IMG/VR virus record: IMGVR_UViG_3300028027_000001 | Length of the DNA stretch: 64,000 bases | Direction: 5' to 3' (one strand) | Origin: a virus | Part shown: positions 1 to 64,000 of the stretch, piece by piece | Layout of the letters: each line of letters begins with the position of its first letter | Numbering within the stretch: the stretch's first letter is position 1 | Notes under the pieces: model-generated | Seen by the model: the letters and a program-made list of their open reading frames with translations, nothing else | The model's database searches: none | Told to the model about the DNA's origin: nothing | Translations under genes and position numbers: made by a program

Positions 1-434
1 CATTTCGTTTTGTTTTTGATACGATTAAATATGGTTTCAGTTAAATCAGGTACTATATTTGAATCATTTTTTGGTGGAGTAGATAACGCAGTGCGGATTA
101 TTTCACGAAGTTTTTCTTCGTTTGTAGCCGTTTTACGTTCATCTAGTTGTTTTGCTTTGGATATGGCATGACCATATGCTACTTTTTCTGCATCAGCACC
201 ATATTTTTTAAATAACATGTCTCGCTTGTCGGCGATCATTGATTTAAATATAGCTACTGCTTTTTTGGATACTTCGGGAGATAGACCTTCGGTTAATGAT
301 TCGTTTTTTTCAGCAGCATATAGTGCACGTAAATGTGCTTTAGCTAATTCTACAGAATCAGAAACCCCAACGGATTTTAATTTTCCGTTGGGTAATTCTT
401 TGTATACAGTTTTTCCGATTCTTTTGTAAGGCAT
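1..434 (-). CDS. hypothetical protein, runs off window edge (MPYKRIGKTVYKKLPNGK...)
   Basis: Manually translated open frame from ATG at 434 to the window start; absent from the ORF track. Confidence 0.75.
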   Translation of the reverse strand, partial: MPYKRIGKTVYKELPNGKLKSVGVSDSVELAKAHLRALYAAEKNESLTEGLSPEVSKKAVAIFKSMIADKRDMLFKKYGADAEKVAYGHAISKAKQLDERKTATNEEKLREIIRTALSTPPKNDSNIVPDLTETIFNRIKNKTK

Positions 435-435
435 A

Positions 436-609
436 TTAGTTTGCTTTGTCTTCTGCAGTAGATGTACGTTTGAAGTCAGCTGCTAATTTTTTAATTACGT
501 TTGCTACACTACGAGCTCTACTACGAGATACTTTTGTTGTTTTTGTGTGTTCTGCTTTCAAAACTTCTACAGCCGCAACTAATGCGTCTAGGATTTCTGT
601 TGTGTTCAT
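436..609 (-). CDS. histone H1-like (Hc1-family) small basic DNA-binding protein, 57 aa
   Basis: Manual translation MNTTEILDALVAAVEVLKAEHTKTTKVSRSRARSVANVIKKLAADFKRTSTAEDKAN; K..R.RAR....IKKL...FKR.S pattern resembles Bacteroidota Hc1-like proteins. Confidence 0.65.
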   Translation of the reverse strand: MNTTEILDALVAAVEVLKAEHTKTTKVSRSRARSVANVIKKLAADFKRTSTAEDKAN

Positions 610-632
610 AGATTTTATTATTTATTTGTTTA

Positions 633-1430
633 TTATTGTGCCATTGATTGATCAATAGCGAATTTAAGTGTGTTTAAGATTTGAGTAGTTAATTTCTCAT
701 TACCCATTGCTTTAGCAGCATCCAATGACGTCATTAAATGGTTAATTAATTCTTTAGCGTCACCGGTTGCACCAGCAGCAGCAGCGCTTAATTCGTCTTC
801 AGGAGCATCTATTTCTGTATCCATTTCCATATCTGGGTCTAGGTCAGCGTCGTCAACTGGGAGGTCTTCTTCTTTGTCTTTTTTAGCTTCGTATAGCTCA
901 TCTTCGTCTTCAGCATCAATGTCGAAAAAATATTCGTCAGCATCGCTACCGTCCCATTCTTCATCTTCGAATTCATCTTCGATTTTATTATTTCCACCCA
1001 ATTCAGCTAATACCATTTCGCGAATTTTAGAACGTAATATGTTTTCATTTAACCCATTACTGTGTTCAATATCTGACATATTCATTAATGTCTTGAGAAA
1101 AGTAATATCACCTCTATTATAATCGGGGTTGTTGGAAATTTGTTCCATTTCCTCTGGGCCAAATCCATATCTATATGATTCGTTGAACCCAATTGTATTG
1201 ATTAATCTTGTATATTTTTCAGCTGCTTCTCTGCCTAAAATACTGCCTATGGTTCTTGCTGCATTTTTAATATTTTTTTGTTCATCAGCATCATGGGAAT
1301 CTAATCCATATTCATTAATTCTTCCAGGGTTTTTTTCCGTGTTTTCGTTTAATTTACGGAAAATAGGGTTCATATTTTCAATAGATTTGCTCTCTACTAA
1401 AAATTTACGTAAGTCAAAGTTATCGCTCAT
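633..1430 (-). CDS. acidic putative head-internal/scaffold-like protein
   Basis: Very acidic middle region; repeated (L/I/F)-x-E sites (FLVE, KLNE, RINE, GLNE, VLAE); late-type motif upstream. Confidence 0.5.
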   Translation of the reverse strand: MSDNFDLRKFLVESKSIENMNPIFRKLNENTEKNPGRINEYGLDSHDADEQKNIKNAARTIGSILGREAAEKYTRLINTIGFNESYRYGFGPEEMEQISNNPDYNRGDITFLKTLMNMSDIEHSNGLNENILRSKIREMVLAELGGNNKIEDEFEDEEWDGSDADEYFFDIDAEDEDELYEAKKDKEEDLPVDDADLDPDMEMDTEIDAPEDELSAAAAGATGDAKELINHLMTSLDAAKAMGNEKLTTQILNTLKFAIDQSMAQ

Positions 1431-1467
1431 TGTTTATGTTTTCGGTATAAATATATGTGAGTATGTG

Positions 1468-1680
1468 TTATTTGTGGTTTTGTTTAAGTATCGCTAATGT
1501 TTGTGTAACTTGTTCACGTAACGCTTGAGCATCAAATGGTACTTCGTTTTCGTTTACATTTTCTAAATCCATCAAAATCGAATCTAATCTGCCATATATT
1601 TTTTCAGGTAAGGTTAATTCAAGTGGGGATTCGTTTAAGTATTGGTTTTTGAACCATTTATGTGCGTCAAATTCACTCAT
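1468..1680 (-). CDS. hypothetical protein
   Basis: ORF coupled to neighbours; N-terminus ends ...YLNE. Confidence 0.65.
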   Translation of the reverse strand: MSEFDAHKWFKNQYLNESPLELTLPEKIYGRLDSILMDLENVNENEVPFDAQALREQVTQTLAILKQNHK

Positions 1681-2254
1681 TAGTATTTGGTTTACGTTTT
1701 AAACTATTTAAATATTCGATTGATTCTTGCATAGATTGAGCAACACGGTCCTTGTCTATACCACCAACCCATTTCTGGATGTCACCAGCTTCGGTAATAT
1801 ATCCTTCATTACTTTCGGATAGGGCATCTTGCATATATGCTTTGTAGTCTTCGATGTATCCGTCTATTTCTTGATTATATGCTTCGGTTACATAGTCGTC
1901 CCACTTGCCTTCTAATTTGAGTTTGGTTTCAAATTCAGTACGACAGTCTAAACATGAACCGTATGACTTGTAGTAATGTGGGTCCAACTGTTTATCCATT
2001 ACTTGCTTACATGATGGACAAAATAATGGGACTGCTACTTTTTTGAATTTGTCTAGTTTGGTGATATTTTCACGGATGCCATCTCTAATAGTCCATTTTT
2101 TCCCATCTTCTACCCACACATCACCTTCAACATGGTCTTCTTGTGTTTTTGTGTAACCTACACCGTGAGTGATGCGATCACCACTTTTACCTTTTACTAA
2201 ATTACGAATACGTTGTACGTCTCGTTCATTGAATTGTTTCTTTAGTACTGACAT
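1673..2254 (-). CDS. hypothetical protein with C4 zinc finger
   Basis: CPSC...CLDC motif. Confidence 0.7.
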   Translation of the reverse strand: MSVLKKQFNERDVQRIRNLVKGKSGDRITHGVGYTKTQEDHVEGDVWVEDGKKWTIRDGIRENITKLDKFKKVAVPLFCPSCKQVMDKQLDPHYYKSYGSCLDCRTEFETKLKLEGKWDDYVTEAYNQEIDGYIEDYKAYMQDALSESNEGYITEAGDIQKWVGGIDKDRVAQSMQESIEYLNSLKRKPNTNE

Positions 2255-2793
2255 TATAACCCGAGTTGTTTAAGTTGTTGTATTGTGTCTGCGGCGCTAA
2301 TGTGGTGGATACCTACTCCACCTTTTGCTCTCCAGTCGTCGATAGTTGCTTTTCTATCATCGATAAGTATACGGTTTTTACGTGAATATTCTGCTTTAGT
2401 AGCAGCTGACTTGAAGTATAGTTTTTTAACGTTGTCCAAATTAGTAGTAACCCACAACATTTTTCCTTCTTTTGATTCTGGGTTAAATGTAGGTGCTGTT
2501 AAAATGTATGGGGTGTACTTTTTAATATAATCCCATAGTTGTTTTCCGTCAGACATCCATTCAAGTTCCGACCAGTATTTGAATTCGGATGTGTCTTTAT
2601 TCTTGATTGAATCGTTGAATGTTTTCCAAAAATCTTTCTTAACTTGTACGTCTGCGTGGTGAGTATGCTTACCTGTTAATTGGTAATAACCTTTGTCGAA
2701 GTCGACCAAAACGCCATCCAAATCTGCAAATATCACATATTTAGGGTGTTCATCCTCTTTAATTAGTTTATACAGGTCTAGTAATGTCTTCAT
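2254..2793 (-). CDS. HAD-superfamily 5'(3')-deoxyribonucleotidase-like phosphatase
   Basis: Motif I DLDGVLVDF, ILTAP, K..W, motif IV LIDDR. Confidence 0.85.
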   Translation of the reverse strand: MKTLLDLYKLIKEDEHPKYVIFADLDGVLVDFDKGYYQLTGKHTHHADVQVKKDFWKTFNDSIKNKDTSEFKYWSELEWMSDGKQLWDYIKKYTPYILTAPTFNPESKEGKMLWVTTNLDNVKKLYFKSAATKAEYSRKNRILIDDRKATIDDWRAKGGVGIHHISAADTIQQLKQLGL

Positions 2794-2797
2794 TTTA

Positions 2798-3472
2798 TTA
2801 AATTATGTTGTTTTTTTTAGATCTATTATCCGATTTATATAATGGTTGGGTATTGATATAATTGAATGCGGTGAATATATTTTTTTCTAAAGTCAAATCA
2901 AATTTAGATAGAGGAATTATATGATCTATTTCCCAAACATCTCCGTGATTTTCCCAAGTCATACCATCTAAAAATTGTTGTTCTATATATGATCTATAAT
3001 ATTCTATAGAACACCCCAAATATTGGAGGGATGAGTTGTCTCTATGTATATTTTTTTTAGTTAACATACTATTCATCCTACATCTTAAATTACTTTTTAA
3101 TTTATGATTTATATCAGTACTATATTTGATATTCTCCCAGTTTATTTTATAATCTTTGTTTCGAGAATATTGTTGTTTATACCAATCTTTAGTTTTATTA
3201 TTATTGGATATACATTCTTTGCAATAGTAATATATGCCGTTAATTGTATTTTTATTTTTTACAAAACATTCATTTGGTTTTTCAATATCACACATCAGAC
3301 ATATTCGACTGTTTTCGAATATAGTTTGTTTTTTTTCTTTAAGTGGTGAATATCTTCTTGACTTTTCAACCACACATGGTTTACAATATATATCTAAACC
3401 ATCTGATTTTGATTTATTTTTATTAAAATGGGTTAAATCTTTTTTTAGATTACATTTATAACATGTTTTCAT
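2798..3472 (-). CDS. HNH homing endonuclease with N-terminal CxxC repeats
   Basis: Two CxxC...CxxC units; WEIDHIIPL...NYINTQPL...N.SK HNH motif; own promoter upstream. Confidence 0.85.
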   Translation of the reverse strand: MKTCYKCNLKKDLTHFNKNKSKSDGLDIYCKPCVVEKSRRYSPLKEKKQTIFENSRICLMCDIEKPNECFVKNKNTINGIYYYCKECISNNNKTKDWYKQQYSRNKDYKINWENIKYSTDINHKLKSNLRCRMNSMLTKKNIHRDNSSLQYLGCSIEYYRSYIEQQFLDGMTWENHGDVWEIDHIIPLSKFDLTLEKNIFTAFNYINTQPLYKSDNRSKKNNII

Positions 3473-3513
3473 AACGGTGAATATACGTACCTAAGTTTAA
3501 TTAGGCACGTTTT

Positions 3514-4491
3514 TTATGAATTAGGTAATATGTGGTTTTTGAACTTTCTTAATAATAATCCACCTTGTTCATATGCTTCACGCTCAATTTCAAGTAACTT
3601 TTCATCTTCATGTATATTAGTTGTATTGATGGTTGGTAGGCGATCCTCTAAATTTTGCATATGATGAATATATTCATGACATATTGTAGCTAATACATCA
3701 CGGGGGGAACGGTTAAGAGAATATACGGTTATAGTCAATGTTGAAGGATTATAGTAACCAGTTTTACCAAAGAAATCACTAGCATTTTTAGTGTCGTTAT
3801 CTATTAACTCAACGCGTGGTAATGGTTGCACGTTCATCCCTTCACTAATCATATATTCGTTTAATGATTGAATATAACCTAACAATAATTGACGTGAATC
3901 AGTAGGTTGTTCTATTTCGGTTACTGTGGTTTGTGGGTTAAGTATATTTACTACTTGTTGTTTTTCTTCATCACTCAATATATCTGGGAGGTAGTGTTTA
4001 AATGCTTCATAGTTACCTGATAGTAATGCTTGGCGTGCTTTTGTTCCACTAACATCTGGGTCTCCAGAAAGGACAATGGTTTTAAAATTAGTGTATTTTT
4101 TACCTAGTGAATCAAATCGTTTAATATCGTTTTGGTCTGCTTCTGATCGCATCCCAACTACAGGGAAATAGAAATTTTGTGGATTTTCACCAATTATTTT
4201 ATGTATGTCTATAATAGGTGAATTAGCTTCTGCTATACGAATAGAAACATTTGAAGATAAATGATTTTTATATATTTCCCATATCTCCAAACTTTGATCA
4301 GCAGTTATACCGTCACGTACTTTATGTCCTATTAATACAATTACTTCGTCTATTTCTCCACGTTTTGCTACCTCATTAACTAAATAAAAATGTCCGGATG
4401 TGGGTGGTTTATATCCGCCAGGAATTAATGCTATGGATTTTCCTGGGGTTTCAAGGAATGGTTGGATTAGAGATTCAACTAATTGATTCAT
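3514..4491 (-). CDS. cytidylyltransferase-like (HxGH) nucleotidyltransferase fused to a zincin (HExxH) domain
   Basis: PGGYKPPTSGH and SGTKAR motifs; C-terminal HEYIHHMQ...EREAY. Confidence 0.75.
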   Translation of the reverse strand: MNQLVESLIQPFLETPGKSIALIPGGYKPPTSGHFYLVNEVAKRGEIDEVIVLIGHKVRDGITADQSLEIWEIYKNHLSSNVSIRIAEANSPIIDIHKIIGENPQNFYFPVVGMRSEADQNDIKRFDSLGKKYTNFKTIVLSGDPDVSGTKARQALLSGNYEAFKHYLPDILSDEEKQQVVNILNPQTTVTEIEQPTDSRQLLLGYIQSLNEYMISEGMNVQPLPRVELIDNDTKNASDFFGKTGYYNPSTLTITVYSLNRSPRDVLATICHEYIHHMQNLEDRLPTINTTNIHEDEKLLEIEREAYEQGGLLLRKFKNHILPNS

Positions 4492-5243
4492 GCTAAGAAT
4501 GTGTTTATTTTTTGTTTGGCACTGTCTAATATATCGAATTTTGGTAACGTTTTTACCATTTGCTCTATATCACGATTTAACTGTGCTTTGTTTGCGTCTG
4601 ATTTTGCTTGTTCTTCTGGTGTTTTGGGTTTACCTGTTGCTATTTGATCAAGTAAATATGGTTTTAATAATGCGCTAGAAAACGATTTATTTGCGTCTTT
4701 CGGGTCGTTATTTATTAATATAAAGTTATCGCCAAATTCGCGCGCGTATGTGTCTATATTGCGATTTACATCACGCCATGTTCTCAATACAATACCAGGC
4801 ATTAAACTACGTTCACGTTCTGAATTACGTTGGAGTGAAGTTAATGGGGAAACATAAATCATTAACATTAATGTTGTATATCCAAGTGCCTCGAGTTCCT
4901 GTTTTTTCTTCAGTACTGGGTTGGTTGAGGCTCCTGTCCCATCAATTACTAAGTCTTGCATGTTTTGAATGGTTTGGGATAGTTTATCTTGGGTAACTTT
5001 GCGGGCCTGTGATTGCATTTTGGCTGCTTGTGATAGTTGATCAGGTGTGAAGTTTTTTTGTTTCAGACCTATACCACTAGCTTTCAACATTTCCTCATAT
5101 GTGTCATCTGAATTGATCACAGTTAATGATGGTGGGATAAGTTGCTTAGATATGTATGATTTACCACTGCCTGCAGGGCCAGCTAGGAATATAGCGTGTG
5201 GTTTATTTTGTATTTCTTTAAGTAATTGTATGAGACTAATCAT
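4488..5243 (-). CDS. P-loop kinase (AAA_33/zeta-toxin-like)
   Basis: LAGPAGSGKS Walker A, INSDD, VIDGT, RNSER lid. Confidence 0.8.
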   Translation of the reverse strand: MISLIQLLKEIQNKPHAIFLAGPAGSGKSYISKQLIPPSLTVINSDDTYEEMLKASGIGLKQKNFTPDQLSQAAKMQSQARKVTQDKLSQTIQNMQDLVIDGTGASTNPVLKKKQELEALGYTTLMLMIYVSPLTSLQRNSERERSLMPGIVLRTWRDVNRNIDTYAREFGDNFILINNDPKDANKSFSSALLKPYLLDQIATGKPKTPEEQAKSDANKAQLNRDIEQMVKTLPKFDILDSAKQKINTFLA

Positions 5244-5254
5244 GACTATACATA

Positions 5255-6022
5255 TTACAATTTACGTTTAACTGTGGTTTTAAATTCGGTGAATGCTGGT
5301 TTATGTGTTGGGTTTTCGATGTCAAATATGCGTTTCACGTTTTTGAATATGTCGATATTTTCCTCAAATGTGCGAGTCGATTCAACTATTTCCCAACCTT
5401 TACCCTGCAATTTGTCCGCGTTTGGTTTACGTTTGCTGGATTTTAGCCATAATATACCACATCTATCGATTGGTTTATGGAAACATTCAGTGTAACATTG
5501 AGCATATACCGCTGTTTGTAAATCATAGGTTGTGTGTAAATGGTTGGATGTTTTTAAATCAAGTACCCAACGTTCACCATTCAATTCAATAATCAAATCG
5601 CACGTGCCTGCTACTTTCAATTCGTCTGAAAATAGGTGCACTTCGGCTTCAATTAATGTTGGATGGTGAGTTTCCCAAAAATCAACAAATCTTAATAACA
5701 TTTCCCAAACATCGGGACTACATAGTGGTTGCCCGGATGGGGAAAGAAAATGTAGCTCTTCACCATTTAAATACGCCTCAGCCATTTCGTGTACTTGCGT
5801 ACCTTCTTCTGCTGCTTTTTTAACTATATATTCCGAAGCAAACCCAACTTGTTTCAACCATTTTTCGAAATGTGGTCCTTTTGGATATGAATTTAATACA
5901 TAAGTAATACTTGGGTAATAATGTCCGTTACGGCGGTAATAACGTGAATCGGGAAGGGTGATTTGTTGAGCATCATCAGATATCTCTAAAATGCGATTAT
6001 ACGATCTTTTAATTTTACTCAT
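5255..6022 (-). CDS. PD-(D/E)XK family exonuclease
   Basis: YPSIT..L, GT.VH...E, AGTCDL, LDLKTS, Q..VYA motifs. Confidence 0.85.
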   Translation of the reverse strand: MSKIKRSYNRILEISDDAQQITLPDSRYYRRNGHYYPSITYVLNSYPKGPHFEKWLKQVGFASEYIVKKAAEEGTQVHEMAEAYLNGEELHFLSPSGQPLCSPDVWEMLLRFVDFWETHHPTLIEAEVHLFSDELKVAGTCDLIIELNGERWVLDLKTSNHLHTTYDLQTAVYAQCYTECFHKPIDRCGILWLKSSKRKPNADKLQGKGWEIVESTRTFEENIDIFKNVKRIFDIENPTHKPAFTEFKTTVKRKL

Positions 6023-6945
6023 ATGAGTTGTAGTTTATGTTCCATTAATCTATATTGAGTTAATGGTTGGGTTGTTTGTATTAATTTAGTGAATGTTTCA
6101 AAACCCAGCTCTGAAGGGTCTTTACCACTTAATTCAACTAAATATACTTCTTTGCCTATATTGAGTAGTTCTTCACAGAACTCAATTGCCTTTTTAATTG
6201 CATCTTTGTCTAATGCAATATACACTTTTTGTACACGGGATTCAACCAATTTTTTCATTAGTTGTGGTTGAATATTTTTTCCCAATAATGGAATCACGTT
6301 ACGTTTAATAGCGATAGCATCAAATGGTCCCTCACATAAAATGATAGGTAAATCCCAGTTGATAAACATTTCAAATGCTATTATATCACGCGATACCATT
6401 GGATTACGGTATTTAACATAAGGTTCATGTTCAAACGATCGTGCAGTAAAATAGTTGAGTTTACCATTACCATCATATGAAGGTATAACTACCATATTAT
6501 TATATAAACCACCTTCACAATATCCAATACCATATTTAAGTATATCTTGTGGAGTTAAACCACGTGATTTTAAATAACGATATGCATGTCTTGCTACACG
6601 TGAGTTATTGTCTATGAATGACTTATATTCTTTTGGTAATTCGAGAAATATTGTTTGAGTTTGATTAGATTCGAAATACGTTGATTTAACGTGTTTACTT
6701 AATTCACTCATATGTTCCGGTGAAACATTAATTCGCTTAAATAAACTACGCACTGTTTGACCCTTAACACCACACGCCCAACATGCCCACCTGTGTTTTC
6801 CTTCGGAGTTTTCTAGTAATTGTATTTCTAATTTAGGTTTTGGGTGATGACATAACGGGCAGTGATAGGCAATATTACCACGTGATGTACGTTTACCTTG
6901 CCCTAGTACCGAATTTACCAAATTAACTAATAACTCATTTACCAT
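6019..6945 (-). CDS. DNA primase (zinc finger plus TOPRIM)
   Basis: CPLC..H...CWAC zinc ribbon, YLKSRGL, CEGPFD, LDKDA. Confidence 0.9.
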   Translation of the reverse strand: MVNELLVNLVNSVLGQGKRTSRGNIAYHCPLCHHPKPKLEIQLLENSEGKHRWACWACGVKGQTVRSLFKRINVSPEHMSELSKHVKSTYFESNQTQTIFLELPKEYKSFIDNNSRVARHAYRYLKSRGLTPQDILKYGIGYCEGGLYNNMVVIPSYDGNGKLNYFTARSFEHEPYVKYRNPMVSRDIIAFEMFINWDLPIILCEGPFDAIAIKRNVIPLLGKNIQPQLMKKLVESRVQKVYIALDKDAIKKAIEFCEELLNIGKEVYLVELSGKDPSELGFETFTKLIQTTQPLTQYRLMEHKLQLI

Positions 6946-6972
6946 AATTGTGAATATACTAATTATGGGTGG

Positions 6973-7413
6973 TTAAGCAAAGTCTTTTGAGTAAAACTTG
7001 GCAAGAATGTTAGTGTTTAGCCATTCGCTGGATTCCAATACACCATATATAAATTGATATTTGGTTTCGTAGTATGTGAGAAGTTTTTTGTTTGGTACGA
7101 GATGAATTATTTCGCGGGTGAATTCGTCGTGTTGTTTGTTTTTGATTGCGAGTTTGATGGAGTCTGCGGAACCATAATACGTTTTCCAATCCGATTCCTT
7201 GGTTATTTGTTTGGTGGTTTTAACACGACCTCGAGTTACAGGTTGTTCGGCTAGTTCCTTTTTTCCAAGTTTTTTGTTGGTTGTATGATATAGGGATTTT
7301 TTACCTAAATAACGTTTACCTGTGGGGGTATGGGTGGTGATATAGATGAACCCAAATATATTATCTGGCATATCTTCTATTGATTGGATTGGAGTATTAT
7401 TATATAACCACAT
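6973..7413 (-). CDS. GIY-YIG family nuclease (Seg-like)
   Basis: GFIY...YLGKK, YYGS, conserved E and terminal N. Confidence 0.7.
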   Translation of the reverse strand: MWLYNNTPIQSIEDMPDNIFGFIYITTHTPTGKRYLGKKSLYHTTNKKLGKKELAEQPVTRGRVKTTKQITKESDWKTYYGSADSIKLAIKNKQHDEFTREIIHLVPNKKLLTYYETKYQFIYGVLESSEWLNTNILAKFYSKDFA

Positions 7414-7791
7414 TTATTTAATTTTAGTTACACCCTCATTGTAGTCGATTGATTTTTCGACATGATTGGGGTCAATTTTATTTAGTATTGCCGCTATAAA
7501 TATCCCAAATTTGGTTAAAGTATGTTGATTTTTATTTTTACCTAACACAGAACTTATAGTTTCATCTATATTACCAAATTGATAACCATTACCGCATATG
7601 GATAAATCGTTCATTACATATTTGAGCAAACCGTTTCCATATTGATCTTTAGCCACGGCTAAATCAAAGTTCCATTTGTTCCATTCCTTCAACCCACCAA
7701 TTTTTAATGATTTTACCGTCCCATACATATAGGCAAAAGGAGCCACTAAGACCTTAAGTATAGTGGCTATTATTAATAATATTAGTCCCAT
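7414..7791 (-). CDS. hypothetical membrane protein
   Basis: N-terminal hydrophobic helix; FGN.DETISSVLGK and D.NH...SI motifs. Confidence 0.7.
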   Translation of the reverse strand: MGLILLIIATILKVLVAPFAYMYGTVKSLKIGGLKEWNKWNFDLAVAKDQYGNGLLKYVMNDLSICGNGYQFGNIDETISSVLGKNKNQHTLTKFGIFIAAILNKIDPNHVEKSIDYNEGVTKIK

Positions 7792-7797
7792 AATATC

Positions 7798-8358
7798 TTA
7801 TGATTCTCCTGGGAGTATATATCCATTTGGTACATCCATAGGTAGTACTGATAATATATATTCGATGCTATCCATAATTCCTACTGGGGATTGGATTGGT
7901 GTTCTTGCTAAAGATAAAAACCAATTATTTGCTGCTAACCATTCAGGTTGTTTGATTTCTCCACCCACTGCTATAGTTCCTTCGGCAACAGCATCACCCT
8001 CATTATAATATTGGAATACTGGGTCGCCATTTTCATTAGTGGTTTCACTTCCTGGAATGGTTTCACCTCCAACTGCTAGTGTTCCTTGTGGGAGGGGTTC
8101 TCCAGTATTATAATATGAAGTTGGACGGTTTGGGACGATATATGATTTGTATCGACGAAGTTCGGGTACTTCTTGACCCAAAGCATTTTTGAATATTTCT
8201 ATATAGTTAACAACAATATTACTATCCATAGATAATGTACTGTCATCTGTAAAACGGAAATATGGAATAAATCCATTTTCCCCGTCATATTTGCGATACA
8301 TAACCATATTATTGTATGGTAAATATGATCCTATTTGTACTTCGTTAATTATTGGCAT
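7798..8358 (-). CDS. hypothetical (tail-fibre-associated) protein
   Basis: Directly follows the fibre gene; internal repeat GT(L/I)AVGGE x2. Confidence 0.6.
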   Translation of the reverse strand: MPIINEVQIGSYLPYNNMVMYRKYDGENGFIPYFRFTDDSTLSMDSNIVVNYIEIFKNALGQEVPELRRYKSYIVPNRPTSYYNTGEPLPQGTLAVGGETIPGSETTNENGDPVFQYYNEGDAVAEGTIAVGGEIKQPEWLAANNWFLSLARTPIQSPVGIMDSIEYILSVLPMDVPNGYILPGES

Positions 8359-8359
8359 T

Positions 8360-9832
8360 TTAATTAAAATTACTAGTTATTATCCATTGTGTTCCTGTAC
8401 TTCTTACGGTAATGCTTAATTTACCATTTAAATTATAAAAAGTAGCAGCATCTATTAATTGGGAAGATGTAGTCATTATTGTCACGGTTCCCCCAGATAC
8501 CATACTTTTTATAACATATGATTTAGTATTACCCACAGCCGTTGGGAGAGTAATATTGTAAGGACCACCCCCAGAAGCTACTATTATATCATCATTAAGT
8601 GTTATAGTATATGATGCAGTTATAGTTTTGATATTCTGGATTAATGATGTTACATTGTTCCACTTACCCCCAGAATAAAAATATAATTTACTATTGGTTG
8701 AATCTATTACTACAGGTAAGGAAAATGATTGAGAGGTGGGTGTACCTATAGGTGCTCCGGCAGTTGATGCTATGTACATAAAACCATCTGTAGAGGATAG
8801 TGGAAGTTGTGTGGGTCCCCCTTGCACTACAGAACCGTTTCCGGTGATTTGAAGTTTTCTATTTGAAGAAGTGTTACCGTTAGTGTGAAATGTTATAGAT
8901 TTGTTAGAATCAGTTCCTATAGAAAGTGCACCACCAGCAACGTAGATATACCCATCATTGGCTCCACCTATATTAAATGATGGATCATTATAGTTGGACC
9001 CATTAATACCCATATCTATATAGTAATTACTATCACTACCATTATTTGCTGTAGCTACTATATCAGTTGAAGCAAATGCACCATTACTTAAGTTTTGAGC
9101 GTTGGTTTGGGCATAATCATTTATATTGTGGTTAACAGATAAAGGGTTATTTGCTATTGCTGCTCCCGCTGGACCTATGGTTAATGATCCGCTCCTGTTA
9201 TTGCCTTTAGTATTATTAGTTTCCAACCAATTAAGATACCCAAAAGCACTAGTAGCAAATGATCCTGGGGTTTGTCCTCTAAATTGGATATCTCCTTGGG
9301 TTCCTTGTGCAGAACCATTGGAAGTGGGAGTATTAAGTGCATATGATGCTGTAACAGCATACGATGCGGATGGGGATGAGAATGATGATGTTATATTGGA
9401 TATATCGTCAAGAAATATAGGTTCATTGGGTTGAACAAATATATCTCCGGATGATGAATTTGTTGTAAGTACAGTACCTACTTTAATTGTTATAAATGGG
9501 GAAGTGGGTTTATTTTGTGTTAAAGAACCGGAAGTGGTTGAAGATACATATAAACTCCCACCAGGTGTATATGTGGTTGTATTTGTGTTTTTTAATAAAC
9601 CATATGTTATAACATATCCAAACTGTCCATTAGGTATATCATGGGCTACTAATCCTATAAATTTATTTGAATTAGTGGGGTTTGTTTTGGATTGGTCCGA
9701 TATAGATCTTACTACAGATACTTTATCGTCGTATTGTTGAGTTTCGGATATTCTTACTGCTTCTCCTCTTAATAATGGGGTGCCGGTATTGTTGGCAACA
9801 TAAATATATTGTTGTTGAAATGCGTAGCTCAT
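8360..9832 (-). CDS. tail fibre/receptor-binding-like protein
   Basis: G/S/T/N-rich beta-type sequence, SASYAVTASYA motif, fibre-like C-terminus (ITLPTAVG...YVIK); located in the tail module. Confidence 0.7.
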   Translation of the reverse strand: MSYAFQQQYIYVANNTGTPLLRGEAVRISETQQYDDKVSVVRSISDQSKTNPTNSNKFIGLVAHDIPNGQFGYVITYGLLKNTNTTTYTPGGSLYVSSTTSGSLTQNKPTSPFITIKVGTVLTTNSSSGDIFVQPNEPIFLDDISNITSSFSSPSASYAVTASYALNTPTSNGSAQGTQGDIQFRGQTPGSFATSAFGYLNWLETNNTKGNNRSGSLTIGPAGAAIANNPLSVNHNINDYAQTNAQNLSNGAFASTDIVATANNGSDSNYYIDMGINGSNYNDPSFNIGGANDGYIYVAGGALSIGTDSNKSITFHTNGNTSSNRKLQITGNGSVVQGGPTQLPLSSTDGFMYIASTAGAPIGTPTSQSFSLPVVIDSTNSKLYFYSGGKWNNVTSLIQNIKTITASYTITLNDDIIVASGGGPYNITLPTAVGNTKSYVIKSMVSGGTVTIMTTSSQLIDAATFYNLNGKLSITVRSTGTQWIITSNFN

Positions 9833-9855
9833 TAAATTTTATTTTATTATAAATA

Positions 9856-10806
9856 TTAATGCATGTCCAAATTTATAATTATGTTTGTATCCGTTATGCT
9901 AGAAACTGGTAATGGTTGGGATAGTTTAGCTACGGCTAATAGTTCTTTATTATTATTATATAAACCAACTGTGGTAATATATGGGTTAAAATATGAACCC
10001 GTGGCAAAATCTGAAACTATACCACTGTTTGAGCTACCTGAAATTATAGATGGGTTTTGGGAAAATGTAAATTCGTTTTGGCGAATAGTACATTTGTATT
10101 GGGTTTCATATAATGTGATGTGGCTTTGGAATGAGCATGTTACATTATCTGATAGGTAATCTGTTATGGTTGGTGTTGTTGGGGAACCATAACTAGTGCT
10201 ACCGTAGTTACCATTACCATATTCTCCGGATGTTGTTGGAGTATCTTTAGTTAGTATTACCATACCATGTTCATATATGATATCTCCTACTTTGTATCCA
10301 TCGTATGTAATATTTCCATTACCATCATCTTGTAATTCTCCACCGGGCCCAATTAATGAAAATGTATTAGGTTCAATATATTCCCCAAACATGTTGGATG
10401 GGATGGAAATTATTACTATTTCATCATTTATACCTTGTGGGAAATAACGTTCAGCTGGTAAAGTAGAACCCAAATAATTATAGTAACTTGGTGTATATCG
10501 CTCTCCAGTTATAGTACCATCAGTATTAAATGATGCAGTAGATAGTGGAGAACCATTAATTCCACTTAAATAATTTGAATAATATAATTCTTGTATAGAA
10601 CGATATAACAAATATTGGTCTTGTTGGTGGATATTTCCTGTTTGGTTGGAACCAGATACCCACAATGATGAAGTGATATTCTTGCCAAGATAACGATCTA
10701 TACCGGCATTATATAATGCTGCATCCCCACTGAATGTAAAGGTTTTGTTTACTTCAAATGGGGATACTACAACATCAGATGTTACGAATGGTTTAAATAC
10801 ACTCAT
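9856..10806 (-). CDS. virion structural (baseplate/tail) protein
   Basis: C-terminal YITTVGLYN..KELLAVAKLSQP domain shared with the next gene. Confidence 0.7.
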   Translation of the reverse strand: MSVFKPFVTSDVVVSPFEVNKTFTFSGDAALYNAGIDRYLGKNITSSLWVSGSNQTGNIHQQDQYLLYRSIQELYYSNYLSGINGSPLSTASFNTDGTITGERYTPSYYNYLGSTLPAERYFPQGINDEIVIISIPSNMFGEYIEPNTFSLIGPGGELQDDGNGNITYDGYKVGDIIYEHGMVILTKDTPTTSGEYGNGNYGSTSYGSPTTPTITDYLSDNVTCSFQSHITLYETQYKCTIRQNEFTFSQNPSIISGSSNSGIVSDFATGSYFNPYITTVGLYNNNKELLAVAKLSQPLPVSSITDTNIIINLDMH

Positions 10807-10813
10807 ATAAAAA

Positions 10814-11821
10814 TCAAAAATCTAACTTAACTCGAAGAAGACACTCTTTCGTGAAGTCTTTTAATAATGGTTTTGATAATTTAGCTACAGCTACTAATTC
10901 ATTTGAATCATTATACATGCCTACTGTAGTGATATATACTTGAGGATGATTGATAAAATTATTGTAGATAACTTCTCCAGTTGAACCTGAAATGAAACTT
11001 GAATTTTCTGAGTAGTTGAATTCGCTATTTCTTGCTCTAATGAATACGTAATCTGAAGTGATTGTTTCTTCGGAGTTTAATGAGAATGAAGAGCCATTCT
11101 TAATAGCATTAAATAGTAATTGGTTGTTGTTCCCTTCTGAATTTGATGAGCGGTTTGGTTGGATGGATATTCCAAACTCTTCTACTAGCGCATGTGGGTT
11201 AAGTAAAATTGTTCCTAGATCCGGAAATACCAACCCATATGAACCCTTTGAAGTAGAATAACCACCATTGTTATCCCATGATGAACCATTAGAACCAGAT
11301 ATTAATTGGTATACTCGAGTAGAGCCCAAATATGTATTTACTAGGGTTTCTTGGGAGTTGTCTGTAAATTGTCTAGTATCACTTCCATCAGTTAATTGTA
11401 AATTCAATGAACCCGGGAATAAAGATTCTTTATAGCATGCTCTTTCTATGGAAAGTGCCCAAAAATGGTCACTTGAAGTAATGTTGGTACCAACACCAAA
11501 TGTAAATTGTGCTGTTTCGTCTTCCAATATCATTGAACGATATTGACCATACATTGTTTTAGATGGGGAGTTATCTGGTACTATGTTATTAAACCATGCA
11601 CTACCACTACCAAGAGCATCACAATATGTTATGTCAAATTGCACCGAGGAGGTTGCAGGAGTATCATATACACTTAAATAGTACTCTCCAGCAGCTGATG
11701 CTTTTTGGATAGATGATGTATAGAATGATGTTAATTTTGGGTTACCATTTGACCACAATGTAGAAGTGATCGAATCGCTACTTACAACGAAATCTTCAGG
11801 GTCAAGTCTTTTAAATGCCAT
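10814..11821 (-). CDS. virion structural (baseplate/tail) protein, paralogous C-terminus
   Basis: EFNYSEN...YITTVGMYN..NELVAVAKLSKP...VKLDF. Confidence 0.7.
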   Translation of the reverse strand: MAFKRLDPEDFVVSSDSITSTLWSNGNPKLTSFYTSSIQKASAAGEYYLSVYDTPATSSVQFDITYCDALGSGSAWFNNIVPDNSPSKTMYGQYRSMILEDETAQFTFGVGTNITSSDHFWALSIERACYKESLFPGSLNLQLTDGSDTRQFTDNSQETLVNTYLGSTRVYQLISGSNGSSWDNNGGYSTSKGSYGLVFPDLGTILLNPHALVEEFGISIQPNRSSNSEGNNNQLLFNAIKNGSSFSLNSEETITSDYVFIRARNSEFNYSENSSFISGSTGEVIYNNFINHPQVYITTVGMYNDSNELVAVAKLSKPLLKDFTKECLLRVKLDF

Positions 11822-11823
11822 GT

Positions 11824-12486
11824 TTATGCTGTTTTATTAATTGTAATTGGTATAGTTACACGAGCACCACTATCTAAACCTACAACAGTTAATGTACCTG
11901 CTAATTGTGTATTTGAGCCAAATAATGTGTTAACAGTTGTTGCTCGTAAATTGATTTGAGTACCTATTACAGTTTTAGATACATTTGTACCCAATGTTAC
12001 TGTTGCAGATGAATTTACTGCATTAGCTGCATCCGTGTTGATACCAACTCCACTATATGTATTCATTAATCTCACGTCTGAAATTGTAGCTGAATAACCA
12101 CTAGTTTCGTAAATTTGATTATTGCCTAAATAGTTTAATGTCTGTGGTGTAATTGATAGAGCAGAACCTTGTTGAAGTGCTATTGAAGCATATCCTAAAT
12201 CCAGTACTGGCATTTTAGCTGTTCCACGAGGTAGTGTAGCTAATTTGTATTTCATGATTTGGGTTTCAATTGGAAATGCTTCAAGTAATGGCATGTTTTC
12301 AATTGCTTCACCATAAAATGCAGAACCTGATGGGTGTGTTGGATTATATAATGTGTAATCGATTTCGTCGTCCGCTAAAGCAAATTGAGTGATGCGGAAT
12401 GAACCATCGTTCTTCGCCATCAATTCCCTACCTTTTTTGGTAAGTATCGCATCAACAGTAACAGAGGTGTTATTTAAATAGCCCAT
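11824..12486 (-). CDS. virion structural protein
   Basis: MGYL...VDAILTKKGRE...ITQFALADDEIDY N-terminus; baseplate context. Confidence 0.7.
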   Translation of the reverse strand: MGYLNNTSVTVDAILTKKGRELMAKNDGSFRITQFALADDEIDYTLYNPTHPSGSAFYGEAIENMPLLEAFPIETQIMKYKLATLPRGTAKMPVLDLGYASIALQQGSALSITPQTLNYLGNNQIYETSGYSATISDVRLMNTYSGVGINTDAANAVNSSATVTLGTNVSKTVIGTQINLRATTVNTLFGSNTQLAGTLTVVGLDSGARVTIPITINKTA

Positions 12487-12546
12487 GTATGTTAATATAA
12501 TTTAATTGTTTGTATAAAATTCCATATAATATATGAATAAATATTA

Positions 12547-15500
12547 TTAGAGCAAACCTTTCTGTGTAAGATCGACAATAAATGCGTCAATGTCTTTATC
12601 TAATTCGGGAACTACAAATTCAGGTTTAATAATATATGGTGCTGATGAATTATTTGGTCGGAAACCTTTAATAATAATTTGACTAGCATCATCTACATAT
12701 CGGGTTAATGAGTAGTGGTTAATGTTGATGTTAGTTAAATCTACATCGGGTGCGAAATTTATTTTTAACATTGTTGGATATTCTAATCGCTCTACAGAAT
12801 CTACAATATATGCTTTTTCTTGGTCTCCTTCAAATCTAAATATGTCTCCTCTATCTACATCCCACTCAGTAAGTATGGGGTTAAAACCTGAATTTTCTAT
12901 GTCTTTCATATACCATGTTGGGGTTGTTTGGTTGGTGTCATATGCACTCACCATAAATGATTGGGAGGTAAACATGGAATATGTGAATCCTGGGGATATT
13001 TCAGTGGATTGTTGCCATATATTTGAGGGAATGTTGGTTGTTGGTTGTGCTCCGGGGAGTGGATATTGGTTTATTGCCAGGTTTGATCCTCTAATTTCTG
13101 CAATTGTGTTTCCATTTTCTAAATGGAGACCCAGGGCTATTTTATCTCCACCATACTGAGCGATTAGTTGGGGGGTTAAGGTAAAGGAAACTTCAAAATT
13201 GTAATTATCCGTGGTATTGAAATTTCCCATAGCGTATCCTCTTTGTGCTAGAATACTACCTTGAGTTAAATTAACTATTGCTATATATCCAGTTCCTATC
13301 CCGTCATTGTCAGAAAAATTTAAAGTCATATAAGCGCCGATACTTATAACAACCCCATCAATTGCGGCTTGTGGATTGATAGTATAATAATTATAGAAAA
13401 GTTCATATGGGTTGGGGTAATCAAATCCTTGAACTAGATAATTATTAATAGTGATTGGGGAGGAATGGTTGGTAGTTGTATCATAAGGGGTTCCATTTTG
13501 GAAATACTGGTTTGGGAGATAGTTGGAGTAAATACCAGTATACCCATAATTACCCACAGCTGGTTGGACAAAATTTTGTAATTCAATACTACCAGACCAC
13601 TGAGGTGGTTTAGAACCTGATTGATTATATAATATTGGTTCAATTCTAGTAGCGCCACGAATTATTTCTCTATATGATTTGTTGTTGTCTGGGCCTATTG
13701 CTGTGGTTTGGTCTCCACTTTCATTACGAGAACTGACGTATACCCGCTCCCCAGTTATAAATGTGCCTTGGGAGTTTTGGAGTGAATTGGGAGTTGAATT
13801 AGGTATACTTACAGTCCCATCAGCGTTAATTAAATATTTAATATGAGCCCAAGATGCATCCATATATTCTGGTACCCATCCGGCCATACCATCACAATAT
13901 GCTACGGATGTTTTTAAATGATCTATAGATGGTGTTTTACCAAGAGTGCCTTCATTATATGGACTGTCAGTCCATTTATTAGTGCGTTCTGAAGTATTTT
14001 TAACACCGTTATATCTTGGGTTTTTATGGCGCACGGTAGTATAATTTGAATCTTGTACCGGTGCCTTATACGCTATGCTTCCAGTAATTAAATCAAAATT
14101 TATTGGGGTTTGTGTTCCTCCGGAATAGTCTACATCTTCGAATGTAGTGCTTAATCTAGCATCATCTATATTATTTAATAATGGGTTAAATTCACTATTA
14201 GCGAATGATGAAATGTCTCCTCCAGGGAATGGGGTTGATAACGATTGTGTAGTTACCACTATGTGGTTCCCAGGTAATTCACCATTGTAAAATTCAGATT
14301 GATCAACATATATTTTGTCAACCGAACCGGATAATGTTTGTACAACTTCAGTTTTGGATTGGGATGGGTATAGGGTTTGGTTTATTACTCCACCAGTGCC
14401 TGCATTCACATCGTATATTTTGTTTTCATCGTAATTATCCCATTGTGGTTTAACACTACCCGATAATTCAATGTTAGTATGTGTTAGTTGGGGTTGGGGA
14501 TATCGATTACGTTCAAGTAAATGTTGTTTAACCACAATACCAGATGCTAAACTAGTGCGAGCAGGGACAAAATCACGAATCATTTTGAATAATGAATTGT
14601 CAAAAAATTTGATCAATCGTATAAAATCGCCTAACTTGTAGTTGCTTAAATATTTGGTAAAATATTCGTTACGAAGGGTATCTAAATCAGGATATGATTG
14701 CAATGAGGATGATCTGAATGATGGGTCACCTATGTACTCACCTATGTTAAAGTATCCTAATTGGGAAATTATATCATCGTTTAATTCGTTTTGTGGGGAA
14801 AATGCTACCTCCAAATAATTGATATTTGGTGTGTAGCTAGAACTAGCGTTGGATTGTTGCGTTAAAGACATAAATGGTGATAACGTATCACCAGATGGAA
14901 GTACGTTGTTTTCCACGCGTATTTTATCAGATATCGCGTTTTTAATACCCACCACAGGTTGGTTAAAATAGAAATATTCTGTGTTTGATACAAAATGTGG
15001 TGTTACATCAAAATAAAATTCACTATGATTAGCAAATGAATGGGTTGTTTCCCACCCACCTATAACTTTAGGATGAATAGAAGATGTTAACATATATAAT
15101 TCACCACCAACAGGGGCTCTAAATGCCAATGTTTCTGGTGATTCGTTTAATGTGTTGCCCTCTATTGAATATGGGTTCATGGTGTAATTGTCAAACGCTT
15201 CATTGCTTACCACATTTGAATAGTATCTGATTTCTTGATATGAGCCTGAAAATGGTGAATAAGTACCAGCTAATGCACCTGTACCATCATAAATCCCAAC
15301 ATCGTAATGTATAATGTCATATCCCGTAGGGTCAGCAACAGTAAATGCTGCTGGGAAATAGGATATGTCGGATAGTGTCCAATTATGGCCTGCGGTTGTT
15401 GTAGTTGATGTTGAGGAAAAACCAATAGTGTCTGAATTATTTCCACCACCCAATAATTTATTTTGGGCATGTAATGTGAAATTATCACCATCACGAGTAA

Positions 15501-17664
15501 CCATAACAGACCACCATTCACCATCGAAAAATGGTAAAGTAACATTTGCTGTAGAAGTATTGTTATATGTGTCTGGGTATAGGGTTAATGTTGCATATTG
15601 GTATTGTGGGTCTATTATTGAACCATTATATGATTCTGTAGTATATGCTGTTCCATTATATGTTAAAGTAAGGGCTGATCCTCCATCTCCATACCACACA
15701 CTTTGGGAATATGGAATGTTATTATATGGAAGGTCTTCGGTTTTAAAACGAAACATAAGTGTGGATGGAACATTGTCTTCTGAATTCCAATCACTATTTA
15801 AATCCCAAGATGAAGATATGAAGTTACTACCACTAGTTGAGAATGCATAGTTGAATTCGTTTTGCCATTGATCCCAGTCGTTTGTGTTTACTTTATCTTT
15901 ACCACCATATTCGTTTATTCTTAATATAGTATCAGGGATACCATATGAAGTAATAAGTGCGCGCAATCCGGGTAGGGTTCCTTTTGATTTAAGCAGGTAT
16001 GGCAAATTATGATAAATGCGTTTATATAGCGATTTATTCACATCATCCAACGCCATATTGTCATTTGAAGCAGATATCAATGTATCAACATATTCAAACC
16101 CAGATGAAGCAGGGAATGATTCAGTAATGTTTGGGAATGGGAATAAACTACCATGAGGGGTTAAACCTAAAAACGCAGTATATAAATCTTCATTACTGAA
16201 ATTGTTTTGATATAATTTAACACCAAAATCTCGTATAGCATCCGCTACTAGGTCTTTTGATATACCTTGCTCTAAACGGTTATCTGAATTATATTTTTGT
16301 GTTACTTCATTGTAGTATATCCAGATATTGTCATAATGCTGACCAACCATGTTTACAAATAAATCATATGGTTGATTTGCTGGGTCTTCTCTTAAGTATT
16401 CTGGTATTGAGTAATATAAATTATCGGGGTTGTTAATGTCGTATAAGGATGCTGATAGGATTTCACCACCATATAAGTTGCTATATTCGTTAGTACTACC
16501 AAACCAGGTTTCAACTTCGGTACTGTTTAGTGGAAATAATTGGTATGGTTGAGTAGATGTTGATTTAGGCCACGCGTGTGAACCTGATGTATAGTATAAG
16601 AAATATTCATATCCATCGAAATGGGTAATTATATCGTCTATTTTATTGAAATATGTTGATTTGCTACTACTTATTTCTGTTTGTGAAGATGTTGTTGTAT
16701 CTAAAATAGATATAGCATCTTTATATTGTTCAATAAGATCTATTTTAGCATAGAAATTTTCTAAACGTGTTTTAGCTGAGCTAAAATGAATAAAATTATT
16801 AAAGTCTGTATAGTCAATATTTATGTCAATTTCTTTTTCTTCAAGTAAACTGTTCAATTGATTATGTGAACTAGTGATTGGGGATGAAATTAAATCAACA
16901 TATGATAATTCTATTGTAGAATTATTTACTTGATCTTTAACATTTAAATTAAAATTAGGACCTTTAACATTTACGATATCTGTAAAGATGATTGGTTCTT
17001 CTTCAAATAATACTTTATATGCTACTGGTTCTTCAATTACGGTATTAACCCACAATTGGGAGTTTACATCATATGAATCAGGAAGAGGTTCATATAATTT
17101 GATTAGTATAGTGGGGTTATTAGGGTCTTCATTGTCTAATAATATATTATTAGCTATAGCGAACTGATTATCTCCAAAATTTAAATGAAAATCCAAAAAA
17201 TATGAACTGGATTCGCGTTCATTAATGAAGTTAGTTGTTTTTTCAACTATATCTGTTTCAGTTAATATAGTACTATCTAATCGGATTTCAGTGCGGTCAG
17301 ATGAAAGTTCAGCTATATATAATAATTCAATAGGTGAACCAATTTTTTTATTGGTAAAATTATAGTATGTGATGAATTCTCCTTGAGTAAAACCAAGAGA
17401 TGAAAGATCATTTTCTGGGGAGAATGATATTTGTGATAAAGTATTATTACCAGATGATTGACCATCGTTTAATACTGAATAGTTTTGGAAGTTATATTCA
17501 GTGTGGAGGATATTTTTATTATTATCATATATAAAAAATTCAATACTGCTTGTACTAGACAACGATGTATTTACCTCAAATGATGGGATTAAATTAGTAT
17601 CTGTTATTTGATATGATTGGGCCGTAAAATCGGTTGCATCTATTTGGATTATTTCAGAAGCCAT
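12547..17664 (-). CDS. large baseplate wedge-like structural protein (1705 aa)
   Basis: IPEYLRED, LLKSKGT..GLRALITSYG (gp7/tail protein I-like), FVPART motifs; baseplate context. Confidence 0.7.
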   Translation of the reverse strand: MASEIIQIDATDFTAQSYQITDTNLIPSFEVNTSLSSTSSIEFFIYDNNKNILHTEYNFQNYSVLNDGQSSGNNTLSQISFSPENDLSSLGFTQGEFITYYNFTNKKIGSPIELLYIAELSSDRTEIRLDSTILTETDIVEKTTNFINERESSSYFLDFHLNFGDNQFAIANNILLDNEDPNNPTILIKLYEPLPDSYDVNSQLWVNTVIEEPVAYKVLFEEEPIIFTDIVNVKGPNFNLNVKDQVNNSTIELSYVDLISSPITSSHNQLNSLLEEKEIDINIDYTDFNNFIHFSSAKTRLENFYAKIDLIEQYKDAISILDTTTSSQTEISSSKSTYFNKIDDIITHFDGYEYFLYYTSGSHAWPKSTSTQPYQLFPLNSTEVETWFGSTNEYSNLYGGEILSASLYDINNPDNLYYSIPEYLREDPANQPYDLFVNMVGQHYDNIWIYYNEVTQKYNSDNRLEQGISKDLVADAIRDFGVKLYQNNFSNEDLYTAFLGLTPHGSLFPFPNITESFPASSGFEYVDTLISASNDNMALDDVNKSLYKRIYHNLPYLLKSKGTLPGLRALITSYGIPDTILRINEYGGKDKVNTNDWDQWQNEFNYAFSTSGSNFISSSWDLNSDWNSEDNVPSTLMFRFKTEDLPYNNIPYSQSVWYGDGGSALTLTYNGTAYTTESYNGSIIDPQYQYATLTLYPDTYNNTSTANVTLPFFDGEWWSVMVTRDGDNFTLHAQNKLLGGGNNSDTIGFSSTSTTTTAGHNWTLSDISYFPAAFTVADPTGYDIIHYDVGIYDGTGALAGTYSPFSGSYQEIRYYSNVVSNEAFDNYTMNPYSIEGNTLNESPETLAFRAPVGGELYMLTSSIHPKVIGGWETTHSFANHSEFYFDVTPHFVSNTEYFYFNQPVVGIKNAISDKIRVENNVLPSGDTLSPFMSLTQQSNASSSYTPNINYLEVAFSPQNELNDDIISQLGYFNIGEYIGDPSFRSSSLQSYPDLDTLRNEYFTKYLSNYKLGDFIRLIKFFDNSLFKMIRDFVPARTSLASGIVVKQHLLERNRYPQPQLTHTNIELSGSVKPQWDNYDENKIYDVNAGTGGVINQTLYPSQSKTEVVQTLSGSVDKIYVDQSEFYNGELPGNHIVVTTQSLSTPFPGGDISSFANSEFNPLLNNIDDARLSTTFEDVDYSGGTQTPINFDLITGSIAYKAPVQDSNYTTVRHKNPRYNGVKNTSERTNKWTDSPYNEGTLGKTPSIDHLKTSVAYCDGMAGWVPEYMDASWAHIKYLINADGTVSIPNSTPNSLQNSQGTFITGERVYVSSRNESGDQTTAIGPDNNKSYREIIRGATRIEPILYNQSGSKPPQWSGSIELQNFVQPAVGNYGYTGIYSNYLPNQYFQNGTPYDTTTNHSSPITINNYLVQGFDYPNPYELFYNYYTINPQAAIDGVVISIGAYMTLNFSDNDGIGTGYIAIVNLTQGSILAQRGYAMGNFNTTDNYNFEVSFTLTPQLIAQYGGDKIALGLHLENGNTIAEIRGSNLAINQYPLPGAQPTTNIPSNIWQQSTEISPGFTYSMFTSQSFMVSAYDTNQTTPTWYMKDIENSGFNPILTEWDVDRGDIFRFEGDQEKAYIVDSVERLEYPTMLKINFAPDVDLTNININHYSLTRYVDDASQIIIKGFRPNNSSAPYIIKPEFVVPELDKDIDAFIVDLTQKGLL

Positions 17665-17675
17665 TAATAACTATA

Positions 17676-18020
17676 TTAGTTTATTTGTTGTTGTAACTCA
17701 GCTACTTGTTTTTGAGATTCAAGTAAATCTATTCTTAATTGTGCTATTTCTGCTTGTAATGCAATTATTTCATCTAAGTTTTGTTGATAATTTATATACC
17801 CACTACTAGTTTCAATTAAGTAAGTATGTGAATTATTACCATCTTCAGGAATTTCATAGAATAATTCATTATACATTTCAAAAAATTGTTCAACAGTGGG
17901 TTTGGCTTCAATTTGTTGTTGAATTGTTTTAACTCCTAACTGTTTAAATGAAGTATCAATTATTTTAGAATATTGCCCTTTATTGTAAACTTGCTTAGCA
18001 AATGTAACATTTTCACTCAT
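17676..18020 (-). CDS. hypothetical protein with C-terminal coiled coil
   Basis: Coupled ORF in the structural operon. Confidence 0.7.
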   Translation of the reverse strand: MSENVTFAKQVYNKGQYSKIIDTSFKQLGVKTIQQQIEAKPTVEQFFEMYNELFYEIPEDGNNSHTYLIETSSGYINYQQNLDEIIALQAEIAQLRIDLLESQKQVAELQQQIN

Positions 18021-19108
18021 TAGTTAACTACTTTAAAATAATAATTATCGTCAAATAATACAGTAGAACCATTAATTTCTGATTTGATTATTATTTGGTA
18101 ATAACGCTCAGGTTCAAGCCCACTCATATATACTGTAAAATAATTACCTTTTTCATCAGAACTAATTTGTGTATATGTTTCATCAAATGTACAAACGTAA
18201 TCATTGGTATCCAAGTCTTTTATAGCAAAATAGGAAGAAGTTGGTAAATAATGGATATCTGTAAAATATGAACTTGTTTGGAATGTTCTTGTTGGATATA
18301 AAGGACTTACATTTAAATAAAAACGATTAATGCTTTCTGGATAGAATGTGGTTGGGTTTTCAGCAAGGGATATTTTAATTTCGGGGGAGGAAATAATACT
18401 TGAGGCAGCAGAACCCGTTAATATGGTATGGTAATCCCTCCATCTAAATTCTAGGTGGGGAGGATATATGGTATTTGTATCTACACTATAATATTTCAAT
18501 AATGGTTCAAGGGTTGAATTGAATTCAAATGAACTAGATAATTTGGTTATAAACCCATAATTAGGGATGGAACCTGAATACCATGAATTTACAATTTTAG
18601 TAACATCTAATTCTAAATCTTTTTGGGATCTTAAACCAAAGGATTGAGTAACATAAAGGCTAGATGTTGTGAACCAATTACCACCAGCTAAAGAACTAGT
18701 ATAATCATATCCCCCTATACTACCTGAAAGACTCCAGGAAGTATTAGGGGTGGCTTTATTCCAAGAAGCACCGTCTGTCTCTGAAGGGGAATCACCAAAA
18801 TATCCAGTACCATTATCCCAATCTTGAGCAACTGGGTATATATTAAGGGATATGTTGGTTCCTATTCCTTTCGCAGTTGATATAAAATTGCGAATATGTG
18901 CTGAATATTGACTTCCGGATATAATATTATCTATAATGTCTGTAATTTCTAGATCATCATACAATGAAATATATCGTGCTACTTGAGCGTTTCCGGAAAT
19001 ATCTAGGGTATTGGAGACCTCACACATAGCATCAATCCCAGTATTGGAATCAGGAGTAATGCTATATAATGTGGTATCTTGTAATGGGAATATTTTATAT
19101 ATGGCCAT
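18020..19108 (-). CDS. virion structural protein (DNRLRE-like beta domain)
   Basis: DTTLYS..P..NTG, W..GTG, DVT.IV..W......NYG, YPP.L motifs. Confidence 0.6.
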   Translation of the reverse strand: MAIYKIFPLQDTTLYSITPDSNTGIDAMCEVSNTLDISGNAQVARYISLYDDLEITDIIDNIISGSQYSAHIRNFISTAKGIGTNISLNIYPVAQDWDNGTGYFGDSPSETDGASWNKATPNTSWSLSGSIGGYDYTSSLAGGNWFTTSSLYVTQSFGLRSQKDLELDVTKIVNSWYSGSIPNYGFITKLSSSFEFNSTLEPLLKYYSVDTNTIYPPHLEFRWRDYHTILTGSAASSIISSPEIKISLAENPTTFYPESINRFYLNVSPLYPTRTFQTSSYFTDIHYLPTSSYFAIKDLDTNDYVCTFDETYTQISSDEKGNYFTVYMSGLEPERYYQIIIKSEINGSTVLFDDNYYFKVVN

Positions 19109-19147
19109 CTATATTGTTTTATTATAAATATGGCGATATATGTTTTG

Positions 19148-20983
19148 TTAAAGGGGAGAAACGCGCCCTTTAATATCTTGTTGGGGATATTTTAATTCAA
19201 ATATGCTTGGGTCAAGGGATGGATATATTACATTATTTTGAGTTGCTCCTAATATATCATATGCATATGGTGAATAACCCAAAGAGGTACCGGCCTTATT
19301 ATCTATAGTGACAGATTTTACTGTTTGTACTCCTTTAATTTTATCTAAAATAATATATAAATCACGCAACATTATAGGTTGATTAATTTGCCATTTATCT
19401 CGATTAAAGTGGTCTTGAATAGCTGTTATACACGCTAATAATACTTCGTTATTATTTGAATTTGGAGATACTACTATTTCAAAATTTACTCCTACATTAA
19501 TTATAAATGCATCTCTAATTTCAATGTTATCCCCAATCATTCTATATTGGGATAGATAGGTACGAATATTATTTTTTAATGTTGAGGATGCGTAATCTAA
19601 TTGACCTAAAGAATTTTGAGATAAAATATATAAATTAAGTGTTTCTATGGTAGATACTTGATTATCCGTTAATTTTGGTTGTTCAATATATGCTTTAGAT
19701 ACGGCTCCAAAATCAGAAGGCATACTTAATGTTCTAATTAAGTAATCGTCTGCAGTAACTGAGCGTTGTTGAGATGCTACTAACATTAATGTATTTTGGC
19801 GGATTTCTTCAATAGTATCTCCCCCCTTCCCCCCACTGGCTGCATTGGGGTTGTTTGAAGCTAATGAGGAAAAAATATAATTAGCTGTGGTTGGGTTTAA
19901 GTTAATTTGATTGAATTTGGTATTTGTAGTGTTTACATTAATTAAAGTATTGGCTGGAGAATTGGATGAAACACCCCCTCCAGTTAAATAACGGACTGTT
20001 AGGGTTGTATTTGATGGTGAAATACCATAAGTACCAGTATATAGGAAATTTGTTGGGGAATATGCTGATGTAAGTTTTGATTTTTTTATAGGTAATCCCA
20101 TACCCACATTATTCGGGTTAGGTGAAATTTCTTCATCTATACTTGTGGGATTACCAGCACCGAATTGGATTTGGAGGTTTGAATTTGATGTAAATCTAGT
20201 AGCAAATCTTCTTTGTACCTTTTTTAAGCGAAGTAAATATGGGATATCTTTACCACTGTTAGGATCATTAATGTTAGTATTTTTAACGGGATCAATTACC
20301 ATTTCTTGACCTAAATGATCTACTTCATACCATATATTTCCATCTGAGTCAATTATATCTAATATCTTGATAAGGTTAGGGGAAGATATATTTACTGTAG
20401 CGAATTGTTGAGGTTCATTAAAGGTAAATGAGGTGGAGTTTATTGTGGCTGATATTGCTTGTCTAGATTTTTTTAATAAGTAATATTGAGGAACCCCACC
20501 GGCTGTTTGATATATAGATACTTCGGTTGGGTCTTGTGAACTAGATAGAGAAAAATCAATTTTATCTTGTATTATAAAGGAAGAATTGTTGGATGATATT
20601 GTGGTGTTTTCTCCTATAGTTAATGCATAATCATAATCAGGTACCACATTCCCTCCACCTATTGATTTTGCTGGGACTTGTTGGTAAAAATCTATAATGG
20701 TTTGGGCGGCTGTTGTTGTTTTTGGTTTATAACCAAACATATAAGCTAACTCATATATGTTGTTGGTTTGTTGTGCATATTGAGTAAAATTTTCTTGGAT
20801 CTGATTATCTAAATAAAAACTCAAAACGTCTCCAACATATGCTGCTTGTTCCATAAACATCATTCCTGGGGAAGATGGGGAAAAATCATTATAAGTGTTG
20901 GGGAAATATGTTTTAGTATATTCTATTAATCGTTGTCTGAAATCGGTAAAATCTCGATTAATATATTTGACATCTCTGTTCAT
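19148..20983 (-). CDS. baseplate wedge subunit (gp6/baseplate J-like)
   Basis: DF..FRQRL..Y...YNDFS..SPGMMF.E..AYVGDVLSFYLD; GG...DTIEEIR; RSVTADDY. Confidence 0.9.
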   Translation of the reverse strand: MNRDVKYINRDFTDFRQRLIEYTKTYFPNTYNDFSPSSPGMMFMEQAAYVGDVLSFYLDNQIQENFTQYAQQTNNIYELAYMFGYKPKTTTAAQTIIDFYQQVPAKSIGGGNVVPDYDYALTIGENTTISSNNSSFIIQDKIDFSLSSSQDPTEVSIYQTAGGVPQYYLLKKSRQAISATINSTSFTFNEPQQFATVNISSPNLIKILDIIDSDGNIWYEVDHLGQEMVIDPVKNTNINDPNSGKDIPYLLRLKKVQRRFATRFTSNSNLQIQFGAGNPTSIDEEISPNPNNVGMGLPIKKSKLTSAYSPTNFLYTGTYGISPSNTTLTVRYLTGGGVSSNSPANTLINVNTTNTKFNQINLNPTTANYIFSSLASNNPNAASGGKGGDTIEEIRQNTLMLVASQQRSVTADDYLIRTLSMPSDFGAVSKAYIEQPKLTDNQVSTIETLNLYILSQNSLGQLDYASSTLKNNIRTYLSQYRMIGDNIEIRDAFIINVGVNFEIVVSPNSNNNEVLLACITAIQDHFNRDKWQINQPIMLRDLYIILDKIKGVQTVKSVTIDNKAGTSLGYSPYAYDILGATQNNVIYPSLDPSIFELKYPQQDIKGRVSPL

Positions 20984-20994
20984 ATTAAGATAAT

Positions 20995-21402
20995 TTATTG
21001 AAAGTTTAGTTGTAACTGGTCTTGTGTATTAGTGTTAATTATAGAATATGAGAGTATTATATTAACAGTGTTCATATCAGGGTTACCAGTTACGGTTAAT
21101 TCTTCAACTTTAACACTAGGAAAAAATGTTGAGATTTTATTTGATATATCTGTTTGTAGAAATTCTAAATTATTATTAGTTATTTGTTCAAATATAAATG
21201 CTCTTAAACCCCCACCAAATAAGGGATTCATAGGACGTTCTCCGGGGTTAGTGAGTAAAAAATTGATAAGATTATTTTTTATAGCATCCTTTGTTTGGTA
21301 ATTAGAATTAAATACGGAATTCGAACTAAATGGGAGATTAACCCCCACAGCTGTACTTTCCTGTAAGTCTATCGGGTATATCTTAACCGGGTCAAAAGCC
21401 AT
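20995..21402 (-). CDS. baseplate wedge subunit gp25-like (GPW/gp25)
   Basis: IKNNLINFLLTNPGERPMNPLFG. Confidence 0.9.
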   Translation of the reverse strand: MAFDPVKIYPIDLQESTAVGVNLPFSSNSVFNSNYQTKDAIKNNLINFLLTNPGERPMNPLFGGGLRAFIFEQITNNNLEFLQTDISNKISTFFPSVKVEELTVTGNPDMNTVNIILSYSIINTNTQDQLQLNFQ

Positions 21403-21737
21403 TATTTACCGCTTAATAAATTCATAATTTGATCCATCCCTAATTCTCCATTACCTAAATTCCCATTTACAGGATCACCAACCGCTGATGGGTTGAATTG
21501 GTTAATATCTCTGCTAGTAAAACTCATAGCGGTTTCACCTAAAATATTAGCATATTTTTCTCTAGCATCAAATGTTGGTTGTGTAAATGTTGGTTTATAA
21601 TCAGGTTGTGGTGTATGTGTTTCTTGAATAGATGTTTTAGGAGTTTTGAGTGCTTCTAAAAGGATATCTTTCATTTCGTCACGAATAGCATCACGTACTG
21701 CTTCTTTAATTAATTGTTTAAGTTCTGATGTTTTCAT
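21402..21737 (-). CDS. hypothetical virion protein
   Basis: LKQLIKEAVR N-terminus; late motif upstream. Confidence 0.65.
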   Translation of the reverse strand: MKTSELKQLIKEAVRDAIRDEMKDILLEALKTPKTSIQETHTPQPDYKPTFTQPTFDAREKYANILGETAMSFTSRDINQFNPSAVGDPVNGNLGNGELGMDQIMNLLSGK

Positions 21738-21755
21738 ATGGTTATAAATATTAGA

Positions 21756-22907
21756 TTAATCTGCTTTTAAATTATTGGTTTGAATATAAAATGATAATTC
21801 ATCTATCAATATCTGGTCAATTGAGCTGAAAGACCACTCTCCTTGTAAAAGATTAACACCACTTCTATTTTTTGCAATTGCTCGTTTACGTTTTAGTGGT
21901 TTTTCAGTAATTTCAGTTTCTACAGTTAATGTAAAACCATTTATAGAAGGAGGATTTACTACGGTTTGAGTTTCAGCTTCTTTAGTTAAATCTAGTAATA
22001 TTTGATTTAATATTTCTTGAGATTGGGGTGTATTGGGGGCGCAGTGTTGAATTAGTATATCCAATAAATTCAAGTATTGCATTAATTGGGTTAACGTTTG
22101 ACGTATAGATACTAATACAATTAAGGAACCTGCACTTATGGCACTTAATTTACTAATGGTACCTTCAATTTTTTTGATTGAATCTTGAACTTGAGTTATA
22201 ACATTCATAGGAATACCCACCCCGGCTACCGCTACAGGAACAGGTAGTGCTTTTAGAGTTTTTAAAGCAATATTCATCCCCCCCAACAGACCAGTAGTTA
22301 TACCTAGTGCTTTAGTAGTAGTATCAATGGTATTAGTGGTTAAATTTATTTTTTTATATAATTTATTTTTAGTATTGAGTAGTTGATTTAATATATTACC
22401 AGTAGGACAATTAGAATTATCTACATATCTTTGAATTTCAGATTGGGATTTTGTAATTAAATTATTAACATTTGATATTCCAAATTCAGCTATCATTCCT
22501 ATAGCTATCGGAATTAATTGTGATTTTATATCTTTAACAGTATCACTTAACCGTTTTTGTGAATAATAATTAGCATCTTTTTTAGATTTCAATAATGAAT
22601 CTACTTGAGATGAATCCATTTGGGATGATGTGAGTATATCTTGAGATATATCCTGTTTTAATGGACTTAATTGTTGTACACCTAAATCTGTTTTAATCTC
22701 ACCATCTCCCTTAAATGGTTTAATTTCCTTAGTAGAATAATTAATATAGGATATAGTTATATTATTTGGGAATGAGGGAATATCAATAATAAATTTACCT
22801 TTACTATCAGTTGTTGAAGTTACGGGGATGTCACCATTAAATGAAGATAATTTTACTCCCTTTAATGGTTTATTAGTTAATGAATCTATGACTATTCCTG
22901 ATATCAT
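21756..22907 (-). CDS. virion protein with N-terminal carboxypeptidase-regulatory-like domain and helical hydrophobic region
   Basis: ISGIVIDS.T..PL.GV...TTD..GKF. Confidence 0.65.
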   Translation of the reverse strand: MISGIVIDSLTNKPLKGVKLSSFNGDIPVTSTTDSKGKFIIDIPSFPNNITISYINYSTKEIKPFKGDGEIKTDLGVQQLSPLKQDISQDILTSSQMDSSQVDSLLKSKKDANYYSQKRLSDTVKDIKSQLIPIAIGMIAEFGISNVNNLITKSQSEIQRYVDNSNCPTGNILNQLLNTKNKLYKKINLTTNTIDTTTKALGITTGLLGGMNIALKTLKALPVPVAVAGVGIPMNVITQVQDSIKKIEGTISKLSAISAGSLIVLVSIRQTLTQLMQYLNLLDILIQHCAPNTPQSQEILNQILLDLTKEAETQTVVNPPSINGFTLTVETEITEKPLKRKRAIAKNRSGVNLLQGEWSFSSIDQILIDELSFYIQTNNLKAD

Positions 22908-24079
22908 TTTAATTTGATGTATTTGGATTTTGATTTGTCTAAATTATTTATTATACCCTGAACTACAGATGAGGCATTACTTCCAATTATATTTCCAGCA
23001 GCATCAGGAACTGGGGTTCCTCCGGGGAATATTTGGGAGGTTTCTAGTAGGTTGGCTATTGATTTAACTGAAAAGCATAATTGTTCAATTAAACTTATAG
23101 TAGTATCTCCTAATAGTGCTGGTTCGGTGGCAGATGTTGGGTTTGGCCCCATTTTTATATCATTACTATGAATGTTAAATGAGGGGGAATCCGCATTAAT
23201 ACTCTCGTTAGATGATAAACCCACAGACTTAGCTGCGCTTATTAAAACACTATCAGATTTCGCGTTCAAAACCACCCGATCCGACCACAATATAACTTGA
23301 GGGAAATTGAATGATGATGGAGATATTGGGGGTATTGGATATGAAGTGAAGTCTTCATTAGCTAAACTAAATTTTATTGATTGGTTTGATGTCAAATACA
23401 ATGATGCTAAATCATTTTTAACATCTTCGGAGATAGGTATAAATCCGGATTCATTTGTTTTAGATTGTCCATTTCTGAGTATAGTTATTGGGTTTCCTGT
23501 GTTATTTCCAAATCGTAAACTTTGCCCGTGTCTCCCATATCGGATAATATCTCCAGAATTTTGGGTTAAGGGTTGAATTGGGGATTCAATAAATGTGGGG
23601 GTTGTTTCTGTTAATGGTAATGAATGATTTAATATTCCTGATTCTGTTTTTTTATAATTTTTTATATTAGTTTTAACAGAAGATATATTATTATTTATAG
23701 GTGTTTTATTATTATTTATAGCATTCCCATAAGATGAATGGGGTTGATCATATAACCACATAAACCCATTACTGTTGGGGATATATGTTTTATATAAAGT
23801 TACAAGTTCATCCTTAACAGGTATAGTAATAGTTGTGGTAGATTTTGGTGTAGCCACATATTGAGAACCTATTGTATTTTTTGATATGGAATTACATAAT
23901 ATTGTCCCCAATTGGGTAAACTTATTTCCGTTTACATCTATTATAGGTTCTGGGTTATCTGATGTTATGGTGTGGGTAACCTGGGCTATTATAGTATCAC
24001 TATATTGGGTTGTTTGGGTAGGGGATGGGTTTGAATTGGATTTAACCAATTGGGAAAATCCAAATTTGCTATAGCTCAT
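22904..24079 (-). CDS. baseplate hub/spike (gp5-like) protein
   Basis: OB-fold-like N-terminus, GD....GR.GQSLRFG, beta-helical segment (SDRVVLNAK), EPALLGD. Confidence 0.6.
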   Translation of the reverse strand: MSYSKFGFSQLVKSNSNPSPTQTTQYSDTIIAQVTHTITSDNPEPIIDVNGNKFTQLGTILCNSISKNTIGSQYVATPKSTTTITIPVKDELVTLYKTYIPNSNGFMWLYDQPHSSYGNAINNNKTPINNNISSVKTNIKNYKKTESGILNHSLPLTETTPTFIESPIQPLTQNSGDIIRYGRHGQSLRFGNNTGNPITILRNGQSKTNESGFIPISEDVKNDLASLYLTSNQSIKFSLANEDFTSYPIPPISPSSFNFPQVILWSDRVVLNAKSDSVLISAAKSVGLSSNESINADSPSFNIHSNDIKMGPNPTSATEPALLGDTTISLIEQLCFSVKSIANLLETSQIFPGGTPVPDAAGNIIGSNASSVVQGIINNLDKSKSKYIKLK

Positions 24080-24081
24080 TA

Positions 24082-24417
24082 CTATTTAGGTTGAAAATTT
24101 TTTACTTCGGCTAATAATTGCTTTTTCTCATCTTCAGTCATACCAAACCCTTCATCTTCAGTCTTACCAGTACCTACAGCACGTTGAATGATGGTAGCCA
24201 TTTTTATCAATTGCTCATCATTTTTAAGACCTAATTCCATATATTCTTTAATTAATGGGACTATTAAAGTAGCATCCCCTATATCTGAAATTAATGGTTT
24301 TAATTCACCTATTAAAGCTGATATTTGTTCTTCTTTCTTTTTTTGATTATTATATATCTCTTGAAGTATATCGGAGAATTTTTTCTTCCCAAATATATTA
24401 GTATCTAAACTTCCCAT
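24082..24417 (-). CDS. conserved hypothetical protein
   Basis: Helical ORF; late motif upstream. Confidence 0.7.
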   Translation of the reverse strand: MGSLDTNIFGKKKFSDILQEIYNNQKKKEEQISALIGELKPLISDIGDATLIVPLIKEYMELGLKNDEQLIKMATIIQRAVGTGKTEDEGFGMTEDEKKQLLAEVKNFQPK

Positions 24418-24437
24418 GTTTTATGTATAAATATGAA

Positions 24438-25313
24438 TTAATTAAATTCTATATAATCATTCTCTAAATAAAATACGTAATTCTTTTTAAAGATATCATA
24501 TAGTGAATTAGCTATTTTGGTTATACGTGGTGTTTTAGCTTCAGGAACCATCTCATGAATGTATATATAAAGTGCCTTTTTATTAAATACATCAATTTGG
24601 GATCGTTTTCTAAATAATTCCAATACAGAATCAGCAATTTCTCTATCTTGTGATTTATTAAATAATAATTCAATGTTTGAATTTAGATAATCAACATATT
24701 TTTCAGTGAAAATGAATAATTTATCATCTGGGCTATGTGGGTCTAAAGTGTATGATTGATTATGATCTTGATTCAATTCATCAATTTGAGTTTGATTTGT
24801 CTTTGAATTATATACTTTATTATTATATACAATACACCATCTTTTAACTATAGTCCCAAAATATGAATACGCTTTGGGTGGAGTAAGTTTAGAGAGTTGT
24901 TCTCTACATTCTTTAGATACTGTTAAAGTAGATAAAAATTCATTTATTTGATTTTGGGTTACCTTATCTACATTACCCACAAAGTCAATAAAATTACCAG
25001 TATATTCTTCTTGAAATATTTTAGTAATTATTCTAACTAAGCGATCCTGGATGTTTTGCTTATGGTTATAGAGATGAAGCTTCCCTAAGAGGAATACTTC
25101 AATTTCATGTTGTAGATGTTCTAAATTATCAACTTCAGTGTGATAAAACTTAAACGTATGGATTATATTTTGGGTAAGTTTAAAAAAAGGATAATGAATA
25201 TGTTTTTGATAAATTTTATCCCTTAAAAAAGAATCAGAGGTTTTATTATATAATATAATAGCATCTTCTGTTTCTTGGGTAAAATAATTTTTATCTTTGG
25301 ATTTTTTAGCCAT
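24438..25313 (-). CDS. phage sigma-factor-like transcription protein
   Basis: NYFT...E.AI..YN N-terminus and KAYSYFGTIVKR (sigma region 2-like, as in gp55-type late sigmas). Confidence 0.6.
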   Translation of the reverse strand: MAKKSKDKNYFTQETEDAIILYNKTSDSFLRDKIYQKHIHYPFFKLTQNIIHTFKFYHTEVDNLEHLQHEIEVFLLGKLHLYNHKQNIQDRLVRIITKIFQEEYTGNFIDFVGNVDKVTQNQINEFLSTLTVSKECREQLSKLTPPKAYSYFGTIVKRWCIVYNNKVYNSKTNQTQIDELNQDHNQSYTLDPHSPDDKLFIFTEKYVDYLNSNIELLFNKSQDREIADSVLELFRKRSQIDVFNKKALYIYIHEMVPEAKTPRITKIANSLYDIFKKNYVFYLENDYIEFN

Positions 25314-25317
25314 AGTA

Positions 25318-25599
25318 TTAGGATTGTTTTATATTAAATTCATTTAATATTTCTTGAATTTGTTTAATTCCATCAAATATAACTCCAGTTTCATCATCAT
25401 TAGCAAAAGCACCCATTTGATCTAATTCTTTAATTTTAATATCAGAAACTTCTATTACTCTAGATAGTTTATCTAAATAATCTAAATACCCAGATAATAT
25501 ATCTTCTGATTTTTCTTGTTTTTTTAATAGGTTCCAGGTAGTAAAACCTAAAGTTAAAGTACTAATAGAAAGTACTATAATTAATATTATATAAACCAT
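25318..25599 (-). CDS. single-pass membrane protein
   Basis: N-terminal TM helix followed by coiled coil. Confidence 0.7.
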   Translation of the reverse strand: MVYIILIIVLSISTLTLGFTTWNLLKKQEKSEDILSGYLDYLDKLSRVIEVSDIKIKELDQMGAFANDDETGVIFDGIKQIQEILNEFNIKQS

Positions 25600-25600
25600 A

Positions 25601-26383
25601 TTATAAATTATCTAATAAATTTTTTAAATTATCACTTTTAATAGACCCCAAAGCCTTATTTCGAATATTGTCTTTTTTAGTATTAGTTGGGTGGATTTTT
25701 GGGGTTGATTTAATTGTTTTACTATTTCCTTCTTTTAATTTTCCTAACCATTCTCTCTCAAATTCAATACGGGCAGCCATTAAATCAGCTTGATGAACAA
25801 TAAATGGAAGTGCTGTTCTTGGTTTTTGACCGGGGGTGAATGAAAGGAGATATTTTTTATTTCCTTCATCATATAAACCATCATGGGTTTGAATAGTAAT
25901 CATCTCATTAAATGAATACTGGATATTATGAGATTGGAGTAGAAATAACCCTCTATCAGGGACAGATGCAAATGCTAATTTTTCATTGAACATATAATCT
26001 TCACCTAATTTTTCTTTTCTCCATTGGTCTGTCTGTGGTAAGTATGATTCGTTTTCTTCATCACCTAACTTACCTAAGTCATGATTTAAAGCAGAAAATA
26101 CTAATTCCTCTACAGTATATGTAGAAGTATCAGCTCCATGTTTTTCCCATAATTTATGTTGATCTAATGCACATTCTATTACTCTAATAACATGTTCGCA
26201 ATAACCTCCAGGAAACGCATTGTGGTATTCGCGCTTATGGGCAGCCGGCATCATCATTAAACGCTCGGAAAACTTATTATAGAAATCCAATAATTTTTCT
26301 TTTCTAGGAGACTCGATATATTGTTCAATATATCCTAACAATGTTTCCCAATTTTGTAATATTTCTTCAGGTTTTAAAATCAT
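25601..26383 (-). CDS. HD-domain phosphohydrolase
   Basis: YHNAFPGGYCEH, NHDLGK, HDG, HQAD motifs. Confidence 0.85.
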   Translation of the reverse strand: MILKPEEILQNWETLLGYIEQYIESPRKEKLLDFYNKFSERLMMMPAAHKREYHNAFPGGYCEHVIRVIECALDQHKLWEKHGADTSTYTVEELVFSALNHDLGKLGDEENESYLPQTDQWRKEKLGEDYMFNEKLAFASVPDRGLFLLQSHNIQYSFNEMITIQTHDGLYDEGNKKYLLSFTPGQKPRTALPFIVHQADLMAARIEFEREWLGKLKEGNSKTIKSTPKIHPTNTKKDNIRNKALGSIKSDNLKNLLDNL

Positions 26384-26427
26384 AACTAATTATTTTTAAT
26401 TTAAGACCCAATATACGCTCACCCTAC

Positions 26428-26862
26428 TTAGATACCACGTTTTTTACAAAAATTCTTAATATTTCTTAAATGAGCACATTTTTCATATTCTTCACACATT
26501 TCATAATATGAATTACATAAATCAATACAATCAAAAAATTTTTTATGAGGGATATTAGATAAACAATATTTCCAATCTTCGTTATTTAAATCACACTGTT
26601 CAATCCAATACCAAGCCCTAGCATACATCATAAAATCGCCAGCTTCATTTATATTAGATATATCTAATGAAGCATCAGATTTTGAGAATAAATCTATAAT
26701 TTGGTCTTTAAATATAACCCCATTATTAATTAATTTTATAAACATCCTAATTTTATAATATGGGTTATTTTTAAAATCATCTATTTCATTCTCTATTTGT
26801 TTTTTGGTATTCTCGTTGTTTTCATTAAAGCCGAATAAACCAAATATATTTTCTAAATTCAT
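26428..26862 (-). CDS. hypothetical protein with C-terminal UVR-like helix (EEYEKCA.LR)
   Basis: ORF; motif shared with 57610-57909. Confidence 0.65.
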   Translation of the reverse strand: MNLENIFGLFGFNENNENTKKQIENEIDDFKNNPYYKIRMFIKLINNGVIFKDQIIDLFSKSDASLDISNINEAGDFMMYARAWYWIEQCDLNNEDWKYCLSNIPHKKFFDCIDLCNSYYEMCEEYEKCAHLRNIKNFCKKRGI

Positions 26863-26929
26863 ATAATTATGTGTTTTTTATATTTACGCGTTTAAATTGC
26901 GCATAAAAATAATTACTCTACGATAAATA

Positions 26930-27382
26930 TTATAAGTTAGATCCAACACTAATTATAGTATTAATAGCATCATCCACCCCCATTTTAAAAAATTCTCTTT
27001 TCTTTTTAATTCGGTATTCGGATAAACATTGATGAACCATATATTCTAACTTTTTTCCATCAACACACCTAAAAGCAAAATCAACATCAAATTCATCAGG
27101 AACCCCTGTTGATTTTGATAATATTAATGCTCTATCATATGGGTTAAGGGATGTGTATCCTATTTTTACAATTCCGGGCATGTATTTATTGGTTAAAACA
27201 TACACAAATTGTTCTCCATTTTGACCAGCAAATTCTCTCTTAGGTTTATTAGTATAATATGTGACTTTAGACCACCCATCTTCATCATCAATTGATGTGA
27301 AGTAATGGGGATCCATATGTGAATACCCATCTTCTTCTATGGATATAAATTTTTTTGATTGTTCTAATGTAATATATTTCAT
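26930..27382 (-). CDS. T5orf172/MUG113 family GIY-YIG-like protein
   Basis: VYVLTN..MPGIVKIGYT...R...LS.STGVP..F...E..VH..L...R....REFF. Confidence 0.85.
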   Translation of the reverse strand: MKYITLEQSKKFISIEEDGYSHMDPHYFTSIDDEDGWSKVTYYTNKPKREFAGQNGEQFVYVLTNKYMPGIVKIGYTSLNPYDRALILSKSTGVPDEFDVDFAFRCVDGKKLEYMVHQCLSEYRIKKKREFFKMGVDDAINTIISVGSNL

Positions 27383-27405
27383 AACCTTTATTTTTAATTT
27401 AATTT

Positions 27406-27642
27406 TTAAAACCTAACAGTAGCTCCACCTTTATACCACGGAAGACCTTCACGCCCACGTAAGGCTTTCTTCCATTCCTGGTGTGTCATTCTTACCCCAT
27501 TAATATAATATTCAGCTAATTTTTCATCACCCTGAGGGATCAATGCTGGACCTTCCCAATTATGTAATTTACCATCAAACATGGTAACAACTGTTCCATC
27601 TGCGGTTCTTAATGTTTTGCCTTTTTGATATGTCTTACTCAT
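27406..27642 (-). CDS. hypothetical protein (GKLH..EGPA motif)
   Basis: GKLHNWEGPALI...EYYING. Confidence 0.7.
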   Translation of the reverse strand: MSKTYQKGKTLRTADGTVVTMFDGKLHNWEGPALIPQGDEKLAEYYINGVRMTHQEWKKALRGREGLPWYKGGATVRF

Positions 27643-27731
27643 AATCTTAATTATTTATATACTTAAATATACACCCAATAAAATTAAACCCCAAATAAGA
27701 TTTAACCATTAGGATTGTTATTTTATAATAA

Positions 27732-28085
27732 TTATGGCTCAATAGTTAATGTTATTCCTCCAGTACCCATTATATTTAATTCGCCAACAGACACATTTAC
27801 AGAAGGTGTAAATTTAAATGAATTAGAACCAGAATTTAAACAGAATGATGCTTGATAGAATGAGGATGAAACACCATTAGCAATATTGGTAAAATTGGAA
27901 AAAGAACCAGATAATGATTGTTTACTATTTTGATCATATAATCCACTTGTTGTTTTGAGTGATTCTAATGTGAGATAAGCGCAGAAAGATGGATTATCGA
28001 TAAGGAATGTGTATGTGGTATTTTTTGTTAAAATTGGCGCGTAACTTCCACTACCATTTAATTGTTCTGAAGTATAATTAGTCAT
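27732..28085 (-). CDS. hypothetical protein
   Basis: S/G/T-rich ORF resembling the virion proteins. Confidence 0.6.
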   Translation of the reverse strand: MTNYTSEQLNGSGSYAPILTKNTTYTFLIDNPSFCAYLTLESLKTTSGLYDQNSKQSLSGSFSNFTNIANGVSSSFYQASFCLNSGSNSFKFTPSVNVSVGELNIMGTGGITLTIEP

Positions 28086-28489
28086 ATTTTTTAGAGAATA
28101 TTTCTTTAATTAATAATAATGGGGAAAGGGATAATACTATTATCCCCACTATTAATGCCTCTAACATGTCTTCCATACGTTGTAATAGTTTTCCCATATT
28201 CATAAATATCGAATTATATATGTTTTGTTGGATTTTTTATTTAAAGTGTCTGGGTAATATGGTTTTGGAGTAAAACCTTGTGTTTTGGGGGTGTTTTCAC
28301 AATGGTTTAAGATATGGATTACTACCATAAAATAAAATAGTGCTTTTAGTTTTTTTGTCATTTAATTGTTTTTTAAATTAATACTTTTTTACAATTAAAA
28401 TAACTATTAAAAGGAACAATATTGTTATTCTGGGATAAATATAATAAAAGGAAGAAAGAAACTTGGAGTATTATTTTTTATACTGTATA

Positions 28490-29045
28490 TTAACCATGGG
28501 TTGAAAATAAGGATATAAAGGGTTTAGAGATTAGGGAATAAGGGATGAGTAAATGGGGAGTGGGAACGTAGGATAACATGGGGGTGGAAAATATGGAGAC
28601 ATGTACCCGGTACGGAAAATATGGATAAATGGTTAGGGGTTACTGGGTATTATGTTGGGAAACAGTATATTATATCGGTATATATTTTATCGAGGTAGAG
28701 AAAATTTTTAAAAAGAAGAGATTTAAAATTTATGAATTTTCCACAGAAATGACATTTTGGGGATTTTTATTTGGGTTATGGGGGGATTTATCGTATATTT
28801 AAATTGGGGTTAAAAATGATAATAAAATGGTTGAGGAATAAAGGTTTTTGGGAATTTGGAATAATATGTTTAGGATATAGGGATATACAATGTCGATGGG
28901 TAAGGGTTGTTTGCGATTTATAAAGGCGTCTAATTCACACCCCGCACCACCATATGCGCGTATTGACGCGAACGCACGTGGGATATAATGCGATATATCA
29001 TATATATACCGTACCGCCCATAATATCCAGTACGCATATGGTACG
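28490..29045. other. G-skewed non-coding locus ending in a GC-rich inverted-repeat block; candidate origin or genome terminus
   Basis: No ORF; many GGG runs on the + strand; IR accatatgcg...cgcatatggt (about 28948-29043); sits at the late/early module boundary. Confidence 0.4.
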
Positions 29046-29056
29046 AAGTAGAGAAT

Positions 29057-29290
29057 CTATATCTCTATAGAACCCTCACTCCCAGTATTCTCAATTCCAA
29101 CAATCATATATTGCATGAAATCCCAAACACCAATCCAGTTATCCATTGCTGCCAATGTTTCAGGAGCATTTTCACCTTCCATTATGATTCGATCTTGATA
29201 GATTTCATATAACCATCTCTCACGCTCAGCTAATGCTATAATTAACTGTTCAACACTTAAATTCTTACCATTTACTACTTTCATAACCAT
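29057..29290 (-). CDS. small early hypothetical protein
   Basis: Own promoter at about 29313. Confidence 0.65.
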   Translation of the reverse strand: MVMKVVNGKNLSVEQLIIALAERERWLYEIYQDRIIMEGENAPETLAAMDNWIGVWDFMQYMIVGIENTGSEGSIEI

Positions 29291-29330
29291 ATGTTTTAAC
29301 TTATTTATACTTGAATATACGAACTGGATT

Positions 29331-29501
29331 CTATGATATTGTTACCTTATATCTATCACTCATGAATGTTTCCATCTCCTCACTTAGTGTATTGAATAAG
29401 AAAAATGATTCACTTACAGTCATATCACTAAAATCATAACCCAGGGTTTCCATTATTAATTTAACTGCTTCTAATTTCTCAATTGCGCTTAACTCTTTCA
29501 T
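29331..29501 (-). CDS. small early hypothetical protein (56 aa)
   Basis: Manual translation MKELSAIEKLEAVKLIMETLGYDF... Confidence 0.55.
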   Translation of the reverse strand: MKELSAIEKLEAVKLIMETLGYDFSDMTVSESFFLFNTLSEEMETFMSDRYKVTIS

Positions 29502-29672
29502 AACTATTAATTTAAAAATTTAAATATAAAATATTTAACTACACTTAAAAATCCTACTAACACCACTAAATAAACGATTGAACCTAACATAATATCTATT
29601 TTTAATTATGACTAAATATACGAATTGAATTTAAATGCTTTATGTCCTAACTAATATAAAAATAAAAAGAGG

Positions 29673-29897
29673 CTATATTGCCTCTTTAATATAATTTACT
29701 AATTTTTCTAAACTATTAAAAATATTTAAATCGTCCTCCTCAGTAAATACTTCAAAATCACCCTCTTCCCCAGTTATGAAAATAGAATTATTAATTACTA
29801 ACTCTGTCCCTCCATCAAAATCTCCTTCTATTTTTTGAATTTTAATTTCTACTGCCTTTCCGAAAATTGCTTCTAATTCTAATTTTAAGTCCTTCAT
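29673..29897 (-). CDS. small acidic early protein
   Basis: Promoter upstream, terminator downstream. Confidence 0.7.
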   Translation of the reverse strand: MKDLKLELEAIFGKAVEIKIQKIEGDFDGGTELVINNSIFITGEEGDFEVFTEEDDLNIFNSLEKLVNYIKEAI

Positions 29898-29974
29898 AGC
29901 TTTAATTTTAAATTATTAATATTTATCTTTTTATTATACTTAAATATACGAATTGAATTTAAATTATTTATGTC

Positions 29975-30127
29975 CTAACGTTCCGCTCTCACTAATGCAC
30001 CTTCTTCAAACCAATAGAATTGAAATCTACCATCTTTGTATAATGTAATGTTTGCATCTTCAGTTAGACAACCATCTATATTTTGGATATATTGCTTATT
30101 TTGTTCTATGAATTGATATGCGCTCAT
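29975..30127 (-). CDS. small early hypothetical protein (50 aa)
   Basis: Manual translation MSAYQFIEQNKQYIQNIDGCLTED...; its TAG is fused to the next promoter's AGGAC. Confidence 0.55.
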   Translation of the reverse strand: MSAYQFIEQNKQYIQNIDGCLTEDANITLYKDGRFQFYWFEEGALVRAER

Positions 30128-30160
30128 ATGAATTGATTTTACGTGTTTAAATTATATTGA

Positions 30161-30385
30161 TTAAAGGAGAATTTGAAGAAACTCACTACCTATTTTCACA
30201 CTGTACTCCTGGGATAATGCTTCTAATTGCTCCATATTAATGTCTACCTCAGTTTCAGTAAAATAATATTCATTAAAGTGTTTACGCTGACGAAATGAAT
30301 CTTTTAATTGAGGAATTATGTTAACTATATTTTCCATTTCCCAACCTGCAACCACACTATCATTTATTTCAATTGTTCTTTTCAT
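30161..30385 (-). CDS. small early hypothetical protein
   Basis: Promoter at about 30410. Confidence 0.7.
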   Translation of the reverse strand: MKRTIEINDSVVAGWEMENIVNIIPQLKDSFRQRKHFNEYYFTETEVDINMEQLEALSQEYSVKIGSEFLQILL

Positions 30386-30432
30386 AATATCGCTTTTTAA
30401 TTATACTGGAATATACGAAATAAAAATGGAGA

Positions 30433-30828
30433 TCATTTGACCTCCATATTTTTTAACATATCAATTAAATTAACATCGTTCATTTCAACTTTTGATTTAG
30501 CTGGACGGCCACGACGAATTTCTCCATTTACACGTTTAGCCTCTAACTCAGCTATTCTCAATTGTCGCTTTGAAGTTGGATCAACGGCTCTACCCAATTT
30601 TAATTCACCACTAGCACGTTTAGCCTCTAACTCAGCTATACGCTTTTGTCTCTCACTATCATTTGAAACCGGTCTCCCCTTTTTAATTGTAACACCTGCC
30701 TCTATTTTAGCATTTAACTCAGCTAAACGTTGTTGACGCTTTGATTCAGGGTTTGGTTTACGGCCAGTTTTGATACCTTTAAATGATTTTTTCTCAACTG
30801 CTACCTCTAATACTTCTAACTTTTTCAT
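30433..30828 (-). CDS. basic repeat protein with AT-hook-like GRP motifs (putative DNA-binding)
   Basis: Three repeats of about 28 aa, GR....S.RQ.R(L/I)AEL.AK...G, followed by RRGRPAK. Confidence 0.7.
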   Translation of the reverse strand: MKKLEVLEVAVEKKSFKGIKTGRKPNPESKRQQRLAELNAKIEAGVTIKKGRPVSNDSERQKRIAELEAKRASGELKLGRAVDPTSKRQLRIAELEAKRVNGEIRRGRPAKSKVEMNDVNLIDMLKNMEVK

Positions 30829-30902
30829 AACCTTAATTTTTAAATTTATATTTTCTTATTATGCTTAAATATACGAATTGAATCTCGATTCTATTTACCC
30901 TA

Positions 30903-31223
30903 CTACATTAAGTATTTTGCTTTATTAAAACGTTCCTTACATTCATTAATAAAACTATCTGTAATTAAACCAACACACTCTTCTTCTACCATTGATTCAA
31001 TATCAATTCCCATATCTAACATTTTCTCTTTAAATTGTTTATATGCCTTACCACCATTGATTGGCATCCCCATAAATGTAATATTAACAATATCTGAAAA
31101 CTCAACATCTACTCCTTCATTACTAACTATAATCTGATGTTCAACTGTTGCTTTGAATGATCCATCACCACAAACGATATCGTTTTGAACACTTACAAAC
31201 ATTGATTGATTTACTACTTTCAT
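30903..31223 (-). CDS. early hypothetical protein
   Basis: Promoter plus AAGGTTATG leader. Confidence 0.7.
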   Translation of the reverse strand: MKVVNQSMFVSVQNDIVCGDGSFKATVEHQIIVSNEGVDVEFSDIVNITFMGMPINGGKAYKQFKEKMLDMGIDIESMVEEECVGLITDSFINECKERFNKAKYLM

Positions 31224-31310
31224 AACCTTAATTTTAAATTATTATCTCTTTATTTATACTGGAATATACGAACTATATCTTGTATCGCTTAATCCACCGT
31301 TAAAATTAAT

Positions 31311-31505
31311 CTATTTAAACAATACTACTAATTGTTCCGCTGCTGGAGCATTTTTCAATACTAACTCTTCAAATGAATAACTTGAACTTACCTCAAACGC
31401 AATTTTAACATTGTTATCCCATAACTTGTTAAATTTATTCTTTTTCTCAATCCAGTATAAATCCTTTACTAATTGTTCTTTGCGTAATGTAGCTTCTCTT
31501 TTCAT
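31311..31505 (-). CDS. early hypothetical protein
   Basis: Promoter plus AAGGTTATG leader. Confidence 0.65.
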   Translation of the reverse strand: MKREATLRKEQLVKDLYWIEKKNKFNKLWDNNVKIAFEVSSSYSFEELVLKNAPAAEQLVVLFK

Positions 31506-31977
31506 AACCTTTAAATTTAATTTATTTAACTTATTTATGTTTGAATATACGAAATGTCTTTTAAAAATACTTGTCCTACCAATCCAGTGATTGTATATTA
31601 AATGTAAGGATCAATTATTAAATTGCTGTAACGATCTTTTGGTTGGGTAATGTCGTTATACAAGTGAACCACTGCTGCTGGGATTAATAATAATACTCCG
31701 AATGGGTTTCCAAATGCTAATAAAACGAACCCTAATGCTAATAATGAATTTTTAATCATAACCTTTATTTTAATTTAATTTATCTATTATTTAATCTTTT
31801 AAACACGTTTAATAATTTAGGATCGGATTTGATTTTATTCATCATTTCATCCATTTTGTCTCTAAGGAATTTGTTATATTCTTCCTCACTTTTGAATTTT
31901 GTTTTATCGTATTTTAACTTACTCATAATATCTATTTTTAATTATACTGGAATATACGATTTTAGATTTAATTATTT

Positions 31978-32193
31978 TTATCCAATGAAAACAAAATCTT
32001 CTTGAAAATAAGTTCCATCCATTTGCCCATTAACTAATTCAATATTGGGATAATTTTTTAACCACTCTATTTCCATCATATGATCACCTTCAATTGATAC
32101 TACTTTAGCTAATGCGGAATAATAAACTGAGTGATCTTTACTTAATTTGTTCCACTTAACAATATCTCCAACTTTAAATTTCTTTGCTTTCAT
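31978..32193 (-). CDS. early hypothetical protein (FKVGD.V, SH3/KOW-like)
   Basis: Promoter at about 32222. Confidence 0.65.
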   Translation of the reverse strand: MKAKKFKVGDIVKWNKLSKDHSVYYSALAKVVSIEGDHMMEIEWLKNYPNIELVNGQMDGTYFQEDFVFIG

Positions 32194-32410
32194 AACTTTT
32201 AATTTTTAAATTTATAACTGGAATATACGAAACGTTTTTTATATTACTTCGACCTCTATTACATTTGTATTATCTAAATACCAATTTAATTCCTCCTCTT
32301 TAATTAATTTAGTAATTAAACTGTTTCCTTCTTTGTAAATAACTTCTAACATAATATCATTTTTTAATTATGCTTGAATATACGAAATCAAGTTTGTATA
32401 TTTGTGTCCT

Positions 32411-33080
32411 GAGACCAAGAAAGCCTATATGAAACATATAAGCGAATAATTTAAAGCAGGCGATTATCATTTACACTGAATACAATGCCTTTTAATATTT
32501 GAATCTATTATTTAATTTATCAATCATTACTACTTGGTCCCTCATCTCCCTCCTCCCTGGCGTCTCCATAAGTCATAGGTTACCTTATGGCCTCCCTGTT
32601 GCGGCGATTGGTTTCGGTCGTTCGTTAATGTTTGGAGTAAATTAATTTTAATTCCCCGTTCGTCTCGTTTGACTATAATCGTGGATAGGGCCTCGGTTTA
32701 ATATTCAACTGTTCCTGCCTGTCTCCGCTACTTCCGGTATGTTTTTCAATGGGGCAATTAATTAAATTACTGGGATAGTGGAGAGAATGGATTAACCGAT
32801 TGTCGCACCTTAAGCCGTAGCATCTGTTCTGTTTAATTAATTCAAAGAAAAACGCACCTTGGTGCGATTATACATATGTGTGTTTTCCGTCTTTTATACG
32901 TCTTCATGAAAACCTTTTCACCCTCCCTTACGGGAGGGATCAAAGGGAAATTAACGGTTATGAAGCGTTGTTTCGTTATTAATCACCATAATCGGTGATA
33001 ATCATATCGTCTGCGTTGATCGGCGCTTATATTTCGCTTAAATCAACACTGTGATGTAGCCATAATTGCGATAAATGGCA
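32411..33080. ncRNA. candidate large structured ncRNA (about 670 nt)
   Basis: ORF-free, raised GC, many nested inverted repeats; directly downstream of two tRNA-like elements. Confidence 0.55.
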
Positions 33081-33086
33081 ATTCTG

Positions 33087-33210
33087 TTGTTAGGACAGGA
33101 TTCGAACCTGCTTAAATCCCCATGACAGGGACGATGGTGTGATTACACTCACTCATCTTAGGGATGTGAACCCATTCCATCTGTGTTTTACCTATTACAC
33201 CCACCTAACA
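33087..33210 (-). ncRNA. tRNA-like element A (124 nt; 39-nt expanded anticodon loop, long variable arm)
   Basis: TGTTAGG/CCTAACA acceptor, GTG/CAC D-stem with GG loop, GATGG/CCATC stem, GCAGG-TTCGAAT-CCTGT T-arm, A73. Confidence 0.75.
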
Positions 33211-33220
33211 TTTTATTTTG

Positions 33221-33321
33221 TTATTAGGACAGGATTCGAACCTGCAATCCGATGGGCACCTCTATTGGCTTTAAGTGCTCCGAACACACCACCGCAGTTA
33301 TCCAATTACGTTCACCTAACA
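33221..33321 (-). ncRNA. tRNA-like element B (101 nt; non-canonical middle)
   Basis: TGTTAGG/CCTAATA acceptor, TAATTGGATAA D-loop, GCAGG-TTCGAAT-CCTGT T-arm, A73. Confidence 0.7.
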
Positions 33322-33403
33322 TTTTATTTTTAAAGTAAAACCATTTCGTTTTACTTGCTTTTATACCTGGAATATACGAAAGTTCCGTCGGTAATTTGCG
33401 TCC

Positions 33404-33790
33404 TTATCGGAGACGTTTGAAGTATGAGTAATCATTTCTATCTCCATCTATTTCCACTTCCACCGGGTATTGGTGTTGTGGGGTATATTCTATAAATTTA
33501 CCTATTTCCCATATCTTTCCATCATCACTTACCATTATTTCCTCACCTAATTCCGGTAGTTCTATCGGGCGTTCCTGTGAGAAACCGTTGAGAGTATATT
33601 CGGTTAATGAAAGGGTAGGTTGGGATATTTGTTGGTATCTTCCATCGGAGGTGTAATATCTTGCTCCAACATTCGCATCAAATACTATTTCTATTGGGTA
33701 TATTCCTTCAGTTTCTATCTCCGTTATTTTACCCCATCCATATATTACACAATATACTTTATCTCCTACTTTAAATGTTGTTTCTTTCAT
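33404..33790 (-). CDS. early hypothetical protein
   Basis: FKVGDKVY...GWGKI...YPI...YTSDGR; promoter plus leader. Confidence 0.75.
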   Translation of the reverse strand: MKETTFKVGDKVYCVIYGWGKITEIETEGIYPIEIVFDANVGARYYTSDGRYQQISQPTLSLTEYTLNGFSQERPIELPELGEEIMVSDDGKIWEIGKFIEYTPQHQYPVEVEIDGDRNDYSYFKRLR

Positions 33791-33830
33791 AACCTTAATT
33801 TTATCATTTTAATATACTGGAATATACGAA

Positions 33831-34045
33831 TTACTCAGGTGTCCTCCAAGTAATTATTTACTTACTTTACTTACTCTCAGGTAATTACCTCAGGTACATT
33901 TTACTTACTCCTTACTTACTCTTATGTGAGAAATGCGGTGAGGGACGTGGAAAATATATATTTTTGGAAGTGGGGGGAAGGGCGGGGAGGCGCGGGAGAT
34001 GTGGGTTAGACCCCAACTCCCCTCTGCCCCCCTATGTCCTACACA
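33831..34045. repeat. iteron-like TTACTTACT/CTCAGGT repeats followed by a G-tract/C-tract palindromic block; candidate origin or terminus
   Basis: ttacttact x4 and ctcaggt x3 in 33831-33923; GGGGGGAAGGGCGGGGAGGCGCGGG then CCCCAACTCCCCTCTGCCCCCC. Confidence 0.55.
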
Positions 34046-34096
34046 GTTGGCAAATATTATACACATTCACTTACCCCCAAGTACATTTACTTTCCT

Positions 34097-34327
34097 CTAA
34101 ATATTCTCCCCAAATATATTCCCCAAATACTTAACCTCATCCCACCCCATCATCTCATCTTCAATAATCGATTTAGATAAATTCTCATGTCCGTAATTAT
34201 ATTCCCCAAATAATCTTTTCTCAAAATAATACCACTTACCATTTAACCAAACAAAACGAGATATCCCATTCACAGTCTGACCAATATCATACAAATCCCC
34301 ATTTTCAAACGTTATATTCTTTCCCAT
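34097..34327 (-). CDS. hypothetical protein (start revised to MGKNITFENG)
   Basis: Promoter motif at about 34355 lies inside the longer ORF call. Confidence 0.6.
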   Translation of the reverse strand: MGKNITFENGDLYDIGQTVNGISRFVWLNGKWYYFEKRLFGEYNYGHENLSKSIIEDEMMGWDEVKYLGNIFGENI

Positions 34328-34977
34328 CGTTATTATTGCTTTTATTATGTATTGAATATACGGATTGAATTCTGATTGTTTATTTCCCTCGTTATTCACC
34401 CTGGATTATCTCCCCATCTCTCCCATGTCCATCTTATATCCATTATGCCATTCTCCGGTTTTGATTTTGGAGCACATCCAATATCTCCAATTGTCGCTTA
34501 ATCATACGGAACTCGTTGAGTTTGGCCGTTCCCCACTCACTTATATTATCAGTACTTTCTAATATCTCTAGTGAGTTTATTTCCTCTTCTAGGTGTTTAT
34601 ATATGGTTTTATTGGTTTCCATATTAATAAAATCTTAAGTAATGTTGTTTATCCTTCTTATCTAATTCAGTATTGATTTTATCCATTTTACTAACAGTTT
34701 CAATCAATTTATCTAACTTTTTATCAATATCCTCTGCTTGTTTCTCTAACCTTTCTAATCTCTCTAGTTTATCTTTATCCATCATTTCGTTGATTTTTAT
34801 TAGCGCATTTCACTGCCTATTTTACTTAATCCATAACACCCCTCGTTGATATCCTTGGGTGCGTTTTACCACAACTTACCACCTGATTCCCAACCACTTT
34901 ACACACTATTTACACCTCATATTTCCTTTTGTAACATATACGTAGGATGGGTTGGTCACATGGGGTAATGCAATTAT

Positions 34978-35184
34978 TTATCTTCCCGGTATATTTCCTC
35001 CATCATAGAAACAACCTTGGTTCATTACAGGTTTTGGTTTGTAGTGATGAATATAAACTACTTCTGTTCTAACAGGTTGTTGTGCAGGTGTTGTATCTTT
35101 AATTGCTGCAACTGTTGCTCCTACTATTAATGCTCCTCCTAATATTAAGGACATATAATAAATGTAATCTTTCTTATCTTCCAT
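34978..35184 (-). CDS. small membrane protein
   Basis: Hydrophobic helix near the N-terminus. Confidence 0.6.
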   Translation of the reverse strand: MEDKKDYIYYMSLILGGALIVGATVAAIKDTTPAQQPVRTEVVYIHHYKPKPVMNQGCFYDGGNIPGR

Positions 35185-35434
35185 TTTGTTTAATTTTAAA
35201 TTATATCCATTTCAACAACCTCCCATCCTTCCGGGTTAACTTCAATATTATTGATGATTAATTTATCATCATTGGTCCAAGTGAAACTATGAACATCCTG
35301 ATTATCTTGTTTATTAATTGCTAAATACATAATATTGCTTTTTTAATTATACCTGAATATACGAAATCAATTTATATAATTTTTATCCTTAAATTCAAGA
35401 GTAGTTTGTGTTTTTTTTGTGGAGTTATAAGTAA

Positions 35435-35620
35435 TTACCTTAATGCTCTTAATTCACTTTCAGTCATTACTTCTATCTCTAAGGTGTGGTTAATTAGTTT
35501 TAATTTAGCCACGTCAGAAATTTTTTTAGATGACATTATTTCCACTATGTCATAAAAATCCCCATTATACCAAATTTTACCTAATGCCCGGTATGCATCT
35601 GAAAACATCATATATCCCAT
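35435..35620 (-). CDS. hypothetical protein
   Basis: ORF in early array. Confidence 0.55.
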   Translation of the reverse strand: MGYMMFSDAYRALGKIWYNGDFYDIVEIMSSKKISDVAKLKLINHTLEIEVMTESELRALR

Positions 35621-35631
35621 ATCAATTAGTT

Positions 35632-36030
35632 TTATAAATTACTGTTCCTTAATTGGTTTTGTACTGATTGTTTAATCATTTCTGTACCTTCAAATACATC
35701 GTCCAACAAATAAATGTTTGCATGGTATTTGTCAATTAAATTATCTAATTCCTTAATGAATTGTCTTAATTGTTCTGGATTATTTTCTTCGAATTCGTTC
35801 ATAACCTTGATTATTTTCCAAATTTTAGTTTCCTCTAACCTAGTATCACTCAACATCACTTTCTCCTCTAACAAATCTTTTACATCACTTTCGGGATTAT
35901 TCATAACTAATTGTCTTAACATTTGATCGTTCATTCCAACTTCATTAAGTATTAATTCCATTTGTTCCCCATTTACCTCTATTTCATCTAGCAATGCAAT
36001 AATTACCTGTATGATTTTATCTTTATCCAT
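35632..36030 (-). CDS. early hypothetical protein
   Basis: Promoter plus leader. Confidence 0.7.
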   Translation of the reverse strand: MDKDKIIQVIIALLDEIEVNGEQMELILNEVGMNDQMLRQLVMNNPESDVKDLLEEKVMLSDTRLEETKIWKIIKVMNEFEENNPEQLRQFIKELDNLIDKYHANIYLLDDVFEGTEMIKQSVQNQLRNSNL

Positions 36031-36419
36031 AACCTTTGTTTATTTATTAATTTTATGCTTGAATATACGAACGTAAGTTTGATTATTTTTGTCCTAATTT
36101 AAAAAAACTATACATTCTAAATCTTCTAATATAGTGCTTCCTATGATTACATCTACCTGAGCAGGTAAGTTTAAATACTCTTCCATAACCTTTATTTAAT
36201 TAAATTAATATTTCTTCTTTGATTGTGTAGTGATCGTCATAACCCGCACTTTTAACATCTGCTAAATATTTTTGAGAATATTCATGTAACTTTTCTAAGT
36301 CAGTACTAACAAATATTATTCTACCTTTTGAATCGAATGAGATATAAACTTTTTCCATAACCTTTATTTTTAATATGTCTGAATATACGAATTATTACTT
36401 GATTATCTTGGTCCTTTAA

Positions 36420-36749
36420 TTATAAATCTCCTTCTAATCCTCCACAATATCTAGCGTAACTATACCCTTGTGTATCTACAAAGTAATTTTTACCTTTATG
36501 TTTTAAAATCCAAAATTGTTCTCTATCAAAATAATCATCAAACAATGAAAAATTATCTATATTGATTGGGTGTTCCTCACCATCCTCATCATACTCTACT
36601 AACAATGAAGTATCTATTGTTGGTAGACTTTTTAACATATCCTTGATTCGTTGAGGAATATCTTTCAATTTATTTACTACACAATCTTCAGGTCGATTTT
36701 CTTTTCTATCAACATAAACCCAATTTCTAATTTCATCAAAATTACTCAT
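36420..36749 (-). CDS. early hypothetical protein
   Basis: YFVDTQGYSYARY motif; promoter plus leader. Confidence 0.7.
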   Translation of the reverse strand: MSNFDEIRNWVYVDRKENRPEDCVVNKLKDIPQRIKDMLKSLPTIDTSLLVEYDEDGEEHPINIDNFSLFDDYFDREQFWILKHKGKNYFVDTQGYSYARYCGGLEGDL

Positions 36750-36802
36750 AACCTTTATTTTTTAAATTTATACTGGAATATACGAATTTGTCGGTAATAA
36801 TC

Positions 36803-37078
36803 TTAGTCCTCTATTTTATAATCTCCATCAAATATCTTGTAATGTCCCATTATTACATCACATATAATATAACATAACATGTTTTTATTTTGGTCATAAC
36901 ATGGTACTCGGTAAGAACCATATTGGCCTGATGTGAAGAATCCTTGTTCAACATCAAATGTAGTTACATCAGGATATTTTAATTTGATATGACCATTAAA
37001 TAATGTTGTTAGTGATGTAGCAAATGACTTATTAATGTCATCTGATGGTTGTTGGTTTAATGTTAGGTTAGTTATCAT
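36803..37078 (-). CDS. hypothetical protein
   Basis: ORF in early array. Confidence 0.65.
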   Translation of the reverse strand: MITNLTLNQQPSDDINKSFATSLTTLFNGHIKLKYPDVTTFDVEQGFFTSGQYGSYRVPCYDQNKNMLCYIICDVIMGHYKIFDGDYKIED

Positions 37079-37082
37079 AGTC

Positions 37083-37463
37083 TTAGTCCTTATTTACAAT
37101 TTTTTTAATTTCTCGTCTCCAAGCTTTTAAGAATAACTCTTTATTAGTTATTACTATTTCGTTTGGGATAGTATTGTCACGCTCTAACGTATCTAACAAA
37201 TCATAAAATAAATTTGTGAGTTGATCTAATTGGGATGGTTCTTCAACTAAATGGTTAATAGCCATATCTGCTGGGTGCCAATATCCGTGATTGTCGATAT
37301 CAAAATTTATTTTAAATGAGTTGTCATAGTTACAATACGCTGTGATAATTCCTATTTCTCCTATTTTATCTAATATATCATCATTCCAGCCTAGCTCGGA
37401 AACAGCTGATAAGTTATCACTCCAATCAAAACCTACTACTTTACGTCCTACTAACTCTTCCAT
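37083..37463 (-). CDS. early hypothetical protein
   Basis: Promoter at about 37494. Confidence 0.7.
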   Translation of the reverse strand: MEELVGRKVVGFDWSDNLSAVSELGWNDDILDKIGEIGIITAYCNYDNSFKINFDIDNHGYWHPADMAINHLVEEPSQLDQLTNLFYDLLDTLERDNTIPNEIVITNKELFLKAWRREIKKIVNKD

Positions 37464-37530
37464 AATCTTTATTATTTATTAATTTTATACTTAAATATAC
37501 GAATTTATTCTGTAATAAACTTATCCTTTA

Positions 37531-37755
37531 TTATTCATTATCTTTTTGTTTTGAGATGCGATATCTTATATCCCCAATAAAATCAACCCCTTGATTACTA
37601 TTATCTATAGCTATTACTTCTAAATTGTTAGGTAATAATTCAGCTAATGGTTCAGTCCAATATAATTTTACTTTACCATTACCTATTCCCACTCTTCTTG
37701 CTATCGGTAATATTTCTCCTGTGCTAGGTATTTTTACTCCAAATGTAGTGCTCAT
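37531..37755 (-). CDS. early hypothetical protein (start revised to MSTTFGVKIP)
   Basis: Promoter at about 37779. Confidence 0.65.
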   Translation of the reverse strand: MSTTFGVKIPSTGEILPIARRVGIGNGKVKLYWTEPLAELLPNNLEVIAIDNSNQGVDFIGDIRYRISKQKDNE

Positions 37756-37789
37756 AATTTTCATTTTAATTATAACCAAATATACGAAT

Positions 37790-37816
37790 AAAAAATGGAG
37801 AACTATTGTCCTCCAT
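37790..37816 (-). terminator. intrinsic terminator overlapping an early promoter
   Basis: ATGGAG-gacaatagtt-CTCCAT-TTTTT on the minus strand. Confidence 0.65.
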
Positions 37817-38087
37817 CAAAAATAATTTTTGTTATTTCATAGATGCTAGGTGCACCTACATCTCCAAATTCATTATAAATTGCTTCCATAATTTATTTTT
37901 TATTACTAAATGCATTACCAATTGCTAATAACATTAAAAATACAAAAAATGTTGTCCATTTATTATCTTGTATTGCTTCGAAAAATTCTCTCATTTATTT
38001 AAGTGTTCTGTTATTTTTATTCTAAACCTCTATCCCCGTATATTAACATTAAAATTTTATAATGTAATTTTTGTAAGTATCTTCTTA

Positions 38088-38297
38088 TCATTTGTCTAAA
38101 TGTTTAATTAATTTTTTTAAAACATCCCATTCTGTGAAATGAATTGAGAATTGCTGTTTATCACTTATAGTAACATCATAACCCTCTCCATTACTCCACT
38201 CTGTTACTTCAATAAAATCATATTCTTTATGATAAGGACCCCCCAATCGTGAATTAACGGCTCGTCGTTGATTTTCCTCTATTTTTAATTTACTCAT
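38088..38297 (-). CDS. hypothetical protein
   Basis: FIEVTEWSNGEGYDV motif. Confidence 0.7.
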   Translation of the reverse strand: MSKLKIEENQRRAVNSRLGGPYHKEYDFIEVTEWSNGEGYDVTISDKQQFSIHFTEWDVLKKLIKHLDK

Positions 38298-38298
38298 A

Positions 38299-39225
38299 TT
38301 ATAATGATTTAAAGTATTCAATAACTTCTTGTTCTGATTTTAGTACTTTCATCTCAATTCCTTTATCTTGAACATATTCTAAAGCAATCTCTGCTGAATT
38401 ATGAGCTCCATTTGCCCAACAGTTAGATGAAAACATATCAATCCAAGCATATCCATCATTACTTAAACGATGTAATTTATATGTACCCTGTTGTTTAAAT
38501 ATATAAACATAATCCCGATTATATTCGATTTGTGGAGGTGGATTTTTTAATAATCGTTCTAGTACTGGGAGTTGAGAGGCTGTTGCGGCTTTAAACATTT
38601 TACTAACCATTTCGTTATCAAACGTTACTTCGTTAGAAAACGTTCCGGTATTATCTAAAACATATTTATTAATTATTTTTTTCCAATCCGCACAAGCCAT
38701 ATCATAAATTTCCTTAACTTGCTCTCTTGTTAATATTTGTTTTTCCATAATTTTTCCCCACTTCCTTGTATTATCATCATATATAAGTCCGGTTCCTTCA
38801 CCTGATATTATATTAGATGGGCTGTATTTTCTAACTTCTTCTTTAACGATTTGATAATCTCCTGCTGTATTATAATATCTAGTACCAATTGGATAATATT
38901 TACGAGCATAGGCTAATCTACCTTCATTGGTTGTCATATCGAATACTTGATATGTCGCATCAAATGGTCCTTTGTATAACTCTACACCCTCAACACCAAT
39001 TAAACACTCATTTCCTTCTTCATCACGAACAGCTAACAAATCATCATTATTAGCATGCCATTCATGATCTGTAATAGCAAATATTGTTCCTATAGTATCG
39101 GTATCAAATGAATTATTTTGTGATGTAATTGTAAATCCTAATTCTTTAAATTTTTCGTTATAAGTTTCATATGTGTAGCCTGGGTCTTTAATTTTTACTT
39201 GATCTCCTACTTTAAATTTTTCCAT
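38299..39225 (-). CDS. multi-domain early hypothetical protein
   Basis: FKVGD N-terminus, ARKYYPIGT module; promoter at about 39251. Confidence 0.75.
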   Translation of the reverse strand: MEKFKVGDQVKIKDPGYTYETYNEKFKELGFTITSQNNSFDTDTIGTIFAITDHEWHANNDDLLAVRDEEGNECLIGVEGVELYKGPFDATYQVFDMTTNEGRLAYARKYYPIGTRYYNTAGDYQIVKEEVRKYSPSNIISGEGTGLIYDDNTRKWGKIMEKQILTREQVKEIYDMACADWKKIINKYVLDNTGTFSNEVTFDNEMVSKMFKAATASQLPVLERLLKNPPPQIEYNRDYVYIFKQQGTYKLHRLSNDGYAWIDMFSSNCWANGAHNSAEIALEYVQDKGIEMKVLKSEQEVIEYFKSL

Positions 39226-39285
39226 GATATATTTTTTAAATTTATACTTGAATATACGAATGATTTATTGAAAATAAACGTCCCT

Positions 39286-39627
39286 TTATCTATAAAATTC
39301 TTCATCGTTAATTTCCTCTTCCTCATCATCATATGAATCCCAATCATCTTTGATTTCCAATACATCGTCTAAATCTTCATCTTTGTACTCAGGGAGTAAA
39401 CCCATACGTTCGATGAGACGCCATACTCGTTCCTTAGTTTTGTCAATAGGTGTTCCTTCAATTTCGGTATAACCTTCAACAGTTAAATAAGCCAATTGAG
39501 CTAATAAGTCACACGTTAAATGATCCATTTCATTTAAATCATAGTTACCTGCATCAAATTTAGATTTGATAGTTAACCATTGTGTTTCAATTGTGTTGTT
39601 TTTTAATATACTTAATACTTTTGACAT
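39286..39627 (-). CDS. early hypothetical protein with acidic tail
   Basis: Promoter plus leader. Confidence 0.7.
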   Translation of the reverse strand: MSKVLSILKNNTIETQWLTIKSKFDAGNYDLNEMDHLTCDLLAQLAYLTVEGYTEIEGTPIDKTKERVWRLIERMGLLPEYKDEDLDDVLEIKDDWDSYDDEEEEINDEEFYR

Positions 39628-39696
39628 AACCTTTATTTTTAATTTTTTATTTATACTGAAATATACGATTTTAATTTAAAATTTTATTATCCTATT

Positions 39697-39924
39697 TTAG
39701 AACATTTTTAAATCTTTTAAATCTTTGTCTTGGATTGCACTTGCATAGAAGAAAATTAGTACTGCTAATTCAATTAATACTAATGTTGCAAAAAACATAG
39801 TAACTCCTATTAATGCATCCGATTCTAAACATAATTCATTTTTATACCATTGAAATAATAATGGTGATAGAAATACTTGTAAACTAACAAATATCGAATA
39901 ACCAATTGCTCTTAACCACTTCAT
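39697..39924 (-). CDS. small two-helix membrane protein
   Basis: Two hydrophobic segments. Confidence 0.6.
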   Translation of the reverse strand: MKWLRAIGYSIFVSLQVFLSPLLFQWYKNELCLESDALIGVTMFFATLVLIELAVLIFFYASAIQDKDLKDLKMF

Positions 39925-40090
39925 ATTTTTTAATTTAAATTATACCACTTATCTAAAGCGGCTTGTTGTTGTTTACTATCTAATTCGTCAAAAAACTTAT
40001 TGAATAGTTTTAATGAAACTTCATCTAAACTCATATTATTTCTTTTTAATTATACCTGAATATACGAATTAATTTTCAATAATCTTTGTC

Positions 40091-40321
40091 CTATTCAATA
40101 GGATCATTTAATAAGTAATCATTTGCTTCGTCTTCAAATGACCAATCATAATCTGTTATTAATTCTTTATCACATAAATCAATTTGAAACTTGATTAATT
40201 GGTCTCTAACTACATCGGTAATAACCTTCTTTAAATAGCTTTCTAATAGTATACCAACCGGGTTTCCTGTTTGGCCTAGTGATTGGAGGATGTCGTTGTT
40301 AATTTCTTCTATTGTTTTCAT
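40091..40321 (-). CDS. hypothetical protein
   Basis: ORF with AGGTTATG leader. Confidence 0.65.
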   Translation of the reverse strand: MKTIEEINNDILQSLGQTGNPVGILLESYLKKVITDVVRDQLIKFQIDLCDKELITDYDWSFEDEANDYLLNDPIE

Positions 40322-40374
40322 AACCTATTTATTTTAATTTATGCTGGAGTATACTAATGGGTATTTAATTATCT

Positions 40375-40620
40375 TTATCCCCCTGTAGTATACTTTCTTA
40401 CTAATTTAAAGATTTCTGTTATATCTGTAAATTCTATTTCTTTGTCATTCTTAATTGGGAAAAAAGCAATTGTAAAACCATGATTTGCTTGGAATGTTTC
40501 AGTTACTCGCTTACCATTAATGGAATTAATGTAGACCCATGGAAAATTACCTGCTAATTTAACATCAATTCCTAATAGTTTCATTCTATCTACAAATACT
40601 GTTAATTTATCTTTTTCCAC
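40375..40620 (-). CDS. hypothetical protein (GTG start)
   Basis: AAGGTT leader before GTG; GNFPWVY..SING..V.E.F..NHGFTIAF. Confidence 0.7.
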   Translation of the reverse strand: MEKDKLTVFVDRMKLLGIDVKLAGNFPWVYINSINGKRVTETFQANHGFTIAFFPIKNDKEIEFTDITEIFKLVRKYTTGG

Positions 40621-40632
40621 AACCTTTATTTA

Positions 40633-40872
40633 TTAATGTTTAACACCCACTTGAAGAACTTTAATTACGTCCTTTCTATTTAAAATATTTTCATTTAGAC
40701 TTACAAACTCCCACTTAAACTCATCTGTAAGTATGAAATGACCTAGTAATTCGTGTTCTGCTTGGTTAATTAAAAATTCAACAACTATTTTTTGATTCAT
40801 TGCTTTTCTTTTGTTTGCTCTACGAGTGATTCGCGATTCAATAGGATGTGGTATAATTTTTCTATTAGTCAT
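40633..40872 (-). CDS. early hypothetical protein
   Basis: Promoter at about 40899. Confidence 0.6.
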   Translation of the reverse strand: MTNRKIIPHPIESRITRRANKRKAMNQKIVVEFLINQAEHELLGHFILTDEFKWEFVSLNENILNRKDVIKVLQVGVKH

Positions 40873-40942
40873 AACTTTTTTATTTATTAATATGCTTGAA
40901 TATACGAAATATCTATTAATTTTTTATGTCCTTTATTGGTCT

Positions 40943-41140
40943 TTATATATCTCTTGTTAATCGTTCACTCATTAATTTAGTAAAACAATCTAAGTATCCT
41001 GATTGGTAATCAACTTCTTTTTGTTGAGTTTCCATTTCTTTACATTGTTTAAAATAAGAAGTAATCATTTCTAAATGCTCATCACTTAATTGAATTTGGT
41101 TTACAATTGCGTTGTAAAACTGTTCTACTGCTGTTTTCAT
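40943..41140 (-). CDS. MKTAVE-family small hypothetical protein
   Basis: Paralog of 46467-46670. Confidence 0.65.
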   Translation of the reverse strand: MKTAVEQFYNAIVNQIQLSDEHLEMITSYFKQCKEMETQQKEVDYQSGYLDCFTKLMSERLTRDI

Positions 41141-41145
41141 ATCTT

Positions 41146-41349
41146 TTATTTTACAAATTTCATAGGTATGGGGCTAACTGTATAATCATAAAATTCCATC
41201 ATTTTATCATAGCACCCAGTTAATTCACAACTATTCAAATACTTAATCCACGCTTTAATATATTTTAAACGATCTTTATGGTATATAACTTTCATCCCTC
41301 CTATATCGTTAACATAATTTCGTAATGTTTGTTTTGCTCTTGGTGTCAT
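41146..41349 (-). CDS. hypothetical protein
   Basis: ORF in array. Confidence 0.6.
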   Translation of the reverse strand: MTPRAKQTLRNYVNDIGGMKVIYHKDRLKYIKAWIKYLNSCELTGCYDKMMEFYDYTVSPIPMKFVK

Positions 41350-41361
41350 AATCTTATATTA

Positions 41362-41592
41362 TTAAGGGTTATTACCTTTTTCTGTGGAAATCCAATATGC
41401 AAATGGGGATGTGATGGCATCACTTGTTTCAATTGAGAACTTCCAAGGTTGATTATCATTTCCGTTACAATCCAGAGTGGCTATATTATTTTCCAGTTCA
41501 ATAATTTTTGCTTTTAATGGACTTGAATCTCTTCCTTTAATGAAAACTGTACTACCCACCCTAACATTTTTCAATTTATCTAAATAATTCAT
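41362..41592 (-). CDS. early hypothetical protein
   Basis: Promoter plus leader. Confidence 0.65.
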   Translation of the reverse strand: MNYLDKLKNVRVGSTVFIKGRDSSPLKAKIIELENNIATLDCNGNDNQPWKFSIETSDAITSPFAYWISTEKGNNP

Positions 41593-41642
41593 AACCTTTA
41601 TTTTTAATTATAACTAAATATACGAAGAAAAAAAGTGGAGAC

Positions 41643-42449
41643 TTAGGCCTCCACAAATTCACTTGCTATAGCATATAGCTGAGCATTTATTTTAATATCT
41701 TGTTGGAAATTTTTCACTTTACGTGCCTTTCTAATTTTAGTTCCAGACATGTAACTGAAATCACCACCCAATATTTTCTCTTGTATTCTGTTGAATACAG
41801 TAAATAAATCGTTTGGTTTATCCTCTACACGGATTGGTGTTAATAACGCATCTAAATCGATGTTAAGCGCATCAATTTCATCTTCCTCGAAACGTGTCGT
41901 TAATGAGCGTTTCGCTAAGTCTCGCGCCTGATCTTCGCTTAGTTGAGTTGATTTCATTTTATTCATTGATTCAACTGTCAATGGCAGTTGCTCTACCATG
42001 AATTTGATTTTTTCTTGTAATTCCTCAAATGTGTAGTTCATATGACGAATTCGTAATTTATCAAAATCTTGAGTTGATACCACTAGGCCGTTGCTACATA
42101 TTGCTCGGAAGATACCACTCTGAAATGTAAATGAACTAGAACCATCATGGGAATTTGAGATTAGGACGGTTGGGTATACCACATCCCCATCAGCACCGTT
42201 GATAACTAAATCAGGATTTCTGAATATTAATAGGTGTTTTTGGAAACCTTTTCTTTTTCTAGCTTTGATTTCTTTACACTCTGTAACGAAAAAATTCAAT
42301 TTTTCCATATCTTCAATCACCTGTGAAGTAGGGATATGAACATATTTTTCTGACATTCCATCCACTGCACTTTGGGTGAATACTGAAGGAGCTAATGATT
42401 TCATTTCATTTTGGCTCAAAAATTTTGTGTTGTCTAAATTTAAAAACAT
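41643..42449 (-). CDS. DUF932/DUF945 family protein
   Basis: APSVF......S.KY.HIPT, F.KHLL.FR, NSHDGSSSF.FQSGIFR.ICSNG, FNRIQE..L.G. Confidence 0.85.
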   Translation of the reverse strand: MFLNLDNTKFLSQNEMKSLAPSVFTQSAVDGMSEKYVHIPTSQVIEDMEKLNFFVTECKEIKARKRKGFQKHLLIFRNPDLVINGADGDVVYPTVLISNSHDGSSSFTFQSGIFRAICSNGLVVSTQDFDKLRIRHMNYTFEELQEKIKFMVEQLPLTVESMNKMKSTQLSEDQARDLAKRSLTTRFEEDEIDALNIDLDALLTPIRVEDKPNDLFTVFNRIQEKILGGDFSYMSGTKIRKARKVKNFQQDIKINAQLYAIASEFVEA

Positions 42450-42508
42450 AACCTTAATTTTTTAATTATTTATTTTATTTATACTTAAATATACGAATTA
42501 AATTCTAA

Positions 42509-43222
42509 TTAATTTTGTCCTTTTGTTTTTTCAGCATACTCCCATCTATAACCATGGGAAGTTTTCTGTTTTCCTTTCAATGCGCTAGTGATACCCCCAT
42601 TAGTGCCTTTATAACCTAAAGCATTTTCTGCCTGAGTTATTGAATCAAAACGTTGTATTATTTCTCCTTCTAAACTTAATTGATAAACTGGTTTGTTTTT
42701 CTTTTCAAAGAATGATGGTTTATGTTTTTTACCTCTTAATAAGTGGGACCTGTTAGGATATGTTCTAGATTTTCGGGTGGCTATGGTTTTATCTATGACT
42801 TCTTGGGGGACTTTATATCCTAATCTAGCTTTTGATTGGCGTTCCCTAGTTTCAATAGATCTCTTTTTCCCTTTATTAGATTGAGATCTTCTTTTATTTT
42901 GATCCTCAGTCCATACTATTCCCTTATTACCTCCTTCTCCCCCTTCACTAATGTTAACTAACATACCATTGGGATCTACATTTTTTCTCCCAAATTGTTT
43001 GATATAATTAATCTCCATTTCACATGCTTGTGATTTAGTTAAATTTTCATGAACTAATTTTACTGTGGGATCACCATGTTTTTCCACGTATCTTTTCCAT
43101 ATTGGGTTCCTCTCCCCAAAATTATAAGGTCTAGATTTAACTGATCCTATTCCTACATAAAATACTTCTTGTGTTGTAGGGTTTAGGTGAAAATAAACAA
43201 AATATATATTATCTTTTGACAT
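42509..43222 (-). CDS. GIY-YIG homing endonuclease with NUMOD3/NUMOD1 DNA-binding repeats
   Basis: VYFH...FYVGIG, E...I..FGR...LVN.SEGGEG, KGKKRS.ETRER.S, KPVYQ.SLEG.II..FDS...A; start revised to MSKDNIY. Confidence 0.85.
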   Translation of the reverse strand: MSKDNIYFVYFHLNPTTQEVFYVGIGSVKSRPYNFGERNPIWKRYVEKHGDPTVKLVHENLTKSQACEMEINYIKQFGRKNVDPNGMLVNISEGGEGGNKGIVWTEDQNKRRSQSNKGKKRSIETRERQSKARLGYKVPQEVIDKTIATRKSRTYPNRSHLLRGKKHKPSFFEKKNKPVYQLSLEGEIIQRFDSITQAENALGYKGTNGGITSALKGKQKTSHGYRWEYAEKTKGQN

Positions 43223-43444
43223 CGTTTTTGTATGGGAATATACAAAACGATATGTTAACATCCTAGTATTCTTTCTAAAAACCTTTACTTCTTTAATTAT
43301 TTTTATTATGAATCTCTTTTAGTTAATTTAACTCTAATTACTTCTCCTTGACCGACAATGATGTTGCCTATTTTAACTGACTTATCTTTAAGATAAAATG
43401 ATGTTACCTTACCGGCTCTATTCTTAACATATATGTAAGGCATA

Positions 43445-43696
43445 TTATTCTATAGATGTTAAATACTTTAAACAATCATCGATACATTCTTCTATGGTTT
43501 CAAATCCTTCCCAACAACATTCTGCCATAATAGCATTGCCTGGGAGTTGATGGTGTTTCCATATTATTCTATTTTCCCATTCACCACCCATTCGTTTAAT
43601 GGTATTTTGGAATGATATTGAATGTCCTGATTCAAATACTTGATTAAATTTTTCTGCTAGCATGTTATTTTGTCCTTTAATTATAACGTTAACCAT
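43445..43696 (-). CDS. hypothetical protein
   Basis: ORF in array; start uncertain. Confidence 0.6.
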   Translation of the reverse strand: MVNVIIKGQNNMLAEKFNQVFESGHSISFQNTIKRMGGEWENRIIWKHHQLPGNAIMAECCWEGFETIEECIDDCLKYLTSIE

Positions 43697-44070
43697 CCTC
43701 TATCAATTAAGTATCTAACAACACATTTTAGTTCTGATATTCCTTGTTTTGATAGTGATTCTTGAGCTGATTCTATGGATTCAATATCATTCTTTAATAC
43801 TCCTATTAAAAACTTATCGTTATCCCATATATCTTCAGTCCATTCTGTTCTATCAGAGTGCCGTTTATCAGTAAATTTAATAACAAGCCCGTCATAGAAC
43901 GTTTCATCATCTCGATACATTCTCTCTACTTCAAATACACACTCATCAGTTTCAAATGTTAACCCTTCAGTGTGAACTGGGTTTAGTTCGATGCTGTCTT
44001 CGGGTTGGGTTGGTTGTAAATCTTCTCTAACATACCAAACACCATTAATTTCTACTCTGTCCATAACCAT
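43681..44070 (-). CDS. early hypothetical protein
   Basis: INGVWYVRE motif; promoter upstream. Confidence 0.7.
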   Translation of the reverse strand: MVMDRVEINGVWYVREDLQPTQPEDSIELNPVHTEGLTFETDECVFEVERMYRDDETFYDGLVIKFTDKRHSDRTEWTEDIWDNDKFLIGVLKNDIESIESAQESLSKQGISELKCVVRYLIDRGWLTL

Positions 44071-44106
44071 TTTTATTTATTTTTTAATTTAACTGAATAT
44101 ACGGCT

Positions 44107-44301
44107 TTATTTTTGAGTAACTTTGTCCCTCACTAATCTTACGTATCCTGTTTTCTTAAATCTACATTTATCAAATGTCATTTCATACCCTAAATCACAT
44201 ACCACAGTATATCCGTGTTGTGTTTCAGCTAGTACTTGGTATTGTTGGTTTTTAGTTAAATAATCTTCCATTCCATTAATGTAGTTCCCGTAAACAATCA
44301 T
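44107..44301 (-). CDS. hypothetical protein
   Basis: ORF in array. Confidence 0.6.
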   Translation of the reverse strand: MIVYGNYINGMEDYLTKNQQYQVLAETQHGYTVVCDLGYEMTFDKCRFKKTGYVRLVRDKVTQK

Positions 44302-44327
44302 AATTAATCCGTTTTATTTAATTATAA

Positions 44328-44615
44328 CTATTTCTTTATTATTTCAAAGTTATTTAATTTTAACCATTCTAGGAATTCTACTACATCCCATTCTTTAGGA
44401 TCCAATTCCCCCATCACACCATCACCAAATTGTTCAATAAACCTATTCAAATATGAATTTTCTATTTCATCACTAAAGTGAAATTGATTATTATGAGTAA
44501 ATGCTAATGCAGTTGGTTCATTTTCAATATCTTCTTGGGTGGTTTGAGGTAATTTACCTTCTTCCCTCAATATGTCTATACGAGCAAATACTCGTGCTAT
44601 GTCTTCGTTATTCAT
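44328..44615 (-). CDS. hypothetical protein
   Basis: ORF in array. Confidence 0.65.
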   Translation of the reverse strand: MNNEDIARVFARIDILREEGKLPQTTQEDIENEPTALAFTHNNQFHFSDEIENSYLNRFIEQFGDGVMGELDPKEWDVVEFLEWLKLNNFEIIKK

Positions 44616-44621
44616 AATATA

Positions 44622-45155
44622 TTATCTTTCAATTCCTAATTCTTCTAATGTTACTGGAGTGTAGTCTACATGCTCACAAGATACGCAGTGGTACCTATCG
44701 TCAGGCACTTCAGTATAAGACATTCCCGTCATCCATTCATCAACCCACTGAGTTTTCATTATCCGTTCTTCATGTATATGTCCGTGTATATTTCTAGGTA
44801 CTCTAAATTCAAGTTCACGCTCATGTACAGGACAATGTGTTAACCATAACCCTTTATATCGAATCATCCCCGATACACTATGAACATATTTTAATAGTTC
44901 GGGTATGTCTTTAGCCATATCGTGGTTACCTAATACAACGCGTTTAAGTCCGTTCATTCTGTTTAGTAATGGGTATGGTTTACTGGATTCCATAGTTACA
45001 TCACCTAAGATATAAACTGTGTCACGTTTGGATACTTTCTTATTCCATTGTGAAATAATATGTTCGTCGTGTTCTTCGGCTGTAGAGAAACCACGTTTTT
45101 TAGCCATGTTTAAGTGGCCTAGATGTAGGTCTGCTATCATAAAAACTTTACTCAT
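44622..45155 (-). CDS. calcineurin-like metallophosphoesterase
   Basis: ADLHLGH, LGD, GNHD, THCP, HGHIH. Confidence 0.9.
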   Translation of the reverse strand: MSKVFMIADLHLGHLNMAKKRGFSTAEEHDEHIISQWNKKVSKRDTVYILGDVTMESSKPYPLLNRMNGLKRVVLGNHDMAKDIPELLKYVHSVSGMIRYKGLWLTHCPVHERELEFRVPRNIHGHIHEERIMKTQWVDEWMTGMSYTEVPDDRYHCVSCEHVDYTPVTLEELGIER

Positions 45156-45193
45156 AACTTTAATTTTTATTGAATATACGAACTATATTTTAA

Positions 45194-45646
45194 TTATTTT
45201 AGTCCTTCTCTCACTTCTTTAATATGTTTACAATTCTGTTTTGATCGAATGGCACCAAAACAATTACATTTTAATCCATTCGGTGTCATTCTTACCTCAT
45301 AAAAACCACCACCACTAGATGATTCAAATTTCCAGGTTTTAGGTTTTTCGATTGGTTTAGGTTCGGTAACCGGTTTTTCTCCAATAATATCTAAATCTTT
45401 GTATCGAGTGTGAGGAACACATTCAATTCCGTATGGAATTATTACCCATTTATTCAAAGCAGCATAATGTACAACGCCTATCGCTTTGGTAGGATGTTTA
45501 GGTACCTTATATTTGAACGGTTTATGATATGCGGACTGGATATTGTCGCGTTGTGGGTATAAAATGGCTTGCTCACCTGGTTTGGTGTGTATTATTTTGT
45601 GTTCGGTTCTACCGTCTTTGTATTCGATGTGGAGTTCGTGTAACAT
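45194..45646 (-). CDS. SWIM zinc-finger protein (start revised to MLHELH)
   Basis: YEV.....CNC........CKHI; promoter and leader lie inside the longer ORF call. Confidence 0.8.
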   Translation of the reverse strand: MLHELHIEYKDGRTEHKIIHTKPGEQAILYPQRDNIQSAYHKPFKYKVPKHPTKAIGVVHYAALNKWVIIPYGIECVPHTRYKDLDIIGEKPVTEPKPIEKPKTWKFESSSGGGFYEVRMTPNGLKCNCFGAIRSKQNCKHIKEVREGLK

Positions 45647-45701
45647 AACCTTTATTTTTATAAGTGGAATATACGAAAGGATTATCGGTAATAAGCGTCC
45701 T

Positions 45702-45902
45702 TTATTGGCTGTATTTCTCACTAGCTTTTAAGGCACTTGGAAGATAATCCCAACAACCACCTGTATTAACTTCTTTACCATTAACAGACATTATGGTATA
45801 GGCCCATTCATTATAGTGATTTTGTTCATGAATAATAACAGAATCCCCTTTTGAATTTTTAGTGTGGATTTTTCTGTAAGAAACATATTTATTTTTACCC
45901 AT
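45702..45902 (-). CDS. hypothetical protein
   Basis: ORF in array. Confidence 0.55.
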   Translation of the reverse strand: MGKNKYVSYRKIHTKNSKGDSVIIHEQNHYNEWAYTIMSVNGKEVNTGGCWDYLPSALKASEKYSQ

Positions 45903-45904
45903 GA

Positions 45905-46417
45905 TTAATTTATTTTAGGATTACTAATTAAATTAGATTCTTCACCCCAAGAAGTTACCATTAAAAAACCTCCTTTAACTTTGCAAAAGACTATAGGATC
46001 AGGATCAAATTCAGCCGCGGCTCCAAACATAGTATGTGGAGCTAAAATATGGAAATGTGCTATTATTGAAGAACCATCAGATAACCACTCTCCTTCTGTT
46101 AAGTATTTTTTATCAATTTTAAAATTAAGAATGTCTTGTATATTTTTATATGGTATTGAATAAATATAATTATTAGATGTTCTAAATCTTAAATTTTGGT
46201 TTTCTACTAAAATTTCATTTATATTTTCTTCAGTTACAAATGGATTTTGAGGGAATAATAATTCATATACTCTAATTAAATCTTTAAACTCTTCTCGAAT
46301 TAAAAAATCATCAACTGTGGTTGTTTTATTAAACCCTAAATCAATAAGTTTTTTACAATCATCAATTGTTAACTCATTGGATTGTTTAATTTTTTCTAAA
46401 ACTAATTCTTTTAACAT
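45905..46417 (-). CDS. hypothetical protein
   Basis: DPIVFC.VKGGFL.VTSWG.E motif. Confidence 0.75.
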   Translation of the reverse strand: MLKELVLEKIKQSNELTIDDCKKLIDLGFNKTTTVDDFLIREEFKDLIRVYELLFPQNPFVTEENINEILVENQNLRFRTSNNYIYSIPYKNIQDILNFKIDKKYLTEGEWLSDGSSIIAHFHILAPHTMFGAAAEFDPDPIVFCKVKGGFLMVTSWGEESNLISNPKIN

Positions 46418-46466
46418 AACCTTTATTTTTTGTAAGTGAAATATATGATATTATTAGGGATAATTA

Positions 46467-46670
46467 TTAGATGCTATTATTGTATGTTTCACTGTAATAC
46501 TTATACCCTGTTTTAAATTCCTCTTCTTGTAGTTTTGCCTCTACCTTACCACATCTGTACGCGCGTACTATTTGGTGTTTTTCCATTTGAAATGCTTGAT
46601 CAACTAAATCAGATTCAATAAATCTTGTTTTATGTATTTCAGATATTAACCATTCTACTGCTGTTTTCAT
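46467..46670 (-). CDS. MKTAVE-family small hypothetical protein
   Basis: MKTAVEWL...QA..MEK.QI..AY..G...YY.ETY. Confidence 0.7.
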   Translation of the reverse strand: MKTAVEWLISEIHKTRFIESDLVDQAFQMEKHQIVRAYRCGKVEAKLQEEEFKTGYKYYSETYNNSI

Positions 46671-46724
46671 ATTTTTTTATTTGATTAAATATACGAAAGG
46701 ATTATCGGTAATAGACGTCCTTTA

Positions 46725-46994
46725 TCATTTATTTTTATATTCGTCAATATAATAAGCACAACCAAAAATTAACCCTACTAATAGTAAAATTCTATCAACC
46801 CAAGTTGCACCTACGAAAGGTAGTGGAAAGTGTGTGGGTAATTTCCCCGTTACAAAACTACCAATGATTAATAAACTATACATCAAACCATAGAATGCAT
46901 AGAATGGTGCTAGAACCATATGAAATACATTTATGTATTTAAATAATGTTTTAAAGAACATTACAATACCTAGTGAATTAAATAAATCTTTCAT
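46725..46994 (-). CDS. membrane protein (start revised to MKDLFNSLG)
   Basis: Multiple TM segments; promoter and terminator lie in the 5' extension. Confidence 0.65.
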   Translation of the reverse strand: MKDLFNSLGIVMFFKTLFKYINVFHMVLAPFYAFYGLMYSLLIIGSFVTGKLPTHFPLPFVGATWVDRILLLVGLIFGCAYYIDEYKNK

Positions 46995-47028
46995 AACTTT
47001 TAATTTTATAGGTGAAATATATGAATAA

Positions 47029-47054
47029 AAAATGGAGAACAAACGTCCTCCATT
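47029..47054 (-). terminator. intrinsic terminator overlapping an early promoter
   Basis: AATGGAG-gacgtttgtt-CTCCATT-TTTT. Confidence 0.65.
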
Positions 47055-47138
47055 AAAATCCAAGATAGTTAGCTCATTTCTATCCCACGTGTTTGTTCGG
47101 AAGTTCACTCTCCTTGATATGCATTGTGTGGTGGATTT

Positions 47139-47354
47139 TTATAATTTAAAAAATCGTTTTTTATAAAAACTGTGTGGTGATTGTACATCATCATGCCATT
47201 CATCGTATGGCCGAGCATGGAAGCCACCAAATGATAATGATTTGTAAATAACTAATACTTCATCTGTTGTTGTGTGGTTACACATTCCAACTATTTCGTA
47301 CTGGCCCCCTTTATAGTGCTGCCAAATTTCTCCTGGTTGTGGGTATTTTTTCAT
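47139..47354 (-). CDS. DUF1653 family protein
   Basis: PG..WQHYKGG.Y......HT.T.E.LVIY.SL....ARP. Confidence 0.85.
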   Translation of the reverse strand: MKKYPQPGEIWQHYKGGQYEIVGMCNHTTTDEVLVIYKSLSFGGFHARPYDEWHDDVQSPHSFYKKRFFKL

Positions 47355-47358
47355 AATT

Positions 47359-47847
47359 TTAATGGTTTACTATATTTTGTAGTGCATTGTGAATTGCATT
47401 ATATCGTGAAGCATATTCTAAATATTCTTCTTCTGGTATTTGTGTGTATTCTTTTAATTGTTTTTCAGTATATGATGAATTAACATGTCCTGATTCAAAT
47501 TCTCTGTGATTAACACCCATTATGGAATTAAAATTATATATATCACCGTTTAATGCATAAGTGCGTTCCCATCTGTCTGTATATGATTCTGGGTTAATTG
47601 ATTTGATATACATAACAGATAATTCTGTTGCACCAAACCTGCTATCATTATCATGAAATTTTAAATATACATTTGTATATCTTTTAATTACCTTATTATC
47701 TTGTTTTATAAGATTTTCTTCATATTTCTCAATATTACTACTAGCTTTTTCTAATAAATCTTTTACTGACATGTTTTTATCAATATCAGAATTTTCTAAT
47801 ATTTCAATTAATTGTCTACTTTTACGAATATTTACAACATCTTTCAT
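47359..47847 (-). CDS. hypothetical protein
   Basis: ORF in operon. Confidence 0.7.
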   Translation of the reverse strand: MKDVVNIRKSRQLIEILENSDIDKNMSVKDLLEKASSNIEKYEENLIKQDNKVIKRYTNVYLKFHDNDSRFGATELSVMYIKSINPESYTDRWERTYALNGDIYNFNSIMGVNHREFESGHVNSSYTEKQLKEYTQIPEEEYLEYASRYNAIHNALQNIVNH

Positions 47848-47859
47848 AATTTTATTTTT

Positions 47860-48054
47860 CTATAATTTTATTGATTTAATTTCTCCAGTTTTAACAAACT
47901 CCTCTAACAACTCAACAAATTTAATTGCAATTTGTTTTTTTAATGCTTTTTTCTTTTTACGAGGTAAAAATTCTAATTGTATCACCTCGGGAATAAATGG
48001 TACTAGCATTTCAGTTTCGAAATACAATTTCTTTTTAGTTACTTTTGCTTTCAT
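47860..48054 (-). CDS. small basic hypothetical protein
   Basis: LPRKKKKALKK; coupled ORF. Confidence 0.6.
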   Translation of the reverse strand: MKAKVTKKKLYFETEMLVPFIPEVIQLEFLPRKKKKALKKQIAIKFVELLEEFVKTGEIKSIKL

Positions 48055-48311
48055 GACAATTTAATTCTAGGTTCATAAGTTGATGTATTTTGGAGTGCTT
48101 GTCTATACTTAATGTATAATTCGTTTAATACTTCATGGTAAAAATTTAAACTTTCCTCAGTTTGTAATATGTCTTCAATAGCCATTTCCACTAAGAAAAT
48201 TGTATCTTCAATTTGCCTTAAACCCCAATAACCCATTAAATCATCTGGTTGTTTGTTTAATGGTGTTTCGTTAATAAGCCTATATGCTTCTGTTTTTGCG
48301 TCTAATGTCAT
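48051..48311 (-). CDS. hypothetical protein
   Basis: Coupled ORF. Confidence 0.65.
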   Translation of the reverse strand: MTLDAKTEAYRLINETPLNKQPDDLMGYWGLRQIEDTIFLVEMAIEDILQTEESLNFYHEVLNELYIKYRQALQNTSTYEPRIKLS

Positions 48312-48316
48312 AACTT

Positions 48317-48544
48317 TTATTTTTTTAAATCAATAATCCAATTTCCTATTTGGTATAATAATCGTAGCATTAAGTAAATGTAACCTATAGCTATTACTAC
48401 AAACATTCCGTTAAAAAATACGACAATAATATCTTTTCTATTTATTTCACGGATTGAATCCATCATAAAAAGCCATAGTAAACCTATAAAATAAACTATA
48501 GTACATACTCCTATTACACCCAATAATCCCATTAAAATTTCCAT
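48317..48544 (-). CDS. small membrane protein
   Basis: Two TM helices. Confidence 0.65.
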   Translation of the reverse strand: MEILMGLLGVIGVCTIVYFIGLLWLFMMDSIREINRKDIIVVFFNGMFVVIAIGYIYLMLRLLYQIGNWIIDLKK

Positions 48545-48549
48545 AACCT

Positions 48550-48882
48550 TTATTTATTGATGAAATATACGCTTTTTACTTTATTTGCTTCCATCCTTCT
48601 TTCTTGTTCTTTATGAAATTCAATTACATCATTTGCTTCTTGTTCGGTATGGAAAGGTGAAGGTGGGATGTGGTGGTGGATACTTATTGCTAATATTGTA
48701 CGTTTACTATTTATGGGTATAATATCTAGCTCCTCTACATATTGGGGATATAAGTATTTCCAATCTAACCAAGGATAAACTGAATGTTTACCGATTGTTA
48801 ATTTGGGTGTTGCTACTTGAGGGATGTATTGTTTTTCACCGTTGTTTTTCTCCTCTACTTTAATTCTGTATTCGTATCTCAT
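48550..48882 (-). CDS. hypothetical protein
   Basis: ORF with leader. Confidence 0.7.
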   Translation of the reverse strand: MRYEYRIKVEEKNNGEKQYIPQVATPKLTIGKHSVYPWLDWKYLYPQYVEELDIIPINSKRTILAISIHHHIPPSPFHTEQEANDVIEFHKEQERRMEANKVKSVYFINK

Positions 48883-48886
48883 AACC

Positions 48887-49108
48887 TTATTTTAATTTAT
48901 TTAAACAGTTTTTACATAGTATATCTTCAGAAATAATTTCTCTAGTGGGTTCTTTTAAAGGTAAATATAAAGCCCAATTCACATTTTCATATTGAATATA
49001 AGCCCAATTAAAATTTCTTGATTTAACATTGCATAGGGAGGCATTATTTGTAGTTCCTTCGAATAGATGCCACTTTTTGCTGGTAATACCTAAATTATAT
49101 TTTTTCAT
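48887..49108 (-). CDS. small putative zinc-binding protein
   Basis: WH...LC...CKNC. Confidence 0.6.
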   Translation of the reverse strand: MKKYNLGITSKKWHLFEGTTNNASLCNVKSRNFNWAYIQYENVNWALYLPLKEPTREIISEDILCKNCLNKLK

Positions 49109-49311
49109 GACTTCATATCTAATTTTAATCTGTTGATAGGCAATAAACTGATTTGTTTATATTCTCTGCTATTTGGATATGGTTGATAAGTAGCTGATGG
49201 GTGGATACAATAGGCCTCATTGTTATTGGTTGGGTTTAATCCTATAAAAATAAAAGTTAATCCACCCGCATATTTAACTCTATCACCATTCTTAAAATCT
49301 ATATTTTCCAT
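49105..49311 (-). CDS. hypothetical protein
   Basis: Coupled ORF. Confidence 0.6.
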   Translation of the reverse strand: MENIDFKNGDRVKYAGGLTFIFIGLNPTNNNEAYCIHPSATYQPYPNSREYKQISLLPINRLKLDMKS

Positions 49312-49317
49312 AACTTT

Positions 49318-49602
49318 TTATTTTATTGCATTAGATAATTGTGATTGAGCTTCTAGATAAACATCATTGAAATGTTTTTCTGTAGTTAAGCATGTTTCAA
49401 AAATATAATTTTCTACTTGGAAATTCTCCTCTATGGATATAGTTAATTGATTCCATTCGTGTTTAATGGTGATTTTGTTATGTTCTGTAATTTTAACCAA
49501 TTCATCTAGACCCATTTCATCCTGAAAATATAAATACACGGGTAAATCTAAATTTGTTTCAATTTCTTCTACTTTTCTTTTAATTACTTTTAGTTTACTC
49601 AT
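49318..49602 (-). CDS. early hypothetical protein
   Basis: Promoter plus leader. Confidence 0.7.
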   Translation of the reverse strand: MSKLKVIKRKVEEIETNLDLPVYLYFQDEMGLDELVKITEHNKITIKHEWNQLTISIEENFQVENYIFETCLTTEKHFNDVYLEAQSQLSNAIK

Positions 49603-49801
49603 AACCTTATTTTTGATTGAATATACGAAAAAATATTTGGTAAGACAAATGAAGGCGACAATTTCTTGCCGCCTTACTTACTAGGTCACCGATGCCTCCT
49701 AGCGTGATGGGTTATTTAATGTCATTTTGTCTAATTTCACTTTACGTGACATAGTCGCAGGGTCCCATTTAACTGACAAAACCCGATTCGGTATTAAGGT
49801 G

Positions 49802-49909
49802 TAGTTAGGACAGGATTCGAACCTGTGCAGGGTGTCATCCCCCGGAGCATCTAAAGTTTTGACGTACTTATTATTGAGCTCCTGCATTACCACTTTCTGC
49901 CATCTAACT
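49802..49909 (-). ncRNA. tRNA-like element C (108 nt; 29-nt anticodon loop, long variable arm)
   Basis: AGTTAGA/CCTAACT acceptor, GCA/TGC D-stem, GGAGC/GCTCC stem, GGGG/CCCT variable arm, ACAGG-TTCGAAT-CCTGT T-arm, A73. Confidence 0.75.
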
Positions 49910-50053
49910 ATTCCATAAATTGGTTCCGTAAGCATTTTTTGATATTGAAATTCTTATTACTACAAAAGGCAGTTGAATAACAATTTGCCCATCATAACAA
50001 ATACCTAAAGTTATTTGCCATTTTCTATAAATGCTTAATCTATATTCTCCCAT
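49904..50053 (-). CDS. 49-aa hypothetical protein inside the ncRNA cluster
   Basis: Manual translation MGEYRLSIYRKWQITLGICYDGQIVIQLPFVVIRISISKNAYGTNLWNS; A-rich leader. Confidence 0.5.
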   Translation of the reverse strand: MGEYRLSIYRKWQITLGICYDGQIVIQLPFVVIRISISKNAYGTNLWNS

Positions 50054-50074
50054 TATATTTATTTTAATTTTTAG

Positions 50075-50140
50075 TAGTTAGGATAGGAATTGAACCTACT
50101 GCCGATTTTTCACGAGGGCCACCATTGCCACTACCTAACT
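50075..50140 (-). ncRNA. tRNA-like element D (66 nt; no recognisable anticodon arm)
   Basis: AGTTAGG/CCTAACT acceptor, GGC/GCC D-like stem, GTAGG-TTCAATT-CCTAT T-arm, A73. Confidence 0.65.
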
Positions 50141-50259
50141 TTAAACCAAATGCTTTAGTCGCCCGGAATCCATCTGGGGCTTATTACTAGATAACTTGTA
50201 GCTTACTTACCATGGTTCATACCGTTGCTACTAGGAAACCCAACATTGCATTTTATTAG

Positions 50260-50370
50260 TGGTGAGAACAGGACTCGAACCTATATGATAGCTGCAAGCA
50301 GTCTCCACGCTGGATACATTTTAGTGCACCATAACTATCTTTTCGCGTCTACCAATTCCGCCATCTCACC
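50260..50370 (-). ncRNA. tRNA-like element E (111 nt; tRNA-Leu-type D arm, replaced middle)
   Basis: GGTGAGA/TCTCACC acceptor, TGGCGGAATTGGTAGACGCG D arm, ATAGG-TTCGAGT-CCTGT T-arm, A73. Confidence 0.75.
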
Positions 50371-50538
50371 TTAATTACAGTAGGTTGTAAGGTACTTGTT
50401 AGTTAGACTTTCTCTTACCCCTTTATTAACCTGTATCAAAAATTTTTATTTTGGACCTAACTGGTGGAAACTTGAAAAAACCACCTCACGTATAGTACAC
50501 TCACCTAAGAACTACCAAAGACTTATGCCTAACTGTCG

Positions 50539-50617
50539 TAGTCAGATTAGGACTCGAACCTAAATTAAGATGCCTATTGGACTCATACTTCTCCTATTCC
50601 AATTAGAGGATCTGACT
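50539..50617 (-). ncRNA. tRNA-like element F (79 nt; irregular anticodon arm)
   Basis: AGTCAGA/TCTGACT acceptor, CTC/GAG D-stem with GG, TTAGG-TTCGAGT-CCTAA T-arm, A73. Confidence 0.7.
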
Positions 50618-50782
50618 ATAAAAAACAGGAAGCACCTGTTCAGATCTTGGACACTAGTATACTTATCCTCCTGTTTCGCCACCCATGCCTTTGGGTCAAT
50701 CTGTTTTGTAGTTTTATGTTTTCACATCTACATGACTTTAACTACAAAAGTACGCGTAGTAATTTAATTCCCCACGCGGAAT

Positions 50783-50859
50783 GAGGTTGAGAGCCTCTGT
50801 GTTGTAATATATCAATTTAACATTCTTAATATTTATTCACTTCTCACATGAACAACACA
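50783..50859 (-). ncRNA. kissing-loop RNA motif copy 1
   Basis: TGTGTTGT/ACAACACA stem, TGAGAA loop, terminal GAGG-CTCTCAA-CCTC hairpin. Confidence 0.6.
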
Positions 50860-50946
50860 TATAACCAGTCGCTCGCTTTAGAGTCAGCCACCCACTAATG
50901 GATCGCACAGGAATCTAATTTCTCACACCTGTACTGATTATTATTT

Positions 50947-51040
50947 GAGGTTGAGAACCACTGTGTTGTGAGTAAGATTCTTACTTTTCAGTATGTTTCT
51001 CTCCTTTACCTTCTTACGCCTTTCTCAAGGGAACAACACA
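50947..51040 (-). ncRNA. kissing-loop RNA motif copy 2
   Basis: TGTGTTGT/ACAACACA stem, TTGAGAA loop, terminal GTGG-TTCTCAA-CCTC hairpin. Confidence 0.6.
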
Positions 51041-51067
51041 TTTCTTTTTATACCTAAATATACGAAT

Positions 51068-51295
51068 TTATTCTGTAATCTCCAAATTTTCTTCTTCAAT
51101 AATCTCAGCTTCTTGAACTGTTTCTACAAATAAATAATGTGTTTCATTTCGTAAAACATGATCAACAAATGGTAAATAGTCTCTCCATGCCTTAATTTTG
51201 TCGGCATCTAATTGACCGTCTTTATTAATAAAGAACGTGTGAGCAATGCGTCTTCTTACAAGATAACATCGATCATTGTGTTTGTATAGTTCCAT
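51068..51295 (-). CDS. hypothetical protein
   Basis: ORF in operon. Confidence 0.7.
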   Translation of the reverse strand: MELYKHNDRCYLVRRRIAHTFFINKDGQLDADKIKAWRDYLPFVDHVLRNETHYLFVETVQEAEIIEEENLEITE

Positions 51296-51297
51296 GT

Positions 51298-51555
51298 TTA
51301 AATCACGTTAATTTTAGTTACTTTATACTGTCTCATGTATCGATCAACAAACGACTTTCCAACACCTAAATCAATAACTTCATATTCGTTAGGAATCAGT
51401 GGTTTACGTTTTGATGAATCTAATACCTCATCTACAGTTACGTTTTGAAACGTAGATATAAATTGTCTTTTACCTTTTTTTAATACAACAACGGTTGTGA
51501 TTGGTTCTTCTGATGGGCGACCTTTACCCGATGTCTGTTGAGTGTATGGATTCAT
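51298..51555 (-). CDS. hypothetical protein
   Basis: Promoter plus leader; GKGRP motif. Confidence 0.7.
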   Translation of the reverse strand: MNPYTQQTSGKGRPSEEPITTVVVLKKGKRQFISTFQNVTVDEVLDSSKRKPLIPNEYEVIDLGVGKSFVDRYMRQYKVTKINVI

Positions 51556-51612
51556 AACCTTTATTATTTATTAATTTTATACCTGAAATATACGAATAGG
51601 ATATTTGGTTTC

Positions 51613-52659
51613 CTAGTCTTTGATAATCATCTTTTTAGAGTCGATTACTTTATTGTCAACTATTAATCGGTAATAGTAGATTCCTGCAGGTAAATGTTCT
51701 TTTTCAATTTCAATTTTGTTTTTTTCAGGGTCTAATTCATATTTTAAATTAAAATTAGCATAAGTAGAATACTTAATGTCAATGTATGATTTTGAATGTT
51801 TAGGGACAATATATTCAATTACTGTTGAGTATTTGAATGGGTTTGGGTAATTTTGACCTAGTTTAGGTACAACTGTATCCTGTTTGTCTAGTATGGATTG
51901 GTTAGGTTTTAAATAATCAACTAAAATGGATTTTGATTGAACACACCCATTTTTATCTGTTACATTTACCAAATAAGTTCCCGCTTTTATTGTTTTTAGG
52001 TTTTGTGTTTTAGCACCATTACTCCAAGAATATGAGTATGGTGGTGTACCATAATTAACACTTATTGATATTGAACCATTACTAGCTGTTTTAGTGTTCG
52101 GTTTAATAACAGTTTCATCAATTGTCATTGGTGTTAAAGTATCTATAACATAATGAAAACCAACAGTTTCCATAGTACATCCCTTAGAATCAACTACTCT
52201 AACCCTATATGCACCCGCTCCCACATTTCCAGTATTTGAAATGAATGGTTTATTGTTCCTATCAAAATAATAGAATGTATATGGAAACAACCCACCACTA
52301 ACAAAATTTTCCATATGAGATAAACCACCAGGACAAACTATTGGGGTAAATGTTGTTGTTAATCTAAGCTTAAGTGGTTGTGGAATTGAGTCAGAAACTG
52401 TTTTAACACATCCCTTGGTGTCTGTTACCTTAACCGTATATTTACCCGCCTTAGATTGCAGATTCTGCGCATTATACCCGTTAGACCACTCATATTTGTA
52501 TGGGCCTGTTCCACCATCTACTTTAGTTAGTAATATTTTCCCATCTCCACCAAAACAATTTGCTGATACTGGTTTGGCTGTTACAATCATTTTTGAACAA
52601 TCTTGAGTATAGGAAATGAAGGGGGTTAGAAAAATAGCAATTAAAGTAGATAGTTTCAT
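51613..52659 (-). CDS. secreted SprB-repeat protein with T9SS type A C-terminal sorting domain
   Basis: Sec signal peptide; three repeats C.G...G.I....GGT.PY.Y.WSNG.......AG.Y.V.VTD.KGC; C-terminal LGQNYPNPF...LPAGIYYYRL......KKMII. Confidence 0.9.
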   Translation of the reverse strand: MKLSTLIAIFLTPFISYTQDCSKMIVTAKPVSANCFGGDGKILLTKVDGGTGPYKYEWSNGYNAQNLQSKAGKYTVKVTDTKGCVKTVSDSIPQPLKLRLTTTFTPIVCPGGLSHMENFVSGGLFPYTFYYFDRNNKPFISNTGNVGAGAYRVRVVDSKGCTMETVGFHYVIDTLTPMTIDETVIKPNTKTASNGSISISVNYGTPPYSYSWSNGAKTQNLKTIKAGTYLVNVTDKNGCVQSKSILVDYLKPNQSILDKQDTVVPKLGQNYPNPFKYSTVIEYIVPKHSKSYIDIKYSTYANFNLKYELDPEKNKIEIEKEHLPAGIYYYRLIVDNKVIDSKKMIIKD

Positions 52660-52669
52660 GGGGTTTTAA

Positions 52670-52918
52670 TTATAAATATTTGTTTTGGTAGTAAGGGACA
52701 TATTTGTTTCTGACATCCAGTCCTTTTTTAATATCACAAAACTTTGAAGACTCGGTTAATACAAATGCATCCATTTCTTCATCACTAGCACATTCACATA
52801 TTATATCCAATTCACTTGGTGTAATGTTATACATTGTATACATAAGGCTGTCAATCAAATAAGTTATGCCTCCACCTCCTGGTGCTCCTTCACTTACTTC
52901 TTTTCTTAGTTTTTTCAT
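52670..52918 (-). CDS. hypothetical protein
   Basis: ORF in operon. Confidence 0.65.
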   Translation of the reverse strand: MKKLRKEVSEGAPGGGGITYLIDSLMYTMYNITPSELDIICECASDEEMDAFVLTESSKFCDIKKGLDVRNKYVPYYQNKYL

Positions 52919-52928
52919 AACTATTTAA

Positions 52929-53342
52929 TTAAAATGAATTTCTTCTATCGGTAATATCTTTTATTATTCCTAAATCAGGAAATATTACAGATACTGTTCT
53001 TCCAAACTCTTTATTTGGGGTGAATTGATATGTTATTTCTTTTATAGGACCATATAATAAATTAATTGCAGTCTTTAAGTCTTCTACTTTATCTGCTTCA
53101 TATGGGGTTAAAGCAAATTTATAGACTAAGTCTTGAACATGAGTAACTGAAAATTGGTTTTCAAATATAATTATTGCCTCTGACTCACATTCAATGTATG
53201 GTAATAGAAAACCTAAAAAATCATCATTGAATATTTCTTGTTGGTTAGGGATAATATTAATTTGAGCTCCTTTAATTACATCAAACACATACCAAGTATT
53301 TGTGTCTTTATTTTTTCTAATTGATCCTAAATACGTTCTCAT
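52929..53342 (-). CDS. hypothetical protein
   Basis: ORF in operon. Confidence 0.65.
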   Translation of the reverse strand: MRTYLGSIRKNKDTNTWYVFDVIKGAQINIIPNQQEIFNDDFLGFLLPYIECESEAIIIFENQFSVTHVQDLVYKFALTPYEADKVEDLKTAINLLYGPIKEITYQFTPNKEFGRTVSVIFPDLGIIKDITDRRNSF

Positions 53343-53343
53343 A

Positions 53344-53532
53344 TTATTTTTCAGTTATAATTAAATTTTTTATAAATGTATCGTCTTGGTCATGTAAATC
53401 CAATTCTAATCTACCTTCACCATTAGTATTCCATCTAATTATCCACCCATCGACCACAACTGAACCATCTTTTGGTTCGTTTGATACTTGGTTTGTTACT
53501 GTAAAATTAGGTAAATCACTCATATTAATCAA
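53344..53532 (-). CDS. hypothetical protein
   Basis: ORF in operon; start uncertain. Confidence 0.55.
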   Translation of the reverse strand: MINMSDLPNFTVTNQVSNEPKDGSVVVDGWIIRWNTNGEGRLELDLHDQDDTFIKNLIITEK

Positions 53533-53770
53533 GCATTATTCCATAACTAGTTAAAATCTCTCTAATCATCTCTCTGTAGCGTTCCGCTACTGAATCTTCT
53601 ACTGAGCATGCTTCTTTACCATGATTGATATGGGATTGAGCATATTTGGTAGTTTTTCTTAGTTCTTGATCTAAGTCCCACATAGCTAATTTCCACTTAT
53701 AACCATCAAGTGCTGTTCTAATATCATCTTGATCTTCTACAGCATCAAATTCTAATATAACCTTTGCCAT
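53525..53770 (-). CDS. hypothetical protein
   Basis: MAKV.LEFD...ALDG.KWK.AMW.LDQ.LR...KY; promoter upstream. Confidence 0.75.
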   Translation of the reverse strand: MAKVILEFDAVEDQDDIRTALDGYKWKLAMWDLDQELRKTTKYAQSHINHGKEACSVEDSVAERYREMIREILTSYGIMLD

Positions 53771-53806
53771 CTTATTTATTTTTTAATTATGCTTGAATAT
53801 ACGAAC

Positions 53807-54040
53807 TTATTTTTGATTTTCAAAATATAATTCAATTTCCTCATTGTGAGGTTTATTTAATTCTTCAAGTTTATCGGCGATCATCCTTAAACTAAATTCA
53901 TTCCAATAACCTTGTTGTTTCGACCAAAACACCCAAAATCCATCAACTTCAGTATAAAAGTACCCCAAATGTTGGGTATGGAAGTATACTTCGTAGCGAT
54001 ATTTGGATTCTGTGGATTGTAATTTTAGTTCTGGTTTCAT
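53807..54040 (-). CDS. hypothetical protein
   Basis: LG.F..EVDGF...G.W....LR.IADKL.ELN. Confidence 0.7.
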   Translation of the reverse strand: MKPELKLQSTESKYRYEVYFHTQHLGYFYTEVDGFWVFWSKQQGYWNEFSLRMIADKLEELNKPHNEEIELYFENQK

Positions 54041-54279
54041 TTAGTTACTGATTCTATTTTTTCAATGAGATATTTTTGTAATTCTTCAATTTCAATTTTA
54101 GTACTTGGTGTATTGAAACATTCAAATTGAACCCCATCAACTCTATCAGTCATTATTAATAAGTGATAATCATCTGATATGGGATCCTGATTAAGTTGGG
54201 ATTTTACGGAATTGATCATTTCCACATTTTCCTCAAACTCTGCTTGTTGTGGTAATCTAATTACAAATATTGGTTTCAT
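54037..54279 (-). CDS. hypothetical protein
   Basis: Coupled ORF. Confidence 0.65.
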   Translation of the reverse strand: MKPIFVIRLPQQAEFEENVEMINSVKSQLNQDPISDDYHLLIMTDRVDGVQFECFNTPSTKIEIEELQKYLIEKIESVTK

Positions 54280-54285
54280 ATTATT

Positions 54286-55332
54286 TCAATTTGATAATGG
54301 AATTTTAATGGTTGGGTGTGATTGATAATTTTCTAAAGTAAAATCACTAATAGAATATGTCGGTAAACAATCACCCACAGCCCATTTAACAATTTCACTT
54401 TCAATTTTTAAAGTTGGTAGTGGGTATGGTTCTCTATTTAATTGTTCTTTAATTGGTTCAATTTGATTTGAATAGATATGACAATCCCCCATATTAGCAA
54501 TTAGTTCATCCGGAATCATATTCACTTCTTTAGCGATTATTTCTAATAATAAGCCATAAGATGCTAGGTTGAATGGGGTGCCTAATGGAACATCTTGGCT
54601 TCGAGCATTATACATTAATGAGATTGCTCTTTTAGGAACAGTATCTCCATATATTTTAGGTTCACCTCTGTATAGGTATTTATTTGCCTCGTGTTTTGGG
54701 TCTTCAGCATTTCTAACCCAGTCTACGTTATCAATAACCCATTTCTGTCTTTCATCATCACTCAACTCTTTGGTGTAAAATTGAAAGCTATAGTGACATG
54801 GTCGTAAAATCATATTATCTAATTCACCAACATTCCAAGCTGAAACGATGATACCTCTATCGTCTGGGTTTGTTTTGAGTAGGTGGATTGCATTTGCTAT
54901 TTGGTCTATTATTTTTCCATTATATTGAATTGATCTCCAGCCGGCACCATAGATGGGACCTAGATTAAACATTGAATCATGGAAGGAATGACCCCCAGTT
55001 TTTACCTTTTGTTTAATTTCTTCAAGTGTGTATGGGGAGGAACATGAGTTTTTATATTTTTTAAACCAATCCCCGTCCCAAATAGAAATGTTATCTTTCC
55101 ATAAATGTCTAATATCTGTTGAACCATTAAGAAACCATAAAAGTTCACCAACAATACTTTTCCAGTGAAGTTTTTTCGTAGTCAATAATGGAAACCCGTC
55201 TGACATTTTATGTCTAATTTGTCTACCAAACACAGAAATTGTTCCAACTCCAGTCCTGTCTTGTTTTTTTACTCCATTATCTAAAATATCTTGAAGCAAT
55301 GCTTGGTATTGTTTATCTAAATTGTTTGCCAT
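54286..55332 (-). CDS. thyA: thymidylate synthase
   Basis: DRTGVGT, FPLLTTKK, ELLWF, LGPIYG, L.PCH, RSQD..LG.PFN..SY, GDCHIY.N. Confidence 0.97.
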   Translation of the reverse strand: MANNLDKQYQALLQDILDNGVKKQDRTGVGTISVFGRQIRHKMSDGFPLLTTKKLHWKSIVGELLWFLNGSTDIRHLWKDNISIWDGDWFKKYKNSCSSPYTLEEIKQKVKTGGHSFHDSMFNLGPIYGAGWRSIQYNGKIIDQIANAIHLLKTNPDDRGIIVSAWNVGELDNMILRPCHYSFQFYTKELSDDERQKWVIDNVDWVRNAEDPKHEANKYLYRGEPKIYGDTVPKRAISLMYNARSQDVPLGTPFNLASYGLLLEIIAKEVNMIPDELIANMGDCHIYSNQIEPIKEQLNREPYPLPTLKIESEIVKWAVGDCLPTYSISDFTLENYQSHPTIKIPLSN

Positions 55333-55362
55333 AACTTTTTTATTTGATTAAATATACGAATC

Positions 55363-55650
55363 CTATCGGCCTAGTACAATTCCTCTTTTAATATCATATT
55401 TGAATGGATCTGCCGGTCCTTTTCTAACAGCATTGTAATCTTCATGGTCACCATCCCACCAATCACCTCCATTCTCCTCACTATAAAAATCTCTACATAC
55501 TTCGATATGTTCAATTCTATCTTTAGTTACATCTCTAAATCCACTTTCATATCCTTGAACGTATACTTCTAAATTACCATCTAATGTCATTAAATGGTTG
55601 ATTAATTCGTTAATAGTCATAACCGAATAATTTATCATATGAATAATCAA
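55363..55650 (-). CDS. hypothetical protein
   Basis: MT..ELI..L...D....V.VQGYE.G; true start probably the internal Met. Confidence 0.65.
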   Translation of the reverse strand: MIIHMINYSVMTINELINHLMTLDGNLEVYVQGYESGFRDVTKDRIEHIEVCRDFYSEENGGDWWDGDHEDYNAVRKGPADPFKYDIKRGIVLGR

Positions 55651-55757
55651 TCACTTCACCCCATCTTAACCCAGTTGTTAAAAATAGGAATGCTGGGATA
55701 ACAAATGTTATTAATAATAAGCTCCACATTGTGGAGATTAATAAAAATAATAATCTT

Positions 55758-55952
55758 TTAGCTAATAGTTTCATCTTTTATTTCTTTTAAAAAAACACCA
55801 CAACCAAAGTCTTTGGTTTGGTTAATAATTCTGTGACTTAATGTCTTGTATTCTTTTTCTTTTAATAGGAACTGGAATTGTTCAAATTGAAATTCCTTTC
55901 CCTCACATACACATTCGTATGTTTTTCCTTCGAATTTAAACTGTAGTTTCAT
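55758..55952 (-). CDS. hypothetical protein
   Basis: Coupled ORF. Confidence 0.55.
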   Translation of the reverse strand: MKLQFKFEGKTYECVCEGKEFQFEQFQFLLKEKEYKTLSHRIINQTKDFGCGVFLKEIKDETIS

Positions 55953-56277
55953 CTATTTTGGTTAATGTGTAATTACTGTTTTTTGTTTTAAATACTACTT
56001 TATCAGGAGTAAATGAAATTAATTCGGTAATAGGTGTTGTTTGCCAAACATAATACTGGTTAAATGGGGACATAATCAATGATCTACCCACTGAGGGTTC
56101 TTTGTGTCTTGATTTAAATGTTGAATCATCATTCCACTCAATCCACGTAATATCAACGGATTTAACGATCATATTATCGTGTTCTCTAACAAGACACCAC
56201 TTTGGGTGATCCACCGTTATTCCAATCATACTAGCAAAGGTATCTAAGTCAAAGGATGTGTTTTCTATTTTACTCAT
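55936..56277 (-). CDS. hypothetical protein
   Basis: WQTT.ITE...FKT.NS.Y.L motif. Confidence 0.75.
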   Translation of the reverse strand: MSKIENTSFDLDTFASMIGITVDHPKWCLVREHDNMIVKSVDITWIEWNDDSTFKSRHKEPSVGRSLIMSPFNQYYVWQTTPITELISFTPDKVVFKTKNSNYTLTKIDETTV

Positions 56278-56578
56278 TTCTTATATTGTTTAATATATTC
56301 GTGTAATGATTTTAAATCAGTGCAAATTGGTAAACCGTTATCATCTGCTGTCAATCCCCATTTCCATAATTATTTTCATAGATGAACCAATTAATCCAAT
56401 CAATTCCTTCTACACTATAGTGACTTTTAAATGTTAATTGTAAAAGTTTATCTAAACCTTGCCATACCGGAAATTTTTCATTCTCTAAAAAGTCAAATCC
56501 CAAATTATACAACTCTTGGAATTGTTTAGTTGTTTGTTTATACTCTTTAATGATTTTTTTAAATTCTTTAAACTTCAT
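56274..56578 (-). pseudogene. frameshifted hypothetical gene (one base missing near the G4 run at 56356-56359)
   Basis: ORF stops at 56351 but the -1 frame continues LTADDNGLPICTDLKSLHEYIKQYKK to an ATGA overlap with the next gene. Confidence 0.6.
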
Positions 56579-56783
56579 AACTTTATATTTAATTTTTCTT
56601 CTGTTAGATCATCTAATAGTTCGTGGCAATTAAGGCATTTTGGGTCACAATTCATATCTAATACTTCTTTAATATCAAATTGATGCTGACACACGTGTTC
56701 TACTTTAAAATACTTTTTTACTCTCTTAATTACTCTTTTCATTATTTTTTTATTTATACTGGAATATACGAATGAGAATTTAA

Positions 56784-56993
56784 TTATCTCTGTCCTCTAA
56801 TTTGAGAGAGTATTTCTTCGTTGGTTTGGTAATCGTGTGATTCGATTTCTTCTCCAATTAAAGCATCAATTCTACCTAATTGGTATGCTTTCTGTTCGAG
56901 TGATGTGTTGAGGTGTTGAGGAAACACATCGTGTAAACTGTCGGTAAAACCCTTCATATACACTGCTAGTAGTTGTTCGTCGGTAATATTCAT
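56784..56993 (-). CDS. hypothetical protein
   Basis: Coupled ORF. Confidence 0.65.
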   Translation of the reverse strand: MNITDEQLLAVYMKGFTDSLHDVFPQHLNTSLEQKAYQLGRIDALIGEEIESHDYQTNEEILSQIRGQR

Positions 56994-56994
56994 T

Positions 56995-57528
56995 TTATTT
57001 ATTTTTAGTTAAAATTAAACAACCATTTTCATCAAGTTTATAACCTGAATTTGGTGCGTGTTCTTCAAAACCTCTAACTTCTGATTCTGTTAATTCAGAA
57101 CTGTATGGTAACATTTCAATCTCAACCTCTATTTCTGTTGGTTGTTGTAGCAGTAATTGTATAAATTCATCTACTGGTAATCTTGAAAGATAAATGTTTT
57201 CTGTTGACCTATCATATCCCCATACTATACCTTGTTTAAATTGCTCAAGTGTAAACAACTTATCTTTATTCAACTCCACGGCTTTGTTGAAACCTTTTAA
57301 ATAACCTATTCTAAAATAAGGGTCTTGTTTATACTTTTGACTATCCAATCTTAATGGGTCAGTATTGTTACATTCTTCTAAAGCTAATGCTCCAACATCT
57401 ATTATACCAAACATTTCATCACAGTTCTGTTTGGATAATCTTTTATAAGGAGATTCTTGGGTTGTAGCTATACAACTATCATCTTCGGCATATAACTTGT
57501 ATTCTTCACCAATTTTCTTTAATATCAT
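56995..57528 (-). CDS. early hypothetical protein
   Basis: Promoter plus leader. Confidence 0.75.
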   Translation of the reverse strand: MILKKIGEEYKLYAEDDSCIATTQESPYKRLSKQNCDEMFGIIDVGALALEECNNTDPLRLDSQKYKQDPYFRIGYLKGFNKAVELNKDKLFTLEQFKQGIVWGYDRSTENIYLSRLPVDEFIQLLLQQPTEIEVEIEMLPYSSELTESEVRGFEEHAPNSGYKLDENGCLILTKNK

Positions 57529-57585
57529 AACCTTTGTTTTAATTTATTAATATGCTTGAATATACGAAACCTATTTAAGAAAACA

Positions 57586-57605
57586 AAAGCCCCTGTTGGG
57601 GCTTT
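57586..57605 (-). terminator. intrinsic terminator
   Basis: AAAGCCCC-aaca-GGGGCTTT followed by a T-rich tract. Confidence 0.75.
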
Positions 57606-57609
57606 AAAA

Positions 57610-57909
57610 TTATTTTTTCTCTAATATAATTATTGCATCCCGTATCTGGGCGCACACCTCATACAGCTCATTTTCTTCAAATATGGAGAGATTTTGTTTT
57701 AAGGTAGATAAAAATTCTTTCCTATCCACAGTAATGTCATATATTGTTTGTTCTTGTTCAACCAACACCGACAAAGCATGTAAGTGGCGTTTACGTCCCT
57801 TTAGGTTAGATAAGATAGTAGTAACCAATGCTTCAGCAATTCGCACATCTCTCTTAGTAATCAATTCCTCGAATTCATCACTATTAAATACAATAATTTC
57901 ACTTGCCAT
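57610..57909 (-). CDS. hypothetical protein with UVR-like C-terminus (ELYEVCA.IRD)
   Basis: ORF; motif shared with 26428-26862. Confidence 0.7.
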   Translation of the reverse strand: MASEIIVFNSDEFEELITKRDVRIAEALVTTILSNLKGRKRHLHALSVLVEQEQTIYDITVDRKEFLSTLKQNLSIFEENELYEVCAQIRDAIIILEKK

Positions 57910-57910
57910 A

Positions 57911-58075
57911 TTAAAATAAATTTAAAAACCCAGGATCAATTGGTTTATCCTTGAGTTTTTGGTTACGCTCATCGTCTTTTAATAACCGAGTTGCTAACTT
58001 TTCTAAGTGTTTTTCCTTTTGTTTGTCGTAATCTTTAATTATACGTTGGTGTTTCTTAGACGGTTTCATACTCAT
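57911..58075 (-). CDS. small basic hypothetical protein (54 aa)
   Basis: Manual translation MSMKPSKKHQRIIKDYDKQKEKHLEKLATRLLKDDERNQKLKDKPIDPGFLNLF. Confidence 0.6.
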   Translation of the reverse strand: MSMKPSKKHQRIIKDYDKQKEKHLEKLATRLLKDDERNQKLKDKPIDPGFLNLF

Positions 58076-58081
58076 AAATAT

Positions 58082-58738
58082 TTACTTTTTTCTTGAAACC
58101 AAAGAATAAGGATCATCATCTACACTGTCATTCCATCCACCCAATTCCTCCAATTTAGATAAATGGTATTCGTCTAATTCAAAATGAACTAAATCAGAAT
58201 GGAATTGACCTTGTCTACCTGTTTCAATCCACTGGATGTCACTTTTAGTGAATGTATTACCAATATATAGGAAATAACAATTGTAGCATAGTAATTGAAC
58301 GTTATTTAATCCCCAATGGGTTCTATTTCCATCTATAAAATTAAGTAGTAATGGTGGTTTGTTATCAATTGTTCTACGTTGTGAAAAACCACACGCATAA
58401 CATTCCTCCTTCATATAACCAGATTCAATCATACTTGCTCTGATTTTATCTGGGTGGAAACTAGCTGCTGATACTTCTCCGTTTATTATTTTAAGTATAT
58501 GGGGTAATGTTTTTGCATTTGGGTGAGGGCTAGATAAAAATTTCTTAATACCTTTACCACATTGGTTTTTATGCACGTCAAATAATGATTGTCCTGTGGC
58601 TTCATCGGTATAAGCCTTCATGTATCTTTTAACATGTTGGTAGGAACAATTCAAGTATCTTGAAGCGGCTCTAACTGACTTTGTCTGTGACATGGCCGCT
58701 AAAATCATTTCTTTAGTTAAATGTAAAGCTCTTGGCAT
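58082..58738 (-). CDS. HTH plus degenerate HNH zinc-finger protein
   Basis: SVRAASRYLNCSY..VKRY helix-turn-helix; CYACG...LNFIDGN...NNVQLLCYNC. Confidence 0.7.
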   Translation of the reverse strand: MPRALHLTKEMILAAMSQTKSVRAASRYLNCSYQHVKRYMKAYTDEATGQSLFDVHKNQCGKGIKKFLSSPHPNAKTLPHILKIINGEVSAASFHPDKIRASMIESGYMKEECYACGFSQRRTIDNKPPLLLNFIDGNRTHWGLNNVQLLCYNCYFLYIGNTFTKSDIQWIETGRQGQFHSDLVHFELDEYHLSKLEELGGWNDSVDDDPYSLVSRKK

Positions 58739-58761
58739 ATTTTATTTTTTATTGAATATAC

Positions 58762-58787
58762 AAAAAAAGCTTGGTAAAACCAAGCTT
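58762..58787 (-). terminator. intrinsic terminator
   Basis: AAGCTTGGT-ttt-ACCAAGCTT-TTTTT. Confidence 0.75.
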
Positions 58788-59043
58788 ATTCTTCTTCTTC
58801 TGATAATTTAGGATTTACAATATCGAGATGTTTCTTACTAATCGTTTCATATTTCTCGTATTGTTCGGGTTCCATAAATACTACATCGGTCCATGTGTGG
58901 TCCTTGTTTCCAAACATGGTAGTTACACCACGTTTAGCCCCCGTAGTAGAACAATCTACACAGGTTTTAGTTCCTGGGAGGGCTTTAATGCGGAGTGGGT
59001 TTATTGGTTCTTTGCAATGGATGCAAGGTATAGATTCATTCAT
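58786..59043 (-). CDS. DksA/TraR-type C4 zinc-finger protein
   Basis: CIHCKEPINPLRIKALPGTKTCVDC. Confidence 0.85.
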   Translation of the reverse strand: MNESIPCIHCKEPINPLRIKALPGTKTCVDCSTTGAKRGVTTMFGNKDHTWTDVVFMEPEQYEKYETISKKHLDIVNPKLSEEEE

Positions 59044-59416
59044 ATTGTTTGATAAATTTGTATAATTGTTTTGGGGTTTTGATTATATGTTCGACATCGT
59101 TTTCATCTACTATACTACATTCTTCCCCATCTTCTGCTGTTCTTTCGAATACATACCATAAGATAACGGAGGATGGTATTTCTCCATATGTTTTAGCAAG
59201 TAAATTTTCAATTATCACCATATATCCCATATCGTATGCAAACAAGTTAATACCTAATTCTTCAGCTAATATGGATCTTTCACTAGCATCACATAACGCT
59301 TCAATTAAACTTAGGAAATACGCTTCATCTTGTTTTTTAGGTGATAATGTTTTTTCTTTTATTTCAACACCTTTCCCAATTAACTCAGATAGATGTTTCG
59401 TCTGTCTCTTCTCCAT
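59036..59416 (-). CDS. hypothetical protein
   Basis: Coupled ORF. Confidence 0.7.
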   Translation of the reverse strand: MEKRQTKHLSELIGKGVEIKEKTLSPKKQDEAYFLSLIEALCDASERSILAEELGINLFAYDMGYMVIIENLLAKTYGEIPSSVILWYVFERTAEDGEECSIVDENDVEHIIKTPKQLYKFIKQYE

Positions 59417-59570
59417 ATGCTTTTACGTTAAATATAGATATGAATTCATCTACTGTTAATTTTTTAATCTCAGCAAATATTTGAGCAGCTTCATAAGCAT
59501 TATTTGCTTTTACTTTGTGTATAGGCTCTGAATTTGAATCATAAGCACTAAAATAAACATAAGTTTCCAT
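59385..59570 (-). CDS. hypothetical protein
   Basis: A...FA..K.L....F..IF.V motif. Confidence 0.65.
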   Translation of the reverse strand: METYVYFSAYDSNSEPIHKVKANNAYEAAQIFAEIKKLTVDEFISIFNVKAYGEETDETSI

Positions 59571-59571
59571 T

Positions 59572-60744
59572 TTATAAGTTTATTAATGTGTGAGATAAAT
59601 CTTCTAAATGTTGGATATGGACCTTAAATATATCTGCTTCAAAATCTCCAGTAAATCCAGGACCATCTTTAATGATTTGTGGGAAGTTATGCAATATATG
59701 GATACTATCAGTAGTCAATTGTTTAGCATCAAATTCAATTACAATGTCATTTTCACTAATAGGATCATTATGGCCAATACACATTACTCTTTTAGATAAA
59801 TCGTATGTTGTATTATGCTGTTCCTGGTCAAGATAATGCGAATATAACACTTGCATTTCGTCCTCAATATAAATCCTGTCACACCACGGTTCAAACGCTT
59901 CTAACAACGCTAAATTACAGTTTTTAACAACATATGCAATGTTGTATACTGGTGGAATGATTGGGTACTGGAATTCATCATTTTTAATCCATGATTTCCA
60001 TTTGCGCAAATAGTTACGTTGTGCTCGTTTAGATACTATTTTAAAATAATCATCATCCGTTCCCACTTTATCATTCCATCTGTGCCCACGACATGTTAAA
60101 TGATAGACAAAAGCATCTCTAGATTGAATTAATTCATACCCAGCTAGTATCCAACGTTGAAATATATCTGAGTCTTCATAAGGGAATGGAGCAAATAATG
60201 GGTCATGTCCTCCTATTGCTTGGAAATCTTTTTTATAGATAATCCAAGGTGCGAACATGCCTTTTGTTGTTTGATCTTTAAATTCAATTTGTGCGTCGGC
60301 AACAAATGTTTCAAAAGCATCTATATCTAATGTGTCAAAATCCATTCCAAAATCACGAATGATTTTTTCTTTACCTTCAGGATGTAATGGTGGTTCGATT
60401 CTAGTACCACAAACAACAGTTCCAGGTTTGATATGTTTAACTAGGTTTTCAATATAATTAGGTCCTAGGATCATATCGGCATGGATAATACCTACAATTT
60501 CATTAGTAGCTAACTCAATCCCTTTATCATATAAAATAGTATGACCTACTCGTTCTTCACTCCTAATAATTCTTGTTTTATTATTAGGTAATGTTTCTAC
60601 TGTTTGCATCCATTCCCAAGTTCCATCAGTTGAACCATCATCTAATAAGATGATTTCAGCTTCTGGAGCATGTTTTAAGATAGAGGCATATGCATTTTGG
60701 ATATGCTGGAGGTTGTTGTACGATGGTAATATTAAACTAATCAT
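59572..60744 (-). CDS. GT2 family glycosyltransferase (start revised to MISLILPSYNN)
   Basis: ISLILPSYN, DDGSTDGT, HADM, GGHD..F....EDSD. Confidence 0.9.
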   Translation of the reverse strand: MISLILPSYNNLQHIQNAYASILKHAPEAEIILLDDGSTDGTWEWMQTVETLPNNKTRIIRSEERVGHTILYDKGIELATNEIVGIIHADMILGPNYIENLVKHIKPGTVVCGTRIEPPLHPEGKEKIIRDFGMDFDTLDIDAFETFVADAQIEFKDQTTKGMFAPWIIYKKDFQAIGGHDPLFAPFPYEDSDIFQRWILAGYELIQSRDAFVYHLTCRGHRWNDKVGTDDDYFKIVSKRAQRNYLRKWKSWIKNDEFQYPIIPPVYNIAYVVKNCNLALLEAFEPWCDRIYIEDEMQVLYSHYLDQEQHNTTYDLSKRVMCIGHNDPISENDIVIEFDAKQLTTDSIHILHNFPQIIKDGPGFTGDFEADIFKVHIQHLEDLSHTLINL

Positions 60745-61430
60745 ATTTTCTGTATTGTTAGTCCCCATATAACGTTAGGGGTGTTTATATCATAATATGG
60801 GTAATATTTTGGGTTATTAATTTCTGGTGAGGTTTCATCCCAATTTACATAATCTTGGGATATATAAAATTTCTCATTAGAAATATAATATCCATTCCTT
60901 TCTAATTCCTTTTTAATTAGGTTTTGTCTTCTATAATCATAGTACCTTAAAAATGGCTCACCCGTTTCTTCATAATTCATATACGGGCCTGCAGGTAATG
61001 TGATTATTAATTTTGAGTTTTTATCCTTTAATAGTTTACATGACTTATTGATTCCCGCTAAATCATGATTCCATCTACAGGTATCATCTTCTGCTAAACC
61101 ATTTGCCATACGATCTCCAGCAAACCAAAAACCAAAATGTTCAAATACTGAAATTGATATTATATAATCGTATTGGTTATTTTCATCAAATTCAATAAAA
61201 TCACCTTGGATATGTGACCATTGAGTATTTTCTCTTAACCAACATCCAGGATTTGATGGTCTGATGTCGGTTGTGGTTACATTTTTAAAACCCAATTCAT
61301 GAATTGACTCTGATACTCCTTCTACTCCTCCCTCACATTCCCCAATAATTAAAACCGATTTGGTATTATCAGTTAATTGATCAGTAAAATAAGGTACTTC
61401 TACTAATTTGGTTCCTCTTAAATTAATCAT
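60741..61430 (-). CDS. class I SAM-dependent methyltransferase-like protein (DUF268-like)
   Basis: VE.PY, SVLIIG, TTTDIR, YDYIISISVFEHFG, LIITLP.G. Confidence 0.65.
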   Translation of the reverse strand: MINLRGTKLVEVPYFTDQLTDNTKSVLIIGECEGGVEGVSESIHELGFKNVTTTDIRPSNPGCWLRENTQWSHIQGDFIEFDENNQYDYIISISVFEHFGFWFAGDRMANGLAEDDTCRWNHDLAGINKSCKLLKDKNSKLIITLPAGPYMNYEETGEPFLRYYDYRRQNLIKKELERNGYYISNEKFYISQDYVNWDETSPEINNPKYYPYYDINTPNVIWGLTIQKI

Positions 61431-61455
61431 GTGTTATTTTTTGGTTTATTATATC

Positions 61456-62265
61456 TTAATATTTTAAAGGGGCACCATAATATGGAGCATCCCAATTTGA
61501 TTGCATAACTATACCCAAATATTGTTCTGAAATTTGTTGTTCTGTTATTTCTAAATGTTTGTATTCATCATATTGTTGTCCATAGTGGAATACTTTAAAC
61601 ATCGGTTCTATGGGCCATATTTTGAAGTTATTTCTGTATAATAACCACTCCCCATACCATGTAAATTCACTCGGGCAGAATCCAATTAGATCAGCAAATG
61701 TTAAATTATTTGGCTTACAGTATTCTTCTTCTAATGTTTCCCAAACATTACAATTCCATATGGATGGGGTCGGACCAAAATCATACACTCTTCCAGGACG
61801 AGAAAATAAACTTTGGATCTTTTTTCTATCGTCTTTGAATGATATCCTACAATCAAATGGTAAATTATTAAATTTACTAGTTGCTACCCAAGTATGAAGT
61901 TCTTTTTGTTCATGCATACATGTATAAGGGGTATTTACATCAAACATAAAATCACTTATACTGAATGGTTTAATAAAATATGAATCTGAATCTATCAGTA
62001 CATAATTTTCACATATGTTTAGTTTCCAAAAACTGGATTTTACTATCTGTTGAGTTAGCCATCCTGGGCCTGAGACATTGTAAATAGTTTCATCAAATAC
62101 TAAATGGGCATTTTCAAAAATTGAAAATAAATCTTGATCTTCTCTTGGGATACTGATGTAAAAAGGTATATTATCAGTATTGTGTTGTTGGATTGAGTTA
62201 TATAATACTTTAACTCTTTCTAAGTCACCCCTATATGACTTGCAGTATAAAACTATTTTATGCAT
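61456..62265 (-). CDS. GT-A fold glycosyltransferase-like protein (DUF6492-like)
   Basis: KSY..D..R, GW..QQIVK, IDSD..FI, SEF.WYG. Confidence 0.7.
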   Translation of the reverse strand: MHKIVLYCKSYRGDLERVKVLYNSIQQHNTDNIPFYISIPREDQDLFSIFENAHLVFDETIYNVSGPGWLTQQIVKSSFWKLNICENYVLIDSDSYFIKPFSISDFMFDVNTPYTCMHEQKELHTWVATSKFNNLPFDCRISFKDDRKKIQSLFSRPGRVYDFGPTPSIWNCNVWETLEEEYCKPNNLTFADLIGFCPSEFTWYGEWLLYRNNFKIWPIEPMFKVFHYGQQYDEYKHLEITEQQISEQYLGIVMQSNWDAPYYGAPLKY

Positions 62266-63127
62266 TTTTTAATCCGTTAATCATTCCTACTTCGTTGAAT
62301 ATAGGAAAATTTCCCCACTTATCCAACCATTTTTGAATGTTCTTTTTTTCCGCTTCAACTTGCCTTGGATCACTTTTACCATCAAATAATTCTAAACGAT
62401 GTGAACCTCGAGCTCCAAAATGCCATACTAGTGAAGACCCAGTTAATAAAAACTTGAATCCCTTTTGTAACATCCTTAAAAACAAATCCATATCTTCCCA
62501 GCTAGCTGGGGCGAATATAGGATCATTCCCTCCTATTTCATCCCAATCACGCTTACGGATTAATCCCGATACACCTTCTCCTTTAGGTATTTCATAGGTT
62601 TTATTAGCCCACATAAATTCCATAGCATAATCTTCAAATTCTCTAGCATTAAAATCATGATAATACGCACCAAAAATTTCTTTATCTACGATATATGTTC
62701 CAGGCCTTGAGGAAGGATTATTAAACATATTGGGTTCCATTCTGTGAGATGACACCCACAATTTTTCATCAGGATACTTTTCCAGAGTATCTAGTAATGC
62801 TTTATCCCACCATTTACCAACGTAAAAGTCTGAGTGTAAAAACATGATATATTCGGTTTCAACGCGATCCGCACAAAAATTCATTCCACCACCTATACCA
62901 ACCGGTACTTCGTTTTTATCAATGAAATATGTTAAATTGTATTGCTTAGCATTTTGTTCTAACCACTCATCTGTCCCATCGGTACAATTTTCGGCATGGA
63001 TTATGAATGGAGCGTCTGTGAAAAAGCTGTTTTTCCTAACGGAATGAACAGCTAATTTAAGATAATCCAAATTATTATAAGTGGAAATGCAAAATGTAAG
63101 ATAATGATCTTTATTAAATACCTGCAT
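62258..63127 (-). CDS. GT2 family glycosyltransferase
   Basis: ISTYNN, CTDGT, FLHSD, IGGND..F...WEDMDL..R, WHF. Confidence 0.9.
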   Translation of the reverse strand: MQVFNKDHYLTFCISTYNNLDYLKLAVHSVRKNSFFTDAPFIIHAENCTDGTDEWLEQNAKQYNLTYFIDKNEVPVGIGGGMNFCADRVETEYIMFLHSDFYVGKWWDKALLDTLEKYPDEKLWVSSHRMEPNMFNNPSSRPGTYIVDKEIFGAYYHDFNAREFEDYAMEFMWANKTYEIPKGEGVSGLIRKRDWDEIGGNDPIFAPASWEDMDLFLRMLQKGFKFLLTGSSLVWHFGARGSHRLELFDGKSDPRQVEAEKKNIQKWLDKWGNFPIFNEVGMINGLKNA

Positions 63128-63752
63128 ATAGATTATTTTGAAGGATCTGACGTTTTAATGTTTTTGGATGGTACAAACTCCATTCTTCCTCAAATGGTAA
63201 TCGGGATAATGTTTGGTAACCTTTTACTGTTTCGTGTACTTTACCTTCCCATCTAATATTTGGGTCGCGTCTGAAAATACGAAGTTGTGGGTCAAAAGCA
63301 TTAATCCAACCTTTTTCATTCATTGTCCATCCCATTTGATTAACATATATGTCTATCTCATTTGCATCACCTGATAGAGTGTTGATTCGAGGGACCCAAT
63401 ATGCGTCAATAGATGGATTTAATTCCAAGACAGCTGGTAGAGACTTAATTAAGTTCTCGTGTGGTAATTCATCTGCGTCTAAATTACAGATAAAATCTTT
63501 ATTACACATATCAATGAGTTTATTTTTCCATGATGCGAAATCACGGTCAAAGTGGCCTTTACCCCACATAAATTCATTGTTAATTGAATGGGTACGGAGA
63601 AAATTCTCCACCTCGGGATCACCATTTGCTTCATCATATAAAATGACAATGTTATCTTGTGGTCGCTTGTGCTGAAGCAAAAAGTGCACTAAACGTTGAA
63701 TCTCAAGGAATTCATTACACACAGTAACCGAGTATGAAATTGATGGACTCAT
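63114..63752 (-). CDS. GT2 family glycosyltransferase
   Basis: VCNE, DFA..KN, LDADE, PRIN, D.Q.RI......W.GKVHE. Confidence 0.9.
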   Translation of the reverse strand: MSPSISYSVTVCNEFLEIQRLVHFLLQHKRPQDNIVILYDEANGDPEVENFLRTHSINNEFMWGKGHFDRDFASWKNKLIDMCNKDFICNLDADELPHENLIKSLPAVLELNPSIDAYWVPRINTLSGDANEIDIYVNQMGWTMNEKGWINAFDPQLRIFRRDPNIRWEGKVHETVKGYQTLSRLPFEEEWSLYHPKTLKRQILQNNLYAGI

Positions 63753-63809
63753 ATTTTTTATTTTATGTAAATATATGAAAAAAGCCTGGTTTAACCAAGC
63801 TTTCTTATT

Positions 63810-64000
63810 TTATTTAGGTAATACTCCTAGTTCCTCAAGTGCACCAATATAGTCGCGCTCTGGGAAGTATTTGATGTTTGCCATATCTGGTCTATGAGTC
63901 ATGTACTTTCCTTTTTGTCCTGGGATTGGGTGGTTTTTTTGTTCAGCTTCAGGTATTTCTACTTGTTTTACTACAGCCCATCCCCAATTATCTACAGATG
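63810..64000 (-). CDS. hypothetical protein, 5'-truncated
   Basis: Manual translation ...NWGWAVVKQVEIPEAEQKNHPIPGQKGKYMTHRPDMANIKYFPERDYIGALEELGVLPK*. Confidence 0.7.
   Translation of the reverse strand, partial: SVDNWGWAVVKQVEIPEAEQKNHPIPGQKGKYMTHRPDMANIKYFPERDYIGALEELGVLPK

What the first reader, a model, noticed from the sequence alone, without database searches (positions are those of the whole stretch)
50783..51040. Duplicated small RNA motif with a predicted loop-loop pseudoknot
Seen: two copies (77 and 94 nt) with one architecture. P1 is TGTGTTGT/ACAACACA. An inner hairpin has a different stem in each copy (TTCAT/GTGAA vs CCT/AGG) but keeps the loop TGAGAA. A variable A-rich linker follows, then a 3' hairpin G(A/T)GG-YTCTCAA-CCTC whose loop is complementary to TGAGA(A). 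Conserved complementary loops on divergent stems are the signature of a kissing interaction. I do not recognise it as a named Rfam family. Inference: an unknown ribozyme, protein-sponge RNA or nuclease-resistant element.
Basis: partly seen in the sequence, partly recalled or inferred. Interest (0 to 1): 0.7.

Follow-up and report, generated by a model that had tools for sequence, protein, structure and literature searches.

The report
Kissing-loop RNA in phage tRNA operon
The two repeats are genuine genes of a widespread, uncatalogued family of small folded phage RNAs whose loop-to-loop contact is confirmed by matching mutations in relatives. A relative lies in a stretch of a cultured phage that is reported to be abundantly transcribed, but the job of the RNA is still unknown.

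Summary
Confirmed. Both copies (minus strand, 50859-50783 and 51040-50947) have the anatomy described. A covariance model scores them 77.9 and 68.7 bits and finds about 170 more copies in about 150 uncultured-phage contigs.

- **Context:** 546 of 548 nearby tRNA genes share the strand, and copies often end 1-6 nt before a tRNA, tRNA-like or tmRNA gene.
- **Rfam 15:** no match, even at E<=10.
- **Loop-loop pairing (UUGAGAA with UUCUCA):** now supported by covariation. Wherever the first loop's G18, G20 or A21 changed and the position is paired, the second loop carries the complementary change. The only A19 variants are A to G, which keeps a wobble pair.
- **Closing helix:** nearly invariant, but its changes are wobble-biased in the way expected only for minus-strand RNA.
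- **Long form:** 120-320 nt, with the same core.
- **Cultured relative:** one long-form member lies in Cellulophaga crAss-like phage phi14:2, in a non-coding stretch that I infer to be one of two junctions reported as abundantly and persistently transcribed.

Most likely it is a stable non-coding RNA cut out by tRNA processing that acts through a sequence-specific partner. A ribozyme, a leader or insulator, and a self-assembling RNA are not excluded. Follow-up notes of this scan describe similar kissing-loop RNAs in phage tRNA arrays on other DNA.

The parts
50947..51040 (-). Copy 2 (upstream copy, 94 nt) of the kissing-loop RNA, short form (type A)
   Evidence: R1 68.7 bits, E 1e-12; sequence. 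Its insert is nearly identical to that of L029:6233-6331.
50783..50859 (-). Copy 1 (downstream copy, 77 nt) of the kissing-loop RNA, short form (type A)
   Evidence: R1 77.9 bits, E 1e-14; sequence.
51033..51040 (-). Copy 2, P1 5' strand U-GUGUUGU; pairs with 50962-50969
   Evidence: In 157 distinct family members, P1 changes are mostly C>U and A>G on the 3' strand, giving G.U or U.G wobbles. There are compensatory C-G pairs at pairs 2 and 6. The outer pair covaries among U-A, C-G and A-U (Fisher p = 1.6e-5).
51022..51028 (-). Copy 2, loop L2 UUGAGAA of the inner hairpin P2 (stem 51029-51032 with 51018-51021, imperfect in this copy)
   Evidence: L2 is UUGAGAA in about 140 of 154 members. The P2 stem covaries: UCC/GGA, UCAU/AUGA, ACC/GGU, and CAC/GUG in phi14:2.
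50962..50969 (-). Copy 2, P1 3' strand ACAACAC-A
50947..50961 (-). Copy 2, 3' hairpin P4 GUGG/CCUC with loop L4 UUCUCAA (50951-50957), fully complementary to L2
   Evidence: The P4 stem covaries in relatives: GAGG/CCUC, AAUG/CAUU, AAGG/CCUU, GAAG/CUUC, and the 5-bp forms GAGGA/UCCUC and GAGGG/CCCUC. L2-L4 covariation is shown.
50852..50859 (-). Copy 1, P1 5' strand U-GUGUUGU; pairs with 50798-50805
50837..50851 (-). Copy 1, inner hairpin P2 UCAU/GUGA with loop L2 GUGAGAA (50841-50847)
   Evidence: This copy fixes the register of P2 as a 7-nt loop rather than a GAGA tetraloop.
50783..50797 (-). Copy 1, 3' hairpin P4 GAGG/CCUC with loop L4 CUCUCAA (50787-50793)
50806..50836 (-). Copy 1, variable A/U-rich insert between P2 and the P1 3' strand
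   Evidence: There are 142 distinct inserts in the family, 20-106 nt long and 37% A. Their mean folding z-score is -0.5. They match nothing in the fetched loci other than other inserts.
50970..51017 (-). Copy 2, variable insert with a terminal 6-bp hairpin AGUAAG/CUUACU next to P1
51044..51084 (-). Possible promoter of the RNA operon: a sigma-70-like match with -10 TATATT ending at 51057, and a TATAAAAA (T4-late-like) box at about 51052-51045. Weak evidence.
   Evidence: 7 such sites found against 7.5 expected in shuffles, so this is position only. The likeness of the box to a T4 late promoter is from my own knowledge.

Best explanation
The two repeats are paralogous genes of a widespread, undescribed family of small structured phage RNAs. 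The short form is about 75-150 nt; a long form is 120-320 nt.

**Biogenesis (inferred).** The RNA is transcribed as part of the phage's tRNA/tRNA-like operon on the minus strand. It is cut out by the host tRNA-processing machinery. Its 3' end would be made by RNase P cleaving at the 5' end of the tRNA, tRNA-like or tmRNA gene that often follows 1-6 nt later. This is the way the MALAT1 3' end is made next to mascRNA.

**Fold (shown by comparison).**
- A 7-8 bp closing helix, GUGUUGU/ACAACAC.
- A 3-4 bp hairpin presenting the 7-nt loop UUGAGAA.
- A hypervariable A-rich insert.
- Outside the closing helix, the sequence UUCUCA. It sits in a 4-5 bp hairpin loop in the short form and in a junction in the long form. 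It pairs with UUGAGAA over 5-7 bp.

**Function (inferred, about 1 in 3).** A stable, trans-acting RNA that is recognised sequence-specifically by a protein or RNA partner, that is, a decoy, sponge or scaffold. The inference rests on the near-invariance of helix and loop nucleotides while the insert evolves freely, and on the abundance and persistence reported for the phi14:2 non-coding stretch that holds a relative.
For: **Family and strand**
- R1 finds 108 + 61 copies (157 distinct) in about 150 loci, with a clean score gap.
- 546 of 548 tRNAs within 3 kb are on the element's strand.
- P1 changes sit on the 3' strand as C>U and A>G. These keep G.U or U.G pairs only in minus-strand RNA.

**Fold**
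- P2 and P4 stems carry double compensatory changes.
- The P1 outer pair covaries (p = 1.6e-5).
- P1 pairs 2 and 6 have C-G replacements.

**Loop-loop helix**
Scans forced to find L2 variants returned the following.
- L214 and L215: UUGAUAA with UUAUCA, so G20-C becomes U-A. These are two different backgrounds.
- L216: UUUAGAA with UUCUAG, so G18-C becomes U-A.
- L186 (1385-1476): GAAA with UUUC, so G-C becomes A-U.
- L218, L219, L221 and L222: UUGAGCA with (U/C)GCUCA, so A21-U becomes C-G.
- A19 variants are only A>G, a wobble with U.
- On alignment A5, 4 of 6 pairs have changes on both sides, 92% of cells are paired, and 0 of 500 shuffles reach the observed values.
- L215 carries two paralogs with different loop pairs, each L2 matching its own L4.

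**Processing context**
- 30 of 169 elements have an ARAGORN tRNA starting within 5 nt of the model's 3' end.
- 59 of 108 short-form copies have a T-loop motif 35-125 nt downstream, against a 6% background.
- Long-form copies abut tmRNA (L151, L175; L121 is close) or tRNA-like genes.

**Expression**
- A long-form member (44.9 bits, E 2e-8) lies at KC821624 3130-3375, plus strand, in phage phi14:2.
- That position is between g004 (ends 2904) and g006 (starts 4602).
- Drobysheva et al. (doi 10.1101/2020.03.07.982082) report that the g004-g005 and g005-g006 junctions are transcribed rightward above most protein genes, from the earliest time point, without later decline.
Against:
- **The phi14:2 mapping is inferred.** Assigning the RNA to the reported 'g004-g005 junction' rests on RefSeq gene names, because the paper's coordinate table was not available.
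- **No partner has been identified.**
- **Neighbourhoods vary.** About half of the copies are not directly followed by a recognisable tRNA, and neither copy in this window is.
- **The invariance of P1 is unexplained.** It would fit a catalytic core or a DNA-level site as well as a protein-binding site.
- **The short-form geometry is tight.** With a 0-1 nt linker between P1 and P4, P2 + kiss + P4 (about 14 bp) cannot easily lie alongside a 7-8 bp P1. The drawn intramolecular fold may therefore be incomplete.
- **Many compensatory examples may share ancestry.** The C21-G examples may be one event, so the number of independent events is about 4-5.
Confidence: 0.45

Rival explanations
1. It is a cis-acting element of the polycistronic tRNA transcript. 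As a structured leader or insulator it would keep neighbouring tRNAs from misfolding, block 3'-5' exonucleases, or help RNase P processing of the tRNA that follows. It would have no function once released.
For: Copies often sit immediately 5' of tRNA, tRNA-like or tmRNA genes, and sometimes at the head of the operon. A clamped hairpin at the 3' side would resist exonucleases (inference).
Against: An insulator needs a fold, not a sequence, yet about 45 nucleotides are nearly invariant across T4-like, jumbo and crAss-like phages. The spacing to the next tRNA varies from 1 nt to hundreds of nt, and many copies have no tRNA after them. In phi14:2 ARAGORN finds no tRNA gene in the first 5 kb and the nearest tmRNA gene lies about 650 nt downstream, yet the non-coding stretch is reported as abundant and persistent.
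Confidence: 0.2
2. The loop-loop pairing is made between molecules. Each RNA has one UUGAGAA loop and one UUCUCA loop at opposite ends of a P2-P1-P4 stack, so copies would assemble head to tail into rings or chains. This is what phi29 pRNA does, and what GOLLD and ROOL do with quaternary kissing loops.
For: Helix lengths make the intramolecular kiss strained in the short form (inference). In ROOL, a kissing loop first read as a tertiary contact from covariation proved to be quaternary (PMC12286853). GOLLD occurs in the same phage contigs (L010, L011). Paralogs in L215 have orthogonal loop pairs, as self-assembling units would need.
Against: Covariation cannot tell cis from trans. In the long form UUCUCA lies 7 nt after P1 in a non-hairpin context, which suits an ordinary intramolecular pseudoknot. 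The distance from P1 to UUCUCA is similar (5-7 nt) in both forms. No physical data exist.
Confidence: 0.12
3. It is a new class of small self-cleaving ribozyme that helps cut the tRNA operon transcript.
For: It is small and pseudoknotted, with a highly conserved core and a variable peripheral insert. It lies in phage tRNA arrays, where HDV-like 'theta' ribozymes are known (the last point is from my own knowledge, not re-read here).
Against: No match to any Rfam ribozyme model at E<=10. The conserved nucleotides lie almost entirely in predicted helices; there are few conserved unpaired junction nucleotides to build an active site. Distances to neighbouring tRNA ends vary, so cleavage would not produce mature ends. 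Threading onto the HDV-like and pistol topologies by hand fails, because the strand order differs.
Confidence: 0.1
4. The variable insert is a guide. The conserved ends would form a scaffold for an RNA-guided protein, and the insert would pair with a target.
For: The constant-ends, variable-middle layout and 142 different inserts. Copies occur in tandem in some phages.
Against: Inserts vary from 20 to 106 nt, are A-rich, and half of them form a small hairpin against P1. They match nothing in about 1.8 Mb of fetched phage DNA other than other inserts. Host targets were not searched. No conserved neighbouring effector gene was noticed, though neighbours were not compared systematically.
Confidence: 0.05
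5. It is a DNA-level feature, such as a protein-binding inverted repeat, a homing-endonuclease site or a miniature mobile element, and not an RNA.
For: The near-invariant 7-8 bp inverted repeat flanking variable DNA, and the presence of a NUMOD-type endonuclease-like gene in the window.
Against: The two complementarities are interleaved (pseudoknot order), which double-stranded DNA cannot use. The substitutions are G.U-type and strand-specific. The element shares a strand with tRNAs in 546 of 548 cases. The phi14:2 region is transcribed.
Confidence: 0.02

Closest known systems
Abundant early 'long non-coding RNA' of Cellulophaga phage phi14:2 (g004-g005 junction; Drobysheva et al., doi 10.1101/2020.03.07.982082)
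   Same: This is a true family member of the long form, at KC821624 3130-3375 on the plus strand (R1 44.9 bits). It has the same P1, the same L2 UUGAGAA, the same UUCUCAGC, and the downstream ACCCUAC...GAGGGUGCUAA domain. Its P2 stem is changed compensatorily to CAC/GUG.
   Different: The paper reports only that the junction is highly and persistently transcribed; it describes no structure, family or function. My assignment of the RNA to that junction rests on RefSeq gene names. ARAGORN finds no tRNA gene in the first 5 kb of phi14:2. The window copies are the short form.
Phage T4 species 2 and species 1 RNAs (rnaD, rnaC; AF158101 71053-71171 and 70908-71046)
   Same: These are small stable RNAs of unknown function encoded inside a phage tRNA cluster, on the tRNA strand and next to tRNA genes. 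They work the same way in the sense that they are co-transcribed with tRNAs and cut out by tRNA processing (that part is textbook knowledge, not tested here). T4 rnaD even contains UUCCCUGAGUAAGGAA.
   Different: R1 scores rnaD only 11 bits, E 0.24. In rnaD homologues the UUCCC..GGAA hairpin is not kept, and the segment pairs differently. Homology is not shown.
GOLLD (RF02032) and ROOL (RF03087) phage RNAs
   Same: Phage-encoded, near tRNA islands, of unknown function, and held together by kissing loops (PMC12286853). GOLLD is present in the same contigs as this family (L010, L011).
   Different: They are 400-800 nt ornate RNAs with unrelated sequence and fold. Neither model hit the element, nor anything else in the window, which has no gathering-threshold match apart from one tRNA. 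Multimerisation of the present RNA is untested.
freshwater-1 RNA (RF02979)
   Same: A small structured RNA of unknown function from lake metagenomes. It is found here in the same phage tRNA arrays (L010, L011).
   Different: A different 62-nt motif, with no match to the element.
phi29 packaging RNA (pRNA)
   Same: One RNA carrying two mutually complementary loops that covary (from my own knowledge).
   Different: In pRNA a 4-nt intermolecular pairing forms a ring on the portal of terminal-protein phages. There is no sequence or context likeness. The comparison is architectural only.

Membership tests
Any Rfam 15 family (4227 models, including hammerhead, HDV-like, twister, twister-sister, pistol, hatchet, Drum, Y RNA/YrlA, GOLLD, ROOL, freshwater-1) | A covariance-model score at or near the family's gathering threshold | tested here: not met
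   On the element there are no hits except noise at or below 16 bits, with E>=1.4. This holds for the whole window, for 1.9 kb and 276 nt around the element, and for a minimal 78-nt member.
The new family itself (model R1) | P1 GUGUUGU/ACAACAC; P2 hairpin with loop (U/G)UGAGAA; UUCUCA 5-7 nt after P1; score of at least 33 bits | tested here: met
   The window copies score 77.9 and 68.7 bits. All features can be read directly.
T4 rnaD (species 2 RNA) | Sequence and structure similarity to rnaD and its Tevenvirinae homologues | tested here: not met
   R1 on the T4 tRNA region scores 11 bits, E 0.24. The consensus fold of six rnaD homologues differs.
T4 rnaD (species 2 RNA) | Location inside a phage tRNA cluster, on the same strand, next to tRNA genes | tested here: met
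tRNA / tRNA-like | Cloverleaf with T-arm, D-arm and anticodon arm | tested here: not met
   ARAGORN finds nothing in the window. The Rfam tRNA model hits only the neighbouring genes, not the element.
HDV-like / theta ribozymes | Nested double pseudoknot in the order P1-P2-P3-P1'-P4-P2', with conserved L3 and a J4/2 cytosine | tested here: not met
   No Rfam hit. The sequence before the P1 3' strand is variable, and no conserved C precedes the pseudoknot 3' strand. The comparison of topologies was made by hand.
Self-cleaving ribozyme (any class) | Site-specific self-scission | not testable with these tools
   This needs an in-vitro cleavage assay.
Intramolecular kissing-loop / pseudoknot RNA | Complementarity of the two loops kept by compensatory changes in homologues | tested here: met
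   G18-C, G20-C and A21-U are replaced by U-A, U-A or A-U, and C-G. A19 changes only to G.
Intramolecular kissing-loop / pseudoknot RNA | The pairing occurs within one molecule | not testable with these tools
   Covariation cannot separate cis from trans. Orthogonal loop pairs in two paralogs of L215 show only that each RNA matches itself.

The most novel reading that the evidence does not exclude
The RNA is not a passive folded product. It may be a self-assembling unit whose two complementary loops join copies head to tail into rings or chains, a miniature counterpart of the GOLLD and ROOL nanocages carried by the same phages. Or it may be a new class of small ribozyme acting on the tRNA operon transcript. 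Either would explain why helix and loop nucleotides are frozen across T4-like, jumbo and crAss-like phages.
Probability: 0.2. Interest if true: 0.85.

Novelty: new variant of a known kind. Interest (0 to 1): 0.62.

Why it matters
Phage tRNA islands are turning out to be islands of non-coding RNA (T4 RNA C and D, GOLLD, ROOL, freshwater-1), and not one of these has a known function after up to 50 years.

This family has several practical advantages:
- **Small:** about 80 nt at its minimum.
- **Extremely conserved:** the core is nearly invariant across unrelated phage lineages.
- **Well-supported fold:** a tertiary or quaternary contact is backed by covariation.
- **Testable:** a member lies in a culturable phage-host pair (phi14:2 and Cellulophaga baltica), in a stretch whose transcript was already reported as unusually abundant and persistent.

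That makes the open question of what these RNAs do directly testable by deletion, pull-down, native gels and structure work. It also flags spurious small ORFs annotated over such RNAs in phage genomes.

Tried and rejected
- **Single-sequence folding:** energies are not significant, so they were not used as evidence.
- **INPHARED blastn with the window region:** no true match. Only a long-form query and a 5-bp-stem short-form query found phi14:2.
- **Whole genome of the window:** not held.
- **Bacterial and archaeal species genomes:**
  - The 3' module gave 0 hits.
  - The 5' module gave 8 hits, all metagenome-assembled contigs assigned to seven different groups.
  - These are probably mis-binned phage DNA, so they give no host assignment.
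- **T4 rnaD homology:** an attractive local match (UUCCCUGAGUAAGGAA), but it is not kept in rnaD relatives.
- **Anticodon-loop mimicry by L4:**
  - NUCUCAA fits U33 and R37.
  - I rejected it because the 5-bp-stem variant shifts the loop register by one while keeping UUCUCA.
- **Promoter inside the element:**
  - TTGAGA looks like a -35 box.
  - There is no consistent -10 box at the right spacing (by eye).
- **Coding:** insert lengths vary freely, and the small ORFs over the region are on the other strand and not conserved.
- **Guide RNA:** inserts match no other fetched DNA.
- **GNRA-tetraloop register for P2 (CCUU-GAGA-AAGG, the MFE choice):** contradicted by copy 1, L004, L008 and phi14:2, which support only the 7-nt-loop register.
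- **Literature:** string searches for the conserved modules found nothing relevant.
Full report
**1. The observation**

All genes and tRNA-like genes around the site lie on the minus strand, and the motif is read on that strand.

Copy 1 (50859-50783, 77 nt) reads as follows:
- U-GUGUUGU
- UCAU-GUGAGAA-GUGA
- a 31-nt A/U-rich insert
- ACAACAC-A
- GAGG-CUCUCAA-CCUC

Copy 2 (51040-50947, 94 nt) reads as follows:
- U-GUGUUGU
- UCCC-UUGAGAA-AGGC
- a 48-nt insert
- ACAACAC-A
- GUGG-UUCUCAA-CCUC

The 23-nt 3' module occurs twice in the window against 0.00 expected. Direct-repeat detection finds the two modules at 92% and 85% identity, while the DNA between them is unrelated.

**2. It is a large family**

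- The 3' module occurs exactly in 38 IMG/VR loci.
- With a free loop, the pattern finds further members.
- A covariance model built from 39 members (A1, R1) finds 108 + 61 copies, 157 of them distinct, in about 150 loci.
- Members score at least 33 bits and everything else at most 27 bits.
- Genomes carry one or two copies, sometimes more.
- The contigs include pieces of 150-187 kb that CheckV rates 51-64% complete, so they are jumbo phages related to the window.
- The window itself encodes baseplate-wedge, Hoc-like, primase and thymidylate-synthase proteins.
- Representative genomes of 185,579 bacterial and archaeal species hold the 5' module only in 8 metagenome-assembled contigs. These are assigned to seven different groups and several come from lakes. 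No isolate genome has it.

**3. It is not a described family**

Rfam 15 gives nothing on the element at gathering thresholds or at E<=10. This holds for the whole window, for 1.9 kb, for 276 nt, and for a minimal 78-nt member. The long form gives nothing either. Text searches for the conserved strings in the paper library found nothing relevant.

**4. Context**

- Of 548 ARAGORN tRNAs within 3 kb of an element, 546 are on its strand.
- 30 of 169 elements have a tRNA starting within 5 nt of the model's 3' end; Leu, Phe, Gly, Met, Ile and others are represented.
- 59 of 108 non-redundant short-form copies have a T-loop motif 35-125 nt downstream, against a 6% background.
- The same contigs also carry GOLLD, freshwater-1 and tmRNA genes.

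The element therefore belongs to the non-coding RNA islands that accompany phage tRNA arrays. In the window it heads a 1.4-kb gene-free stretch that also holds four tRNA-like genes with oversized insertions. A terminator-like hairpin lies at 49675-49652.

**5. The fold**

*P2 and P4.* Both stems covary.
- P2: UCC/GGA, UCAU/AUGA, ACC/GGU, and CAC/GUG in phi14:2.
- P4: GAGG/CCUC, AAUG/CAUU, AAGG/CCUU, GAAG/CUUC, and the 5-bp forms GAGGA/UCCUC and GAGGG/CCCUC.
- Sources.

*P1.* It is almost invariant, but the way it varies is informative.
- 26 changes are C>U or A>G on the 3' strand, giving G.U or U.G pairs.
- Only about 5 are the opposite transitions on the 5' strand.
- Pairs 2 and 6 each have C-G replacements.
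- The outer pair switches among U-A, C-G and A-U (Fisher p = 1.6e-5).
- G.U-type tolerance exists only in RNA of the minus strand. This also excludes a purely DNA-level reading.

*The loop-loop helix.* Both loops are so conserved that the first alignment gave no double changes. I therefore scanned IMG/VR, and for position 19 also the metagenome collection, for 5' modules forced to differ at one L2 position. The 3' side was left free.

| L2 change | Loci | L4 found | Result |
|---|---|---|---|
| G20>U | L214, L215 (different inserts, different P4 types) | UUAUCA | U-A |
| G18>U | L216 (long form) | UUCUAG | U-A |
| G20>A | L186 (1385-1476) | UUUC | A-U |
| A21>C | L218, L219, L221, L222 | (U/C)GCUCA | C-G |
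| A21>C | L220 | UGCUUC | C21-G kept; the pairs beyond it are weaker |
| A21>G | L217 (identical to L223) | AACUCAA | position unpaired in that L4 type |
| A19>G only | L224, L226 | unchanged | wobble with U |

On alignment A5, 4 of 6 pairs of this helix have changes on both sides, 92% of cells pair, and no shuffle or slid register comes close. A5 was enriched for L2 variants by design, but the L4 side was never selected, so the test is fair. Independent events number perhaps four or five.

L214 differs from L001 and L224 by little more than this double change, which points to a recent compensated substitution. L215 carries two paralogs 290 nt apart with different loop pairs, each self-matching.

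*The insert.* There are 142 distinct sequences of 20-106 nt with 37% A. They are only weakly structured (mean z -0.5; half have a small helix against P1). They match nothing else in the fetched DNA.

**6. A long form, and expression**

About 48 copies continue after ACAACAC as follows:
- AAAUGAG-UUCUCAGC
- an optional hairpin (GUAGUUAA...UUAACUAC)
- GUG
- a long hairpin (ACCCUAC...GAGGGU)
- GCUAAA

The total length is 120-320 nt. UUCUCA lies 7 nt after P1, much as in the short form, and it covaries with L2 in the same way. Several long-form copies end directly before a tmRNA or a tRNA-like gene.

BLAST with a long-form member found Cellulophaga phage phi14:2, a cultured crAss-like phage. R1 scores KC821624 3130-3228 at 44.9 bits, and the full domain runs to about 3373.

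The record's small minus-strand ORFs over this stretch were withdrawn in RefSeq. There the stretch lies between g004 (ends 2904) and g006 (starts 4602). A phage tmRNA lies at 4031-4502.

Drobysheva et al. report that the g004-g005 and g005-g006 junctions are transcribed rightward above most protein-coding genes. The transcripts are present from the earliest sample and do not decline, and their function is undetermined. I infer that the family member is the first of these RNAs and the tmRNA the second. The coordinate table was not available.

**7. How it probably works**

*Shown:* a conserved RNA on the tRNA strand with P1, P2, the loop-loop helix and, in the short form, P4.

*Inferred, well grounded:* it is co-transcribed with the tRNA genes. 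Its 3' end is made when RNase P cuts the tRNA, tRNA-like or tmRNA that follows.

*Inferred, weaker:* the released RNA is stable and acts in trans through a sequence-specific partner. The reasons are these:
- about 45 nucleotides, including helix positions, are frozen across very different phages while the insert drifts;
- the phi14:2 non-coding stretch that holds a family member is reported as abundant throughout infection.

*A caveat on geometry.* In the short form P1 abuts P4 with 0-1 nt and runs straight into P2. P2 + kiss + P4 is then about 14 bp, which is hard to lay beside a 7-8 bp P1. The kiss may therefore be made between molecules, as proved true for a ROOL kissing loop first read as a tertiary contact. 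Alternatively it may alternate with P4.

*Rivals:* a cis-acting leader or insulator, a self-assembling RNA, a new ribozyme, a guide scaffold, and a DNA-level element. They are weighed in the Rival explanations section.

**8. Comparison with known systems**

By context and presumed biogenesis the family resembles T4 RNA D and RNA C. Homology is not shown: R1 scores rnaD 11 bits, and the one similar hairpin in T4 rnaD is not kept in its relatives. By company and by its use of kissing loops it resembles GOLLD and ROOL, but it is ten times smaller and unrelated in sequence. It is a new family within the known kind of 'phage tRNA-island RNAs of unknown function'.

**9. Earlier notes of this scan**

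The scan's notes show that other agents met comparable kissing-loop RNAs in phage tRNA arrays on other DNA. One note (e1-5679601) describes a constant-end, variable-middle family with a transcribed relative in a cultured phage. It may be this same family; I could not compare sequences. I found phi14:2 by my own BLAST after reading that lead.

**Verdict**

- The structural interpretation is supported and extended.
- The function is open.
- Interest is moderately high, because the fold is well supported, the family is widespread and uncatalogued, and a culturable test system exists.

Noticed in passing
window 49802-49909, 50075-50140, 50260-50370 and about 50538-50625, all minus strand: Four tRNA-like genes share a canonical T-arm and acceptor end (repeat family D1). 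Three match the Rfam tRNA model at 26-36 bits, two with an insertion in or in place of the anticodon arm (29 nt where the 7-nt loop belongs; 53 nt where 17 nt belong) and one shortened. ARAGORN calls none of them. They may be non-decoding 'punctuation' for the RNA operon, or intron-bearing tRNAs.
   Followed up: partly
L108, L124, L151, L153, L161 and others (for example L151:526-692:-); phi14:2 KC821624 3130-3375: This is the long form of the family (120-320 nt). After the shared core it carries an optional GUAGUUAA/UUAACUAC hairpin and a conserved ACCCUAC...GAGGGUGCUAAA hairpin. Some copies have a further hairpin inserted between AAAUGAG and UUCUCAGC. Its 3' domain was not modelled.
   Followed up: partly
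L151 182-505, L175 6336-6671, L121 2254-2656, L140 1144-1462; phi14:2 NC_021806 4031-4502: Phage tmRNA genes lie just downstream of long-form copies, 10-20 nt after the RNA's end in L151 and L175. In phi14:2 the tmRNA is not annotated, and it probably accounts for the second 'abundant intergenic transcript' of the published RNA-seq.
   Followed up: partly
L003:1900-1994, L010:5770-5861, L011, L006, L036, L029 and others, directly 5' of the element: A second conserved non-coding segment, ...UUAAGAUUGGAGCGAGACGGGUACUCCAUCACUAUCAA..., directly precedes the element in at least 15 loci. It has no Rfam match and is probably the 3' end of another uncatalogued RNA.
   Followed up: no
window 50862-50946 minus strand; L012 between its two copies: The 85-nt unit between the two copies is conserved in L012 (shared GNCUGACUCUAAAGCGAGCGACUG). 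In the window it carries a third UGAGAA in a hairpin loop (ACAGG...CCUGU); L012 does not keep that loop.
   Followed up: no
L010 11836-12243, L011 2193-2606 (GOLLD); L010 3348-3409, L011 10852-10913 (freshwater-1): The same phage contigs carry GOLLD and freshwater-1 RNAs near their tRNA arrays. No GOLLD was found in this 64-kb window.
   Followed up: no
L012 10000-10072 (contig related to the window's phage): ARAGORN calls a tRNA with anticodon CUA (an amber suppressor, labelled tRNA-Pyl), plus several tRNAs with odd anticodon loops. This may hint at stop-codon reassignment or suppressor use in this phage group. The window's ORFs read well under table 11.
   Followed up: no
window 50623-50641 and 49652-49675, minus strand: There are two terminator-like hairpins with U-rich tails. 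One lies inside the RNA operon, just before the fourth tRNA-like gene. The other lies at the operon's end.
   Followed up: no
L200 1554-1672 (T4 rnaD) and homologues L201-L205: Six Tevenvirinae rnaD homologues share a consensus fold: a conserved 5' hairpin, a long-range helix GUCGUCG/CGGCGCAC, and an inner variable hairpin. Ten of its pairs carry compensatory changes. The RNA contains CUGAUG...GAAAC, reminiscent of a hammerhead core, but has no stem I.
   Followed up: partly
window 42509-43261 minus strand: A 250-aa protein with NUMOD1 / I-HmuI-like DNA-binding motifs, which is homing-endonuclease-like. It lies about 7 kb from the RNA operon.
   Followed up: no

Follow-up and report, generated by a model that had tools for sequence, protein, structure and literature searches.

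We have identified, in a 64,000-nt stretch of viral DNA (the window), a phage gene that probably encodes a cargo of the host type IX secretion system (T9SS). Judging by its sequence, the product is small and non-enzymatic and has the build of a surface protein of the host. It carries every sequence hallmark of a host type A cargo and has been kept by selection in several phages, which supports the phage-encoded T9SS cargo proposed in the first-pass annotation of this DNA. The ORF list and translation place the gene on the minus strand (51613..52659), where an ATG start is followed by 348 codons in all and a stop. Its parts, with the evidence for each in brackets, are as follows.

51613..52659, minus strand: whole gene, comprising signal peptide, three Ig-like domains, linker and type A T9SS C-terminal domain, CTD (ORF list, translation, Pfam, NCBIfam, AlphaFold2 with mean pLDDT 82.5)
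52603..52659, minus strand: predicted Sec/SPI-type signal peptide, about residues 1-19 (K2, hydrophobic core, pLDDT <50 over residues 1-18, homologs)
52375..52602, minus strand: Ig-like domain 1, about residues 20-95, a canonical SprB repeat and then a beta-hairpin (Pfam, strands E25-92, invariant columns)
52135..52374, minus strand: Ig-like domain 2, about residues 96-175, a divergent SprB-like unit (alignment A2 of three-domain and two-domain variants, strands E99-171)
51910..52134, minus strand: Ig-like domain 3, about residues 176-250, a canonical SprB repeat (two Pfam SprB stretches, phrog_2973, strands E179-247)
51868..51909, minus strand: flexible linker, about residues 251-264 (pLDDT <50 over residues 252-261, length and sequence variable among homologs)
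51616..51867, minus strand: type A T9SS C-terminal sorting domain, about residues 265-348 (TIGR04183 and PF18962 above cut-off)

The C-terminal part of the protein was recognized by two curated models of T9SS sorting domains. NCBIfam TIGR04183, the type A model, matched residues 271-347 with an E-value of 3.9e-8 (33.2 bits against a cut-off of 23), and Por_Secre_tail (PF18962) matched residues 271-346, i.e. positions 2-75 of the 75 in the model, with an E-value of 2.5e-6 (28.1 bits against 27). The PF18962 cut-off is cleared by just 1 bit. The matches end at residue 346-347 of 348, with the stop codon next, which places the domain at the extreme C-terminus. Thus, the complete type A CTD reported in the first-pass annotation is confirmed by curated thresholds. 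A profile built from the CTDs of the family matched chains 8glj_D (E 1.3e-6, named ‘Por secretion system C-terminal sorting domain-containing protein’) and 8glk_D (E 1.8e-6, named ‘Endonuclease I’), which we take to be CTD chains of Flavobacterium johnsoniae T9SS substrates, and weakly matched the gingipain CTD. When the CTD was modelled alone, using a 39-sequence alignment, an all-beta beta-sandwich was obtained with a pLDDT of 94.3, so that the predicted fold is the Ig-like beta-sandwich of this class of domains. A Foldseek search with this model placed the CTDs of PorU (6za2) and mirolase (8qb1) among the top matches (TM 0.62-0.66), with weak E-values of about 1.5e-3 and with generic fibronectin type III (FN3) folds scoring similarly. 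A local CTD HMM matched this one ORF in the 64-kb window and found no other T9SS cargo there (next best E 0.46), and a tblastn search with the CTD alone against 50,697 phage records gave no match at E 0.1.

At the opposite end, heuristic features of the sequence point to an N-terminal Sec signal peptide that would serve the first export step, in agreement with the initial reading. Lys occupies position 2 and precedes a hydrophobic core (Kyte-Doolittle hydropathy averages 2.6 over the 10 residues from residue 6), and Thr-Gln-Asp-Cys follows the core; residues 1-18 have pLDDT below 50 in the AlphaFold2 model. The signal-peptide property is kept in all eight family members (8/8) while the sequence itself is not conserved. 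Cleavage is predicted before Gln19 or Gln20, and Gln is found at the predicted +1 position in 6/8 members, which fits the Q-rule of Bacteroidetes, i.e. Gln at +1 in signal peptidase I substrates (PMC5837995).

Between the two export signals lie three Ig-like domains. The AlphaFold2 model of the 348-aa protein, made with an alignment of eight family members (mean pLDDT 82.5), consists of the low-confidence N-terminal residues 1-18, three all-beta domains, a disordered linker (252-261), and a C-terminal beta-sandwich; the pTM of the full model is 0.45, leaving the relative arrangement of the domains undefined. When the whole model was compared with PDB by Foldseek, strings of Ig-like domains were retrieved, the grappling-hook protein GhpA being the best match, with generic Ig/FN3 arrays next in rank. 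No enzyme domain is present in the passenger. Six Cys are conserved across the three Ig-like domains; C35 and C84 of domain 1 form invariant alignment columns.

The Pfam SprB repeat (PF13573) matched the protein with an E-value of 5.3e-14 and 52 bits, well above its gathering cut-off of 28. There are two matched stretches, in domains 1 and 3, and the best of them covers residues 29-61 of domain 1. Searches with models of the SprB repeat and of the Por secretion tail, recommended in the first-pass annotation, thus both returned matches above cut-off. Of the three SprB repeats counted in that annotation, domains 1 and 3 proved canonical by HMM, while the middle one is divergent: no Pfam SprB stretch was found in domain 2 (approximately residues 96-175). 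This domain has the same predicted Ig-like fold as the flanking repeats in the AlphaFold2 model, and it retains the GG..PY and G.Y.V.V.D..GC signatures. It is also the sole domain common to every variant of the family and holds most of the invariant columns, with an invariant stretch G149-Y-R-x-R-x-x-D-x-x-G-C-T-x-E-T. Across the family the Ig domains, domain 2 especially, are conserved at least as well as the CTD. A search of 1.84 billion representative proteins with the family profile gave 147,306 matches at E <=0.001, topped by adhesins of 2,000-7,000 aa; giant SprB-repeat adhesins swamp these results and make the phage clade uncountable among them. Since more than 147,000 representative proteins match, mostly giant adhesins, the SprB repeat is best described as a generic Ig-like module.

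The window is phage DNA, as the first-pass annotation had assumed. PHROG assignments include the following genes.

6022-6945: DNA primase
19151-20983: baseplate wedge subunit
42512-43261 and 58085-58738: homing/HNH endonucleases
54289-55332: thymidylate synthase

There is one main coding strand, nearly all ORFs of at least 130 aa in the window being on the minus strand, as is the cargo gene. The latter is separated by 10 nt from the stop of the ORF that precedes it on this strand and resembles other phage ORFs in composition: its GC is 0.323 and its GC3 0.212, against means of 0.325 and 0.228 for 42 other ORFs (z = -0.06 and -0.3, respectively). The baseplate gene is about 28 kb away, and the neighbors are small ORFs and genes of nucleotide metabolism. 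The adjoining genes had been called early; judged by position, this is plausible. The flanking small ORFs gave no Pfam match, and a search for a promoter or terminator of its own near the gene found nothing above shuffled expectation. No conserved neighbor or partner gene, such as a PorP/SprF-like barrel, was seen when the window was compared with contig L003, the flanking ORFs of the two being unrelated.

Relatives were sought among 5.8 billion proteins. Those of the same size are P0002 (95% identity), P0003 (57%), P0004 (51%), and P0005 (47%). There are also two-domain variants, namely P0022 with domains 2 and 3, and P0026 and P0031 with domains 1 and 2. All of these relatives, including homologs at 39-57% identity, have kept the signal peptide as well as the CTD. 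P0002 is encoded on a 42-kb contig (L006) of a near-identical phage strain with the same gene order and, apart from two replaced genes, neighbors 87-100% identical; its thyA is just 68% identical. In a more distant phage (JGI contig L032), which lacks thyA and a 95-aa ORF, neighboring genes are 52-95% identical and the cargo gene occupies the same position at 60% amino acid identity. Thus, the same gene position is found in three independently assembled related phages, the window, L006, and L032. A chimeric assembly with host DNA, which the first-pass annotation had raised as a condition that would refute its reading, is ruled out by this synteny in independent assemblies together with the phage-typical composition.

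Other relatives reside on different backbones. The contigs that encode P0005 are phage-like; they carry genes for a lytic transglycosylase and a GIY-YIG endonuclease as well as a set for 7-deazaguanine synthesis (QueC, PTPS, GTP cyclohydrolase I) and have only three other genes in common with the window, at 34-39% identity. P0004 adjoins genes for a family A DNA polymerase, dUTPase, Prim-Pol, and DEAD helicase. Contigs with P0026 and P0031 contain small co-directional ORFs, an RNase II/R-like gene, and Metallophos genes (those with P0026 additionally SmpB and a sigma factor) and share with the window essentially just the cargo gene. For P0003, P0022, and P0024, the surrounding sequence is too short for classification. 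Since flanking genes are not conserved between lineages, the unit of inheritance is the single gene, which keeps its place within one phage group and has spread to other phages on its own. With 15 kb of DNA surrounding the gene as query, megablast found no match in 50,697 phage records, and no relative was present among 25 pattern matches in IMG/VR viral contigs.

A phylogeny had been advised at the outset. In an unrooted maximum-likelihood tree of domain 3 plus CTD (22 rows), the seven small proteins included, of which only part have a verified phage context, grouped as one clade with an SH-aLRT of 98. Among genomes of 185,579 prokaryotic species (one genome each), 20 relatives were found, all in Bacteroidota and none above 39% identity. 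The absence of a close relative from this set argues against a recent cellular donor. Of the cellular relatives we inspected two, L020 (654 aa) and L016 (2091 aa), both much longer than the phage protein, and the small architecture appears to be a phage speciality. Every cellular relative found being from Bacteroidota, it is reasonable to take the cargo gene as pointing to a host from this phylum, in line with the original assignment.

The cargo gene is under ordinary purifying selection. Comparison with the 95% identical P0002 gave dN 0.027, dS 0.20, and dN/dS 0.13 (0.13-0.14); for 14 neighboring genes of the same strain pair dN/dS was 0-0.28. Diversifying selection in the close pair was considered and rejected, the value for the cargo gene being inside the range of its neighbors. 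There is no arms-race signature in dN/dS of this pair, which therefore lends no support to a receptor-interaction role.

If the host has a T9SS, as we assume here, a route for the protein can be proposed from the established behavior of type A cargoes. Sec would carry the 348-aa precursor over the inner membrane, where signal peptidase I would take off about 19 residues and expose a Gln. In the periplasm the three Ig-like domains would fold, with the six conserved Cys available for disulfides. The C-terminal type A sorting domain would then be recognized by the host T9SS translocon, and the tag would be cut off in the flexible linker, where a PorU-type sortase is expected to act. A three-domain passenger of about 25 kDa would end up either anchored on the outer surface or released.

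Since the passenger has no enzyme or catalytic domain, it most likely acts by binding. Several outcomes may be considered. Flavobacterium mutants in T9SS and gliding genes are broadly resistant to phages, and adhesins that leave the cell by this system, SprB and RemA among them, are regarded as presumptive phage receptors (PMC9804748); phages of Porphyromonas gingivalis encode exported proteins obeying the Q-rule, which were proposed to be outer-membrane modifiers (PMC10367356). By analogy with Llp of phage T5, the passenger might coat or mask surface receptors, leading to superinfection exclusion or to protection of progeny from debris; we put this forward tentatively, as a possibility with the balance tilted against it. 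A change in adhesion or aggregation of the infected cell is a slightly weaker candidate. Competition of the passenger with host cargo for the T9SS is a less likely outcome, one that we would not expect. A bolder proposal combines several of these elements: a phage-specific miniature family, consisting of two or three SprB-type Ig domains and a T9SS tag, would move as a single-gene cassette between unrelated Bacteroidota phages, would be displayed on the infected cell by the host T9SS, and would mask T9SS-dependent receptors to exclude superinfection or protect progeny, with the invariant middle domain as the receptor-binding module. We regard this combination as doubtful. If true, masking would amount to an exclusion mechanism of a new type, dependent on a secretion system specific to one phylum.

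The observations allow for readings in which the Ig domains or even the export play no such part. An abundant T9SS-exported cargo could simply fill the translocon, the PorV shuttle, or the attachment complex and so deplete surface proteins of the host, including phage receptors, its Ig-mediated binding being irrelevant. A small, cheap passenger with a strong canonical CTD would suit this purpose, the CTD is the part common to many unrelated host cargoes, and T9SS function controls phage sensitivity in Flavobacterium (PMC9804748). Yet the Ig domains, above all domain 2, are at least as well conserved as the CTD, which argues that the passenger itself is functional and against pure jamming; we consider a role as a mere competitor quite unlikely. 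A passenger with no phage role at all, either a recently captured host gene or host DNA mis-assembled onto a phage, is the least probable of the readings and hardly to be credited. Its domain types are indeed typical of cellular Bacteroidota surface proteins, and the region is mosaic, as seen from the 68% identical thyA in the near-identical strain and the missing one in L032. However, the gene holds the same position in three independently assembled related phages, is spaced tightly from its neighbor, matches other phage ORFs in composition (z = -0.06 for GC and -0.3 for GC3), and evolves at a dN/dS of 0.13; no close cellular donor was found (<=39% identity in 185,579 species genomes), and the small proteins form a clade of their own.

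The remaining alternative is that the protein decorates the virion as a Hoc-like or fibritin-like whisker, the C-terminal beta-sandwich binding to the particle. T4 Hoc, a protein of similar size (376 aa), consists of three Ig-like domains and a C-terminal capsid-binding domain, a layout that resembles that of the phage protein. Residues 191-247 matched phrog_2973 (‘Hoc-like head decoration’, E 1.1e-12), phrog_3945, also a Hoc-like family, and a virion structural protein family were matched as well, and tblastn gave matches to wac/fibritin of RB43-like phages. These PHROG and wac matches, however, span single Ig domains only, whereas the C-terminal domain scores above the curated thresholds of T9SS CTD models. 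Kinship of the C-terminal domain with Hoc was rejected, as no similarity to T4 Hoc was detected (BLASTP E >1; hhalign probability 0.1%). A Hoc-like protein would be cytoplasmic, would have no signal peptide, and would end in a capsid-binding domain, as T4 Hoc does; the phage protein ends in a T9SS CTD instead, and the cleavable signal peptide predicted in 8/8 members would remove it from the cytoplasm, where virions are assembled. The gene is also distant from the baseplate gene, by about 28 kb, and is surrounded by small ORFs and genes of nucleotide metabolism. A virion protein thus seems very unlikely, and export as a T9SS cargo remains the reading that we prefer.

Surface proteins brought out by the T9SS are presumed to be major phage receptors in Flavobacterium-type bacteria (PMC9804748), and a phage protein that enters this route could reveal how phages remodel the exterior of an infected cell. 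The family described here makes a convenient test case, being small, non-enzymatic, conserved, present in several phage lineages, and encoded by a gene of about 1 kb, and the gene may serve as a cheap marker of host phylum for uncultured phages. Phage-encoded T9SS cargo as a general idea has already been published, and the novelty lies in the particular miniature SprB-type family, which was not found in the literature searched; the value of the finding is incremental until the function is tested. Phage proteins bearing the name ‘SprB repeat’ are already present among viral structure models derived from UniProt.

Several known systems invite comparison. SprB of Flavobacterium johnsoniae has in common with the phage protein the PF13573 repeat and T9SS export, the latter being predicted in our case. 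SprB, however, is a giant multi-repeat adhesin of about 6,500 aa with a type B CTD (CHU_C / TIGR04131) that needs SprF, while the phage protein has 348 aa and a type A CTD, and no match to CHU_C (PF13585) was found in it with Pfam. In contrast, a 1670-aa SprB-repeat ORF of megaphage LR756502.1 does carry CHU_C. The protein is therefore not SprB, nor does anything indicate that it mimics SprB, and the specific tie to SprB, gliding, or receptor mimicry suggested in the first-pass annotation is not supported, the repeat being generic as well. The best structural match of the whole model, GhpA of Aureispira (PDB 9flu, 9fls, and others; E 1e-9), is likewise a Bacteroidota surface protein made of strings of similar Ig-like domains. 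It differs in being thousands of residues long and in forming a filament; with an identity of only about 15%, the resemblance is one of generic Ig architecture, like beads on a string.

The T5 Llp protein is a phage lipoprotein that binds FhuA and blocks this receptor. As with Llp and other receptor-blocking envelope proteins of phages, a phage protein would here reach the cell envelope by a host export route and could protect against superinfection or loss of progeny to debris. Llp is a lipoprotein using another route and has no relation in sequence or fold to our protein, so the analogy is functional only. The closest precedents are cargoes proposed in silico for other phages. For ‘Cryophage’, phage-encoded type A cargo was suggested to make use of the host T9SS, superinfection exclusion being named as one outcome (Bellas et al. 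2020, PMC7468147), and ORFs with T9SS sorting domains were described in clusters of crAss-like phages (de Jonge et al. 2019, PMC6949934). These are likewise uncultured phages of Bacteroidota whose proteins have a T9SS sorting domain at the end. Among the cargoes, those of Cryophage comprise an endoglucanase, a GH39 glycoside hydrolase, and a PA14-domain protein and form hypervariable islands, and those of the crAss type contain BACON repeats. The protein described here, in contrast, has three SprB-type Ig domains, is non-enzymatic, and is encoded at a conserved position under purifying selection, by a single gene common to distantly related or unrelated phage backbones.

Comparison of the window with a contig from a near-identical strain of its phage (L006) and with a more distant related contig (L032) revealed that the thymidylate synthase locus is mosaic, with the T9SS cargo gene kept. 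The thymidylate synthases of the window and of the near-identical strain share 68% identity (373 vs 348 aa), the rest of that strain being 95–100% identical; the distant contig lacks both thymidylate synthase and the 95-aa ORF located at 55363–55650 of the window. The window features considered here are the following.

12547–17664, minus strand: 1705-aa ORF adjoining the structural genes
51613–52659, minus strand: T9SS cargo gene, encoding P0001
54286–55332, minus strand: thymidylate synthase
59572–63752, minus strand: run of five genes (three family 2 glycosyltransferases, a DUF6492 protein and an unknown 229-aa ORF)

The cargo gene lies ~7 kb downstream of the glycosyltransferase run, a possible module for surface glycans or for glycosylation of DNA; one of its three family 2 glycosyltransferases matches a GtrB-like O-antigen-conversion PHROG. 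For the 1705-aa ORF, searches of Pfam and PHROG returned zero matches.

Two-domain variants of the cargo protein P0001, which retain Ig-like domains 1 and 2, are encoded on two phage-like metagenome contigs with small co-directional ORFs (P0026 on L007 and P0031 on L009). On both contigs, genes are present for an RNase II/R-like protein (RNB, S1) as well as for two Metallophos proteins, and L007 additionally encodes SmpB and a sigma-70 family protein.

Six cysteines of P0001 (positions 21, 35, 84, 109, 161 and 239) are invariant across the five three-domain proteins. C35 and C84 bracket domain 1, and C109 and C161 bracket domain 2, leaving C21 at the N-terminus and C239 in domain 3 with no intradomain partner. 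The same odd pair, an N-terminal cysteine and a lone cysteine in the last Ig domain, is repeated in P0026. Such a pattern hints that a disulfide may form over a long range or between molecules.

SprB-type repeats were also found in other phages. Nine places in LR756502.1, a 642-kb record from an uncultured phage, match P0001, and one ORF was characterised by its domains.

2711–7723 of locus L011 (from LR756502.1), plus strand: 1670-aa ORF

This ORF contains 13 SprB repeats together with a PKD domain, and it has a T9SS signal domain of type B (CHU_C, E 5e-14). A large type B cargo resembling SprB thus appears to be encoded by this megaphage. The SprB-type Ig domains of P0001 also align, with ~28% identity over ~200 residues, to wac proteins (fibritin or neck whisker) of RB43-like enterobacterial phages (records including KX431559.1, NC_021344.2 and AY266305.1). 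Virions of phages from a different phylum thus make use of the same repeat type.
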